This document shows positions 1 to 45,519 of a stretch of 45,519 nucleotides of DNA, in pieces. Each line of letters starts with the position of its first letter. Position 1 is the first letter of the stretch. The notes below the pieces were generated by a model. The model ran no database searches. It was not told where the DNA came from and saw only the letters and a program-made list of their open reading frames with translations. Source of the DNA: Bacteriovoracaceae bacterium. Its GTDB lineage: Bacteria; Bdellovibrionota; Bacteriovoracia; Bacteriovoracales; Bacteriovoracaceae. A program made the translations under genes and the position numbers. The stretch spans positions 1-45,519 of the forward strand of contig JBFGZE010000017.1 in assembly GCA_041586955.1 (NCBI GenBank), read 5' to 3'.

Positions 1-686
1 GCAGCACCACGTTTTTGAACGGTACTAATGAATTCACCTTGAAGCCATGAGCTATCAGTAATTGCATCTGCGGCCGATTGACCATTAATTTTGGCATTAT
101 AAAAATCAGGATATTGGGTGGCCGAATGGTTGCCCCAAATTGTCATATTGCTTACTGCAGTGACATCAACTCCAGCTTTTTTCGCTAATTGAGTTTTTGC
201 ACGATTTTCATCGAGGGCCGTCATGGCAAAAAAGCGGTCATTAGAGATACGAGGAGCGGCGTTCATGGCGATGAGGCAATTGGTATTACAGGGGTTACCA
301 ACAACAAAAACACGGACGTCATCAGCAGCGTTATCATTAATCGCCTTACCTTGCCCGGTAAAAATGCCTCCGTTAATTTTAAGGAGATCTGACCTTTCCA
401 TACCATCTTTACGAGGAACAGAACCGACCAAGATACACCAATTAGCGTCTTTAAAACCAACATTTAAATCACTTGTACAGACAATATTTTTAAGAAGAGG
501 AAAAGCACAATCATCTAGTTCCATCGCCACACCATTAAGGGCCGGAAGTGCATGCTCAAGTTCAATTAATTGCAATTCGACTTCCGTTTCGGGACCGAAC
601 ATTTGGCCAGAGGCAATGCGAAATAATAGGGCGTAACCAATTTGACCAGCTGCACCAGTGACAGCAACTTTAACTCTTTTACTCAT
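1..686 (-). CDS. mdh: Malate dehydrogenase (type 2); 3' end runs off the window
   Basis: Translated by hand (absent from ORF track): [27 protein letters not shown]...[16 protein letters not shown]...VVGNPCNTN...TALDENRA...[21 protein letters not shown] upstream. Confidence 0.96.
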
Positions 687-777
687 ATAAATTCTCCTTC
701 AAAATCATATTCGCTATAAAACCTAGTAAGATTATCACTTTTGTTGATCCTGGTGTAGTCGCAGTATGTCCAAGGGT

Positions 778-806
778 TTGACTAAGGCCTGGCCCTTTTG
801 TTTAAT
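778..806 (+). promoter_or_regulatory. sigma70-type promoter for the 836..1399 gene
   Basis: TTGACT (778-783), 17 bp spacer, TTTAAT (801-806). Favours ATG 836 over GTG 809 as start. Confidence 0.55.
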
Positions 807-835
807 GGGTGACAGAAATCATAGAAGGAAAAAGT

Positions 836-1399
836 ATGACTGAACCACAAAAACGCCCACGCCGACAAGGAAAGCGGCCTAACCGCTCCAATACTAGTAA
901 GGGTGGCGGGCAACAGAATCGCTCTGCCGGCCGCAATTCAGGAAAGGCCAACCCAAAACGACGTAACCGCAACAACCGAAACCGCGGCCCAAGGCTAGAA
1001 GGCTTTGAAAAAATAGAACGGAGTTACCTCGTTCTTACCGAAAAACATATTCAGGCCCGCAAAAAATATTATGAATTCTATCACCGTGCTAATCCCCAGC
1101 AATTGGCCAAATTAGAGCGCCAATTTTATCAAAGCTTAAAAGAAATACGTGATTTTGAAGACAGCATAAGTGAAGAGTTCAAAGAACAATTTAATGCCAA
1201 GTTTAATGGTTTGAGGTTAGACACGACTTATACAGAAAATCATGAAATTAACTCCGAAGGACAATTAGAAGTCGCAGCAGAAGGTCCTTTTGAGGACCCT
1301 CACTTGCTTAGAATACAGCAGGAAAGCAATTATGCTGACGACGATGAAGAAAGTAGCGGATCACTGGATGATTATCTCCGTTATAAGGGATTATCTTAA
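836..1399 (+). CDS. Hypothetical protein with Arg/Asn/Gly-rich N-terminus, helical core and acidic tail
   Basis: ORF 809..1399; ATG 836 has GAAGGA RBS. Stop overlaps the convergent stop of the next gene (TTAA). Confidence 0.8.
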   Translation: MTEPQKRPRRQGKRPNRSNTSKGGGQQNRSAGRNSGKANPKRRNRNNRNRGPRLEGFEKIERSYLVLTEKHIQARKKYYEFYHRANPQQLAKLERQFYQSLKEIRDFEDSISEEFKEQFNAKFNGLRLDTTYTENHEINSEGQLEVAAEGPFEDPHLLRIQQESNYADDDEESSGSLDDYLRYKGLS

Positions 1400-1686
1400 C
1401 CAACTTTTTCGGTATCAGTTAAATTTCTTCTCGAGAGGTAGAAATTTAAAGTCGCCTCTTGATCTTGAAGAAGTGATTGCTTAAGTTCATCCTCTTTAAT
1501 ATCCAAAACTTCAGAAACCTTGGGTAATATCTTAAGAGGAATATTACACAGACCCCGTTCTACATTAGAAATAAATTGACCATTCTTGTATCCAAGTAAA
1601 TGCGACAATTCACTCTGAGAATAGGCCTTAGGATGTGACTGACGTTTTTCCTTAATCAACTTAGCAATATTAACAAAACTTCTCAT
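1396..1686 (-). CDS. XRE/Cro-C1 family HTH regulator (paralog 1)
   Basis: LIKEKR...SQSELSHLLGYKNGQFISNVERG HTH_3 pattern. ATG 1686 follows GGAGGT RBS. Confidence 0.9.
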   Translation of the reverse strand: MRSFVNIAKLIKEKRQSHPKAYSQSELSHLLGYKNGQFISNVERGLCNIPLKILPKVSEVLDIKEDELKQSLLQDQEATLNFYLSRRNLTDTEKVG

Positions 1687-1833
1687 ACAAACCTCCACAT
1701 AGTTGGTAACCCATGGACCTCTTCATGAAGCCCCTTAATTCATTTGTTAAAAAAGAATTATTGTCTTAATTCTATAGAACACCCGGATTTGGTTCATGTG
1801 AAGTATTCGACTCAGACTTTAACTATTCTATAA

Positions 1834-1846
1834 AATCAGCTACTTG
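1834..1846 (+). promoter_or_regulatory. IHF-like site upstream of XRE paralog 1
   Basis: AATCAGCTACTTG, one mismatch to WATCAANNNNTTR. Confidence 0.3.
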
Positions 1847-1961
1847 TAAAGTTTTAGTGCTAAATATTATTGTGAGCGAGTGACCGACTATAAAACTATA
1901 TATTTGCCAAGAGGCCACAGGCCTTCTAAAATAAAAATCCGTATAAAAACAAGGATGTATC

Positions 1962-2723
1962 ATGGGCAATAATGGCAATCTAGGGAATGATCCCCTAGAG
2001 AATCTTTTTAATAAAGAGCATAACTTCTCAACCATACTTAAAAAGCAGGAGCAAAGTGCTAAGCGTGGTACTAATGGACCCATTGAAAATCTTATTAAGC
2101 GAACTGACCTCGCCCAGGAGGGCATTTCAGGAGATCTAGCGCACCTTCAATTGGACCGTATCGAAAACCGATTGATGGAATTAGAAGAAAAAAATAAAGA
2201 AGAAATTCGCGATATGTTTAATAAGTTAGTAACGGTACCAGATAAAATCGACCGTCTTGAAGGATTAGTGCAAGCGCTTCTAATCAAGGAAGAACAAAAG
2301 CTCCTTTCTCCTCAAGCTCATGAAAAACAACCTCCCGAAAAAGCTGATAAATATCAGTCCCTCAATAAGCACTGGTCTTCGGTCGTTTTAGGCTCAGTTC
2401 TAGGGACCGCGATTTTAATCGCGGCCATATCATTTCTAGGTCCGCAAGATAAAAAAGAAATAGCAATAAACACCCCGGCCAAAGCAATCACCAAAACGGT
2501 GGTCCCTACTCACCAAAAAATGATCACTCTTAAGTTTGTTAATTTACGCTCCCACCCTTCGACCAAGTCCAAGATCATTAAAACCCTTTACCCCAACCAG
2601 ATGCTGACAATTCTTAAAAAGCAAAAACAATGGAGCTTGGTACAATGGCAGGATATGATTAAGAACCGACAATTGAAAGGCTGGGTTTACAATCCTACAA
2701 TCGGCCCTTCCAAGGTCAAATAA
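1962..2723 (+). CDS. Membrane-anchored protein: coiled coil, one TM helix, C-terminal bacterial SH3 (SH3b) domain
   Basis: TM VVLGSVLGTAILIAAISFLG; SH3b pattern VNLRSHPSTKSKIIKTL...WSLV...KGWV. Confidence 0.8.
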   Translation: MGNNGNLGNDPLENLFNKEHNFSTILKKQEQSAKRGTNGPIENLIKRTDLAQEGISGDLAHLQLDRIENRLMELEEKNKEEIRDMFNKLVTVPDKIDRLEGLVQALLIKEEQKLLSPQAHEKQPPEKADKYQSLNKHWSSVVLGSVLGTAILIAAISFLGPQDKKEIAINTPAKAITKTVVPTHQKMITLKFVNLRSHPSTKSKIIKTLYPNQMLTILKKQKQWSLVQWQDMIKNRQLKGWVYNPTIGPSKVK

Positions 2724-2906
2724 TCCCTAGCAATAAGGATCGCACTCTTGTAAACAGCTTCACCCCCATACCGTAGCTTAACAAAAAAGGGAGTGATGTT
2801 TTCAATGGAGCTCCTCTCTTTTACTCTCTGCTATTACAAGTAATCAATCTTGTTTAGTGCGGCGCTTAGGGGTAAAATAATATAGTACTTTTTCAAGGAT
2901 TCTATT

Positions 2907-3923
2907 ATGAGATCGAAATGGATTTTGATCGCCCTTCTTTTGTGTCCATCACTTTTTGGTAAAGATATTCCTCGTCAAAGACCCTTTTGGGTATATGGTG
3001 GTTTTGGTATCGGCCCCTCTCGCCTATCCACTGATTATGTCGGTGAATTAAATGATAAAACAGGTTACCATTTTAACCTCGCCCTGACAGGAAGCTGGTA
3101 TTTCGAAGACTGGAATATCCACACCGGTCCACAATGGTATCGTTATCGCTTTGAGTCTGGCATTGTCCAAGGACAAAAAGTTACATTAAAAGTGGGGAGT
3201 TTGGCCTGGAACTTTAATCCGCAATTTCGCCTCAACCATCGCTTCTCTATTGGACCAGAGTTATTATGGAGTTTAGGTGAACCTTACCGCGTGAGTCCCA
3301 TTAAAGGTCCTGGTGCAAAGGACCCCACAACTCGACTGGTCGCTGGCGCCAACCTCTTTTATGAGATTCCCTGGAAGCAATCCCGTATGCGCCTAGGTGC
3401 CCATTATTATTTCCGCCCCTTAGGAGTTGGTGAACGGGAGGTCCATACTGCTCTTTTTAGTTTTCACATTGGATTCCCCGTGCGCCTAGAAAACTATAAA
3501 GGCCGCACCATGATGCAGCTGACACTCAATGAACAAATGATCAACTTTGAAACAAATTCTGATCGCCTCGATGGGCCTTCTGCACAATTTCTACGCGAAC
3601 TCGGCCGCTATTTGGCGACTCATAAGGACGAATGGCAAAACTTAGAAATTCATGGACATACAGATGTTCGCGGTAAGGCCGCCTATAACCTTAGCCTATC
3701 TCAAAAAAGATCGTCCTCTGTCGTGCGTGCCTTAAGTGAAGCAGGTGTTCCCAAATCAAAATTAAAGGCCGAAGGCCATGGCGAAAGCAGGCCCTTAAAG
3801 ATGGAGAATGAACCTAGCGCTCATAAAATTAACCGCCGGGTTGAAATACATTTCAAAGGGGAAACTGACGGTCATACTATTTCCTTGGCGATTAAAAGAA
3901 TTCGCACCAAACTCAATTTATAG
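2907..3923 (+). CDS. OmpA-family outer membrane protein (beta-barrel plus peptidoglycan-binding domain)
   Basis: Signal peptide; aromatic-girdled beta strands; INFETNS, GHTDVRG..YNLSLSQKR and NRRVEI motifs. Confidence 0.9.
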   Translation: MRSKWILIALLLCPSLFGKDIPRQRPFWVYGGFGIGPSRLSTDYVGELNDKTGYHFNLALTGSWYFEDWNIHTGPQWYRYRFESGIVQGQKVTLKVGSLAWNFNPQFRLNHRFSIGPELLWSLGEPYRVSPIKGPGAKDPTTRLVAGANLFYEIPWKQSRMRLGAHYYFRPLGVGEREVHTALFSFHIGFPVRLENYKGRTMMQLTLNEQMINFETNSDRLDGPSAQFLRELGRYLATHKDEWQNLEIHGHTDVRGKAAYNLSLSQKRSSSVVRALSEAGVPKSKLKAEGHGESRPLKMENEPSAHKINRRVEIHFKGETDGHTISLAIKRIRTKLNL

Positions 3924-3958
3924 GGACAGATTAATAAGGCGAATTAATCGAACTCTCC

Positions 3959-3990
3959 AAATGCCTCCAATATTCACAGGGAGGCATTTT
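3959..3990. terminator. Hairpin between convergent genes, likely intrinsic terminator
   Basis: AAATGCCTCC, 11 nt loop, GGAGGCATTT (10 bp perfect stem). Confidence 0.6.
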
Positions 3991-4010
3991 GTGATGGTGT
4001 TTATAAAAAA

Positions 4011-4817
4011 CTACTCTAAATATTCAAATGTCATATCAAAATACAAACCGGAATGCTTACAGTCTTTAGTATTGTTATCCCCAAGAATGATAAACTTAAG
4101 GTCTACATCACCGCCCTTCTCCAAGGCCACTGATGATAATGAAAAAAGCTCCAACGTCTTTTGGGTGGGAATTTGTAACTGAAATTCACCCCAAGTATCT
4201 GTTTCAGGAATCTCACAAATGCTTTCGCCTTTTGGATCATCATCCATACCAAGACAATATTCCTTTTTATTATGATATTCATATTCTGTTTCGACTAAAC
4301 GGTCCCAATCGTATTTCACAAGACCAAAAGTATCTTTGGACAGACGATAGACACCAGTTCTTTCCACTGGATTTGAAAAGTTCTGACTCGAAAAGAGAAC
4401 ATAATTATTGTAGGTCAGAAGAATTTCATCATCAAAAATAATATTCTGCTTGGGAAAATTAAACTTAAGTCCACAAAGAGTCTCCGCGGCCTTGGGTAAA
4501 GATATATGGCCCGCCGGAAATTGCTCAAAGCGTGCCTGGAGGGAGAAATTGACTTTCCCTAAATTACCATCTCTATTCCAAGCACATTCTGTTGTTTGTC
4601 TGGGAAATTCAACTCGTACCGTGGATCTTTTTATATCTCCACTTTCTTGTATGCAGCGGTCTAGGGCCTGACTCACTTCGGCCGTCACTTCTGTTTCCAC
4701 TTTTTCCGTATAGCTTTCTTTTTGTTTGTCCCATTCAATCTTGGTGTAATTCATAGGCTTATCACAACCCATAATCACTAATAATAACGCAAGTGGGGCC
4801 ATTTTTGACCAATTCAT
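4011..4817 (-). CDS. Hypothetical lipoprotein, several Cys
   Basis: Within ORF 4011..4943; ATG 4817 after GGAGGT gives MNWSKMAPLALLLVIMGC lipobox. Confidence 0.8.
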   Translation of the reverse strand: MNWSKMAPLALLLVIMGCDKPMNYTKIEWDKQKESYTEKVETEVTAEVSQALDRCIQESGDIKRSTVRVEFPRQTTECAWNRDGNLGKVNFSLQARFEQFPAGHISLPKAAETLCGLKFNFPKQNIIFDDEILLTYNNYVLFSSQNFSNPVERTGVYRLSKDTFGLVKYDWDRLVETEYEYHNKKEYCLGMDDDPKGESICEIPETDTWGEFQLQIPTQKTLELFSLSSVALEKGGDVDLKFIILGDNNTKDCKHSGLYFDMTFEYLE

Positions 4818-4873
4818 ATTTACCTCCGCAATAAATAATATAGACATTACTGCAAGGCGTGGGCCAAGAAAGA

Positions 4874-4909
4874 GGCCTTTTTTGACTATTGTTTTGTCAA
4901 TAAAAGGCC
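4874..4909 (-). terminator. Inverted repeat (terminator-like hairpin or operator) upstream of the lipoprotein gene
   Basis: GGCCTTTTTTGAC-N9-GTCAATAAAAGGCC (13 bp arms, one bulge), followed by TCTTTCTT on the minus strand. Confidence 0.45.
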
Positions 4910-5220
4910 CGTGCTGTACATGGTTTAAACAATTTAAGATCACTCTGTCAGGAAAGTAAAAGCTATTGAAGATCCAGTTAAGATATTTCTGGTGTTCAAA
5001 AATCTATAGACTGGAAAGATTTTGTGCTTAAAATTGGCCATGTTTTGATACCCGCACGGGGTCTCGTTCGCATAAGATTTCTCAGGAGTCTTGGGCCACA
5101 CCTTATTTTTTATCCCACTATAAGTCCTTGGCGATGGCCATCAGATTATCCACCGCCAAATCTAGAAATCTTGCCCTAACTTTTGCTTATTGCGACTTAA
5201 TGGTGATGACAATAAGGTTT

Positions 5221-5238
5221 TCAGTATTTTCATACTGA
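5221..5238 (-). terminator. Small hairpin downstream of the 5257..5685 gene
   Basis: TCAGTAT-GAAA-ATACTGA on the minus strand, 7 bp stem with GNRA loop; no clear U tract. Confidence 0.35.
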
Positions 5239-5256
5239 GATTGTTTAAAAACTTAA

Positions 5257-5685
5257 TTATTCCTGAACAAGGTTAGAGCAATTAATTTTAATTTCCTGAC
5301 TCCAACCAAAGAAACCCTTTTTTTGCCCATCTATTAATACCGAAGCAGGTCTACCTTCTGCATCAAGTGAAATATCTGCTCTTCCTCGAGTAAATGCATG
5401 ACCGTTAGTATGTCCGCTACAAGAAATTAAGATTCCCGTTCCCTTTGTGCCACTATAAAAAGTAATATCAGTTTTGTCCTCAGCGCAGTAAGTAAAATCA
5501 CCAAATTCGTAATTATTTCCATATCCAATTACTACTTGTTGATCATCTTTAGATATATATAAAACAACCCCATTATTTCTTTGTTCTTTTTCAACTAAAC
5601 ATCCCTCATCATTAGAATAATTAGCGGTCCCTGCAAAAGAAGATATTGAAGTGAAAAATGTTAATCCGATTATTAATTTTTTCAT
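5257..5685 (-). CDS. Secreted hypothetical protein, AT-rich, 4 Cys
   Basis: Signal peptide MKKLIIGLTFFTSISSFA; AAGGA RBS; A/T-ending codons unlike neighbours. Confidence 0.85.
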   Translation of the reverse strand: MKKLIIGLTFFTSISSFAGTANYSNDEGCLVEKEQRNNGVVLYISKDDQQVVIGYGNNYEFGDFTYCAEDKTDITFYSGTKGTGILISCSGHTNGHAFTRGRADISLDAEGRPASVLIDGQKKGFFGWSQEIKINCSNLVQE

Positions 5686-5759
5686 AATAATTCCTTATTT
5701 TTAAATTCATAGTTTGTTACCAAGAATTATTTGGCAAATTACATTTGTCCGGCCAACAA

Positions 5760-5856
5760 TATACCGCTGTCAGAAGAAGTCTAGGAGTGAGGGAAGTCCT
5801 CTTTCGTTTTTACACACTTGCCTACGCAAGGCAGCTACAATCCCTCCAGCGTTATA
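5760..5856 (-). repeat. Imperfect long inverted repeat, attC-like
   Basis: Outer arms TATACCGCTG (5760-5769) and CAGCGTTATA (5847-5856), 9/10 match; inner GAGGGA/TCCCTC; internal hairpin TGCCT-ACGCA-AGGCA. Confidence 0.35.
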
Positions 5857-5945
5857 AAATATCAGCTTTTTTAGTTTAGGAATATACGAACACCGATATT
5901 TAAGAAAGGAGAAAAACATAAAGGCCACGAGTTAACGTCTGAATT

Positions 5946-7805
5946 TTAATACAAGTGGAAGCTGATGGGAAGGCCAGTACTACTATATTCTAGCCAGCGC
6001 TCAAGCCGGTTTTTTGTGGCCTTGATAAAATCATCACTCTCCCATCCATTAAAAAATCCCCTACCGATGATAAAATAGGCGGCTTCTTCAATAGCTTCAG
6101 GATAGGTGTTCATCAATTGATGATACCAAAGTTCTTTCTCATTATAATTTACCTGATCATGAAAAACCTGTGGGAATCGTAGGCCTAATTCTTCGATTAA
6201 TTCTGCTTTATGATTTTGGAACCATTCATGGCGCTTGAGTTCAGGGGCCTGATGCCATTTTTGACCACCCTTTGCAATAAACTGTGATCGCTTCAAATTA
6301 TAATAATGATAAGGAATCGCAGTCTCGGCCAAATCCCAATAACGTGATTCAAAAAAGGCGGTCATCATACTTTGCCAACGGCCGACGATAGAGTCTGCAC
6401 CTTTAACGACCAGGCCCAAGGTCATGCCATCCTTTTTAAATAATTCAGGCCCAGGGCCAAGAGAGCTCATCCAAAGCCATGATTTTGTTTTGTCCTGATC
6501 GTCGTAAACAGTAATAAAGTTCATCTGGGCCTGCATCGCTGGTGGCAACCATTTAATTTGAATTTTAACTTTGTTCTGACGCAATAAATATGCGGCGGCT
6601 TCTCTATTTCCACTCATTCCCTTTTTCCAAGTTTTGGCAGCAAGATGAATGAGGATTGGATTATCTTTCTTACGCTCACTTTGTTGGGCAAGGACATTTA
6701 TCATCCTCACCACCTCTATATCATTTAATTCATTACTGACGATCATTAATTTTTGATGAGGCCGCACCGACCGCAAAAAGGCCATAATGTATTGCTTATT
6801 TTTATCCCCCATTAAATACTTTATTTGCATGGGGTTTTCTTTTTCGCCTAGCTCGATCTCCTTCGCGGAAGGAAAGTGAGTCACCCCTCTTTGAATTTCC
6901 TGTACGCCATCGGCCAGAGAATATTTGCGCTTCCATTTTTTTTCTGTGACATAAGACCATTGGGCATAATCATGACAATTCACCTTTTCATCGAGGCAAT
7001 GATTTAAGGTTTTATGAACGACTTCCCCCATCCAGGCTCGCAAGTAATGACCAGCTGGTCCTTTTAAAGTCAGGCCGGCCATTAATGAATTATTTTTTGC
7101 GAGCAAAGGATGGCCTGTAGAGAAGAGCACCTCAAATTCATTGGCCAATAAATAATTATTCCATGGCCTGTAACCATTTAAGTGAGATAAAGTCTCACTC
7201 TTAGGCATCAGATGCGCGCTGGTTCTAAAGGGAATAAAGGACTCGTCTTTAAAGTCACTCGCATTATAAGTAAAACGAAAATTCGATTCCATATACTGCC
7301 GTAAAAAATTAAGATGAGTTGATGAAAAGTTTTGCTCCCCGGCGGGGTAAAAAATATCCACCTTACCTGCAAAGAATTGTCCCATTTGCGATATAATGGT
7401 CGGATCTTGCACCTTGTTAAAACTATCAAGAATAAAAGAGGCCTTAAGCCCCTCTTCTTTTTGTAGCTTTTTGAAAAGTTGCTTCTTCCATGCCTGCCAA
7501 CTGCCATTGACATCATCGCGAGTATAAAGGCCATAATTGGTTAGAAAAAAAGATGCCATTAATTCCGTTTTGGCCTCTTTCAATAATTGAAAAGCAACGG
7601 GAGAAAGGCCATCTAAACGACGATCTTTTAGACTGGTATAATTCCGCCCATAAAGGTTCACATTCAGATCAATATTATTATCTGCGGCATGGATCCATGG
7701 TGACTCTTCTAATCCCTGGGCCTGTTCTAAGGTTACCTTTTTTTTGGGGGCTGTTGAGCAACCTAAAAGGATAAGACCTATTAAAAGAGAGAGTTTCATT
7801 TTCAC
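5946..7805 (-). CDS. Lipoprotein with probable phospholipase D-like fold, HKD motifs absent
   Basis: Lipobox LLGC; PLD-like segments LLKEAKTELMASFFL and KLMIVSNELNDIEVV; no HxKxxxxD in either half. Confidence 0.6.
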   Translation of the reverse strand: MKMKLSLLIGLILLGCSTAPKKKVTLEQAQGLEESPWIHAADNNIDLNVNLYGRNYTSLKDRRLDGLSPVAFQLLKEAKTELMASFFLTNYGLYTRDDVNGSWQAWKKQLFKKLQKEEGLKASFILDSFNKVQDPTIISQMGQFFAGKVDIFYPAGEQNFSSTHLNFLRQYMESNFRFTYNASDFKDESFIPFRTSAHLMPKSETLSHLNGYRPWNNYLLANEFEVLFSTGHPLLAKNNSLMAGLTLKGPAGHYLRAWMGEVVHKTLNHCLDEKVNCHDYAQWSYVTEKKWKRKYSLADGVQEIQRGVTHFPSAKEIELGEKENPMQIKYLMGDKNKQYIMAFLRSVRPHQKLMIVSNELNDIEVVRMINVLAQQSERKKDNPILIHLAAKTWKKGMSGNREAAAYLLRQNKVKIQIKWLPPAMQAQMNFITVYDDQDKTKSWLWMSSLGPGPELFKKDGMTLGLVVKGADSIVGRWQSMMTAFFESRYWDLAETAIPYHYYNLKRSQFIAKGGQKWHQAPELKRHEWFQNHKAELIEELGLRFPQVFHDQVNYNEKELWYHQLMNTYPEAIEEAAYFIIGRGFFNGWESDDFIKATKNRLERWLEYSSTGLPISFHLY

Positions 7806-7889
7806 AGAACGAATCCTTGTTCAATTAGCGGAGCAATTTACCATATTTTACCGCGACAAGGGCAAGAGAATCTAGGAATTTATCGATTT

Positions 7890-7921
7890 GAAAAAGAAAA
7901 GGCCCCCAAAGTGGAGGCCTT
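7890..7921 (-). terminator. Intrinsic terminator of XRE paralog 2
   Basis: Minus strand AAGGCCTCCA-CTT-TGGGGGCCTT followed by TTCTTTTT. Confidence 0.75.
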
Positions 7922-7959
7922 ATCTATTAGAAAAGAACTATAAACAATAAAAGCTTTAT

Positions 7960-8307
7960 CTAAAGGAAGGCCGGAGCCCCCTTCAATCCCATAATCTGGG
8001 TTTTCTCGCCCTGTCCAAGAGAAGAGGCGTCATCTGAGTCAGGTGACGTGCCATTCATATAAAATTCTAATGTATTCTCATAATCCTTCATGACGGCCAA
8101 TTTGACCTCGTCTAAGGAAATATCTAAAACTTCGCTAACGCGACCAAGCATTTTGAGGGGAACGCTACATAGAGCTCTTTCCACATTTGAGATAAACTGA
8201 CCGTTTTTATATCCCAACAAATTCGACAATTCTGATTGAGAATAGGCCTTAGGATGACTCATTCTTTTTTCTTTAATTAACTTGGCCACATTTTCAAAAG
8301 TTCTCAT
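7960..8307 (-). CDS. XRE/Cro-C1 family HTH regulator (paralog 2)
   Basis: MRTFENVAKLIKEKRMSHPKAYSQSELSNLLGYKNGQFISNVER; start at ATG 8307 by alignment with paralog 1. Confidence 0.9.
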   Translation of the reverse strand: MRTFENVAKLIKEKRMSHPKAYSQSELSNLLGYKNGQFISNVERALCSVPLKMLGRVSEVLDISLDEVKLAVMKDYENTLEFYMNGTSPDSDDASSLGQGEKTQIMGLKGAPAFL

Positions 8308-8434
8308 ATCTGGATCATCCTTTGCTTTTAGATTAAATAATTTAAGTTTTCTTAAATAGAATTTAATGTAAAAACGGCCAAATCCCAAATAAATTATAGT
8401 TAATTTTTAGGTTAAAAATTTAACAAAGCAATTA

Positions 8435-8447
8435 AATCAACCACTTA
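8435..8447 (+). promoter_or_regulatory. IHF-like site in the XRE2/xth divergent spacer
   Basis: AATCAACCACTTA, exact match to WATCAANNNNTTR in an AT-rich spacer. Confidence 0.4.
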
Positions 8448-8505
8448 ATGTTAAAAGCTATAAATTGAGTTTGTTTTTAAAGGCGGTCCAAAAAAGACCT
8501 TTTCA

Positions 8506-9336
8506 ATGAGTTATGGCCATTATTACAATACAGTTTTAAACGAAGGGAACGACTTGAAATTAAAATTGATAACATGGAACGTTAATGGCATCAGGGCCGT
8601 TAGTAATAAAGGTTTCTTAGAATGGCTGCAAAAAGAAAAACCCCATTATCTTTGTTTGCAAGAAATTAAGGCCCACGAAGAGCAATTAGACGAAGAATTA
8701 TTACGCCCAAAGTCCTACCGATCTCATCTCTTTTCGGCCGAAAAAAAGGGTTATTCCGGAGTCGCCACGTATTTAGGTCGTGGTCAACATGACGCGCAAG
8801 TCACCAATGGCCTAGGTGTTGAAGAGTTCGATCGCGAGGGCCGAAGTCAAATTATCGAAACTGAGCACTTTATTCTTTTCAATGGGTATTATCCTAACGG
8901 CCAACGCGACCATGGCCGAGTACCTTATAAACTCAACTTTTCCCAAGCAATGCTTGACCATGCTCTTAAGCTCCATAAAGAAACAGGTAAAGAAATTATT
9001 CTCACAGGGGATTTTAATACCGCCCATCACCCTATCGACCTCAAAAACCCTAAAACGAATAAGGATACAACTGGATTTTTACCCAACGAAAGGGCCTTTC
9101 TTGATCATATGATTGACCAAGGATTTGTGGATGTTTTCCGGCATTTCCACCCTGAAGAAGAGGGTCATTATTCATGGTGGTCTTACCGTAGCCAATGCCG
9201 GGAAAGGAATATTGGTTGGCGTATCGATTATTTCTTTATGACAAAAGGACTTTTAAGCAAGGTGAAAAAAGTAAAGCATCTACCTGAGGTACTTGGTTCT
9301 GACCATTGCCCTATTTACTTAGAGCTTGATCTCTAA
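8506..9336 (+). CDS. xth: Exodeoxyribonuclease III / AP endonuclease (start may be TTG 8554)
   Basis: TWNVNGIRA, LQEIK, GYSGVA, YYPNG, GDFNTAH, YSWWSYR, GWRIDY and GSDHCP motifs. Confidence 0.96.
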   Translation: MSYGHYYNTVLNEGNDLKLKLITWNVNGIRAVSNKGFLEWLQKEKPHYLCLQEIKAHEEQLDEELLRPKSYRSHLFSAEKKGYSGVATYLGRGQHDAQVTNGLGVEEFDREGRSQIIETEHFILFNGYYPNGQRDHGRVPYKLNFSQAMLDHALKLHKETGKEIILTGDFNTAHHPIDLKNPKTNKDTTGFLPNERAFLDHMIDQGFVDVFRHFHPEEEGHYSWWSYRSQCRERNIGWRIDYFFMTKGLLSKVKKVKHLPEVLGSDHCPIYLELDL

Positions 9337-9353
9337 AAAGGTTATTCTAAGGC

Positions 9354-9560
9354 CTAGCATAAGCTGATAACCATTGGGTATTGACGGACAAATAAAAAAG
9401 CTCGAACGATTTCTTTTTGGATAAACATAGAAACGCGGGCACTGAACTGATCCCATTTCTTTAAGACAACTTCATCATCAACACCCATCAAATAAAAAGT
9501 ACCGGCCAAAAAGCTATGGTGGACTCTGTATGAATATTGATGTTTAATTAGCTTGATCAT
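9354..9560 (-). CDS. Small hypothetical protein
   Basis: 68 aa ORF with AAGGA RBS filling an intergenic gap; no recognisable family. Confidence 0.5.
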   Translation of the reverse strand: MIKLIKHQYSYRVHHSFLAGTFYLMGVDDEVVLKKWDQFSARVSMFIQKEIVRAFLFVRQYPMVISLC

Positions 9561-9722
9561 GGCCTTTTTCCTTGGTTAAAAATCCTTCCTTAACCTTTTC
9601 CTTGAGACCAATATAATGCTCCACCTCAATAAAATATACTTACGTTTTTATGAGTTTCCTTAACCAAGATAATTAAATCTAACACTTAAGTGGTCATTAA
9701 ATTAAACAAAAAGCATTTTCCA

Positions 9723-11042
9723 TTAAATAAGAGGTTTGCCCTTATACCATACTTGCTGAACCAATTGATCATAAAGGGCCCGGTCTTTACGGTGAGCACT
9801 CATTAATTTTTTGAGGAGAGATTCTGCATCTGCTAAAGGCTTCCCTTTGAGGTCTAAGGCTATAAAGTTGGCCCATTTACCAGGAGCAAGATTGCCATGA
9901 CTTTTTCCTTTTTCAAGAATTTTGGCACCGGCAAGAGTCGCCCGATAAAGACCCTTCACATATGTGGCCTCTGTTATTTTTTTGGCACGATTTTGCCGTA
10001 CGAAGGAGTCGATCACATCAATCATTGAGAGATAAGGACCGCCACCAATATCACTGCCGAGGGCCCAAGGAATACGATAGCTTTCGGCCTTTTTAAAATG
10101 AAAGAGACCACTGCCAAGCCCTCCCTGCTTGATAGGAGCATTGGAAGTTGGGCAATGTGCGATTGCAGCTTTAGATTTTTTAAGCTTTTTTAATTCTTCT
10201 TCACTTAAATAAATCCCATGGCCCATAATTGTTTTAGGGCCCAAAAGATTAACCTGATCATAAATATGAGTATAGGACTTGACCTTTTCAAAGCCAGAAA
10301 ACTCCTTATACATTCCCATCACATAATCACATTCGTTGGGAGTTTCGGCCAGGTGGGTTTGAATAAAGCTATTATGACGACGGGCGAGCTCTCCTGTCTT
10401 CTCCATCACTTCAGGGCAAGTAGTGGGAGCAAAGCGAGGAGTCACAGCGTAGCGGTTTTTAAATTTCTTTGCTAGCGATTGTACTAATTCTACCGCTTCC
10501 TTTTTTGATTGGGTTAAATAATCTGGTGAGTTCATCGTCATGAGAACATTTCCTAATATAAAATCTCCTTTAAAAGATTCCAGGGCATGCTCGACTGTAT
10601 GGCCATGAACAGAGGCATAACAAGCCCCTCCTAAAGTCCCGCAACGAATTAACTCATTGGCAAAACGGCGGGCGCGCTGCTTGGAGAAGGTCTTGGACTT
10701 GAATTTATGCTCATAGGGCCAAGTGTATTTGGATAACCAATTAAGAAGATTATCTTTAGGCATTAAACGCACATCATCTTGGACCCAATGAAAATGCATA
10801 TCGAAAAAGCTAGGAATAATCAGTTGATGAGAATGGTCTAAAACTTGTAAAGATCGTTTCGCTTTATAACGGGCCAAAATTTTGTCTCGTTTACCGCATT
10901 CAAGGAATTTATACTCACCCTTAGGTGTTCTTTTAAGAACAAGTGCACCAGAGGGCCAATAATCACATTTGGTATCTGATAGTGGGTTAATAATAGTCGC
11001 TAAAATAACCTTAAATAATGGTCGCACAAAAAAACTCCTCAA
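9723..11042 (-). CDS. guaD: Guanine deaminase (amidohydrolase); exact start uncertain
   Basis: DMHFHWVQ, TPRFAPT, QTHLAE, HCPTSN and LGSDIGGG motifs. Confidence 0.85.
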   Translation of the reverse strand: MRSFFVRPLFKVILATIINPLSDTKCDYWPSGALVLKRTPKGEYKFLECGKRDKILARYKAKRSLQVLDHSHQLIIPSFFDMHFHWVQDDVRLMPKDNLLNWLSKYTWPYEHKFKSKTFSKQRARRFANELIRCGTLGGACYASVHGHTVEHALESFKGDFILGNVLMTMNSPDYLTQSKKEAVELVQSLAKKFKNRYAVTPRFAPTTCPEVMEKTGELARRHNSFIQTHLAETPNECDYVMGMYKEFSGFEKVKSYTHIYDQVNLLGPKTIMGHGIYLSEEELKKLKKSKAAIAHCPTSNAPIKQGGLGSGLFHFKKAESYRIPWALGSDIGGGPYLSMIDVIDSFVRQNRAKKITEATYVKGLYRATLAGAKILEKGKSHGNLAPGKWANFIALDLKGKPLADAESLLKKLMSAHRKDRALYDQLVQQVWYKGKPLI

Positions 11043-11216
11043 CTTTAAACGAAAAATTGTTTTAACAGAGTAATTGAGCTTTTTAAAGCAGGTTTCTTAT
11101 AATCTCAATTGATCTTTTTATCGAGCTCTCACCTCCAAGTTATTTAAGGAACTTATAATGCTCTTCTCTATTAAGGATGCAGTATTTTCCCACCGGCAAA
11201 ATTTCTCATTCAACTT

Positions 11217-11243
11217 TAAAGGCCCTGCCCAGGACACCGAAAA
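11217..11243 (+). promoter_or_regulatory. sigma28 (FliA)-like promoter
   Basis: TAAA-N15-ACCGAAAA, 40 bp before ATG 11284. Confidence 0.5.
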
Positions 11244-11283
11244 ATGAAAATAAGGTCTACGTTTAGGCCTTGGGGACTTCATT

Positions 11284-11661
11284 ATGACAATACGATTCAA
11301 AGAATTTATTTCTTTTCTACTCCTTATAACCATGGTGTTTGGCCTCGGCCAATTAGATGCGAAAATGTTGGGCGAATACTGGAGTAAACAAGAAAAAAAT
11401 ATTTCCTTAGAAAAAATACAACCCCTGCAATACTCGCGCAAAGGGTCTGCCCAAAAGATTTTTTTCTATGGACGCCAGTCCAAGGGAAAATCAAACTCTC
11501 CATTTCAAATTAATAATGGCCAACTTATTGTCGGCGCCGATTGGTATTTTCATGCTCGCTATTTTGCGACGGCCAAATTAAACTATGATTATTTAACAAA
11601 TAATGATGGCCAACCTTTAGATGGGTTTGGTCTCACAGCTGCTCTTGGTTATTCATGGTAA
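11284..11661 (+). CDS. Secreted hypothetical protein, possible small outer-membrane beta-strand protein
   Basis: Signal peptide; C-terminus GLTAALGYSW resembles a beta-signal. Confidence 0.7.
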   Translation: MTIRFKEFISFLLLITMVFGLGQLDAKMLGEYWSKQEKNISLEKIQPLQYSRKGSAQKIFFYGRQSKGKSNSPFQINNGQLIVGADWYFHARYFATAKLNYDYLTNNDGQPLDGFGLTAALGYSW

Positions 11662-12185
11662 AAAAAGTTCAATTAAGACCGTTCAACCCAATCAATAAGT
11701 CCCTTCGGCTAAATGTTGAACTTCAAATTGAAGATAATTGTTTAACATTGACCTATGACCTATATGACCCAGAGAATCTCATTCTCATTCCCTATCCCGA
11801 GTCGCCAACCACCAGAGTCATTGGTTTATGGGAGTCTACTTGCTTTGAGCTTTTTATTCGCGAGAAGAGAGAAGATCATTATTTTGAATTTAATTTTTCG
11901 TTTAAAGAAAAATGGAATTGTTTTTATTTTCCCAAACCGAATGCTCATCTAACTGAATGGCCAACAGATTTACTCCCCTCCATATCGCGTCTCACTCCAC
12001 ATCAATTAGAAGTCAATATACCTCTCTCTATTTTTAAAAAAGGTTTTTGGCAACCAGGTCGCATGCAATTAGGGATTAGTGCCGTTTTAGAAGACTTACA
12101 AGGTGACTTGAGTTATTGGGCCCTTGCCCATCCTGATAATAAACCCAATTTCCACCACTTTGATTCCTTCCTTATAAACTTATAA
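11655..12185 (+). CDS. DOMON-like domain protein
   Basis: LWESTCFELFI, YFEFNFS and LSYWALAHP..KPNFH motifs. Confidence 0.8.
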   Translation: MVKKVQLRPFNPINKSLRLNVELQIEDNCLTLTYDLYDPENLILIPYPESPTTRVIGLWESTCFELFIREKREDHYFEFNFSFKEKWNCFYFPKPNAHLTEWPTDLLPSISRLTPHQLEVNIPLSIFKKGFWQPGRMQLGISAVLEDLQGDLSYWALAHPDNKPNFHHFDSFLINL

Positions 12186-12456
12186 TCAGTCATTAACTCT
12201 GAAGTCCACTAAACAAAATCATTTACTCTCACGACAAAAGCGCAGCTAAATGCTTAATTTAATAAATACTCCTTTATCACATGAAACGGGATATTACCTG
12301 ACTTTAAATTAGACACTTTATAGCAAGAAAGGAAAGTTTTTCAAAAAATGTATTTTCAACCAAAAAATCTTTTACCTTTAATTAATATAAACATCGCGAT
12401 ATCGATCCACGGTTGAAAGGCACTGCTATGGGGAGAATATCCGTTTTAGGGATTTT

Positions 12457-13569
12457 ATGAAAAAGATTATTTTTTGCATTTTATTTTATAGCTCATTATT
12501 TGCTACAGAGACAAACCATCAGTTTCAAGTAATAAAAGAGAAAACTTATGCTGATCAAAGCTCTGGAGTTGGCACACTAAGTAATTATCAAATCTCACCC
12601 CTTAGTCAAATTATGACTAAAGACCAATTTAATAATTTAAATCATAATAATCTCCCCAACTATTTCTCAAAGAATCCAAGTTCTCAAAGAGGCCTTGCTT
12701 ATCGTAAAAAGGTACGTGCTAATATTCTAACTATTGATACGAGAGATCAAAAAGCATGTACTGCAATTCAAGATAAATTAAGTACTCATTATCCACAGAA
12801 CGATTATCAGGATCTCTGTGTTCAAGACGAAGAAAAACCTTTCACTTCTGTGGTCATAACAAGTCCTGAAACAACAGAATATAGAACTTATTTAAATAAA
12901 AATTTCATCAATATCGATCCTAAATACGGCGAGCTGGCAAAACAAACACGAAATCTAGCAGGTCTTGGATTATTGACCATAGGCTTCATTTACGCGCTTC
13001 CTGAGGACGTTTCAAATTGGGATCGGAGTGATTTCAAAAATCTCGGAAAAAATTGGTCTAAAAACGTTAAGGAAGGCCCGGTCGTTGATAAAGATGATTG
13101 GTTTCTCAATTATATAGGACATCCAATCTCCGGCGCCGCTTACCACTTGGTTGCCAGAAATGCTGGCCTTGGAGCTTGGCAATCGTTTGGCTATTCAGTG
13201 TTTATGTCTACCTTTTTCTGGGAATATGGACTCGAAGCATTTGCAGAAACTCCAAGTATTCAAGACCTAATACTAACCCCGGTCATTGGCTCCTTATTGG
13301 GAGAAGTTTTCTATCAAAGCATATCAAAGATTGATGCCAACGATGGAAAGCTTTGGGGCTCTAAGCGAATGGGTAGGATTGCCAAAAATGTCATGAACCC
13401 TGCAGAGCCTATGCTTAGGTGGGTTAATGATAAGGTTTTTGACAAAGAAGTTATCAAATCCGCAAAAACCTATTTCTATATGAAAGATCCAGGCACAAGG
13501 GAAATCAACAATCCAGAGTTTGTATCTTCGTCATCTGAGGTCGGTATTGGCATTGAATTGAAATTTTAA
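12457..13569 (+). CDS. DUF3943 domain secreted/outer-membrane protein
   Basis: Signal peptide; DDWFLNYIGHP..GAAY..AR and WEYGLEAFAETPSIQDLILTP..GSLLGE; terminal Phe. Confidence 0.85.
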   Translation: MKKIIFCILFYSSLFATETNHQFQVIKEKTYADQSSGVGTLSNYQISPLSQIMTKDQFNNLNHNNLPNYFSKNPSSQRGLAYRKKVRANILTIDTRDQKACTAIQDKLSTHYPQNDYQDLCVQDEEKPFTSVVITSPETTEYRTYLNKNFINIDPKYGELAKQTRNLAGLGLLTIGFIYALPEDVSNWDRSDFKNLGKNWSKNVKEGPVVDKDDWFLNYIGHPISGAAYHLVARNAGLGAWQSFGYSVFMSTFFWEYGLEAFAETPSIQDLILTPVIGSLLGEVFYQSISKIDANDGKLWGSKRMGRIAKNVMNPAEPMLRWVNDKVFDKEVIKSAKTYFYMKDPGTREINNPEFVSSSSEVGIGIELKF

Positions 13570-13769
13570 AGAGTGCCGACTTGTTTGAAATGGGCCAGTT
13601 GGATTATTGCCTGGCCATTAGTGTCTTTGCCTCAAAGTCACCTTTCCAGATAGCTATCTGAAATTTAAGATATTTTTCTCAATTCATCCTCGTTGATACC
13701 CATTCCACGGGAACAAAAGATTTATCTGCGGCTTTGACTCTTTCTTTTATTCCTTGTAAATTGGGGGGC

Positions 13770-14981
13770 ATGAAAGGCCCCATTACCGCATCTCTCATTT
13801 TTATATTTCTCTTTGGCTGTAGTACCCAAAGTCCACTTTTGATTCCTCAAAAAATTCGTGTTGTTCATTATAATATAAAAGAATTAGATACCCAGAAATT
13901 GATGGATCCACCCGCCCAATTGCAAGCGGCCAAAAATATTTTGGCACCTCATTCATTTGATGTCTTATCAATTAATGAAATGCAATATGATTTACCCGGC
14001 GTGCCAGATCGCCAACATATGACGAAAGGTCTTAACGCCCAGCGGTTTATTAATTATATACGGCCCGGAGAAAAATTTAATATTAGCTTTGATCCCGCCA
14101 ATACTGGCCGACGCGCTCGGCCCACTAAGGGTAGCTACCCTTCTTCTGGACATAAGGCCTCCCGCCAAAAAGCAGACCCCGTTAACTTTGGCCTTTTTCC
14201 CGCTCAATACTCTACCGCGGCATTTTCTCGTTACCCTATTATTAAAAAGATTGAATTGCATGACCTCCCTTGGAAAGCGTTTAATCCCAATGCCCCCATT
14301 CATCTTTTCCGTGATGCAAATGGCAAAGCGCTCCCACCTCAAATTGCTCTCTTTGATAAAAACTTTACTCACCTGATTGTTAAAGGACCCCGTGGCCCTC
14401 TCCATTTAATCTTTTTTCATGCTGTACCTGCCTTTCATTTTGGTAATAAAAAGAGTCCTAATTATGAACGCAATCGCGATCAAATGCGTTTTCTAGAATG
14501 GTATGTCAGCGGCCAAACTAATTTTCAAGTGCGCTTACCATGGACATATAATCACATTAAGCCTTTAGGCCGGGATGACGTTTTTATTGCCATGGGCGAT
14601 TTTAACGTTGATATAAACGACAATAATAAGGGTGGCCTTGTTCTCCAACGCCTAGGAAAAGTGCACCAAATTTGGCCAAATACAAAAGACTATACTAATG
14701 AAGCACCGCACTTTGGGAGGAGGCCACTACGCCTACTGCTCGATTACTTTCTCTTCTCTCATCATCTAAAACTGACTGACGCCAAGATATTACGCCCAAT
14801 TGCTGCTCGTCAGGAATTGGGTTGTCCTAAACAACCGCCCGCTAACAATAGTATCCATGGCAATATCGTTCGCTATAACGATCAAAATAAAATATGCTAT
14901 GCATCAGTGCAACGCCGTTTTTACCAGGCCAAGATGGCCTCAGACCATTTCCCATTAATCGGTGAATTTCACTACCGCTAA
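13770..14981 (+). CDS. Endonuclease/exonuclease/phosphatase (EEP) family lipoprotein
   Basis: ATG 13770 gives lipobox LFGC; HYNI, INE..YD, GDFN, LDY and SDHFP motifs. Confidence 0.88.
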   Translation: MKGPITASLIFIFLFGCSTQSPLLIPQKIRVVHYNIKELDTQKLMDPPAQLQAAKNILAPHSFDVLSINEMQYDLPGVPDRQHMTKGLNAQRFINYIRPGEKFNISFDPANTGRRARPTKGSYPSSGHKASRQKADPVNFGLFPAQYSTAAFSRYPIIKKIELHDLPWKAFNPNAPIHLFRDANGKALPPQIALFDKNFTHLIVKGPRGPLHLIFFHAVPAFHFGNKKSPNYERNRDQMRFLEWYVSGQTNFQVRLPWTYNHIKPLGRDDVFIAMGDFNVDINDNNKGGLVLQRLGKVHQIWPNTKDYTNEAPHFGRRPLRLLLDYFLFSHHLKLTDAKILRPIAARQELGCPKQPPANNSIHGNIVRYNDQNKICYASVQRRFYQAKMASDHFPLIGEFHYR

Positions 14982-15111
14982 TTTCAATTAATTTTTTATC
15001 CAAGCATCGCCGTCAAACTTGACAAGAGAACTAAATAGTTAAATTATCAGAGATATTTTTAATATTTTATTTTTGTAATATTTGGAATATCAAAAAACAA
15101 GGACTAGTTTT

Positions 15112-15762
15112 ATGCAGAAGACGGATCTCTCTGCAATCATTGATAAGCAATTATTAGATGAGCTTCCCATCTTTGAAACTTTTTTTAAAAAAATTGGTTT
15201 TAAAAGAATAGAGGGTGCCATTTATGGCCTTTTGGTTTTGGCCGATAAAGGCCTTTCCAGTGAGGAGATCGAACATGCCCTCAACCTATCCCAATCTGCC
15301 GTTAGCCAGGCCCTCAAAAACCTCACTCATTTTGGTGCCATTGAAACTTATAATGACCGTGAAAGCCGAGTCAAAATTCATACCGCCAAGGCCGATAGCT
15401 TAAGTATCGTCGCCACCATTTTTCGCAAGCGCGAGCAAGAAATGATTGTCGAGTTTAAATCCATGGCCAAGCGCCTTCTCGCTAAAGAAAAACACCCAGG
15501 CGGCCTGCGCTCTCAAAAGTTACAATCCATTGTCCAAACCTGTGATATGGCAGAATTAGTGATGAACTTTGTCATGCAGATGGCGCAACATCCTTTAAGT
15601 GACCGCAATCAAGACCTTTTAAATAAATTTACAACAACCATGGAATTATTATCAAAGGGAATCGACCCCATAGGCAATAAAGCGATCGAAGTCGCACAGG
15701 ATATTAAGTCCAAGATGGGCCATAAGCTAAAGGAAGGCCTATGGCGAGTAATAGGAGAATAG
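15112..15762 (+). CDS. GbsR/MarR-family winged-helix regulator heading the lipid operon
   Basis: GFKRIEGAIYGLL...LSSEEIEHALNLSQSAVSQALKNL; ATG 15112 after AAGGA; 3 bp before fabF. Confidence 0.85.
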   Translation: MQKTDLSAIIDKQLLDELPIFETFFKKIGFKRIEGAIYGLLVLADKGLSSEEIEHALNLSQSAVSQALKNLTHFGAIETYNDRESRVKIHTAKADSLSIVATIFRKREQEMIVEFKSMAKRLLAKEKHPGGLRSQKLQSIVQTCDMAELVMNFVMQMAQHPLSDRNQDLLNKFTTTMELLSKGIDPIGNKAIEVAQDIKSKMGHKLKEGLWRVIGE

Positions 15763-15765
15763 AGA

Positions 15766-16989
15766 ATGGATCGAATTGTGATTACTGGAGTTGGCCTCAC
15801 CTCTCCCATAGGAAATAACCTAAAAGATATGCGAGAAAATCTTTTAGCAGGTAAATCTGGCGTGCAAATATCTGATGTCCGCCATATGGGCCCTTTACCG
15901 GCCGGCCTTTGCCAATTCGATGAAAGTAAATACCTCTCCAAGAAAATGAGACGCAGAGGAACACGCGCTGGCTCTATTTCTGTTTATTGCGCTAACCAGG
16001 CCATTGAAGATTCCAGCTACCCTTTCGACAATGTCGATAAAGACCGAGTCGGCATTTACCTTGGAATTACAGAGCATGGGAATGTTGAAACAGAAAATGA
16101 AATTCACGAATTATACCAAAATGATCTGAATACAGATTATTGGTCCCATCACCATAACCCTCGAACTGTCGCCAATAACCCCGCTGGAGAAGTAAGTCTT
16201 AATTTAGGAATCACAGGGCCCGCCTACACCATCGGCGCAGCTTGTGCTGCCGGCAATATGGGCCTCATTCATGGCCTGCAAATGCTACGTGCGGGGGAAG
16301 TGGATATGGCCCTTTGTGGAGGTATCTCCGAGAGTGCTGCGACCTTTGGTATCTTTGCCGCTTTTAAAGCTCAAGGAGCATTGGGAGCAAATGAAGACCC
16401 TGCACTCGCCTGTCGCCCCATGGACAAAGATCGCAATGGTATTGTGGTTTCCGAAGGTGGATGTATCTATACCCTTGAACGCCTGGAAGACGCCCAAAAA
16501 CGAGGCGCCAAAATTTATGGCGAAATCATTGGTCATTATGTCAATTCCGACGCCACAGACTTTGTCCTGCCCAATACCGAACGCCAAATCGAATGCATCC
16601 AAAAGGCCTTAAACCGCGCCCAATTATCACCGGCGCAAATCGATATCGTGAATATGCATGCCACTGGTACGGCAATGGGCGATATTCAAGAATGCCAGGC
16701 CGTCGCCCAGGTCTTCGACGACGCCCCTCATACTTCAGTCAACGCGACAAAGGCCCTTATTGGTCACTGCATGGGTGCTGCTGGTGCTTTGGAATTGGCC
16801 GGTAACCTACCCAGCTTTGAAGATGGAATAGTTCATGCTTGCCATAATATTAAAAGCCTCGATCCAGAGTGCGCTATCCGCGGTTTAGTCGTTGGTGAAA
16901 ATCAAGAAAAAGAAGTTAATGTCATTCTCAATAATTCCTTCGGAATGCTGGGGATTAATTCATCTATAATTATCAAAAAGTTTAACTAG
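15766..16989 (+). CDS. fabF: Beta-ketoacyl-ACP synthase (FabF/FabB type), specialised paralog
   Basis: Cys-His-His triad: AACAAG, MHATGT, KALIGH; NNSFG. Confidence 0.92.
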   Translation: MDRIVITGVGLTSPIGNNLKDMRENLLAGKSGVQISDVRHMGPLPAGLCQFDESKYLSKKMRRRGTRAGSISVYCANQAIEDSSYPFDNVDKDRVGIYLGITEHGNVETENEIHELYQNDLNTDYWSHHHNPRTVANNPAGEVSLNLGITGPAYTIGAACAAGNMGLIHGLQMLRAGEVDMALCGGISESAATFGIFAAFKAQGALGANEDPALACRPMDKDRNGIVVSEGGCIYTLERLEDAQKRGAKIYGEIIGHYVNSDATDFVLPNTERQIECIQKALNRAQLSPAQIDIVNMHATGTAMGDIQECQAVAQVFDDAPHTSVNATKALIGHCMGAAGALELAGNLPSFEDGIVHACHNIKSLDPECAIRGLVVGENQEKEVNVILNNSFGMLGINSSIIIKKFN

Positions 16990-17002
16990 GAAAGGAGTTA
17001 AA

Positions 17003-17251
17003 ATGGAAACGACTGCTGTAAGACAAAAAGTTCTCGATATTATTGCCGATGTGGCCATTGATGAGGATGTAACAAATATCGAAGATGGAGTTGCCTTACG
17101 AGATCAACTAGACCTTGATTCCATGGACTTTCTCGATATTGTGATGGAATTAAAAAAACGCCATAAGATTGAAGTTCCCCAAGAGGATTATCCTCAATTG
17201 GCGTCAATGAACTCTTGTGTTGAGTACCTCACTCCAAAATTTCAACAATAA
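17003..17251 (+). CDS. Acyl carrier protein, pathway-dedicated
   Basis: 82 aa; LDSMD phosphopantetheine site; AAGGAG RBS. Confidence 0.93.
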   Translation: METTAVRQKVLDIIADVAIDEDVTNIEDGVALRDQLDLDSMDFLDIVMELKKRHKIEVPQEDYPQLASMNSCVEYLTPKFQQ

Positions 17252-17258
17252 TTTAAAA

Positions 17259-18638
17259 ATGGTAAAAGAATATGATTGCCTCATTATTGGGGCGGGAATG
17301 TCTGGCATGGCCGCGGGTATCCGCTTGGCCATGTTTGGCAAAAAAGTGGCCATTCTAGAAAAACACTCCATAAGTGGAGGACTTAATTCCTATTACCAAA
17401 GAGGTAAACGCCAATTTGATGTGGGTCTCCACGCCATGACCAACTTCGCGGCAAGAGGAGAAAGAAGAAGGCCGTTAACAAAGCTACTTAAGCAATTACG
17501 AATTTCCCACGATCAATTGCAATTGCAACAGCAACAGCATTCGGTCATTCACTTTCCGGACGCCCAATTAAAATTTTCAAATGATTTCGATCTTTTCAGA
17601 GATAGTATTCATACCCACTTCCCCTCACAAGTTGATGGCCTTAATCAATTGCTTAAGACAATAGAGGCCTTTAATGAAACGGCCCTCGATAACCCCTACC
17701 AAAGTGCGAAACAAGTAGTTAGCACATATATCAAGGATGAGCGACTTCTAGAGATGATATTTTGTCCCCTCCTGATTTATGGATCAGCATGGGAAGAGGA
17801 TATGGACTTCTCCCAATTTGTTATTATGTTTAAGAGTATTTTTCTTGAAGGTTTTTGCCGACCTGAAGGCGGAGTGAGAACAATCATTGACCTTTTACTC
17901 GCAAAGCTTAAAGAAGTTGACTGCCCTATCCATTATAAAACAGGTGTCGCCAAAATTAAAACCCATCAGGGAAAGGTGGTTTCAATCATCACCAACAAAG
18001 GAGAGGAATTAAAAACCAAACAAATTCTTTCCAGTGCAGGTTTTCCCGAAACGATGAACCTTATTGACCAAAACACCAATAACCAACCTCGAATTGGACG
18101 ATTAGGATTTACAGAATCTATTCTGATATCACCCACCCGCCCACGAGATTATGATTTAAATACCACTATTATATTTTATAATAATAGTCCCAAATACTAT
18201 TATAAAAGACCCGACTCCCTTTTTGATGGCAATAGTGCCGTTATTTGTTTGCCCAATAATTTCCAAAATCATAACTATGGGGAAGGTGTTTACCGCATTA
18301 CCCATATGGCGAATTATCATCGTTGGAAAGATTTAGAGCGCAAAGAATATTTACAAGAAAAAGAAAAGGTTTTTGAGTTTGATAAAGGCCTATTAGCTCA
18401 ATTAATACCTAACTTTAAAGACGATATTTTATTTAAAGATGTCTTTACCCCGACAACAATTGAACGCTATACCGGACATTTTAATGGTACAGTCTATGGC
18501 TCTCCCGATAAGTCGCGGGACGGTCGCACTCCCATTGAGGGTCTTAACCTATGTGGCACAGACCAAGGCTTCTTAGGAATAATTGGCGCTATGCTCAGTG
18601 GCATTTCCATGGCAAATTACCATGGCCTAATGGATTGA
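17259..18638 (+). CDS. Phytoene desaturase (CrtI)-like FAD oxidoreductase A
   Basis: IIGAGMSG, LEKH...GG, FDVGLH and TPTTIERYT...GTVYG; ATG 17259 follows the ACP stop. Confidence 0.88.
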   Translation: MVKEYDCLIIGAGMSGMAAGIRLAMFGKKVAILEKHSISGGLNSYYQRGKRQFDVGLHAMTNFAARGERRRPLTKLLKQLRISHDQLQLQQQQHSVIHFPDAQLKFSNDFDLFRDSIHTHFPSQVDGLNQLLKTIEAFNETALDNPYQSAKQVVSTYIKDERLLEMIFCPLLIYGSAWEEDMDFSQFVIMFKSIFLEGFCRPEGGVRTIIDLLLAKLKEVDCPIHYKTGVAKIKTHQGKVVSIITNKGEELKTKQILSSAGFPETMNLIDQNTNNQPRIGRLGFTESILISPTRPRDYDLNTTIIFYNNSPKYYYKRPDSLFDGNSAVICLPNNFQNHNYGEGVYRITHMANYHRWKDLERKEYLQEKEKVFEFDKGLLAQLIPNFKDDILFKDVFTPTTIERYTGHFNGTVYGSPDKSRDGRTPIEGLNLCGTDQGFLGIIGAMLSGISMANYHGLMD

Positions 18639-18645
18639 TAAACTT

Positions 18646-19674
18646 ATGAAATATAATAATGTGGTCATAGAGGCCATCGATTATGTTGTACCAGAAACTC
18701 GCCTTACGAGCGATGCCCTAGAGGCGCAATTGGCCCCCCTTTATGATCGGCTTAAATTGCCTTATGGCCGCTTGGAATTAATGACAGGAATTAAGGCCCG
18801 CCGTTTTTGGCCTAGTGGAACTTTTCCGAGTCATATCGCCTCCCAGGCCGGCAAAAAAATACTTGATGAAAAAAATGATCGCAAAGAGCAAATTGATCTT
18901 CTGATTCACGCTTCAGTTTGCCGCGACTTTTTGGAGCCAGCATCTGCCTCTGTTTCCCATAAAATTTTGGGGCTCAAAGACGAATGCATGTTTTTTGATC
19001 TCTCTAATGCTTGCCTTGGAGTCGTTAATTCCATGGCGGTTGCTGCGGATATGATCGAAAAGGGTTCTATTAAAAAGGCCCTAATCCTTTCAGGTGAAAA
19101 CGGTGGACCTTTAGTAGAAAAAACAATTGCAGAGTTATTAAGTCGTAATGACCTGAATCGTAAGAATATAAAATCCTATATTGCCAATTTAACAATTGGC
19201 TCTGCTGGCGTAGCGGTTCTACTCTCCCATAATTCATTGGCACAAGGTCCACGTTTAACTGGAGGAGTTGTTTATTCTGATTCCGCCTCCAACCATCTAT
19301 GCCGTGGTGATGGCGATGTTCAAGGTCTAAGTATGCATACCGACTCCGAGGCCCTTTTAAAAGCGGGTATTACCCTCACTCAAAAGACCTGGAAGAAAGC
19401 TCAAAGCGAATTAGATTGGACGCATGAACAATTCAATTGGGTCCTAGGCCATCAAGTTGGTAAGGCCCACCAAGAGCAAGTCTTAAAAGGACTCGACTTT
19501 CATCAACACCCAACTTTTACCACTTATGAAGAGTTTGGGAATACTGGATCTGCAGCTCTGCCGTTAACCTTGGCAAAACTCAAAGAAACAAATCAAATCA
19601 AAAATGGTGATCAATTATTATTAGTGGGAATTGGCTCCGGCCTCTCTTCCATTATGCTAGGAGTTGAATGGTGA
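18646..19674 (+). CDS. oleA: OleA, head-to-head acyl condensing enzyme (thiolase/FabH fold)
   Basis: Catalytic residues in LEPAS, NACLG, GHQVG and GNTGS; first gene of oleABCD synteny. Confidence 0.9.
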   Translation: MKYNNVVIEAIDYVVPETRLTSDALEAQLAPLYDRLKLPYGRLELMTGIKARRFWPSGTFPSHIASQAGKKILDEKNDRKEQIDLLIHASVCRDFLEPASASVSHKILGLKDECMFFDLSNACLGVVNSMAVAADMIEKGSIKKALILSGENGGPLVEKTIAELLSRNDLNRKNIKSYIANLTIGSAGVAVLLSHNSLAQGPRLTGGVVYSDSASNHLCRGDGDVQGLSMHTDSEALLKAGITLTQKTWKKAQSELDWTHEQFNWVLGHQVGKAHQEQVLKGLDFHQHPTFTTYEEFGNTGSAALPLTLAKLKETNQIKNGDQLLLVGIGSGLSSIMLGVEW

Positions 19675-20546
19675 ACCAATCAATGCAAGAGATACCTACA
19701 GCCCTCAAGGCCGAATACCCATTTCCCTCCAATTTTCACACGACAAGAGATGGCCACAAACTCCATTATTTAGATGAAGGAAAGGGCGAAGTCCTGATCC
19801 TCGTCCATGGTAATCCCACATGGTCATTTTTTTACCGCAATCTTGTTAAACATTTAAGTAAGCGCTTTCGGGTCATTGTTCCTGACCATATTGGCATGGG
19901 CCTTTCTGATCACCCCCAAGATTATAATTATTGTTTAGAAAACCATATTAATAATCTTAAAGAACTAACCAACTCTCTTAATATTTCAAATTACTCACTT
20001 GGAGTTCATGATTGGGGTGGTGCTATAGGCCTAGGTCTTGCCACCGATTGCCCTGAGAAATTACAAAAATTAATTATTCTCAATACCGCAGCATTTACAA
20101 CACCCATTATTTCTAAGCGTATAGACCTTCTTCGCAAAGGTCCTTGGTCCGAATGGATGATTCGCCGATTTAATGGCTTTGCCTGGCCGGCCACATTTAT
20201 GGCGGTCACTAAAAAACTAGATAAAAATATTAAAAATGGTTACCTCTTCCCTTATCATGACTATAAAAGTCGTATTGCCACTGCAAAGTTTGTGAAAGAT
20301 ATTCCCATGTCAGAGGATCATCCAAGCTATCATACCTTGCTTAATATCGAAAAAAGTTTGCCAATGATCAATTGCCCCAAGCTCATTATTTGGGGAGGTA
20401 AGGATTTTTGTTTCCACGATTATTTTTATAAAAAATGGAACGCCATTTACCCTGATGCTGAAACCATGTACCTGAAAAATGCCGGACATTATGTTTTGGA
20501 AGATGAACCGTTGAAATGTTTGGAAAGAATAGAGCAGTTTTTATGA
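19668..20546 (+). CDS. oleB: OleB, beta-lactone decarboxylase (haloalkane dehalogenase-like alpha/beta hydrolase)
   Basis: HGNPTWSF, HDWGG, KDFCF and GHYVLED; start overlaps the oleA stop. Confidence 0.9.
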   Translation: MVNQSMQEIPTALKAEYPFPSNFHTTRDGHKLHYLDEGKGEVLILVHGNPTWSFFYRNLVKHLSKRFRVIVPDHIGMGLSDHPQDYNYCLENHINNLKELTNSLNISNYSLGVHDWGGAIGLGLATDCPEKLQKLIILNTAAFTTPIISKRIDLLRKGPWSEWMIRRFNGFAWPATFMAVTKKLDKNIKNGYLFPYHDYKSRIATAKFVKDIPMSEDHPSYHTLLNIEKSLPMINCPKLIIWGGKDFCFHDYFYKKWNAIYPDAETMYLKNAGHYVLEDEPLKCLERIEQFL

Positions 20547-22198
20547 AAAGTGCTGAATATAACGTCGCTTTTTCCGTTAATCAATGGATTTTGAAATTAC
20601 CTCAAAAAGAAGCACTGGTGCTCGGTAAAAATTGCGGCGGACAATATCAATACTCGGGACTCACTTTTTTTGAGTTAGGTGAGCGGATTGATCGATACGC
20701 TCAGCAATTATTGGCCGAAGGCCTTAAACCTGGTATGAAAACGCTGGTTTTTCTCAAGCCAGGTCTGGAATTCGCCCCTTTAACCTTTGCCCTATTTAAG
20801 ATTGGAGTGATCCCTGTTTTTATTGACCCTGGCATGGGAGTTAAAAACCTTCTTTCGGCCATTAAAGAAGTTCGACCAGAAGGTCTCATCGCAGAACCCA
20901 TAGTTCATGCCATTGCCAAAATTTTTAAAGGAACATTTTCCTCAATTCAATTTTATTTTATTCGCAAGAAAGTTCCCTTTATCTTTAGCAATATTCCCGT
21001 GCTTGGCCGACCAAAAAAAAACCTGCAAGAGAAAGTCACGATGCTACCAGTAGCTAAGGAGCAAATGGCAGCAATCTTGTTTACCTCCGGTGGAACAGGC
21101 GTTCCCAAAGGTGTGGTCTATACCCATGGCATTTTCAATGCCCAGATAAAAATGCTCAAAGAAATGTTCGCCTTAACGGATCAGGATATCGATATTCCGG
21201 GCTTTCCTTTATTTTCTCTTTTCACCTTGGCGATGGGTATGAAATCATGCCCCCCAGATATGAACCCGGCCAGGCCAGCACAGGCGAACCCGCGTAAGCT
21301 GGTACAAAATATTCTAGACCAAAAAGCAACGTTTGTCGCCGGCAGCCCTGCCATCTGGGAAAAGGTGGCACAGTTTTGCGTCGCTCATAATATAACTCTC
21401 CCCACTGTCAAATATTTAGTGATGTTCGGTGCCCCTGTGCGCCCGGAAATTCATCAAATGTTTTCACAGGTACTGACAAACGGGACGACCTATACTCCCT
21501 ATGGTGCGACGGAATGCCTACCAGTTAGTTGCATTCGAGGAGACACTCTCCTTCAAGATTTTCTCCCCTATATGAAGGAAGGAAAGGGGACCTGCGTCGG
21601 TCTCCCAACTCCAGGCCAAAGAGTTGCCATTATACCGATCAATGATGGAATCATTCCAGAGTTTGATCTCGAAACAGGCGCCTTACCCCCTTATCAGATT
21701 GGTGAAGTGGTCGTTCAAGGTCCAACTGTCACCCCCCAATATTATAAACGCGACAAGCAAACAGCTCTCGCCAAAATGCATGATAAAGATGGCCATATCT
21801 GGCACCGAATGGGTGATTTAGGATACTTGGATGAACAAGGTCGCCTATGGTTTGCCGGCCGTAAAAATCACCGTGTTGTTACTCAAAAAGGACTCCTCTC
21901 ACCGATCCAATGTGAGGCCATCTTCAATCGCCACCCTGCGGTCAAACGCACGGCACTCATAGGCCTAGGGCCTTATGGCCAACAACGCCCGGGTCTTATC
22001 ATTGAATGGAAAAAGATGGGAATGATTACACATCATAAACAAGACCTCCTTGAATTAAAACAAATGGCAAATGATTTTCCCCATACTCAAGAAATAGATT
22101 TTTTTATGGGTTATCGGAAATTTCCTGTCGATATCCGCCATAATATAAAAATTGATCGCAATGCCTTAAGAAATTGGGCGGCCAAAAGGGTACAATAA
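20543..22198 (+). CDS. oleC: OleC, beta-lactone synthetase (AMP-dependent ligase family)
   Basis: IDPGMG, FTSGGTGVPKG, YGATE, HRMGD and FPVDIRHN.KI; ATGA overlap with oleB. Confidence 0.9.
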   Translation: MKSAEYNVAFSVNQWILKLPQKEALVLGKNCGGQYQYSGLTFFELGERIDRYAQQLLAEGLKPGMKTLVFLKPGLEFAPLTFALFKIGVIPVFIDPGMGVKNLLSAIKEVRPEGLIAEPIVHAIAKIFKGTFSSIQFYFIRKKVPFIFSNIPVLGRPKKNLQEKVTMLPVAKEQMAAILFTSGGTGVPKGVVYTHGIFNAQIKMLKEMFALTDQDIDIPGFPLFSLFTLAMGMKSCPPDMNPARPAQANPRKLVQNILDQKATFVAGSPAIWEKVAQFCVAHNITLPTVKYLVMFGAPVRPEIHQMFSQVLTNGTTYTPYGATECLPVSCIRGDTLLQDFLPYMKEGKGTCVGLPTPGQRVAIIPINDGIIPEFDLETGALPPYQIGEVVVQGPTVTPQYYKRDKQTALAKMHDKDGHIWHRMGDLGYLDEQGRLWFAGRKNHRVVTQKGLLSPIQCEAIFNRHPAVKRTALIGLGPYGQQRPGLIIEWKKMGMITHHKQDLLELKQMANDFPHTQEIDFFMGYRKFPVDIRHNIKIDRNALRNWAAKRVQ

Positions 22199-23181
22199 TG
22201 AAAATTCTCGTCACTGGAGGTGGTGGTTTTTTGGGTCAAGCGCTTTGCCGAAGACTGATTGCGGAGGGACATACCGTCACAAGCTTTTCTCGCTCTCTAT
22301 ACCCCTCTTTAAAAGATATGGGTGTTATTTCACTCCAAGGTTCTGTTGCCGACTTCCCTGCCTTAAGGCAGGCCCTGCGTGATCAAGACGCCTGCTTTCA
22401 TACTGCCTCAAAGGTTGCGATGTGGGGAAAATGGGAGGATTTCTACCAGACAAATACCATTGGTACCCAAAATGTTATCCAAGCGATGAAGGACGAAGGG
22501 GTTCCACTGCTCATCTATACCTCTACCCCAAGTGTCGTTTTCGGCACCGAGGATTTAATTAATATTGATGAATCAATGCCTTACCCACAACGATCATTAA
22601 GTCGCTACGCACGTTCCAAGCGCTTGGCCGAAGAAATGGTTCTAGCGGCCAATGGCGAGGATCTCCAAACGGTTTCTCTTCGTCCCCACTTAATGTTTGG
22701 CCCAGGAGATTCTAATCTTCTCCCCCGTTTAATAGATGCCCATAGAAAAAAACGCTTAAAACAAATTGGCGATGGCCTGAATATGGTGGATGTTCTTTAT
22801 ATTGAAAATGCTGTTGATGCTCATGTCCAGGCACTTCATAAAATGATAACGGCACCCCAATCAATCACAGGTAGGGCCTTTTTCCTAGGACAAGGTCCGG
22901 TGAATCTATGGGCCTTCATCAATAAAATTATGGAAAAAAATGATTTACCGCCAGTTCATAAAAAAATGAATTTTAAAAAGGCCTACGCCCTTGGGTCGAT
23001 CATCGAGGGTTTTCTTTCTCTTTTTGGTCGCTACCACGTTGAACCACCCATGACACGCTTCGTGGCCTTACAATTGGCGAAAAATCATTATTTTGACCAT
23101 AGTAAGAGTCACCATGATTTAGGATGGCAACCCAAAATAGATGTAGATGAGGGTCTAAAACGCTGGCAAGCGTCCTTATAA
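22198..23181 (+). CDS. oleD: OleD, 2-alkyl-3-oxoalkanoate reductase (extended SDR)
   Basis: TGGGGFLG, YTSTPSVV, YARSK and LRPHL.FGPGD; TAATG coupling with oleC. Confidence 0.9.
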   Translation: MKILVTGGGGFLGQALCRRLIAEGHTVTSFSRSLYPSLKDMGVISLQGSVADFPALRQALRDQDACFHTASKVAMWGKWEDFYQTNTIGTQNVIQAMKDEGVPLLIYTSTPSVVFGTEDLINIDESMPYPQRSLSRYARSKRLAEEMVLAANGEDLQTVSLRPHLMFGPGDSNLLPRLIDAHRKKRLKQIGDGLNMVDVLYIENAVDAHVQALHKMITAPQSITGRAFFLGQGPVNLWAFINKIMEKNDLPPVHKKMNFKKAYALGSIIEGFLSLFGRYHVEPPMTRFVALQLAKNHYFDHSKSHHDLGWQPKIDVDEGLKRWQASL

Positions 23182-23183
23182 AA

Positions 23184-24461
23184 TCATGCTATTTTAAGGA
23201 TAATGTCCTCGTGATCTTCATCTCCATAGGCCTTTGATTCATCCTGAGTGAAATGGCCACATAATAATTGAATGGCCTGCACCCACTCAAAATGCTTGCC
23301 TTCTACCGACATACCAACAATATTACCATCTCGGATATTTTTAACACTGGCCTTTATTTTAAGTACATTAAAATCCTCAAGGCGCACTAGGATTTCAATA
23401 CTTTCTCCGTCCTCAAGTCCCTTTTCAAGTTGTGCCATCAATCCACGAGTACTAGCATTAATGACCCGTCCATTAATACTAGATCCATCAAGGCGCATTA
23501 CTCGACAAGGAAAATCAACAGTCATACGCACCGTTTGGCGCAGACGTTTAGTAGGTACTTTACTTTGAATTGGTAAGATATGTTGATATTTATTCGATGT
23601 ATATAGTTCCGATAATATTACTTTTTCTCTTTGTTCCAATGTTTCAAAGGTATCTGTCAAGGTATTAAAAAAATGGTTCAAAGTATCGGGGCCCATTTGT
23701 GAATCGAAGGTTTTATTCAAAAAACGCTCTGGAAATTGAAAACAATCCATTTTAACTTCATGAAAATAATGCCATATATTTTGACTGTTATTTTTTCCAT
23801 AATAAAAATACGCCAATTGAAAAACCGCTGTCTTTAAATTTAGCATTTGAACAATTGCTGGTGCTCCTTGAGCAAATTCATATTCATTAATATATTCAGA
23901 AATTTGTTCAAAGCCCAATATCGATTGATAGAAATATTTCCATTTAGGATGATGAGCAATCACAAAGTATTGAAGATCGAAATAGCGGCACGAATATTCA
24001 TACATAAACTTAAAAAGAGGAAAAAGTATTTTCCCATTAAAACTATTATGGCCCTTCTTAATGGCCAATGATGAAACTTCCCCAATATGCTCGCCAGGCC
24101 TTGTGTATTCATTTAAATTTAAAACTTTACCAACGGGGAGGCCAAAATCTCCATTTTTAATTATACTAACAGTTCCCACCACCTCTTCACCTAATTTGGC
24201 AATCAATATCGTTGTGGTTGGCAAGGCGTGATAAGAAGTCACTCTAACTTTTTCTGGATGTTCTTCCATATAGCCTTCAGCAACATAAGCATCATGTAAT
24301 AATTGAAATGCCTGCTCAAATTCATCATGAGTTTCTGCCACTTTAAATATTAAAGATGAATCGAGCTTTTCTTCAAGGTTAATCCGCTTGCAAATTTTTT
24401 TTCGGATATAACGAGGACCCCAAGAAAATCGATTAATGAAATTAAAAAATTGGTTCTTCAT
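23184..24461 (-). CDS. FeeM-like N-acyl amino acid synthase fused to a C-terminal PilZ domain
   Basis: AFQLLHDAYVAEGY, VVGTVSI...GLP, GEVSSLA and FYQSILGF (FeeM/GNAT core); RQTVR plus NASTRG (PilZ RxxxR and N/DxSxxG). Confidence 0.82.
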   Translation of the reverse strand: MKNQFFNFINRFSWGPRYIRKKICKRINLEEKLDSSLIFKVAETHDEFEQAFQLLHDAYVAEGYMEEHPEKVRVTSYHALPTTTILIAKLGEEVVGTVSIIKNGDFGLPVGKVLNLNEYTRPGEHIGEVSSLAIKKGHNSFNGKILFPLFKFMYEYSCRYFDLQYFVIAHHPKWKYFYQSILGFEQISEYINEYEFAQGAPAIVQMLNLKTAVFQLAYFYYGKNNSQNIWHYFHEVKMDCFQFPERFLNKTFDSQMGPDTLNHFFNTLTDTFETLEQREKVILSELYTSNKYQHILPIQSKVPTKRLRQTVRMTVDFPCRVMRLDGSSINGRVINASTRGLMAQLEKGLEDGESIEILVRLEDFNVLKIKASVKNIRDGNIVGMSVEGKHFEWVQAIQLLCGHFTQDESKAYGDEDHEDIILKIA

Positions 24462-24490
24462 TTAACTCCCGCCAGTTTATCGTATCAAAC

Positions 24491-24518
24491 TGATCGGTTT
24501 TTAAGCAAAAATACTTTA
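24491..24518 (-). promoter_or_regulatory. sigma28-like promoter for the FeeM-PilZ gene
   Basis: Minus strand TAAA-N16-ACCGATCA, about 30 bp above the ATG; GGGAG RBS. Confidence 0.5.
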
Positions 24519-24538
24519 GTCGATTTCAGCACTGATTT

Positions 24539-26557
24539 TTAAGGGTTTATACTGGCCTGGGCCTGTAAATTGTCCTCTATTAGACGGCGCTGAATAAGAC
24601 CGGTGCCCTTAAATTGACCTTGTTTTTTATAAAATAGGATTGGGTGTCCATAACGATTGAAGGCCTCCAATTTATTATGAATAAAAAGTCCATTCGCTCC
24701 AAAAAATGCCTTGAGAAAATCAAGATTTTTAAGCTCAATTGCCAATTGATCGACAAAGCTTTTAAATCGCCATAGTGGGACTTTTCCTTCGAAGGAGCCG
24801 CGTTCCAAGCGTTTTTTCTCATAAAGGCAATTGCGGATAAGCCGAAAACGTAAATGAAAGGATGATTTTTTTACGCGTGATCGACAGGCGCGGAAATCAC
24901 TTTTATAGTGAGAACTATTTGATAACTCTTTGGTGTAGCGTTTAAAGTTTTTTTTAAGGCCCCTTTTACAGCGATTAAAGAAACTTAGAAAACGAAAATA
25001 CCGACGCCGGTCTTTGTTTTGACAAACTTTTTTAATGAGGCCATAAACGTCGTTAATTTTTAATTGATTAAAGTAAATCACACCTTTGGGATTAACAACT
25101 TGTGAAACCATTAGTTTTAAAGGTGGTACAACGAGTCCTGTTTTGACGCCATTTTGAAGCACCTTCGAGTCCGGTATAAAATTGTGAATACGATTACCCC
25201 ATCTTTTTTTCTCTTTATGCTTCCCTATTTTTTTCCACTTTTGCAAACGCCAAAAATGACTAAAGCTAATCGAAAAATTTTCTTTGTCTTTAGAAATGGT
25301 ATATTTGTCTTTGTTCTGTATTACATTAAAGGCACTTTCATATTCAATCCTGTCCCCACGCTTTTCTTCAACCCGCGCGACCTTTTGAGAAGTTGTCTGG
25401 AAGGCCCAATCAAAAACAACACCCCAAAGAAAGCTCCATATTCCTTGTTTGTTTTTACTTTTGAAAAATTGGTGGCCAAAATAAGTGGTCTTTTTCTGAT
25501 CTTTGATAATTTCGACCATTTCAGTTTCAGCATTTTTCTCACCATGAAAAAGAAGGAAATCAATACGCGAGGATAGCTTCTCCATCTTACGAACTTCTAA
25601 GGCCACTTGATAGGGAATTAAAGTATGATGATTATCAAATTTACCGCGAATAAATTCTCTTAACTCAAAATCTGAAGCAATAAGTGCTTCTTGATCACCT
25701 GATGACAAACTCATATGAGCAATCATTTGCTCTTCAAAGCTATATTGCAATTCGACTTGGAATAATTTGATTTTAAGGGCCTTGAAAAATTGAGCGTAGA
25801 GACCTAAAATACCTAGTGTCGATATTTCCTTTTCTTTTTTAAAACTTAATTTTAATTGCTGATCTTCTTCGCTTTTCCAAATTTCTACGGAAAAAATACG
25901 ACTCACCTGGATACTGCCACCTGCGGCGATGGCCATATAGGGATTTACTGGCATATTCGTCAACCCATGAGCATTAAATACAAATCGATCATTCTGATTC
26001 CAAACCTCTCCAGGTGCTAAAGTTCTCTTTCCTCTTAAATCGGGACCCATTAAAATGAGCGGTATAGAATTAATATCAATAATAAGGCCTTCTTCAAAAG
26101 TGGAAGAAAAATGCGCCAAACGGATCTCCCTTTCGAAAGAAAGTCCCACAAACCCTGCCAAGGCCTTATCTGTAATATTGAGTTTATTTTGGTCTCGCAG
26201 CCCTTTGATTAAAGGATAGGCTTCCACTCGGAGGGTAATTTTATCAGTCACCACATAGCGACTATCGTGAAAAAGATCTGGAGCTAAGTCCCTTCTCCAC
26301 TCAACAGAAAAGTCTGTCCAAGAGAAATGTTTACGGAACCCTATAAAGTTTGGGCCACCGTAGACACCATCCTTTCCAGGTAATACAGGTTTACCTTCCT
26401 GCTGGCCGATACTATCCTGCAAGCGCTCCGCTATACTTTGATAAATATGAGAATGTTGGTTGAAAAAAAATTGATTATCTATAGTACTTGCCGCCATTGA
26501 GGTCTTAATGCCTAAATAAAATACAACAGTGATAAAAATACTACGAACCAGACCCAT
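24539..26557 (-). CDS. Large secreted hypothetical protein with basic C-terminal region
   Basis: 672 aa ORF, signal peptide ending SMA, beta-rich centre; no family recognised. Confidence 0.8.
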   Translation of the reverse strand: MGLVRSIFITVVFYLGIKTSMAASTIDNQFFFNQHSHIYQSIAERLQDSIGQQEGKPVLPGKDGVYGGPNFIGFRKHFSWTDFSVEWRRDLAPDLFHDSRYVVTDKITLRVEAYPLIKGLRDQNKLNITDKALAGFVGLSFEREIRLAHFSSTFEEGLIIDINSIPLILMGPDLRGKRTLAPGEVWNQNDRFVFNAHGLTNMPVNPYMAIAAGGSIQVSRIFSVEIWKSEEDQQLKLSFKKEKEISTLGILGLYAQFFKALKIKLFQVELQYSFEEQMIAHMSLSSGDQEALIASDFELREFIRGKFDNHHTLIPYQVALEVRKMEKLSSRIDFLLFHGEKNAETEMVEIIKDQKKTTYFGHQFFKSKNKQGIWSFLWGVVFDWAFQTTSQKVARVEEKRGDRIEYESAFNVIQNKDKYTISKDKENFSISFSHFWRLQKWKKIGKHKEKKRWGNRIHNFIPDSKVLQNGVKTGLVVPPLKLMVSQVVNPKGVIYFNQLKINDVYGLIKKVCQNKDRRRYFRFLSFFNRCKRGLKKNFKRYTKELSNSSHYKSDFRACRSRVKKSSFHLRFRLIRNCLYEKKRLERGSFEGKVPLWRFKSFVDQLAIELKNLDFLKAFFGANGLFIHNKLEAFNRYGHPILFYKKQGQFKGTGLIQRRLIEDNLQAQASINP

Positions 26558-26913
26558 TTTTTCTTTTTTTCGAAATCACCCCTCCTCGACGAACGTCCTA
26601 CAAATTAGCGTAAAGGTGCTTCAATATTGATATTTCAGGATTCATCGTAGCAATGAAGGATGACGTCGATAGACTTTATTGAAAAATTAGAGCAATTCCT
26701 TTTAAATACTAAGGACTTAATTCAAAATAAAAAAAGAACAACAAAAAATGAGACGCCATCAAAAGTGCCCCAATTAAATTGCAGTACAATTACCTAAAAA
26801 GAAATTAAGCTATTTTTTAAGAAAACTATGACAAGGTTTTAAATGGGAAAAACCAGAATTATTAGCTGATGGCCTTTATATGAAATGGTAATAAATTAAC
26901 CCCTGTCGCTTTG

Positions 26914-27711
26914 TTAAAGGTCTTTAGCGACAGTCTTCACAACATCTTGATCAAAATAATTGCAACTCATTCCCGCATCTACCACAATCCCAGAAGCGTT
27001 TATGCCACTTGACATAGAACTTAAAAGAAAAAGAACAGTATTGGCCACTTCTTGAGTATGCAAGGCCTCTTTTCTTAAAGTCAATTTTTCAGCAAATAAA
27101 TAATTATCAATATAACCAGGAATACCGGCGGATGCTGTGGTTTTTAATGGCCCAGCACAAACGGCATTAAATCTTACCCGCGAAAACTCTGAAAAACTCT
27201 TGGCCAGAAAAGCAACCGTGGCATCTAAAGACGCTTTGATCGGTCCCATATATCCATAACTAGTGGCCCGTGTATTGGAGATCGACATAGTAACGACTGA
27301 AGAATTCTCTTTAAGTACATTTTTTATGCTATGACTCATACTCGTTAAGCTAAAGCACGAGATGGTATTGGCCTGGACATAATCTGCTAATTTAGTCTCA
27401 TGAAAAGGTTTAATCCCCTGTGAATAATTGGCGAAGGCCATTGAGTGAAGGAAGCCATCAAGTTGAATCCCCTGACTCTCTAAGGCAGGCCCCAATTGTG
27501 TAACTTGCTCTTCATTTTCGACATCTACAATAAAACAAGGAACGTCTGGAAATAGTTTTTCCACTTTAGACAAGACCTGTTCATTTTGAACTGTTAAATA
27601 GATATGGGCACCGCTTTCACACAGAGATTGAGCGACAAAATAGGCAATCGATTTTTTATTAGCGACGCCAGAGATAAGAAAACTTTTTCCTTTGAGATTT
27701 AATAAATTCAT
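26914..27711 (-). CDS. fabI: Enoyl-ACP reductase, divergent FabI
   Basis: GVANKKSIA, HSMAFA, YGYMGPIKASL and NAVCAGPLKT. Confidence 0.88.
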   Translation of the reverse strand: MNLLNLKGKSFLISGVANKKSIAYFVAQSLCESGAHIYLTVQNEQVLSKVEKLFPDVPCFIVDVENEEQVTQLGPALESQGIQLDGFLHSMAFANYSQGIKPFHETKLADYVQANTISCFSLTSMSHSIKNVLKENSSVVTMSISNTRATSYGYMGPIKASLDATVAFLAKSFSEFSRVRFNAVCAGPLKTTASAGIPGYIDNYLFAEKLTLRKEALHTQEVANTVLFLLSSMSSGINASGIVVDAGMSCNYFDQDVVKTVAKDL

Positions 27712-28142
27712 TCTGTATTCCCTACCACTGTTCCGGTAAATTTTATCGCCATCACTAATTTGCCATTAACCCGCGTACGCCCAGTCATATAAAAAGCATT
27801 GGCCATTTCTTCATCTAAGGTCACTTCCATTTCTAAAGTATCACCTGGTTTGACAAAGTTTTTAAACTTAACTTGTTCCACTCGAGAGACAACACCGAGC
27901 CCAGATTGAACCTGACCTCGAAGTCCCATTAAAAGTGCACCACTTTGAAATACGGCCTCTTGTAATAGCACACCTGGCATAATAGGATTTCCCGGAAAAT
28001 GTCCTTTAAAAAAGTCTTCCTTACCGGTTAAATGCAACTTAGTGACAATCTTATTATCTTGGCGTTCGTTAATTTCATCAACAAAGAGAAAGGGTTCTCT
28101 TTGAGGAATATTCTCTAAAATAATAGGGTCAACTTGCCTCAC
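27708..28142 (-). CDS. fabZ: 3-hydroxyacyl-ACP dehydratase
   Basis: PQREPFLFVD and FFKGHFPGNPIMPGVLLQEA (His/Glu dyad); 4 bp overlaps with both neighbours. Confidence 0.92.
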   Translation of the reverse strand: MRQVDPIILENIPQREPFLFVDEINERQDNKIVTKLHLTGKEDFFKGHFPGNPIMPGVLLQEAVFQSGALLMGLRGQVQSGLGVVSRVEQVKFKNFVKPGDTLEMEVTLDEEMANAFYMTGRTRVNGKLVMAIKFTGTVVGNTE

Positions 28143-28885
28143 GCCAGTCCTCCTGTAATTTCTAAACTGGCACCAGTAATATAACTCGCCTCTTTTGAGG
28201 CCAGGAAAAGAACTGCCTGTGCCACTTCAGTAATAGTACCAAAGCGCTTCATGGGAACTTGCTTTTTATATTCCTTCACCTGCTCATCAGAAAGATCACC
28301 AATCAATTCGGTCTCAATAAAGCCAGGTAGGACATTATTAACTGTAATCCCCCTTTTAGCGACTTCCTTGGCCAGGCTTTTAGACAAAGCAACCTGGCCC
28401 GCTTTTGAAGCAGAATAATTTGCCTGACCCGCCAGGCCCAGCTCTCCACCAATAGAACTCATATTTACGATACGCCCATAGCGCTTCTTCATCATCAAAA
28501 GAACCGCTTTTTGGGCCATTAAATATGTTCCCTTTAAATTGGTATCAAGAACCTGATCCCAATCGTCCTCGGAAAGAGAGGCCAATATATTATCGCGGCG
28601 AATACCACCGTTATTGACCAAGACATCGACCTTACTATAAGTCTCTTCAATATATTGAAAAAATGTCGTTACCTCTTCACCATTGCTAATATCAAATTTA
28701 CGTAAATCCAATTGAGCACCCTGTTCACCTAAGTTATTTTTAAAGGACAATGCCTTTTCATCATTAGAACGATAAGTGGCAATAACTGTGGCCCCTTGCT
28801 GTAAGAATGCCTGACTGATACCTCCACCGATACCACGAGTTCCACCTGTCACGATGACAATCTGATCTTTAAAATTCATATTCAT
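28139..28885 (-). CDS. fabG: 3-oxoacyl-ACP reductase
   Basis: TGGTRGIG, NNGGIRRD, GQANYSASK and PGFIET. Confidence 0.93.
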   Translation of the reverse strand: MNMNFKDQIVIVTGGTRGIGGGISQAFLQQGATVIATYRSNDEKALSFKNNLGEQGAQLDLRKFDISNGEEVTTFFQYIEETYSKVDVLVNNGGIRRDNILASLSEDDWDQVLDTNLKGTYLMAQKAVLLMMKKRYGRIVNMSSIGGELGLAGQANYSASKAGQVALSKSLAKEVAKRGITVNNVLPGFIETELIGDLSDEQVKEYKKQVPMKRFGTITEVAQAVLFLASKEASYITGASLEITGGLA

Positions 28886-28898
28886 TGCTTTTTCCTTA

Positions 28899-30326
28899 TT
28901 ATCCTAAATAATTCTCTACTTCATGACTTTGAATCACACCATAGTTCGCCGCGCCCAACCAACCCGACATAATAATCCCCACACTGCCGCTATGAAAAAG
29001 TCCATCAATTTGTTGATGAAGATTTTTACTAACCGGTAATCCTTCAAATTTCGTCCCAAAACTGGCTCCTTTTTGATGGTGGGTATACTTCTCAATAGTC
29101 AATGGCGTCGAAGCATCGATAAAATCAATTTTCTCTCGCACTCCTGGTACGATCTTTTCTAAACATACCAGTGCTCTTTCCATTAACCGTTTTTTGCGTA
29201 ATTCATATTCTTCTGGCGATAACCCCACCCAATCTTCGTAACGAGCATTGGAGGAAGAGACCACTGTATATTTCTTTTCTTCAAGATGAGGGCGAATTTC
29301 TGGATAATAGACAGAGAATGTTTGGCTACCAACTTCTGGTGATAAAATTAAATCCGTATTAAATTGCTCATCATCAGAATAGAAAATAAGCTCACCAATA
29401 TCAGGGAGCGCTTCACCACTCTTTAACCCCATAAAAACTTGGCAACTAGAGGAATTTAATCGCACCTTACGAGATTCTTCGACAAACTCTGGAGTAAAGT
29501 GCTCCTCTCCTACCATTTTAAAGATGGTCGAATGAAGATTAGCATTAGAGAGGACCGATTGTGCGGAAATAAACTCCCCCTCTAATTCAACTCCCGTCGC
29601 CACCTTTTTACCATTACGCTCTTCAATACAAATTTTTTCAACTTTAGAATGCAATTTAATATCGACGTTATTAGCAAGGAGTTCTTCTTTCATCATAGAG
29701 ATTAATTGCTCCGTCCCCCCTTGAAAAATATACACGCCTTTACTCATAAAATTGGAAAAAACGATACCATAAGAAATAGCGGGGTCCTCTAACGTGGAGC
29801 CATTGGCATACACAATGGGCTCAATGAGAAAACGCGTAATATCGTTGCGCCCTGGGAAATATTTTTCAAATAATTCTCCGTTAGTCATTTGATTGCCATC
29901 ATAAAAATTCATGGCACCCAATTCATCAAAAAATCCCTGGGCCGTTTCTGGTGCGACATTAAATTTATCAACAAGAGTTTCTATAAAATGTTCTTTGGTA
30001 AAATCTGTTTCAACAGAAAATTGCGGATTGATATAGCGAACTTTTTTCACTTGAATAATCGCATCGGCGATTTTTTTATTCCAATACTTGCGACAGGTTT
30101 TAATCATTCCAACAGGAAAACCATGCAAAGATATGTCAAAAATATGCTGGCCCTGTTTGCGCCGAAACCAAGTGGCAAAACCACCTAATTTATTATGCGC
30201 TTCTAAGAGTAAAACCTTTCGTCCATTTTTTGCCAATTTATTGGCCGCCGTCATACCGGCAAGGCCTGAGCCAATAACGATCACATCATAAGGCCCATTC
30301 GGCCTTTCCTTTTTCTTTAATAACAT
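28899..30326 (-). CDS. Phytoene desaturase (CrtI)-like FAD oxidoreductase B
   Basis: [24 protein letters not shown] and [14 protein letters not shown]; first gene of the right-hand operon. Confidence 0.88.
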
Positions 30327-30328
30327 CC

Positions 30329-30385
30329 TTATCCTCGTTAGAAATAATCGCGAATTACCATTGAGGATAGCAAAGTTTTATCCTC
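30329..30385 (-). promoter_or_regulatory. Triple GAGGATA/TATCCTC element: palindrome over an extended -10 plus anti-SD
   Basis: Minus strand GAGGATA-N9-TATCCTC-N26-GAGGATA-AGG-ATG; TG-C-TATCCT fits an extended -10. Confidence 0.5.
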
Positions 30386-30454
30386 TTAGGCATGCTGTAA
30401 AGGGTTAAGGTTTCTGACATTGCTTTAGTCTACGCGTTATTTTTTCCGAGATCA

Positions 30455-30483
30455 TTGACACCCAGCGACGGTTGTCGTAAATA
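30455..30483 (+). promoter_or_regulatory. Possible sigma70 promoter for the SLT gene
   Basis: Perfect TTGACA, 17 bp spacer, TAAATA (weak -10). Confidence 0.35.
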
Positions 30484-30522
30484 ATTTTCCTAGTGAGAAA
30501 ATGAGAACGTTGGAGAAATGGT

Positions 30523-31245
30523 ATGGCCCTAAAATTCTATCGCGGTATATTTATGATCTCTCTGTCTTTAAGCTCAAGTTTCGCCCAGCAAAAAGGCTTC
30601 TTTGTTAAAAATCACCACCTCAAAAGTAATTTCATTATCTCTAAAAAGACTCTAAGTATTTCCAATCTAAGCCGCTATATTCGTCAAACAAACCCTTCAC
30701 GTTCATCTGACTATATGGATAACGAACAAATGGCCGAGACCATTTTGCGCATTAGCTCCTGCCTAGAAATTGACCCCTATATCTTCACCGCCCTTATCCG
30801 TAAAGAATCCAGTTTTCGCACTCACGCAAAAAGCCCTACGGGTGCAGTGGGGCTGACTCAATTCACGACTTTAGGATTAAACGAAGTGAATGATCAATTA
30901 GGGGCAAAGGGTCGGGCCGGAGCACCGGTGGCCAATACTGAGTATTGGTTAAACCTTATGACTGAGTGTGTGGATTATGACTTCCAGGCCCTCTATCATC
31001 AAAATGAAACGATTCGAGCACAAAAAAGCGTTATCATGAATCAACCGAAGTACGCACTCTATTATGGCAGTATTCTTCTTAAAACCTATTTGGCGCACCA
31101 AAAAAGGAAAATAGAAAACGGGACACTCCATGATATTTACCGCAAGGCCTTGGAACAATATAATGGAGAGGTCACTCCCCGACGTCAAAGCTATGCGGCC
31201 AAAATTCTAAAATACGCGCACCTTTTAGAGCGAAAACAAAAATAA
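30523..31245 (+). CDS. Secreted lytic transglycosylase (SLT domain)
   Basis: Signal peptide; IRKESSF, GAVGLTQF and QYNG motifs. Confidence 0.9.
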   Translation: MALKFYRGIFMISLSLSSSFAQQKGFFVKNHHLKSNFIISKKTLSISNLSRYIRQTNPSRSSDYMDNEQMAETILRISSCLEIDPYIFTALIRKESSFRTHAKSPTGAVGLTQFTTLGLNEVNDQLGAKGRAGAPVANTEYWLNLMTECVDYDFQALYHQNETIRAQKSVIMNQPKYALYYGSILLKTYLAHQKRKIENGTLHDIYRKALEQYNGEVTPRRQSYAAKILKYAHLLERKQK

Positions 31246-31500
31246 CCAAATTATTGATTTTCTAATTTTTATAGATCTATTTCTTTTAATTAAGAGGGAA
31301 CATCATTCAATCATTCCTTTAGACGCTTAAATTGGGATCTAAGAGTTCTACCGAAGTCCAATGAGTAACCATGATGAGGATGAATCTTTAACATCCAAGA
31401 AAGGAAAATTGAGCTGGCCGGATTATATTGATCATAAAAATTTTAAACAAAAACGCACCTCACAAGCAAGTGTAAGAATGTAAAATTAAATATTATTCTG

Positions 31501-32259
31501 TTAAGCCTTTGGAGGAAATTTCTTTTTGATATACTTTAAATAAGTACGTTTATATTTTTCTGATTTCTTTAATTGAATTAGGGCGCTTTGCCATTGAGTA
31601 ATTATGGATTCGGGAATATTTTTAGAAAAAACTAAATAAAGATGAGAGTCATATAATTTAACATTTGTTTTTTCGATTAGATTAAAATCAAAACCTCGTT
31701 TTGTTATTATTGCGTCTATAACAACCTCACTTATCGGTGTAATATCAATTCTGTCCAGATACAACATTCTTATTAACTGGTCATGAGTGTTGACCGGTAA
31801 TAAATTTTTATACCCCTTATTTTTCAGATAAAAATGATCAGCATTGCCTCTTGCGACACCAATCGCTTTAAACTTCTTTAAGTCTTCTAAATTATTTATC
31901 TTCGTTTTATTTTCCTTTTTTTTATAAAAATAAACGCCACTTGAAATAAGTGGCCCAACCCATTTAAGTGTTTTTTCTCTTTCTGGTCTACGAGAGACGA
32001 TAAACATCGCAAAATTGTTTTGAGTTTGCACCGTATTAAGAGCTCTATTGAAAGGGACGTACTTGAAATCATTTTTATAATTTACCATATTCATCATTTC
32101 GGTAATGATTTCCACTCCAAATCCCACAAATTTATTATTTTCTTTATAAACAAAAGGTCTAATGTCATGAGTGAGAAAAGTAATTTTTTTTGATTCTGCT
32201 CTTACAGTGAGAAGCAGAGAAAAAAGTAAAAATAGTGTTTTGACTATTGACTGGCCCAT
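31501..32259 (-). CDS. Orphan periplasmic solute-binding protein (family 3-like), very AT-rich
   Basis: Signal peptide; PFVY...GFGVEI, PFNRAL, RRPEREK..KWVGP and YLVFSKN. Confidence 0.88.
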   Translation of the reverse strand: MGQSIVKTLFLLFSLLLTVRAESKKITFLTHDIRPFVYKENNKFVGFGVEIITEMMNMVNYKNDFKYVPFNRALNTVQTQNNFAMFIVSRRPEREKTLKWVGPLISSGVYFYKKKENKTKINNLEDLKKFKAIGVARGNADHFYLKNKGYKNLLPVNTHDQLIRMLYLDRIDITPISEVVIDAIITKRGFDFNLIEKTNVKLYDSHLYLVFSKNIPESIITQWQSALIQLKKSEKYKRTYLKYIKKKFPPKA

Positions 32260-33084
32260 ATCTCTGTTACTTTATATAAAAAAAAAACTTAATTGCTACC
32301 AGAACCTCACAACACAGGACTTCTTTCTCTTTAAAGAAAGGTGAAATTATTGAAAAATAAAGATGCCCTTAATGATAACTTGTCATCTTCATTTTTAAAT
32401 AATTAAAGGCGCATCCAAATTAAAAAGGCCTGCGGGTATAAGAATTGACTGTCTTGCTCATAACAAGACCTGTCAACAAGCAGCAATGTTCAAATATTTC
32501 TTTTTAAAGATTATTACCATCTGGCACAGCATGAAAGTGTCGGTAGCGATTAATAATTTCTTGTTTAATCCATTGCATCTAGTATTTTACTGTGTAATGT
32601 CACGGCCCTGGCAAAAAATTCTTCCGCCTTAATCTCTTTAGCGTCCAAAGCTTACCAAGAGCATGATAATATTACTCAAGGTCATAGACAATCTCCTGAC
32701 CCGAGGTAAAATTATAAACTTGTTCCCTGTCACTGACATGGCAATTGCGCCTCTCACACCCATTTTTTGCAACTTTGCTTCAGGCCAGTAAAGACCTTTT
32801 TGGAAAAACATTTTATTCTGATCCGGCCCATTCCTTTCCAGACACATTACTGAAAACAATGAGGTCAATTACCGAATAAAGCAATTGGTCGAGAAGTGTG
32901 CATGCTATTTTTATTGAAATTTTTAATTCTAAATTTTAGACATTAATTCTCATTCGAGAATCGATATAGTGAAAGCGTGTGATAATTACTCCCAATAATT
33001 GATATTCAAAAAGATGCGGGAAAGATTCATTATTTCGGATGAGATTGCCCCCAATAAAAAACGATGACCCACTAATAGAGTTAA

Positions 33085-34656
33085 TTATTCGAGACCTTTT
33101 TCTTTTTTAAGAATGGCCATCGCCACTTTGATACCGTCCACAGCAGCTGAGGTAATTCCTCCAGCGTGACCGGCGCCTTCCCCACATGGGTAAAAACCTG
33201 AAAGGCCAGGGGAGTCGAGATTTATCTTATCTCGGAGAATAGTTACCGGAGCGGATGTTCTGGTTTCTGGCGCCAAGAAATTGGCCTTCTTGGTGACAAA
33301 CCCTGGCATTTTCACATCAAAGTCTAAGAGTGCTTGGCGCAAATGATCAGTGACGAAGGAAGGTAGCATTTCATGTAAAGGAGCACTAACAATACCAGAA
33401 GGGCAACTGGTCTTAGGTAATATCCCTGTAGAGACCTTGCCAATTATAAAATCCTCTAAATTTTGGTAGGGAACTTCTTTGCCCGAGGCATGGGCCTTTG
33501 AATAATCATAGGCCTTGGTTTCAATTGAGCGTTGAAAGTCCACTCCTCCCAATAATTTTTGAGTTGAATAATCTTGACCGGCCTTCACCGAAACGACTAA
33601 TGCCGAATTGGACCAGGGAGCATTACGCGCGTAATTACTCATTCCATTGACCACAATTCCATCATCCTCAGTCCCCGAGCTCAGAACATATCCACCTGGA
33701 CACATACAAAAACTATAGCTGCCACGACTCGTTTGTTTTTGGTGATAACTAAGACGGTAACGAGCGGCGCCTAAATTTTTATCCTCTGCAAAATCCCCTA
33801 ACTGAATATGGTCAATTAAGCGGCGAGGATGTTCCACACGCACGCCAACAGCAAAATCCTTAGGCCGCATAGGAACTTCTAATTCTTCTAAATGGCGGTA
33901 CATTTGATGGGCCGAATGGCCGACTGCTAAAATGACATGGTCCGAACGAAATTCTCGCCCATCATCTAGGCGCACCCCTACAACCTTGCCCGCCATCGCT
34001 CCATTTTTTTCTGTGATCAACTCAGTGACCTTCGCCTGAAAATGTAACTCATGCCCCTGAGACTCTAATTGATTGGCCATCTTGGTAATCAATTGACGTA
34101 TTTTATTAGAACCTAAGTGAGGGTTGGAGATATAGGCCGTTTCCTCTGGTGCCCCAAATTCCACAAATTTATTCATGACATATTTGATATGGGGAGACTT
34201 AACTCGTGTGATTAATTTACCATCACTAAAAAGTCCAGCCCCTCCCTCACCAAAGCAAACATTATTATCACGGTCAAACTCTCCATAGCGCCAATGACGA
34301 GCAATATGGATCATTCGCTTGGTAGCGCGCACCCCCCGCTCCAATAAAATGCAAGGGATGCCGTATTCGGCCAAGCGCAAAGCACAAAATAGACCAGCAG
34401 GCCCCATTCCTATAATTAAAGGTTTTTTATTCAGAGGGCCAACTTGAGGAAAAGTCTCCCCGTATTGTTCAAACTTCTGGCCTTCTTTAATGACCTCTAA
34501 CGTGTAAAGATATTGCGGTTTTTTCCCTTTATTGGCCTTCCGTGCATCTAAGGCCTTTGAGATCACACGATAATCAAGCCAGCCCGGGCATTCTTTATCC
34601 AAGGTATCCTCAAGGCCCGCATCATAGGGAATTCGCAGTTGTAGCTTTAAACTCAT
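33085..34656 (-). CDS. Uncharacterised FAD-dependent dehydrogenase (COG2509-like)
   Basis: IGMGPAG, FGEGGAGLFSDGKL, FCMCPGG, ETRTSAP and GEGAGHAGGITSAAVDG; ATG 34656 preferred to TTG 34704. Confidence 0.88.
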   Translation of the reverse strand: MSLKLQLRIPYDAGLEDTLDKECPGWLDYRVISKALDARKANKGKKPQYLYTLEVIKEGQKFEQYGETFPQVGPLNKKPLIIGMGPAGLFCALRLAEYGIPCILLERGVRATKRMIHIARHWRYGEFDRDNNVCFGEGGAGLFSDGKLITRVKSPHIKYVMNKFVEFGAPEETAYISNPHLGSNKIRQLITKMANQLESQGHELHFQAKVTELITEKNGAMAGKVVGVRLDDGREFRSDHVILAVGHSAHQMYRHLEELEVPMRPKDFAVGVRVEHPRRLIDHIQLGDFAEDKNLGAARYRLSYHQKQTSRGSYSFCMCPGGYVLSSGTEDDGIVVNGMSNYARNAPWSNSALVVSVKAGQDYSTQKLLGGVDFQRSIETKAYDYSKAHASGKEVPYQNLEDFIIGKVSTGILPKTSCPSGIVSAPLHEMLPSFVTDHLRQALLDFDVKMPGFVTKKANFLAPETRTSAPVTILRDKINLDSPGLSGFYPCGEGAGHAGGITSAAVDGIKVAMAILKKEKGLE

Positions 34657-34715
34657 GAGCGTAGAATACTGTATAAAGCTGATTTTGGGTATACCCCCAG
34701 TCAAAAGGTTATAGC

Positions 34716-35948
34716 ATGATCGTTTCTTTATTAATTATTGGAGATGAGCTTTTAAATGGTCGAATTAAGGACCTTAATACCCAGGTTGCAGCGCAATTTT
34801 GTGATCGATTAGGGCTCTCCCTCAACCATACTATTACCATTCGTGATGATAAAGAGGCCTTCAACCAGGCCGTCGATTTTCTCGGTGCCCATTCTCAGGG
34901 GATTCTCATTAGTGGTGGCTTAGGCCCTACTGAAGATGACATCACAAAAACCATGCTCGCCTCTTATATCCGCCAACCCCTCATTGAAAATGACCTGGCC
35001 CGTGATCTTGTCGCCAATCATTACCGCGCCTTTGACAAAGAATGGACCCCTAATCTTAATCATTACCATATGATTCCACGAGGAGTGACCCCCCTTCATA
35101 ACCCAGAAGGTCTAGCACCCGGCCTCTTTTTTAAAAATGAATCTCTTTGGCTAGCTGCCCTTCCAGGCGTTCCCCGAGAGTTCAAGGCGATGCTTGAACA
35201 ATCCATTGGCCCTCAAATTAGTGATCAGAACTTGATCAAAACCCAACAATTATCCATTCGCACCTTCGGTATTCCTGAGGAAAAAATCTTTGGTCATTTA
35301 ATGCCTAACCTTTGGGGTTATCTTGCCCAATTTGGTAAAGTCAGCTCCTTACCGCAAATTCGTGGTATAGATATTTTAGTTCGCTCACCACAGCTAGGAC
35401 CCTCTCAAATAAACGAAATTAAAAACTTTCTCAATAATTCTCCTTTAGCTGAGTTCATATGGAGTTTTGACGACACCTCTTTAGTCCAAGCAATTATCGA
35501 GTTGGCAAAGGAAAAAAGCTGTCTTATATCATTGGCCGAAAGTTGCACGGGTGGACTCACAGCGAGTCGTATGACCGATATTTCTGGATGCTCTAGTATC
35601 TTTATGGGAAGTGCTGTTACTTACTCCAACGAGAGCAAACAAGAAATTCTAGGAGTCAAAGAATCAACTCTTCTACAATGGGGAGCTGTAAGCGAAGAGG
35701 TCGCTCGCGAAATGGCGCAAGGATCCCTCAAAAAATACCAATCCAATATAGCGCTCTCTTTTACGGGAATCGCAGGACCAGGTGGTGGCAGTATAAAAAA
35801 ACCGGTGGGAATGGTTTGTATGGCCGTGGCCACAGAGAAAAAAGTGAAGTCTCATACCTATTATTTTCGCGGCACGCGAGAACAACTCAAATGGCGCTTT
35901 AGTGAACAAGGACTTTTCCTCTTATTAAATGAGTTAAAAAATTATTAG
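34716..35948 (+). CDS. cinA: CinA family protein (molybdopterin-binding-like domain plus NMN deamidase PncC)
   Basis: IGDELLNG, GGLGPTEDDIT, LPGVPRE, AESCTGG and TGIAGPGGG. Confidence 0.93.
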   Translation: MIVSLLIIGDELLNGRIKDLNTQVAAQFCDRLGLSLNHTITIRDDKEAFNQAVDFLGAHSQGILISGGLGPTEDDITKTMLASYIRQPLIENDLARDLVANHYRAFDKEWTPNLNHYHMIPRGVTPLHNPEGLAPGLFFKNESLWLAALPGVPREFKAMLEQSIGPQISDQNLIKTQQLSIRTFGIPEEKIFGHLMPNLWGYLAQFGKVSSLPQIRGIDILVRSPQLGPSQINEIKNFLNNSPLAEFIWSFDDTSLVQAIIELAKEKSCLISLAESCTGGLTASRMTDISGCSSIFMGSAVTYSNESKQEILGVKESTLLQWGAVSEEVAREMAQGSLKKYQSNIALSFTGIAGPGGGSIKKPVGMVCMAVATEKKVKSHTYYFRGTREQLKWRFSEQGLFLLLNELKNY

Positions 35949-36355
35949 TTAACTTTCGCCGCCTTAGTTGCGGTCTTAGTGATGGCCGCTTTAGGCCCAG
36001 CGCCTGGTTTACTAATACTATCAATTTCATCAAGAAGTTTTTGGAAATTTTCCTTCTTCTTAAATCCTTTGAGACGCTTTTTCCCCTCGTCCGTTTGCAA
36101 TAGGCCCATAAAAGTATTTTTCAACTTTTGGCAGGCATCATCATCCATTTTATCGACACGAGTTTTCAATTGATCGAATTGACTAGGGCTTAATTTCTTT
36201 TTCGATTTTAATTCACTAAGAACCTGATTAAGGACATTTTTGTCGACATAAATCCATTCAAGTAAATTAATTTTGCCTTTTAATTCTTCTTTTGCACCGG
36301 CAAATAGAGGCGAACCAATCGTAAAAATCCAAGTCAATAAAATAACCTTAACCAT
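35945..36355 (-). CDS. Secreted hypothetical protein
   Basis: ATG 36355 after AAGGA gives signal peptide MVKVILLTWIFTIGSPLFA; stop overlaps the cinA stop. Confidence 0.7.
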   Translation of the reverse strand: MVKVILLTWIFTIGSPLFAGAKEELKGKINLLEWIYVDKNVLNQVLSELKSKKKLSPSQFDQLKTRVDKMDDDACQKLKNTFMGLLQTDEGKKRLKGFKKKENFQKLLDEIDSISKPGAGPKAAITKTATKAAKVN

Positions 36356-36560
36356 GAGACACTTTCCTTTTTTCTCGCTTTTTTCTTCATTTTTCAATTT
36401 ACTCGAAAAATTGCCAATTATTTAGGTCCCGCCCACAAGATATCAATTTTCCGATAAGAATCAAAAAATCTTTGATTCCCATACCTTAACATATTTTAAC
36501 ACGATTTTTGACCCTCATCAGGCAAAGTTGGTCCACAATATGAGTCAGGCGCGGTCTTTT

Positions 36561-36588
36561 TAAGGGTTTACTCCGAATCTCCCGATAA
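36561..36588 (+). promoter_or_regulatory. sigma28-like promoter for the giant lipoprotein gene
   Basis: TAAG-N16-CCCGATAA immediately before GAGG RBS and GTG 36604. Confidence 0.5.
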
Positions 36589-36603
36589 AAAGACGAGGTA
36601 TTT

Positions 36604-39600
36604 GTGAGAATTTTACCAAAAACCAAACATTCTTATTCGATATTAATATGCCTATTTCTTTTGGCGTTACTCACAAGTTGTGTTCAGGATGCCGGTACCA
36701 AGAGGAAAAAAAGTACTCTAGAAGAAAAGGCAACAATTGATACCACTACTCCGACAATCCCATCGAAGCTCAACTTTTTTCAAAACAATTCGATCCAGTA
36801 TAACACTCTTCTACCCGTCCCCGCTGATTTTCAAGGCCAGATTTATTTCCGAGGTAATGAAGTCCACGAATACGCCCAAAATAATAACTCCTCAGTCCAA
36901 TGCCTAGTTTCCATATTCCCTAACTCCACTACCAATAAAATTCTCATCTCAGCAGCAACACCGAGATTCTTTAATAATTTTGCGACAAACACCAAAGAAT
37001 ATTATTATCTCATTAACTTTTCAGATAAAACCTCCACTCAAAACTTCTGCCAGACAGTGGACTTGATTAGCGCGATGGGCACGGCCTATCCCACCTATAG
37101 TATCGCCTATTCATTGGCCGAGGTTTGCCCAACCTGTAGTGCCAGTCAATTAGTCACTTCGAGTGTTGAACTTTATTCCGGCGGCGGTTCTAACATCTCC
37201 AATATCTCAAGTTCTTATTTAAAAGTACAAATTACAGCGGCAAACAACAGTAGCGATCCCAATCTCGTCACTTGCTCCACCTCAACCACCTGTATCGCCA
37301 AAGGTTATGATTGCTGCTCATTAGGCCAATGTGTCAGTGATAAACAACTTAAAAATGGTGTCGATCAAACCGACGCTGATTATCTACAATCAGTTCAAGA
37401 TATTCTCAGTACCCCATCTAAAATATATGATTACCCACAATTTTATCATCTTTGCTCGAGCAACGTTACACCCGACCCGACCCCGACATCGTTCTCAGAT
37501 GCCATTGATCAAGCGGCAAGACGTCTTGAGGAGTTACAAGAGCTTTATGATTGCACCTCTCCCACGAATTCTGAAGTAGGTCTTTGCACAGTCACCACCG
37601 ACAGTCCCACAACTGGTAATACTTATGAGACACTCGCTGATGATCAAAACTTTAGTTCGATCTACTCGGGAACGATCGGCATCCCCAGTCACTCTCTTAA
37701 TCGCATCATTCATTCTGGGGAGACAATCTTTGAAAATAATACTTATTCCGCTTCCGATTTAACCATTGGTGTTGGCAATAATAACTTAACCGATAAGCAA
37801 TCAATTACACTCCTCAATGTCGCTTCTCCTACCGCCAAAAGAGACGAATTGAAAATACGCTATCATATTGATGGCAGCTGCGAAAAAGTGAACTCTTCAC
37901 TTGCTCGTTGTTATAAAATATATGAACAAGGTCAAAACAAAGGACTCACCACAGACCACTTTCCGGCCTCAAATGATTTCCTCGTGCCAGTCTATGCCAA
38001 CACCACGATGAGTATAAAAGTTGAAGTGGATGATGCTCCCTATTTAGAGGGGTCCCATTGGAGCCTTCTTGCCAGCAGTCCGGCGGTGGTCACATTTCTT
38101 GGAACCGGTCTACAAGTTGCTGATACTCAAACTGTTAAGATCACTTTTTTTGTCGATACAAATGTCAATAATGTCCTCCAATTAAAACAGACATCATTAG
38201 AGAGGATTCAAGAAATATGTGAATGTGCTAATACCGTTTGTCGTTTAGAACCCAAAATCGAAAATAGCGTGGTCGTAGATTATAATTGTATCTACCCTCA
38301 ACCACCACGGCCAGATCCCCCCTTAGTTCAAAACGTTCTTCTTAACTCAAAATCAGTCGCTCAACTATTTTTTGATACAACTGGTGTCTACCAATCCAGT
38401 CCAGATCTCACCATGACTCAAGAAGGAAATGAGTTTACCTATACCAAGGGCGATCTTTTAAAACCTAATAATGTCGCCACTGATATTGGCTTTAATGAAA
38501 TATATGGCTCCTTCAATCATGATACCACGGCACCAGTTCCCGCCACGAAAGTCGATGTCAAAGCGGGTAAATCCTATATTGTCTACGTCAATTCAGGAAG
38601 CTTTTCCACCTGCTATTATTGTGGCAATGATTTTTATTCAGGCCTTGCCAAAATTTTTCCTCAAAGTTTTCTCTACCAAGGTGGAGGTTATTCACCAGCG
38701 CCAGCACAAACCGACCGCTTTTCCTCGGAAACTTATCGTGCCGATGACCTCTTATTTGGCCGTGCCTGCTTTGTCCCCGCCACGATGATCCCCTGGACCC
38801 ATCGTGCCAATAGTGATCGTCAGCAACAACGACTCCTCCGTCAAAATGGTCAACATTTTCTTTTTGCCAATGGTTACCAACGAGATTGGTATGGCTTTGA
38901 TTATGGCTCGGTGATTGGATCTTTTGATGGGGTCCGCTGGTTTAGTATTGGCAATTCCCGTCGAATCAAGGCCACTACGAATCGCTTATTTTTGGCCATT
39001 AATGCTTATTTTGGCGATCAAACGATTACCAATACCTTTAATTTGACAGTGGTAGACGCTTCGACCGTTCTCGATGCTGATAATGAAATTAATAATAATT
39101 TTGAAAGCCGTGGAGCAGAGTGCCAGAAATATCATGTCTGTGAAACCGATCAGGATTGTGCCGGCCAATTAGGCTGGGACTATGTATGTGAGACGGTTTC
39201 CAATATGAGCACCAATTGGCCGAAATTTGATGCCAATGGACAGGAGCGCCCCAACCAAGAAGAGACTCTTAATATTCTTCAATTATTTGAAACCGCCCAA
39301 GGTGGGCCCAAAAGGTGTGTCTACCGTGGACGTGGTGCCGCCTGCCATACCAATTATAATGTTACCGACGAAAACAATGCCTATAGCGGTACTACAAAAC
39401 CAGGACTTCACGCCTGTAGTTCAAATAATTATTGTCAATCTTTTGTTAGTGGTGTGCCAGTCGCCAAATTTAATAATCGCATCTCACGATACGGCAAATC
39501 CCCAACTGTTCAAAATGCCAATAGCATCCCGGTGAGTGATGCTGACACCTTTGGCCTCGGTGCCAGAAACCTCGGTCGCCCCTATGATTGGAACGGTCTA

Positions 39601-41484
39601 GAAGAAATTAATATCAACGCTTCAGCAAATTTATCCCATAATAAAATTAGCGCACTTTGTATTCCAGGCCGCTCCCCTAGTAGCACTAATATCCTTACTG
39701 CTCATTCGAATACCCCAGGCAATGATTATGGTGGAGACCAGGTCATTGGCATGGGGATGACTCTCACCGGTACAGGTAGTAGTGAATACCTTAGTAGCTG
39801 TTCTATTTTCGATTCGAGTGGTGATTACTGGGTACTGGACTCGAGTAACTTTACAAAAAATCTCAATGATAATGAGCTCGTGAGACTCGCCGGCCAACAG
39901 GCGATTTCCACAAATTCTCTTGCATTATTAGAAACATTATCAGGCATTGAACTCACCAAGGATTTTGATTCCGAACAGGTCACAGATATCATCCATCAGA
40001 AAAATCGTTGCTTGCGGGCGCCTGGCTCAACTTGTTTTTCCAATTTTGAATGCGCCCCCTCTAACTGGGTGGCCAGTCGTGTTTCAAATATCGATAGTGA
40101 TAGCAGTACTGTCCAGACAACCCTCAATAAATATGAAGTACAATTTTGGCAAGAAGGTTTGATTTGCTCACAAGAAGATGCACCTACCGCCTCAGATTTC
40201 TCTCTTGGCAACAACCGCTGCTGCCGTGAGACAGGCAAGACCATAACCATTGGATCTCTTGCAGACCAAACGGGCTTTGCTGCCCCTGATACCACTCTTC
40301 CCAATTTTGATAATCAAAATATTCCAGGCCTTGGAGCACTATCTCTATCAAGCTCAAGCCGGTATAGTCGCCTCAGTACTATCTATGATCTTATGAGCAA
40401 TGCCACTGAGTACCCCCCGATCGAGGGTGCCGGTAAAGACTTTTGTACACAAAATGGAACTTGTAAAACAACCAACGACTTGGACAAGCAATATAACTCT
40501 ATCGCCGCCATGGCGGAGCGAACTTGCTGCTCAGCTAACTGGGTGCGGAACTTCAGTAAAAATGGAAATGGTGGCGGTCATGAATGGGGCCCGGGGAAAA
40601 TGCAAAATATTCCCAAAGAATCTTTTAAATGCCTCAATTGGCTCCAATGCTCCGGCGCCACTTGTGGGACAAATTTTACCTGCAATCATACCGAGCAACC
40701 CGATGATCCTGACTGCTTAGCGCGGACAGTGACCAATTCGGAGGCCAATACAATTTTTGATTGGGTCAGCAATCTTGAAATGCTAGGCATCCCGCAGGTA
40801 CGGGTAAAATCCGATGACTTCGCCGATATTTTATGCCGTGTCGATCCCAATGACCAATCTCTTGCCGGAACGACTGCTCCGCCTAATCTTATTAGCAATA
40901 TCGCCGCGGATGGCGAATTTACCGATGGCTCGGGGAATTATTTCAGTGGTGATGATATGACTAACTTCGACTCAGGCCTCAAAGAGGTTTTTAGCCCCGA
41001 TGAGTTTAGTTGCTGTCTACCTCCAGGAACGACTGTGGCGGATGGCACAGACGCCTCCTCGTGCTGTACAGGCTTTATCAATTCCCAAACGAAGAAATGC
41101 CAATTCAAGGATTTTTCCAATCTTAGCGTCTACTTTAATCGCTATATAAGCTCTGGCGCCAAAGATTTATCAAGCGGTGAAATTGACCCTAAATCAGGCT
41201 TTATCAAAAACTTTGATACCGTTATTCGCCTGGCCTGCCAAATCAATGCTTGCGCATCAGGCAAGGTTGTTCTCGGCGTATCACATAGTGACCTAAAGGT
41301 ACCAGGAACTAAGCACCAGGGAAGCTCATACCGTCATAAAAGATTTATTGATGATAATTCAGATGCCTCGAATTTTAGTGGCCTAGCTGACCTTTATGAT
41401 GACGGGCTACGCTGGAATAATAACGTCTACTGCGCCCCTGTCGATAGTAATTTACCAAATACATTTGATTGCTCAAGCTTCTAG
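36604..41484 (+). CDS. Giant (1626 aa) cysteine-rich surface lipoprotein
   Basis: Lipobox LLTSC; Ser/Thr/Asn-rich; dozens of Cys including several CC pairs. Confidence 0.88.
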   Translation: MRILPKTKHSYSILICLFLLALLTSCVQDAGTKRKKSTLEEKATIDTTTPTIPSKLNFFQNNSIQYNTLLPVPADFQGQIYFRGNEVHEYAQNNNSSVQCLVSIFPNSTTNKILISAATPRFFNNFATNTKEYYYLINFSDKTSTQNFCQTVDLISAMGTAYPTYSIAYSLAEVCPTCSASQLVTSSVELYSGGGSNISNISSSYLKVQITAANNSSDPNLVTCSTSTTCIAKGYDCCSLGQCVSDKQLKNGVDQTDADYLQSVQDILSTPSKIYDYPQFYHLCSSNVTPDPTPTSFSDAIDQAARRLEELQELYDCTSPTNSEVGLCTVTTDSPTTGNTYETLADDQNFSSIYSGTIGIPSHSLNRIIHSGETIFENNTYSASDLTIGVGNNNLTDKQSITLLNVASPTAKRDELKIRYHIDGSCEKVNSSLARCYKIYEQGQNKGLTTDHFPASNDFLVPVYANTTMSIKVEVDDAPYLEGSHWSLLASSPAVVTFLGTGLQVADTQTVKITFFVDTNVNNVLQLKQTSLERIQEICECANTVCRLEPKIENSVVVDYNCIYPQPPRPDPPLVQNVLLNSKSVAQLFFDTTGVYQSSPDLTMTQEGNEFTYTKGDLLKPNNVATDIGFNEIYGSFNHDTTAPVPATKVDVKAGKSYIVYVNSGSFSTCYYCGNDFYSGLAKIFPQSFLYQGGGYSPAPAQTDRFSSETYRADDLLFGRACFVPATMIPWTHRANSDRQQQRLLRQNGQHFLFANGYQRDWYGFDYGSVIGSFDGVRWFSIGNSRRIKATTNRLFLAINAYFGDQTITNTFNLTVVDASTVLDADNEINNNFESRGAECQKYHVCETDQDCAGQLGWDYVCETVSNMSTNWPKFDANGQERPNQEETLNILQLFETAQGGPKRCVYRGRGAACHTNYNVTDENNAYSGTTKPGLHACSSNNYCQSFVSGVPVAKFNNRISRYGKSPTVQNANSIPVSDADTFGLGARNLGRPYDWNGLEEININASANLSHNKISALCIPGRSPSSTNILTAHSNTPGNDYGGDQVIGMGMTLTGTGSSEYLSSCSIFDSSGDYWVLDSSNFTKNLNDNELVRLAGQQAISTNSLALLETLSGIELTKDFDSEQVTDIIHQKNRCLRAPGSTCFSNFECAPSNWVASRVSNIDSDSSTVQTTLNKYEVQFWQEGLICSQEDAPTASDFSLGNNRCCRETGKTITIGSLADQTGFAAPDTTLPNFDNQNIPGLGALSLSSSSRYSRLSTIYDLMSNATEYPPIEGAGKDFCTQNGTCKTTNDLDKQYNSIAAMAERTCCSANWVRNFSKNGNGGGHEWGPGKMQNIPKESFKCLNWLQCSGATCGTNFTCNHTEQPDDPDCLARTVTNSEANTIFDWVSNLEMLGIPQVRVKSDDFADILCRVDPNDQSLAGTTAPPNLISNIAADGEFTDGSGNYFSGDDMTNFDSGLKEVFSPDEFSCCLPPGTTVADGTDASSCCTGFINSQTKKCQFKDFSNLSVYFNRYISSGAKDLSSGEIDPKSGFIKNFDTVIRLACQINACASGKVVLGVSHSDLKVPGTKHQGSSYRHKRFIDDNSDASNFSGLADLYDDGLRWNNNVYCAPVDSNLPNTFDCSSF

Positions 41485-42281
41485 GCCACCCACCAAATAA
41501 CACCGGCCAAAATCACCCGATAAAAGCTGAAGGCGAACAGGCCCATCTTTTTGATAAACTTTAAGAAAAAATGAATTGTGACTAGACCAACAATAAAAGA
41601 AACCGCAACTCCAAAGAAGCAGGTAGATAATGAAAAGGTACTATTTCCATTAACAATCTCTGGGAATTTATAAACAAATCCTGCAATAATAATGGGTAAA
41701 CTCAGTAGAAAAGAATAGCGAGTGGCCTCTTCCCGTGACATGCCAATAAAACGCGAGATGGTCAAAGTTGCACCCGAACGTGAAACCCCAGGAAAAATGG
41801 CGAAGGCCTGAAAAGTTCCGACCATTATGGCCCGCACCCATTGAAATTGTTCCATTTTTTGAGTCTCCTTCTTGGTCCCGAAATAGTCGGCGACAAACAT
41901 AAAAAGACCGAACAGAAGAAGATTAAAAGCAATGACCAAGGGATTACGGCCAAATTCCTCCGCAAAGTCCTTTAAAAGAACAACCCAGAGAACCGTTCCT
42001 ATCGTCGAAATGATCATATTGACCGCCAATGAGTATTGGCCATATTTTTGAGGTGCTGTAAGCAAGGAAAAAGTATCACTTAATAAGCGCTTAACTTCTT
42101 TTCTAAAATAGACAATGATGGATAAGGCCGTTCCAAAATGCATGGAAAGATCAAAAAGAACTCCGGGATCCTCAATGTCCAAAAGAAAGGGTAATAATGC
42201 CAAATGACCACTACTGCTGACGGGCAAAAACTCAGTCAGGCCTTGAATCAGGCCATATATTAAAGCTGACAAATAATCCAT
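41481..42281 (-). CDS. uppP: Undecaprenyl-diphosphate phosphatase
   Basis: QGLTEFLPVSSSGHL, PGVSRSGAT and SFLLSLP. Confidence 0.96.
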   Translation of the reverse strand: MDYLSALIYGLIQGLTEFLPVSSSGHLALLPFLLDIEDPGVLFDLSMHFGTALSIIVYFRKEVKRLLSDTFSLLTAPQKYGQYSLAVNMIISTIGTVLWVVLLKDFAEEFGRNPLVIAFNLLLFGLFMFVADYFGTKKETQKMEQFQWVRAIMVGTFQAFAIFPGVSRSGATLTISRFIGMSREEATRYSFLLSLPIIIAGFVYKFPEIVNGNSTFSLSTCFFGVAVSFIVGLVTIHFFLKFIKKMGLFAFSFYRVILAGVIWWVA

Positions 42282-42288
42282 TCTTTCC

Positions 42289-43887
42289 TCACGGCAATAG
42301 TGTTGAATCCTGTGATTTTAACGCTAATCGTAGTTTCTTTAATATTGATAAATAAGGTCCGGAAAAAACATCATTATCAGTCTGATTGCGAATTTCAGAG
42401 GCCAGCTGAAGCCGGTTTATAGCGATTATTAATTGATTTTGTAGTTTCTCGTCCTTGTTTTCAAGTGCTCTTTTCGCCAAACTCAGCATATAACTCTGGG
42501 TATAATAAATAAAGGTGACGATCTCATCCTTTTTTAATTTCCCTTTTAAATAATAATCAAGAATATGAAAAGGAGTAAAATCTTTTTCTTCTTGCGGTAA
42601 ATCGTCTTCAAAATCCTTATTAAAAAACCAATCACATGTAGCAAAAAAGATCTTTTCAAAGTCTTTACGAGAATTGGCATCTGTTAGCCCTTTTCCCCAA
42701 AAATACTCAAAAACGATCAATTCATTACTCTGCAAAGGAATGAGTGTTTCTCTATAAGGATAATCCTCATCCTTTTTATCGGAAGAGATTTGTCGAAAAC
42801 GCAGGAAGGGATGATTTCCCCACTGGATGATATCAATTTCAGGAACACCATACCCAGTCACCATTTCGAGCATCGCATTTCTTAAATTGATATAGCCACG
42901 AATAAAAGGTCCATAAGTCAAAGCATGCCTAAAAAAACTTCCCATCGTTAATTCGAAAGATTTTCGTAAAAGATGATCCAATTCATTATACATTTTGGGA
43001 TCGTTTATCCCATTTTTCCTATAGGCGGCCAATCGAGGAAATTGGGCATTAAAAAGAGGGTTCCCCTTCGCAGCAAGAGCAATAATTCTCTTAAGCGGCA
43101 AGCTTCCCCTGCGCTTGAGTTTCCCCATCACTTTATGTTTGTGGTCATAAATATTCATAACCGGCTTGCTTTTCTTTTGATTGCCAATTTTTGTGATTTC
43201 AAAACTGGGAATAAATTCAAAGCGGCCTTGCCCCAAATCAGAAAAGGCCTTGAAATGGAAAATCCGGGATTGATAATCTTTGAAGGCCTCAAATTTGGTA
43301 TCTTTATCTAATTTAATAGTATCTACTTTTTGAAAAGAAAGTTTCCATTCATTAAAAATAGGCCGTACGAAAAAAGGAAATGAAAATGAAAAAATGACAA
43401 ACATAATTAAAAGGACAAAGGCAATAATATTTTTATTACTTCCTTTCCAGCTAATTTTTGAACCACTAACTCTCTCACCAAAAGTTTCGCCTTGAATAAA
43501 GACTAGTATAAAGTCGATGGGCCAAAGAAATAGGGAAAAAGAAGATAATAATAGGCGAAAGGCCTGCGCGACTTTTTCATTGAGGGAGAAGGCCTTAACC
43601 TTTATTCCCAATAACTTTTCCCACGGTGATGATCCTGTTAAGAGAGCAAAATTAACACGCAGGAACGTACCGATGAGGATGCCCATGAAAAGATGAATAA
43701 AGAAAGCATCTCCTATTCCTTGACTCACAGATTTTGGCAAAATGAGTTTAAAAAATTGACCGATCGGAGTTTTAAGCAGGTTAATATTGGTCAGACCTTG
43801 AAGTAAGCAAAGGATAAAGTAGCCAATTAACCAATCCCCTATTGTCGCGAAAAACCTGAAAATTACCGAAGAAAGTTTAGTGGCCAT
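42289..43887 (-). CDS. Membrane protein with RDD-like N-terminal TM region and large soluble C-terminal domain
   Basis: RFFATIGD, SPWEKLLGIKV and TFGERVSGS resemble an RDD domain; ends 7 bp before uppP. Confidence 0.7.
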   Translation of the reverse strand: MATKLSSVIFRFFATIGDWLIGYFILCLLQGLTNINLLKTPIGQFFKLILPKSVSQGIGDAFFIHLFMGILIGTFLRVNFALLTGSSPWEKLLGIKVKAFSLNEKVAQAFRLLLSSFSLFLWPIDFILVFIQGETFGERVSGSKISWKGSNKNIIAFVLLIMFVIFSFSFPFFVRPIFNEWKLSFQKVDTIKLDKDTKFEAFKDYQSRIFHFKAFSDLGQGRFEFIPSFEITKIGNQKKSKPVMNIYDHKHKVMGKLKRRGSLPLKRIIALAAKGNPLFNAQFPRLAAYRKNGINDPKMYNELDHLLRKSFELTMGSFFRHALTYGPFIRGYINLRNAMLEMVTGYGVPEIDIIQWGNHPFLRFRQISSDKKDEDYPYRETLIPLQSNELIVFEYFWGKGLTDANSRKDFEKIFFATCDWFFNKDFEDDLPQEEKDFTPFHILDYYLKGKLKKDEIVTFIYYTQSYMLSLAKRALENKDEKLQNQLIIAINRLQLASEIRNQTDNDVFSGPYLSILKKLRLALKSQDSTLLP

Positions 43888-44188
43888 AATATTCTCTTAA
43901 ATTGCTCAATTATCATTTTATTGCCCCAAAATATTGGCGATTTCTTTTCAAGCAGAAGTTTTGCCCAATAAATGGTCAATCATCCAAAGTCATTGAAATA
44001 ACATACTCTATTCTACTCCATCCCCATCAATTGCCAAGAAGTCATGTTATTTTATCTTTCTATTACCCGCGCAAAAGGGTCATGTATTAAAATTATATTA
44101 AGTATTTAAGCTCAACAATGTCATACAAAGTACCGAAAAGCCTATGGTGAAGATCCATTTTGTGGGCCCCCGGGAGTAAGGATTGAGA

Positions 44189-45519
44189 ATGGCCAAGCAA
44201 TTTAAAAAATTTTTAGATATGAGCTTTATTCATATTTTAGTCATGACATGGTGTCTGCCCAACCCTATTTTGGCACGGGACGAAAAAAGTGAAAATAATT
44301 TGCTCGGTACTGCTGGTCAAGTGTTCAAACAAGTTAGCGATGACATGATGCAGATGAAGCAACAGCAATTGGCGGATGTGAGTAATCAACAGATGATGTC
44401 GCAGTTTAGGCCAAAAATGGTTCCCTCAAAATTTTTTCCCATGTGCCCTGTTACGATGGCGATTACAACCCATCCAGAGAATGCCTGTATAAACCCAGTC
44501 AATCCGGCCGACCAAGCGGGCGTTCAACAAATGCGCTACTTTAAACAGATGGCAGCATCACAAATCAACTTCTTCGACCAATTGATGTCAGTTGGACAAA
44601 AAGGCCCTAACCCCGTCGGCCTTGAATGTCTTGAGCTACAAAAGTCAAAAACGATGGATCATATTCAAGACCATTTGAATATGCTGGAAGCTCAAATTGG
44701 AGAAATTAATAAGCGTAATCAATTATTTAAAGAACAAAATAAAGAATTAACTGACAATATGAAGAAATTGGCCTCTGAGCTTTATGGCACGGGAAAATCC
44801 CAAGATATCGATACCAAAACAAATAAATTGGCAGCTTATTTTAGTCCGGCCTGTCGCGATATTATTGGCGATAAAAACATGATGGATGCTCAGATCCAAG
44901 TTGGCCTGATCGGCCTTCGCGACGTCAATATGTTAGGTATTAACCAAACGGCAGTACGGACCATACAAAATAAAGAACTTTACGAGTCTGAACTTAAAAA
45001 AAATATCGAACAAGTAAAAAAACAAATCAAAGACCAAGGGCCAGAGGCATGGGATCCAAAAAGTCTTGGAGAAGACGTGATTCCAGGTCAAGCAGTTTTT
45101 CAAAGTAGTATCGCTGTCATTTCTCAGGAAAAGCAAAAATTTCAACGTGAAATCTCTCGCATTCGTAAAACATTAAAGGAAGAGCTTGATTTCGATTTAC
45201 CGGAACTTGATCATAATTACGCTCATAATATGGACAGTTTTGTTAACAACGCCAAAGATTTTTTCCGTAAACGTTATATCAATGATTGCGTAACAGGCAA
45301 GGCCGATGGTGTCGGCATTCCTCTCGAAACAATTTATAATAGTCTCCAACAAGTATCCACAAATTCAGTTGGTGACACGACAATTCGCTATAGAGAATCC
45401 TTAAAGTCAATTATGAATAGCGACGCTTTCATCGAAGACAAAATGCTTGCCCTTAAAGAATTAGATGATCGTTTTGGCGCAGGTAATATAACCATTCGCT
45501 ATAATACTTCTGACTCAAA
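44189..45519 (+). CDS. Large secreted helical/coiled-coil hypothetical protein; 3' end runs off the window
   Basis: Translated by hand (absent from ORF track): MAKQFKKFLDMSFIHILVMTWCLPNPILA-RDEKS..., Gln/Met-rich, open to the window end. Confidence 0.85.
   Translation, partial: MAKQFKKFLDMSFIHILVMTWCLPNPILARDEKSENNLLGTAGQVFKQVSDDMMQMKQQQLADVSNQQMMSQFRPKMVPSKFFPMCPVTMAITTHPENACINPVNPADQAGVQQMRYFKQMAASQINFFDQLMSVGQKGPNPVGLECLELQKSKTMDHIQDHLNMLEAQIGEINKRNQLFKEQNKELTDNMKKLASELYGTGKSQDIDTKTNKLAAYFSPACRDIIGDKNMMDAQIQVGLIGLRDVNMLGINQTAVRTIQNKELYESELKKNIEQVKKQIKDQGPEAWDPKSLGEDVIPGQAVFQSSIAVISQEKQKFQREISRIRKTLKEELDFDLPELDHNYAHNMDSFVNNAKDFFRKRYINDCVTGKADGVGIPLETIYNSLQQVSTNSVGDTTIRYRESLKSIMNSDAFIEDKMLALKELDDRFGAGNITIRYNTSDS

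Follow-up and report, generated by a model that had tools for sequence, protein, structure and literature searches.

Results

Gene content of the locus

The window, by which we mean the whole 45,519-nt stretch of DNA analyzed, comes from a member of Bacteriovoracia (Bdellovibrionota) that is probably a predatory bacterium. The genes of interest, with the models that define them, are the following.

15082..15762, plus strand: winged-helix (TrmB/MarR-like) regulator; PF01978 TrmB, E 1.4e-5, residues 36-93
15766..16989, plus strand: FabF-like beta-ketoacyl-ACP synthase (KS); PF00109 and PF02801
17003..17251, plus strand: dedicated acyl carrier protein (ACP), 82 aa; PF00550
17259..18638, plus strand: Fp1, CrtI/CrtISO-superfamily FAD enzyme; PF01593 and PF13450
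18646..19674, plus strand: OleA, head-to-head Claisen-condensing thiolase; NF006720 393.6 bits, above the cut-off of 285
19668..20546, plus strand: OleB, alpha/beta-hydrolase (beta-lactone decarboxylase); PF00561 and position between oleA and oleC
20516..22198, plus strand: OleC, olefin beta-lactone synthetase (AMP-dependent ligase family); NF006754 581 bits, above the cut-off of 478
22174..23181, plus strand: OleD, 2-alkyl-3-oxoalkanoate reductase; PF01073; NF042422 350.6 and NF042423 348 bits
23184..24461, minus strand: FeeM (N-acyl amino acid synthase)-PilZ fusion; PF21926 E 2.9e-36, PF07238 E 1.3e-6
24539..26557, minus strand: hypothetical protein, 672 aa, signal-peptide-like N-terminus; no Pfam or NCBIfam match
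26914..27711, minus strand: FabI-like enoyl-ACP reductase (ER); PF13561
27708..28142, minus strand: FabZ-like 3-hydroxyacyl-ACP dehydratase (DH); PF07977
28139..28885, minus strand: FabG-like 3-oxoacyl-ACP reductase (KR); TIGR01830 289.3 bits, cut-off 297.75
28899..30326, minus strand: Fp2, second CrtI/CrtISO-superfamily FAD enzyme; TIGR02730 111.6 bits, cut-off 586.9

The plus-strand block (15082-23181) runs from the regulator through KS, ACP and Fp1 to OleA-D, and the minus-strand block (30326-26914) from Fp2 through FabG and FabZ to FabI; by window coordinates, neighboring genes within each block are separated by 3-13 nt or overlap by 4-31 nt, with oleA 7 nt behind Fp1 in a single operon. 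The content and layout given in the initial annotation, two tightly spaced convergent operons with KS, KR, DH, ER, ACP, two flavoproteins, oleABCD and a regulator, are thus confirmed. Its starting point, 15112, lies in the regulator ORF but is an internal, alternative ATG, the ORF opening at 15082, and its span of 15112..30326 takes in the module genes but left two minus-strand genes between the operons unmentioned. These lie beyond FabI, where a 356-nt gap is followed by the hypothetical protein and then by the FeeM-PilZ fusion, whose 3' end and the oleD stop are 2 nt apart. The fusion was found at 0 of the 80 cassette loci described below and is not conserved with the cassette. The hypothetical protein has atlas look-alikes that are themselves hypothetical proteins, chiefly from Bdellovibrionota, and weak homologs (22-28% identity) in 4 of the 80 loci, all of them Bdellovibrionota; it probably lies outside the module.

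The Pfam scan covered the 82-aa ACP and 36 ORFs from the list of 57 with at least 90 aa; the remaining 21 are shorter ORFs that overlap scanned ones. In this set we found no pfa/PKS, phytoene synthase or radical SAM domains, in agreement with the original description of the window, and no genes for squalene synthase, SAM methyltransferase, non-canonical FabF or phenylacetyl-CoA ligase. The same ORFs gave no FabD (malonyl-CoA:ACP transacylase), PPTase or thioesterase domain, and an Sfp-type PPTase joins the cassette in other phyla, so that calling the module "self-contained" was an overstatement.

Elongation and Ole enzymes

None of the fab-type genes reaches the curated equivalog cut-off for its housekeeping counterpart, which fits a specialized paralogous set, and their catalytic residues are intact. 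The KS reaches 310.5 bits with TIGR03150 fabF (cut-off 493.75); its top PDB matches are FabF enzymes (E 1.6e-65), and Cys160, His298 and His334 are unchanged in 72/72 sequences. The ACP scores 42 bits with its top model (cut-off 66) and retains the phosphopantetheine Ser40 in 66/66 sequences. For FabG, the subfamily model NF009466 gives 254.6 bits, above its cut-off of 222, and Ser144, Tyr157 and Lys161 are unchanged in 28/28 sequences. The corresponding values are 108.4 bits with NF000582 (cut-off 113) and His48 and Glu62 in 28/28 for FabZ, and 162.8 bits with the top FabI model (cut-off 370) and Tyr152 and Lys159 in 40/40 for FabI. The regulator, which heads the plus-strand operon, has weak MarR/ArsR-type NCBIfam matches.

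OleA aligns over its full length with PDB 3ROW, a solved OleA-type thiolase (E 9.1e-67; the best of the other KAS III entries reaches 6e-23), and its catalytic Glu97, Cys123, His269 and Asn299 are kept in 49/49 sequences. The OleB translation contains an HDWGG nucleophile motif, and its best NCBIfam matches are haloalkane-dehalogenase-type models, every one below cut-off. With the olefin beta-lactone synthetase models NF045786 and NF045785, OleC scores 471 and 456 bits, below the equivalog cut-offs of 900 and 850; the OleD scores are likewise below their cut-off of 580 yet far ahead of the next model, HpnA (135.8 bits).

The two flavoproteins

Fp1 and Fp2 share 23% identity. The Fp1 reading frame extends upstream to a GTG at 17217, and a start at the ATG at 17259 agrees with homologs. 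Among curated models, both proteins match the carotenoid isomerase model TIGR02730 carot_isom best, ahead of any desaturase model, with 111.3 bits for Fp1 against the cut-off of 586.9; crtI_fam (cut-off 238.1) gives 61.6 bits for Fp1 and 80.2 for Fp2. Fp1 belongs to a distinct family with 228 representatives at E<=1e-30. Its GxGxxG motif keeps the first and second glycine in 57/57 sequences and the third in 55/57. Fp2 is 52-66% identical across phyla, with a mean column identity of 63%. Structure comparison of the predicted models (AlphaFold pLDDT 95.1 for Fp1; pLDDT 87.2 for Fp2) placed the gamma-carotenoid desaturase 4REP first for each, at TM 0.74, followed by CrtI, PDS and amine oxidases, and profile searches with both proteins agree with this. 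Where a locus has both genes, Fp2 comes directly 3' of Fp1 in 34 cases out of 48. One natural Fp1-Fp2 fusion protein (P0271) was seen, a single sequence on one 4.4-kb contig that could be an assembly or frameshift artifact.

Conservation of the cassette and its link to ole

A genome scan gave at least 595 confirmed Fp1 relatives; our counts use the best 80 loci, which are the closest Fp1 relatives only and hence no unbiased census. Across these 80, the seven genes other than ole recur as a conserved KS-ACP-Fp1-Fp2-(KR)-DH-ER cassette, which is present in Bdellovibrionota, Smithella, Chloroflexota, Nitrospinota, Planctomycetota and Verrucomicrobiota. The initial annotation had named the last two phyla as carrying comparable gene sets, and this is correct. 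The ACP is immediately 5' of the Fp1 homolog in 72 of the 77 loci with at least 400 nt upstream, and a KS occupies the upstream position in 66 of the 71 with at least 1800 nt; the arrangement is no chance juxtaposition. A regulator homolog immediately 5' of the KS is found in 14/80 loci (10 Bdellovibrionota and 4 Planctomycetota).

OleA is present in 48 of these best 80 loci: 20/21 in Bdellovibrionota, 7/8 in Smithella/'Delta', 8/10 in Chloroflexota and 10/17 in Verrucomicrobiota. A Halobacteriovorax marinus genome (locus L003) has the layout of the window. The linkage takes at least four gene orders: oleA leads the cluster in Chloroflexota, oleAB ends it in Opitutaceae, oleABCD precedes the cassette in Planctomycetota, and in Smithella and Bacteriovoracia oleABCD lies inside it, between Fp1 and Fp2; this variation between phyla argues for selection on the cassette-ole linkage. 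The coupling first proposed from the window therefore extends across phyla, but it is not universal. In Nitrospinota, all 10 loci are free of ole genes within 10 kb, the cassette neighbors there being ispF, dxr and cdsA; several Planctomycetota and Verrucomicrobiota loci lack ole genes; Chloroflexota loci have oleA alone and Opitutaceae loci only oleA and oleB; and of the 32 loci whose flanks reach 9 kb or more on each side, only 12 have oleC and oleD. The Nitrospinota, Chloroflexota and Opitutaceae cases indicate that the cassette can exist without a complete local Ole pathway.

Discussion

Our best reading, to which we assign a probability of about one half, is that the locus forms a single unit for lipid biosynthesis, with the flavoprotein pair introducing or moving double bonds in ACP-bound chains for OleABCD; from the genes and their neighborhoods we infer substrates, flavoenzyme chemistry, hand-over to OleA and product as follows. 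The seven-gene cassette would be a segregated type II elongation line spread over two convergent operons. Housekeeping FAS would provide acyl primers and malonyl units, the private KS, KR, DH and ER would lengthen chains on the private ACP, and Fp1 and Fp2, acting as a pair, would, independently of O2, introduce C=C bonds into the ACP-tethered chain or change their position. OleA would condense two such chains head to head, OleD would reduce the condensation product, OleC would close the beta-lactone and OleB would decarboxylate it, giving a long-chain internal olefin with extra unsaturation. In its favor stand the gene identities, the intact catalytic residues, the sub-cut-off scores of the fab-type genes, the carotenoid-desaturase-like folds, the pairing of Fp1 with Fp2 and the synteny across phyla. 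Several observations count against this. With FabI in the cassette the default product is a saturated chain, and a desaturase or isomerase line agrees with this only where the flavoenzymes either compete with the ER or act after it. The cassette also occurs without a complete local Ole pathway, and FabD, PPTase and thioesterase are absent from the window. Literature searches found no biochemical work on the cassette, which has apparently never been bench-tested.

The cassette could instead be an independent specialized fatty-acid line, making for example an unusual membrane acyl chain, that in some lineages simply adjoins ole genes, with OleABCD using ordinary bulk acyl-CoA. The Nitrospinota cassettes beside ispF, dxr and cdsA and the ole-less Planctomycetota and Verrucomicrobiota loci favor such a line, as does the H. 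marinus OleA, which according to the available text of PMC7064751 showed activity in E. coli with no cassette present; the recurrence of oleA linkage in at least four gene orders across phyla and the 7-nt spacing of Fp1 and oleA in one operon of the window speak against it, and we think it unlikely, if still a serious contender. Rather less plausible to us is that Fp1 and Fp2 tailor the finished Ole product, desaturating beside, or isomerizing, the central cis double bond of the long-chain olefin or ketone in the manner of CrtI/CrtISO on 15-cis-phytoene, with the FAS-II genes supplying chain length alone. The nearest folds are indeed carotenoid desaturases, enzymes of long-hydrocarbon substrates, a carotenoid isomerase is the best curated model for both proteins, and Fp1 sits immediately 5' of oleA in the window, but the ties of the flavoproteins to ACP (72/77) and KS (66/71) are tighter than to OleA (48/80), and they stay between the ACP and KR/DH/ER even in Nitrospinota with no ole gene within 10 kb. 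Finally, the fab genes could be the housekeeping FAS of the organism and the flavoproteins unrelated neighbors: KS, KR, DH, ER and ACP are all present with intact catalytic residues. The five proteins all fall below the housekeeping cut-offs, however, Pfam found no fabD, fabH, plsX or acc context around them in the window, and several phyla share the seven-gene cassette, both flavoproteins included, their KS proteins being 57-74% identical to that of the window; this explanation is highly improbable.

The proposed unit has partial precedents. In the available text of Rattray 2009 (PMC2649909), FAS-II together with phytoene-desaturase-like enzymes is hypothesized as an anaerobic PUFA route in the pfa-less Desulfotalea psychrophila, which makes C31:8 and C31:9 hydrocarbons and whose FAS-II clusters include two neighboring phytoene-dehydrogenase-like ORFs; the idea is therefore not wholly new, having been printed as a hypothesis. 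The 'ladderane' clusters of that paper (anammox bacteria, Desulfotalea, Geobacter and Pelobacter) likewise contain extra FabF, ACP, FabZ and FabG and amine-oxidase/phytoene-dehydrogenase-like flavoproteins proposed to desaturate acyl-ACP without O2, among them kuste3336, kuste3607, DP2405 and DP2406, to which we liken Fp1 and Fp2 by published description and not by sequence. As described in the same text, these clusters hold radical SAM, SAM methyltransferase, non-canonical FabF and phenylacetyl-CoA ligase genes that the window lacks, whereas the window has FabI and the ole linkage, FabI being placed in unrelated clusters there (Fig. 4 legend). Anammox phytoene-desaturase homologs expressed in E. 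coli gave no new fatty acids, according to the available part of PMC4790861, which counts against our best reading. UfaD of Rhodobacter furan fatty acid synthesis, a phytoene-dehydrogenase-like FAD enzyme, introduces a second double bond into a fatty acyl chain, beside the one already there (PMC7380195, available text), and is again likened to Fp1 and Fp2 by description; unlike what we propose for the window enzymes, it acts on phospholipid-bound methylated chains and has a proposed need for O2, and it is not encoded with a KS/ACP set. We count UfaD desaturation, the D. psychrophila hydrocarbons formed without pfa and the published activity of OleA from H. marinus, a species with a genome of the window layout, as precedents for the best reading. 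CrtI, CrtD and CrtISO share the fold and FAD-binding motif of Fp1 and Fp2 (4REP, also 4DGK and 5MOG), but for the window proteins sequence identity to those structures is only 14-18%, bit scores are 61-111 where the cut-offs stand at 238-587, and the neighbors are fatty-acid rather than isoprenoid genes.

In Shewanella, as the available text of PMC3098273 and PMC4882568 has it, the Pfa megasynthase provides the polyunsaturated precursors, and the proposed logic of pfa with ole in Shewanella and Geobacter bemidjiensis, a dedicated synthase making unsaturated precursors for OleABCD, is that of our best reading. Pfa, however, is a type I megasynthase whose multiple domains include FabA-like DH/isomerase ones, whereas the window has a dissociated type II set with a FabZ-type DH and two flavoproteins. 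From the OleABCD pathway of Xanthomonas, Shewanella and Micrococcus the window keeps the four genes, their order and the OleA catalytic residues, and olefin-pathway models are the best curated matches for its OleC and OleD, even if below equivalog cut-offs. To this operon structure it adds a private KS, ACP, KR, DH and ER and two flavoproteins, joining ole genes to a cassette, made up of a dedicated elongation set and a flavoprotein pair, that recurs in many phyla.

Gene content and layout

The initial annotation had described two tightly coupled operons encoding a discrete fatty-acid elongation cycle with its own acyl carrier protein (ACP), two CrtI-like flavoproteins (here Fp1 and Fp2), oleABCD and a regulator. 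Our ORF map and Pfam and NCBIfam scans bear out this inventory and confirm the observation as a whole on gene content and layout. The plus-strand operon is tightly packed, with oleA-B-C-D in that order and neighbours overlapping by 7–31 nt; Fp2, which heads the minus-strand operon, is 23% identical to Fp1. Two further minus-strand genes, absent from the initial annotation, follow this operon.

Features of the locus
15082–23181, plus strand: operon of, in order, winged-helix regulator, FabF-like ketosynthase (KS), 82-aa ACP, Fp1, OleA, OleB, OleC and OleD
17259–18638, plus strand: Fp1
23184–24461, minus strand: FeeM-PilZ fusion, ending 2 nt from the oleD stop
24539–26557, minus strand: 672-aa hypothetical protein, with a 356-nt gap separating it from the minus-strand operon
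30326–26914, minus strand: operon of, in order, Fp2, FabG, FabZ and FabI
30326–28899, minus strand: Fp2

In the FeeM-PilZ protein, an N-acyl amino acid synthase domain of the FeeM type is linked to PilZ, a domain that binds c-di-GMP. The 672-aa protein has a signal-peptide-like N-terminus and no family match, and its look-alikes in the Atlas are hypothetical proteins, mostly of Bdellovibrionota. The Fp1 reading frame is open from a GTG overlapping the ACP gene (17217–17259); the homologues and a 459-aa database copy fit the ATG at 17259.

The Pfam scan covered 37 window proteins, namely the ACP and 36 of the 57 ORFs of at least 90 aa, the other 21 being shorter overlapping ORFs. In line with the initial annotation, domains of pfa/PKS, phytoene synthase and radical SAM proteins are absent from all 37; FabH is likewise missing from the set, and because FabD, PPTase and thioesterase domains are also absent from it, the earlier description of the module as "self-contained" was too strong. 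Rfam gave no match anywhere in the window, and promoter- and terminator-like sites were not commoner there than in shuffled sequence (43 against 38.9 and 22 against 15.7). A 1626-aa ORF at 36604–41484 on the plus strand had no Pfam match at E<=1e-5.

The ole and FAS-II genes

OleA scores 393.6 bits with NF006720, above the cut-off of 285, and aligns end to end with PDB entry 3ROW at E 9.1e-67, the best other KAS III entry reaching 6e-23; we take 3ROW, deposited under the name "3-oxoacyl-[ACP] synthase III", to be the OleA of X. campestris. The catalytic Cys and the OleA-type Glu, His and Asn, named and numbered after the X. campestris literature, are Glu97, Cys123, His269 and Asn299, and each of the 49 OleA sequences that we compared has all four. 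For OleC and OleD, the olefin-pathway equivalog models are the top matches by a wide margin, but neither protein reaches their cut-offs (OleC, 471 vs 900 and 456 vs 850; OleD, 350.6 and 348 vs 580); since they fall below these scores, both are divergent members, assigned from best match and synteny.

The FAS-II proteins behave similarly against the NCBIfam models: the KS scores 310.5 with the fabF model (cut-off 493.75), the ACP 42 (66), FabZ 108.4 (113) and FabI 162.8 (370), and FabG passes a subfamily model only. The catalytic residues are nevertheless invariant among the relatives compared, with the Cys/His/His triad of the KS complete and unchanged in 72/72 sequences, the ACP Ser in 66/66, the FabZ His/Glu in 28/28, the FabI Tyr/Lys in 40/40 and the FabG Ser/Tyr/Lys in 28/28. 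We reject the alternative that this is the housekeeping type II FAS as very unlikely, given the sub-cut-off scores and the conserved context of the genes in the window.

Conservation of the cassette in related loci

An alignment of 19 Fp1 sequences served to scan a collection with a single genome for each GTDB species for related loci; a larger alignment of 57 sequences offered no stretch conserved enough for a genome scan. At least 595 Fp1 relatives were confirmed, and the best 80 of these loci, to which the locus counts below refer, were retrieved with flanks of up to 10 kb. The window proteins were mapped onto them with tblastn (E<=1e-8, at least 50% query coverage, best query per interval), leaving out matches of KS, OleA, OleC, OleD and FabG below 35% identity; because many contigs are short, the counts are lower bounds.

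Directly upstream of Fp1 lies the ACP in 72 of the 77 loci with at least 400 nt of upstream sequence, and the KS precedes the two in 66 of the 71 with at least 1800 nt. Fp2 was found in 48/80 loci, following directly on Fp1 in 34 of the 48, and FabZ, FabI and FabG in 44, 40 and 31 loci, respectively. The order that looks ancestral, with all genes on the same strand, is KS-ACP-Fp1-Fp2-(FabG)-FabZ-FabI, and we refer to this set as the cassette. In a Pfam scan of 91 neighbouring proteins from 18 loci, no pfa genes were found, radical SAM genes occurred near the cassette only in two atypical loci (L047 and L055), and FabI was followed immediately by an Sfp-type PPTase in three loci, two of Chloroflexota and one of Phycisphaerae. 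In 0/80 loci does the FeeM-PilZ gene go with the cassette, and weak homologues of the 672-aa protein occur in 4/80, all of them in Bdellovibrionota and beside ole genes.

Linkage of ole genes to the cassette by group, among the best 80 of at least 595 loci
Bdellovibrionota: OleA in 20/21 loci; oleABCD after Fp1, window-like
Smithella/"Delta": OleA in 7/8 loci; oleABCD between Fp1 and Fp2, single strand throughout
Chloroflexota: OleA in 8/10 loci; oleA only, heading the cassette
Verrucomicrobiota: OleA in 10/17 loci; oleA-oleB after FabI, oleC and oleD not within reach
Planctomycetota: OleA in 3/12 and OleD in 6/12 loci; oleABCD-regulator upstream of the cassette
Nitrospinota: OleA in 0/10 loci; no ole gene within 10 kb

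Synteny between the cassette and ole genes recurs in most groups and is absent from the Nitrospinota loci. In 32 loci, both flanks measured 9 kb or more; of these, 19 hold oleA, 16 oleB, 12 oleC and 12 oleD. A genome of Halobacteriovorax marinus (L003) has the order regulator-KS-ACP-Fp1-oleABCD, the same layout as the window, and the OleA of this species is reported to be active (PMC7064751).

Several groups have neighbours of their own. In two Nitrospinota loci (L032, 7637–8113; L040, 7641–8201), the cassette starts right after ispF, and L040 also has dxr and cdsA upstream. In the Chloroflexota loci L033 (15269–18722) and L042 (15029–18450), an oleA-like gene comes first and the Sfp-type PPTase last, with oleBCD not in reach; beyond it, the opposite strand encodes a DUF362 protein and one with a Condensation domain. 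In Smithella (L014, 1823–4000; also L016, L019 and L022), two tandem KS-like genes, 26–29% identical to the window KS and reminiscent of KS/chain-length-factor pairs, lie upstream on the opposite strand.

The two flavoproteins

Fp1 is a member of a discrete family: among 1.84 billion representatives, it has 228 matches at E<=1e-30, and 5157 when the threshold is relaxed to E<=0.001. For both proteins, the best curated match is the carotenoid isomerase model TIGR02730 (Fp1 111.3, Fp2 111.6, cut-off 586.9), and the CrtI family model TIGR02734 gives 61.6 bits for Fp1 and 80.2 for Fp2 against a cut-off of 238.1. The confident AlphaFold models (pLDDT 95.1 and 87.2, respectively) find their best fold match in the gamma-carotenoid desaturase 4REP (TM 0.74), followed by 3KA7, CrtI 4DGK, plant PDS 5MOG and amine oxidases at 12–18% identity; profile searches with Fp1 and Fp2 agree (E 2e-23 and 6e-14), and the FAD-binding GxGxxG motif is conserved. 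These matches and the sub-cut-off scores place Fp1 and Fp2 within the CrtI/amine-oxidase superfamily but outside CrtI and CrtISO proper. Sources name them "phytoene dehydrogenase" or "carotenoid isomerase", and gene context contradicts both labels: neither the 37 window proteins nor the 91 neighbours from the 18 related loci include a phytoene or squalene synthase.

Fp2 is unusually well conserved, at 52–66% identity across phyla. A tree made with a quick method from 37 rows, the window and 36 of 46 Fp2 ORFs (the ten left out being eight whose predicted start made them too long and two Smithella rows that were nearly duplicates), puts the window in a group with full support that also holds Bacteriovoracia and Smithella; Nitrospinota, Chloroflexota and Verrucomicrobiota each form a coherent group. 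A search for longer proteins returned a single match, the metagenomic protein P0271, a 1020-aa single-chain Fp1-Fp2 fusion, with 41% identity to Fp1 in one half and 51% to Fp2 in the other; it was met once, on a 4.4-kb contig, and may be real or a frameshift artefact. As a natural fusion, it suggests that the two flavoproteins act together. The same search showed no ACP-Fp or KS-Fp fusion, an absence that weighs little.

Interpretation and significance

The strongest signal in our data is the tie of both flavoproteins to the KS and ACP, which is tighter than their link to the ole genes, and because it is tighter, it favours ACP-bound chains, rather than the finished hydrocarbon, as their probable substrate. 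OleA or oleABCD genes have been attached to the cassette repeatedly and in different gene orders, and this favours a functional link between the cassette product and head-to-head condensation. The locus is a new form of the Ole system, joined to a FAS-II/twin-flavoprotein cassette that is widespread but uncharacterised, and the proposed joint working of the two is plausible. The earlier interpretation, a private precursor pathway feeding Ole, is partly supported: the linkage stands and the self-containment does not. The chemistry of the flavoenzymes is argued by analogy: they may desaturate beside an existing double bond, for which there is precedent in UfaD (PMC7380195), and the CrtISO-like best model suggests isomerisation. 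With FabI among its enzymes, the cassette line can also carry reduction to completion.

A more far-reaching reading, which taken whole we think unlikely, would make the cassette a dissociated, O2-independent polyunsaturated-acyl synthase in which a reduced-flavin, CrtISO-like pair replaces the FabA/Pfa dehydratase-isomerase. While chains are elongated on the private ACP, the pair would introduce double bonds in cis or skipped positions and so supply 16:4-type precursors for the hydrocarbons C31:8 and C31:9 in pfa-less Desulfotalea, Opitutaceae, Planctomycetota and Bacteriovoracia; if true, this would also explain what the phytoene-dehydrogenase homologues do in ladderane clusters. Bacteria are known to make unsaturated acyl chains by FabA/FabB-type isomerisation together with O2-dependent desaturases, and by the Pfa megasynthase. 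Should the cassette feed the Ole pathway, it would be a third bacterial route, would explain the polyunsaturated C31 hydrocarbons of pfa-less bacteria and would be a first way into the study of the phytoene-dehydrogenase homologues that have long been suspected of a part in ladderane biosynthesis. With only seven genes besides oleABCD, the set is small, and as its carriers include cultivable aerobes, it is directly testable.

Our literature search, to which subscription journals were closed, returned no paper on the cassette together with ole genes and no assay of cassette proteins, nothing on Opitutaceae with hentriacontanonaene, and nothing on oleABCD with phytoene desaturase and acyl carrier protein. 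Opitutaceae TAV2 and Planctomyces maris are said to make C31:9, which is not used as evidence here.

Comparison with known systems

A published precedent, as a hypothesis, is in Rattray et al. 2009 (PMC2649909). From Kuenenia, Desulfotalea, Geobacter and Pelobacter, they describe clusters in which FAS-II genes stand together with genes for phytoene-dehydrogenase-like and radical SAM proteins. They report that D. psychrophila, which has no pfa, contains the hydrocarbons C31:8 and C31:9, count the adjacent pair DP2405 and DP2406 among its flavoproteins, and propose a novel anaerobic desaturation extension of FAS-II. In Javidpour et al. 2016 (PMC4790861), the anammox homologues lacked CrtI activity and expression of the clusters yielded no new fatty acids. 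The best 120 flavoprotein matches include none of kuste3336, kuste3607, DP2405 and DP2406; with a Smithella Fp2 as the query, the best 120 are Smithella/Syntrophaceae and then Bacteriovoracia, with no Desulfotalea, Geobacter or anammox names. The window differs from the anammox/Desulfotalea-type cluster in that the radical SAM, SAM-methyltransferase and non-canonical FabF of the latter were not found in it.

Shulse and Allen 2011 (PMC3098273) tied pfa-like clusters to ole genes in 44/80 genomes; the window differs from the Pfa PUFA synthase in that multidomain PfaA-D genes were not found in it. From housekeeping type II FAS it is set apart by its FabF, AcpP, FabZ and FabI, which miss the equivalog cut-offs, and by the absence of the fabD/fabH context. 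With CrtI (TIGR02734) and CrtISO (TIGR02730), Fp1 and Fp2 share the superfamily fold and FAD motif but not the curated scores. The OleABCD olefin pathway differs from the window in its curated equivalog scores, below which OleC and OleD of the latter fall; the two have in common the catalytic residues of OleA and the adjacent OleB, OleC and OleD homologues.
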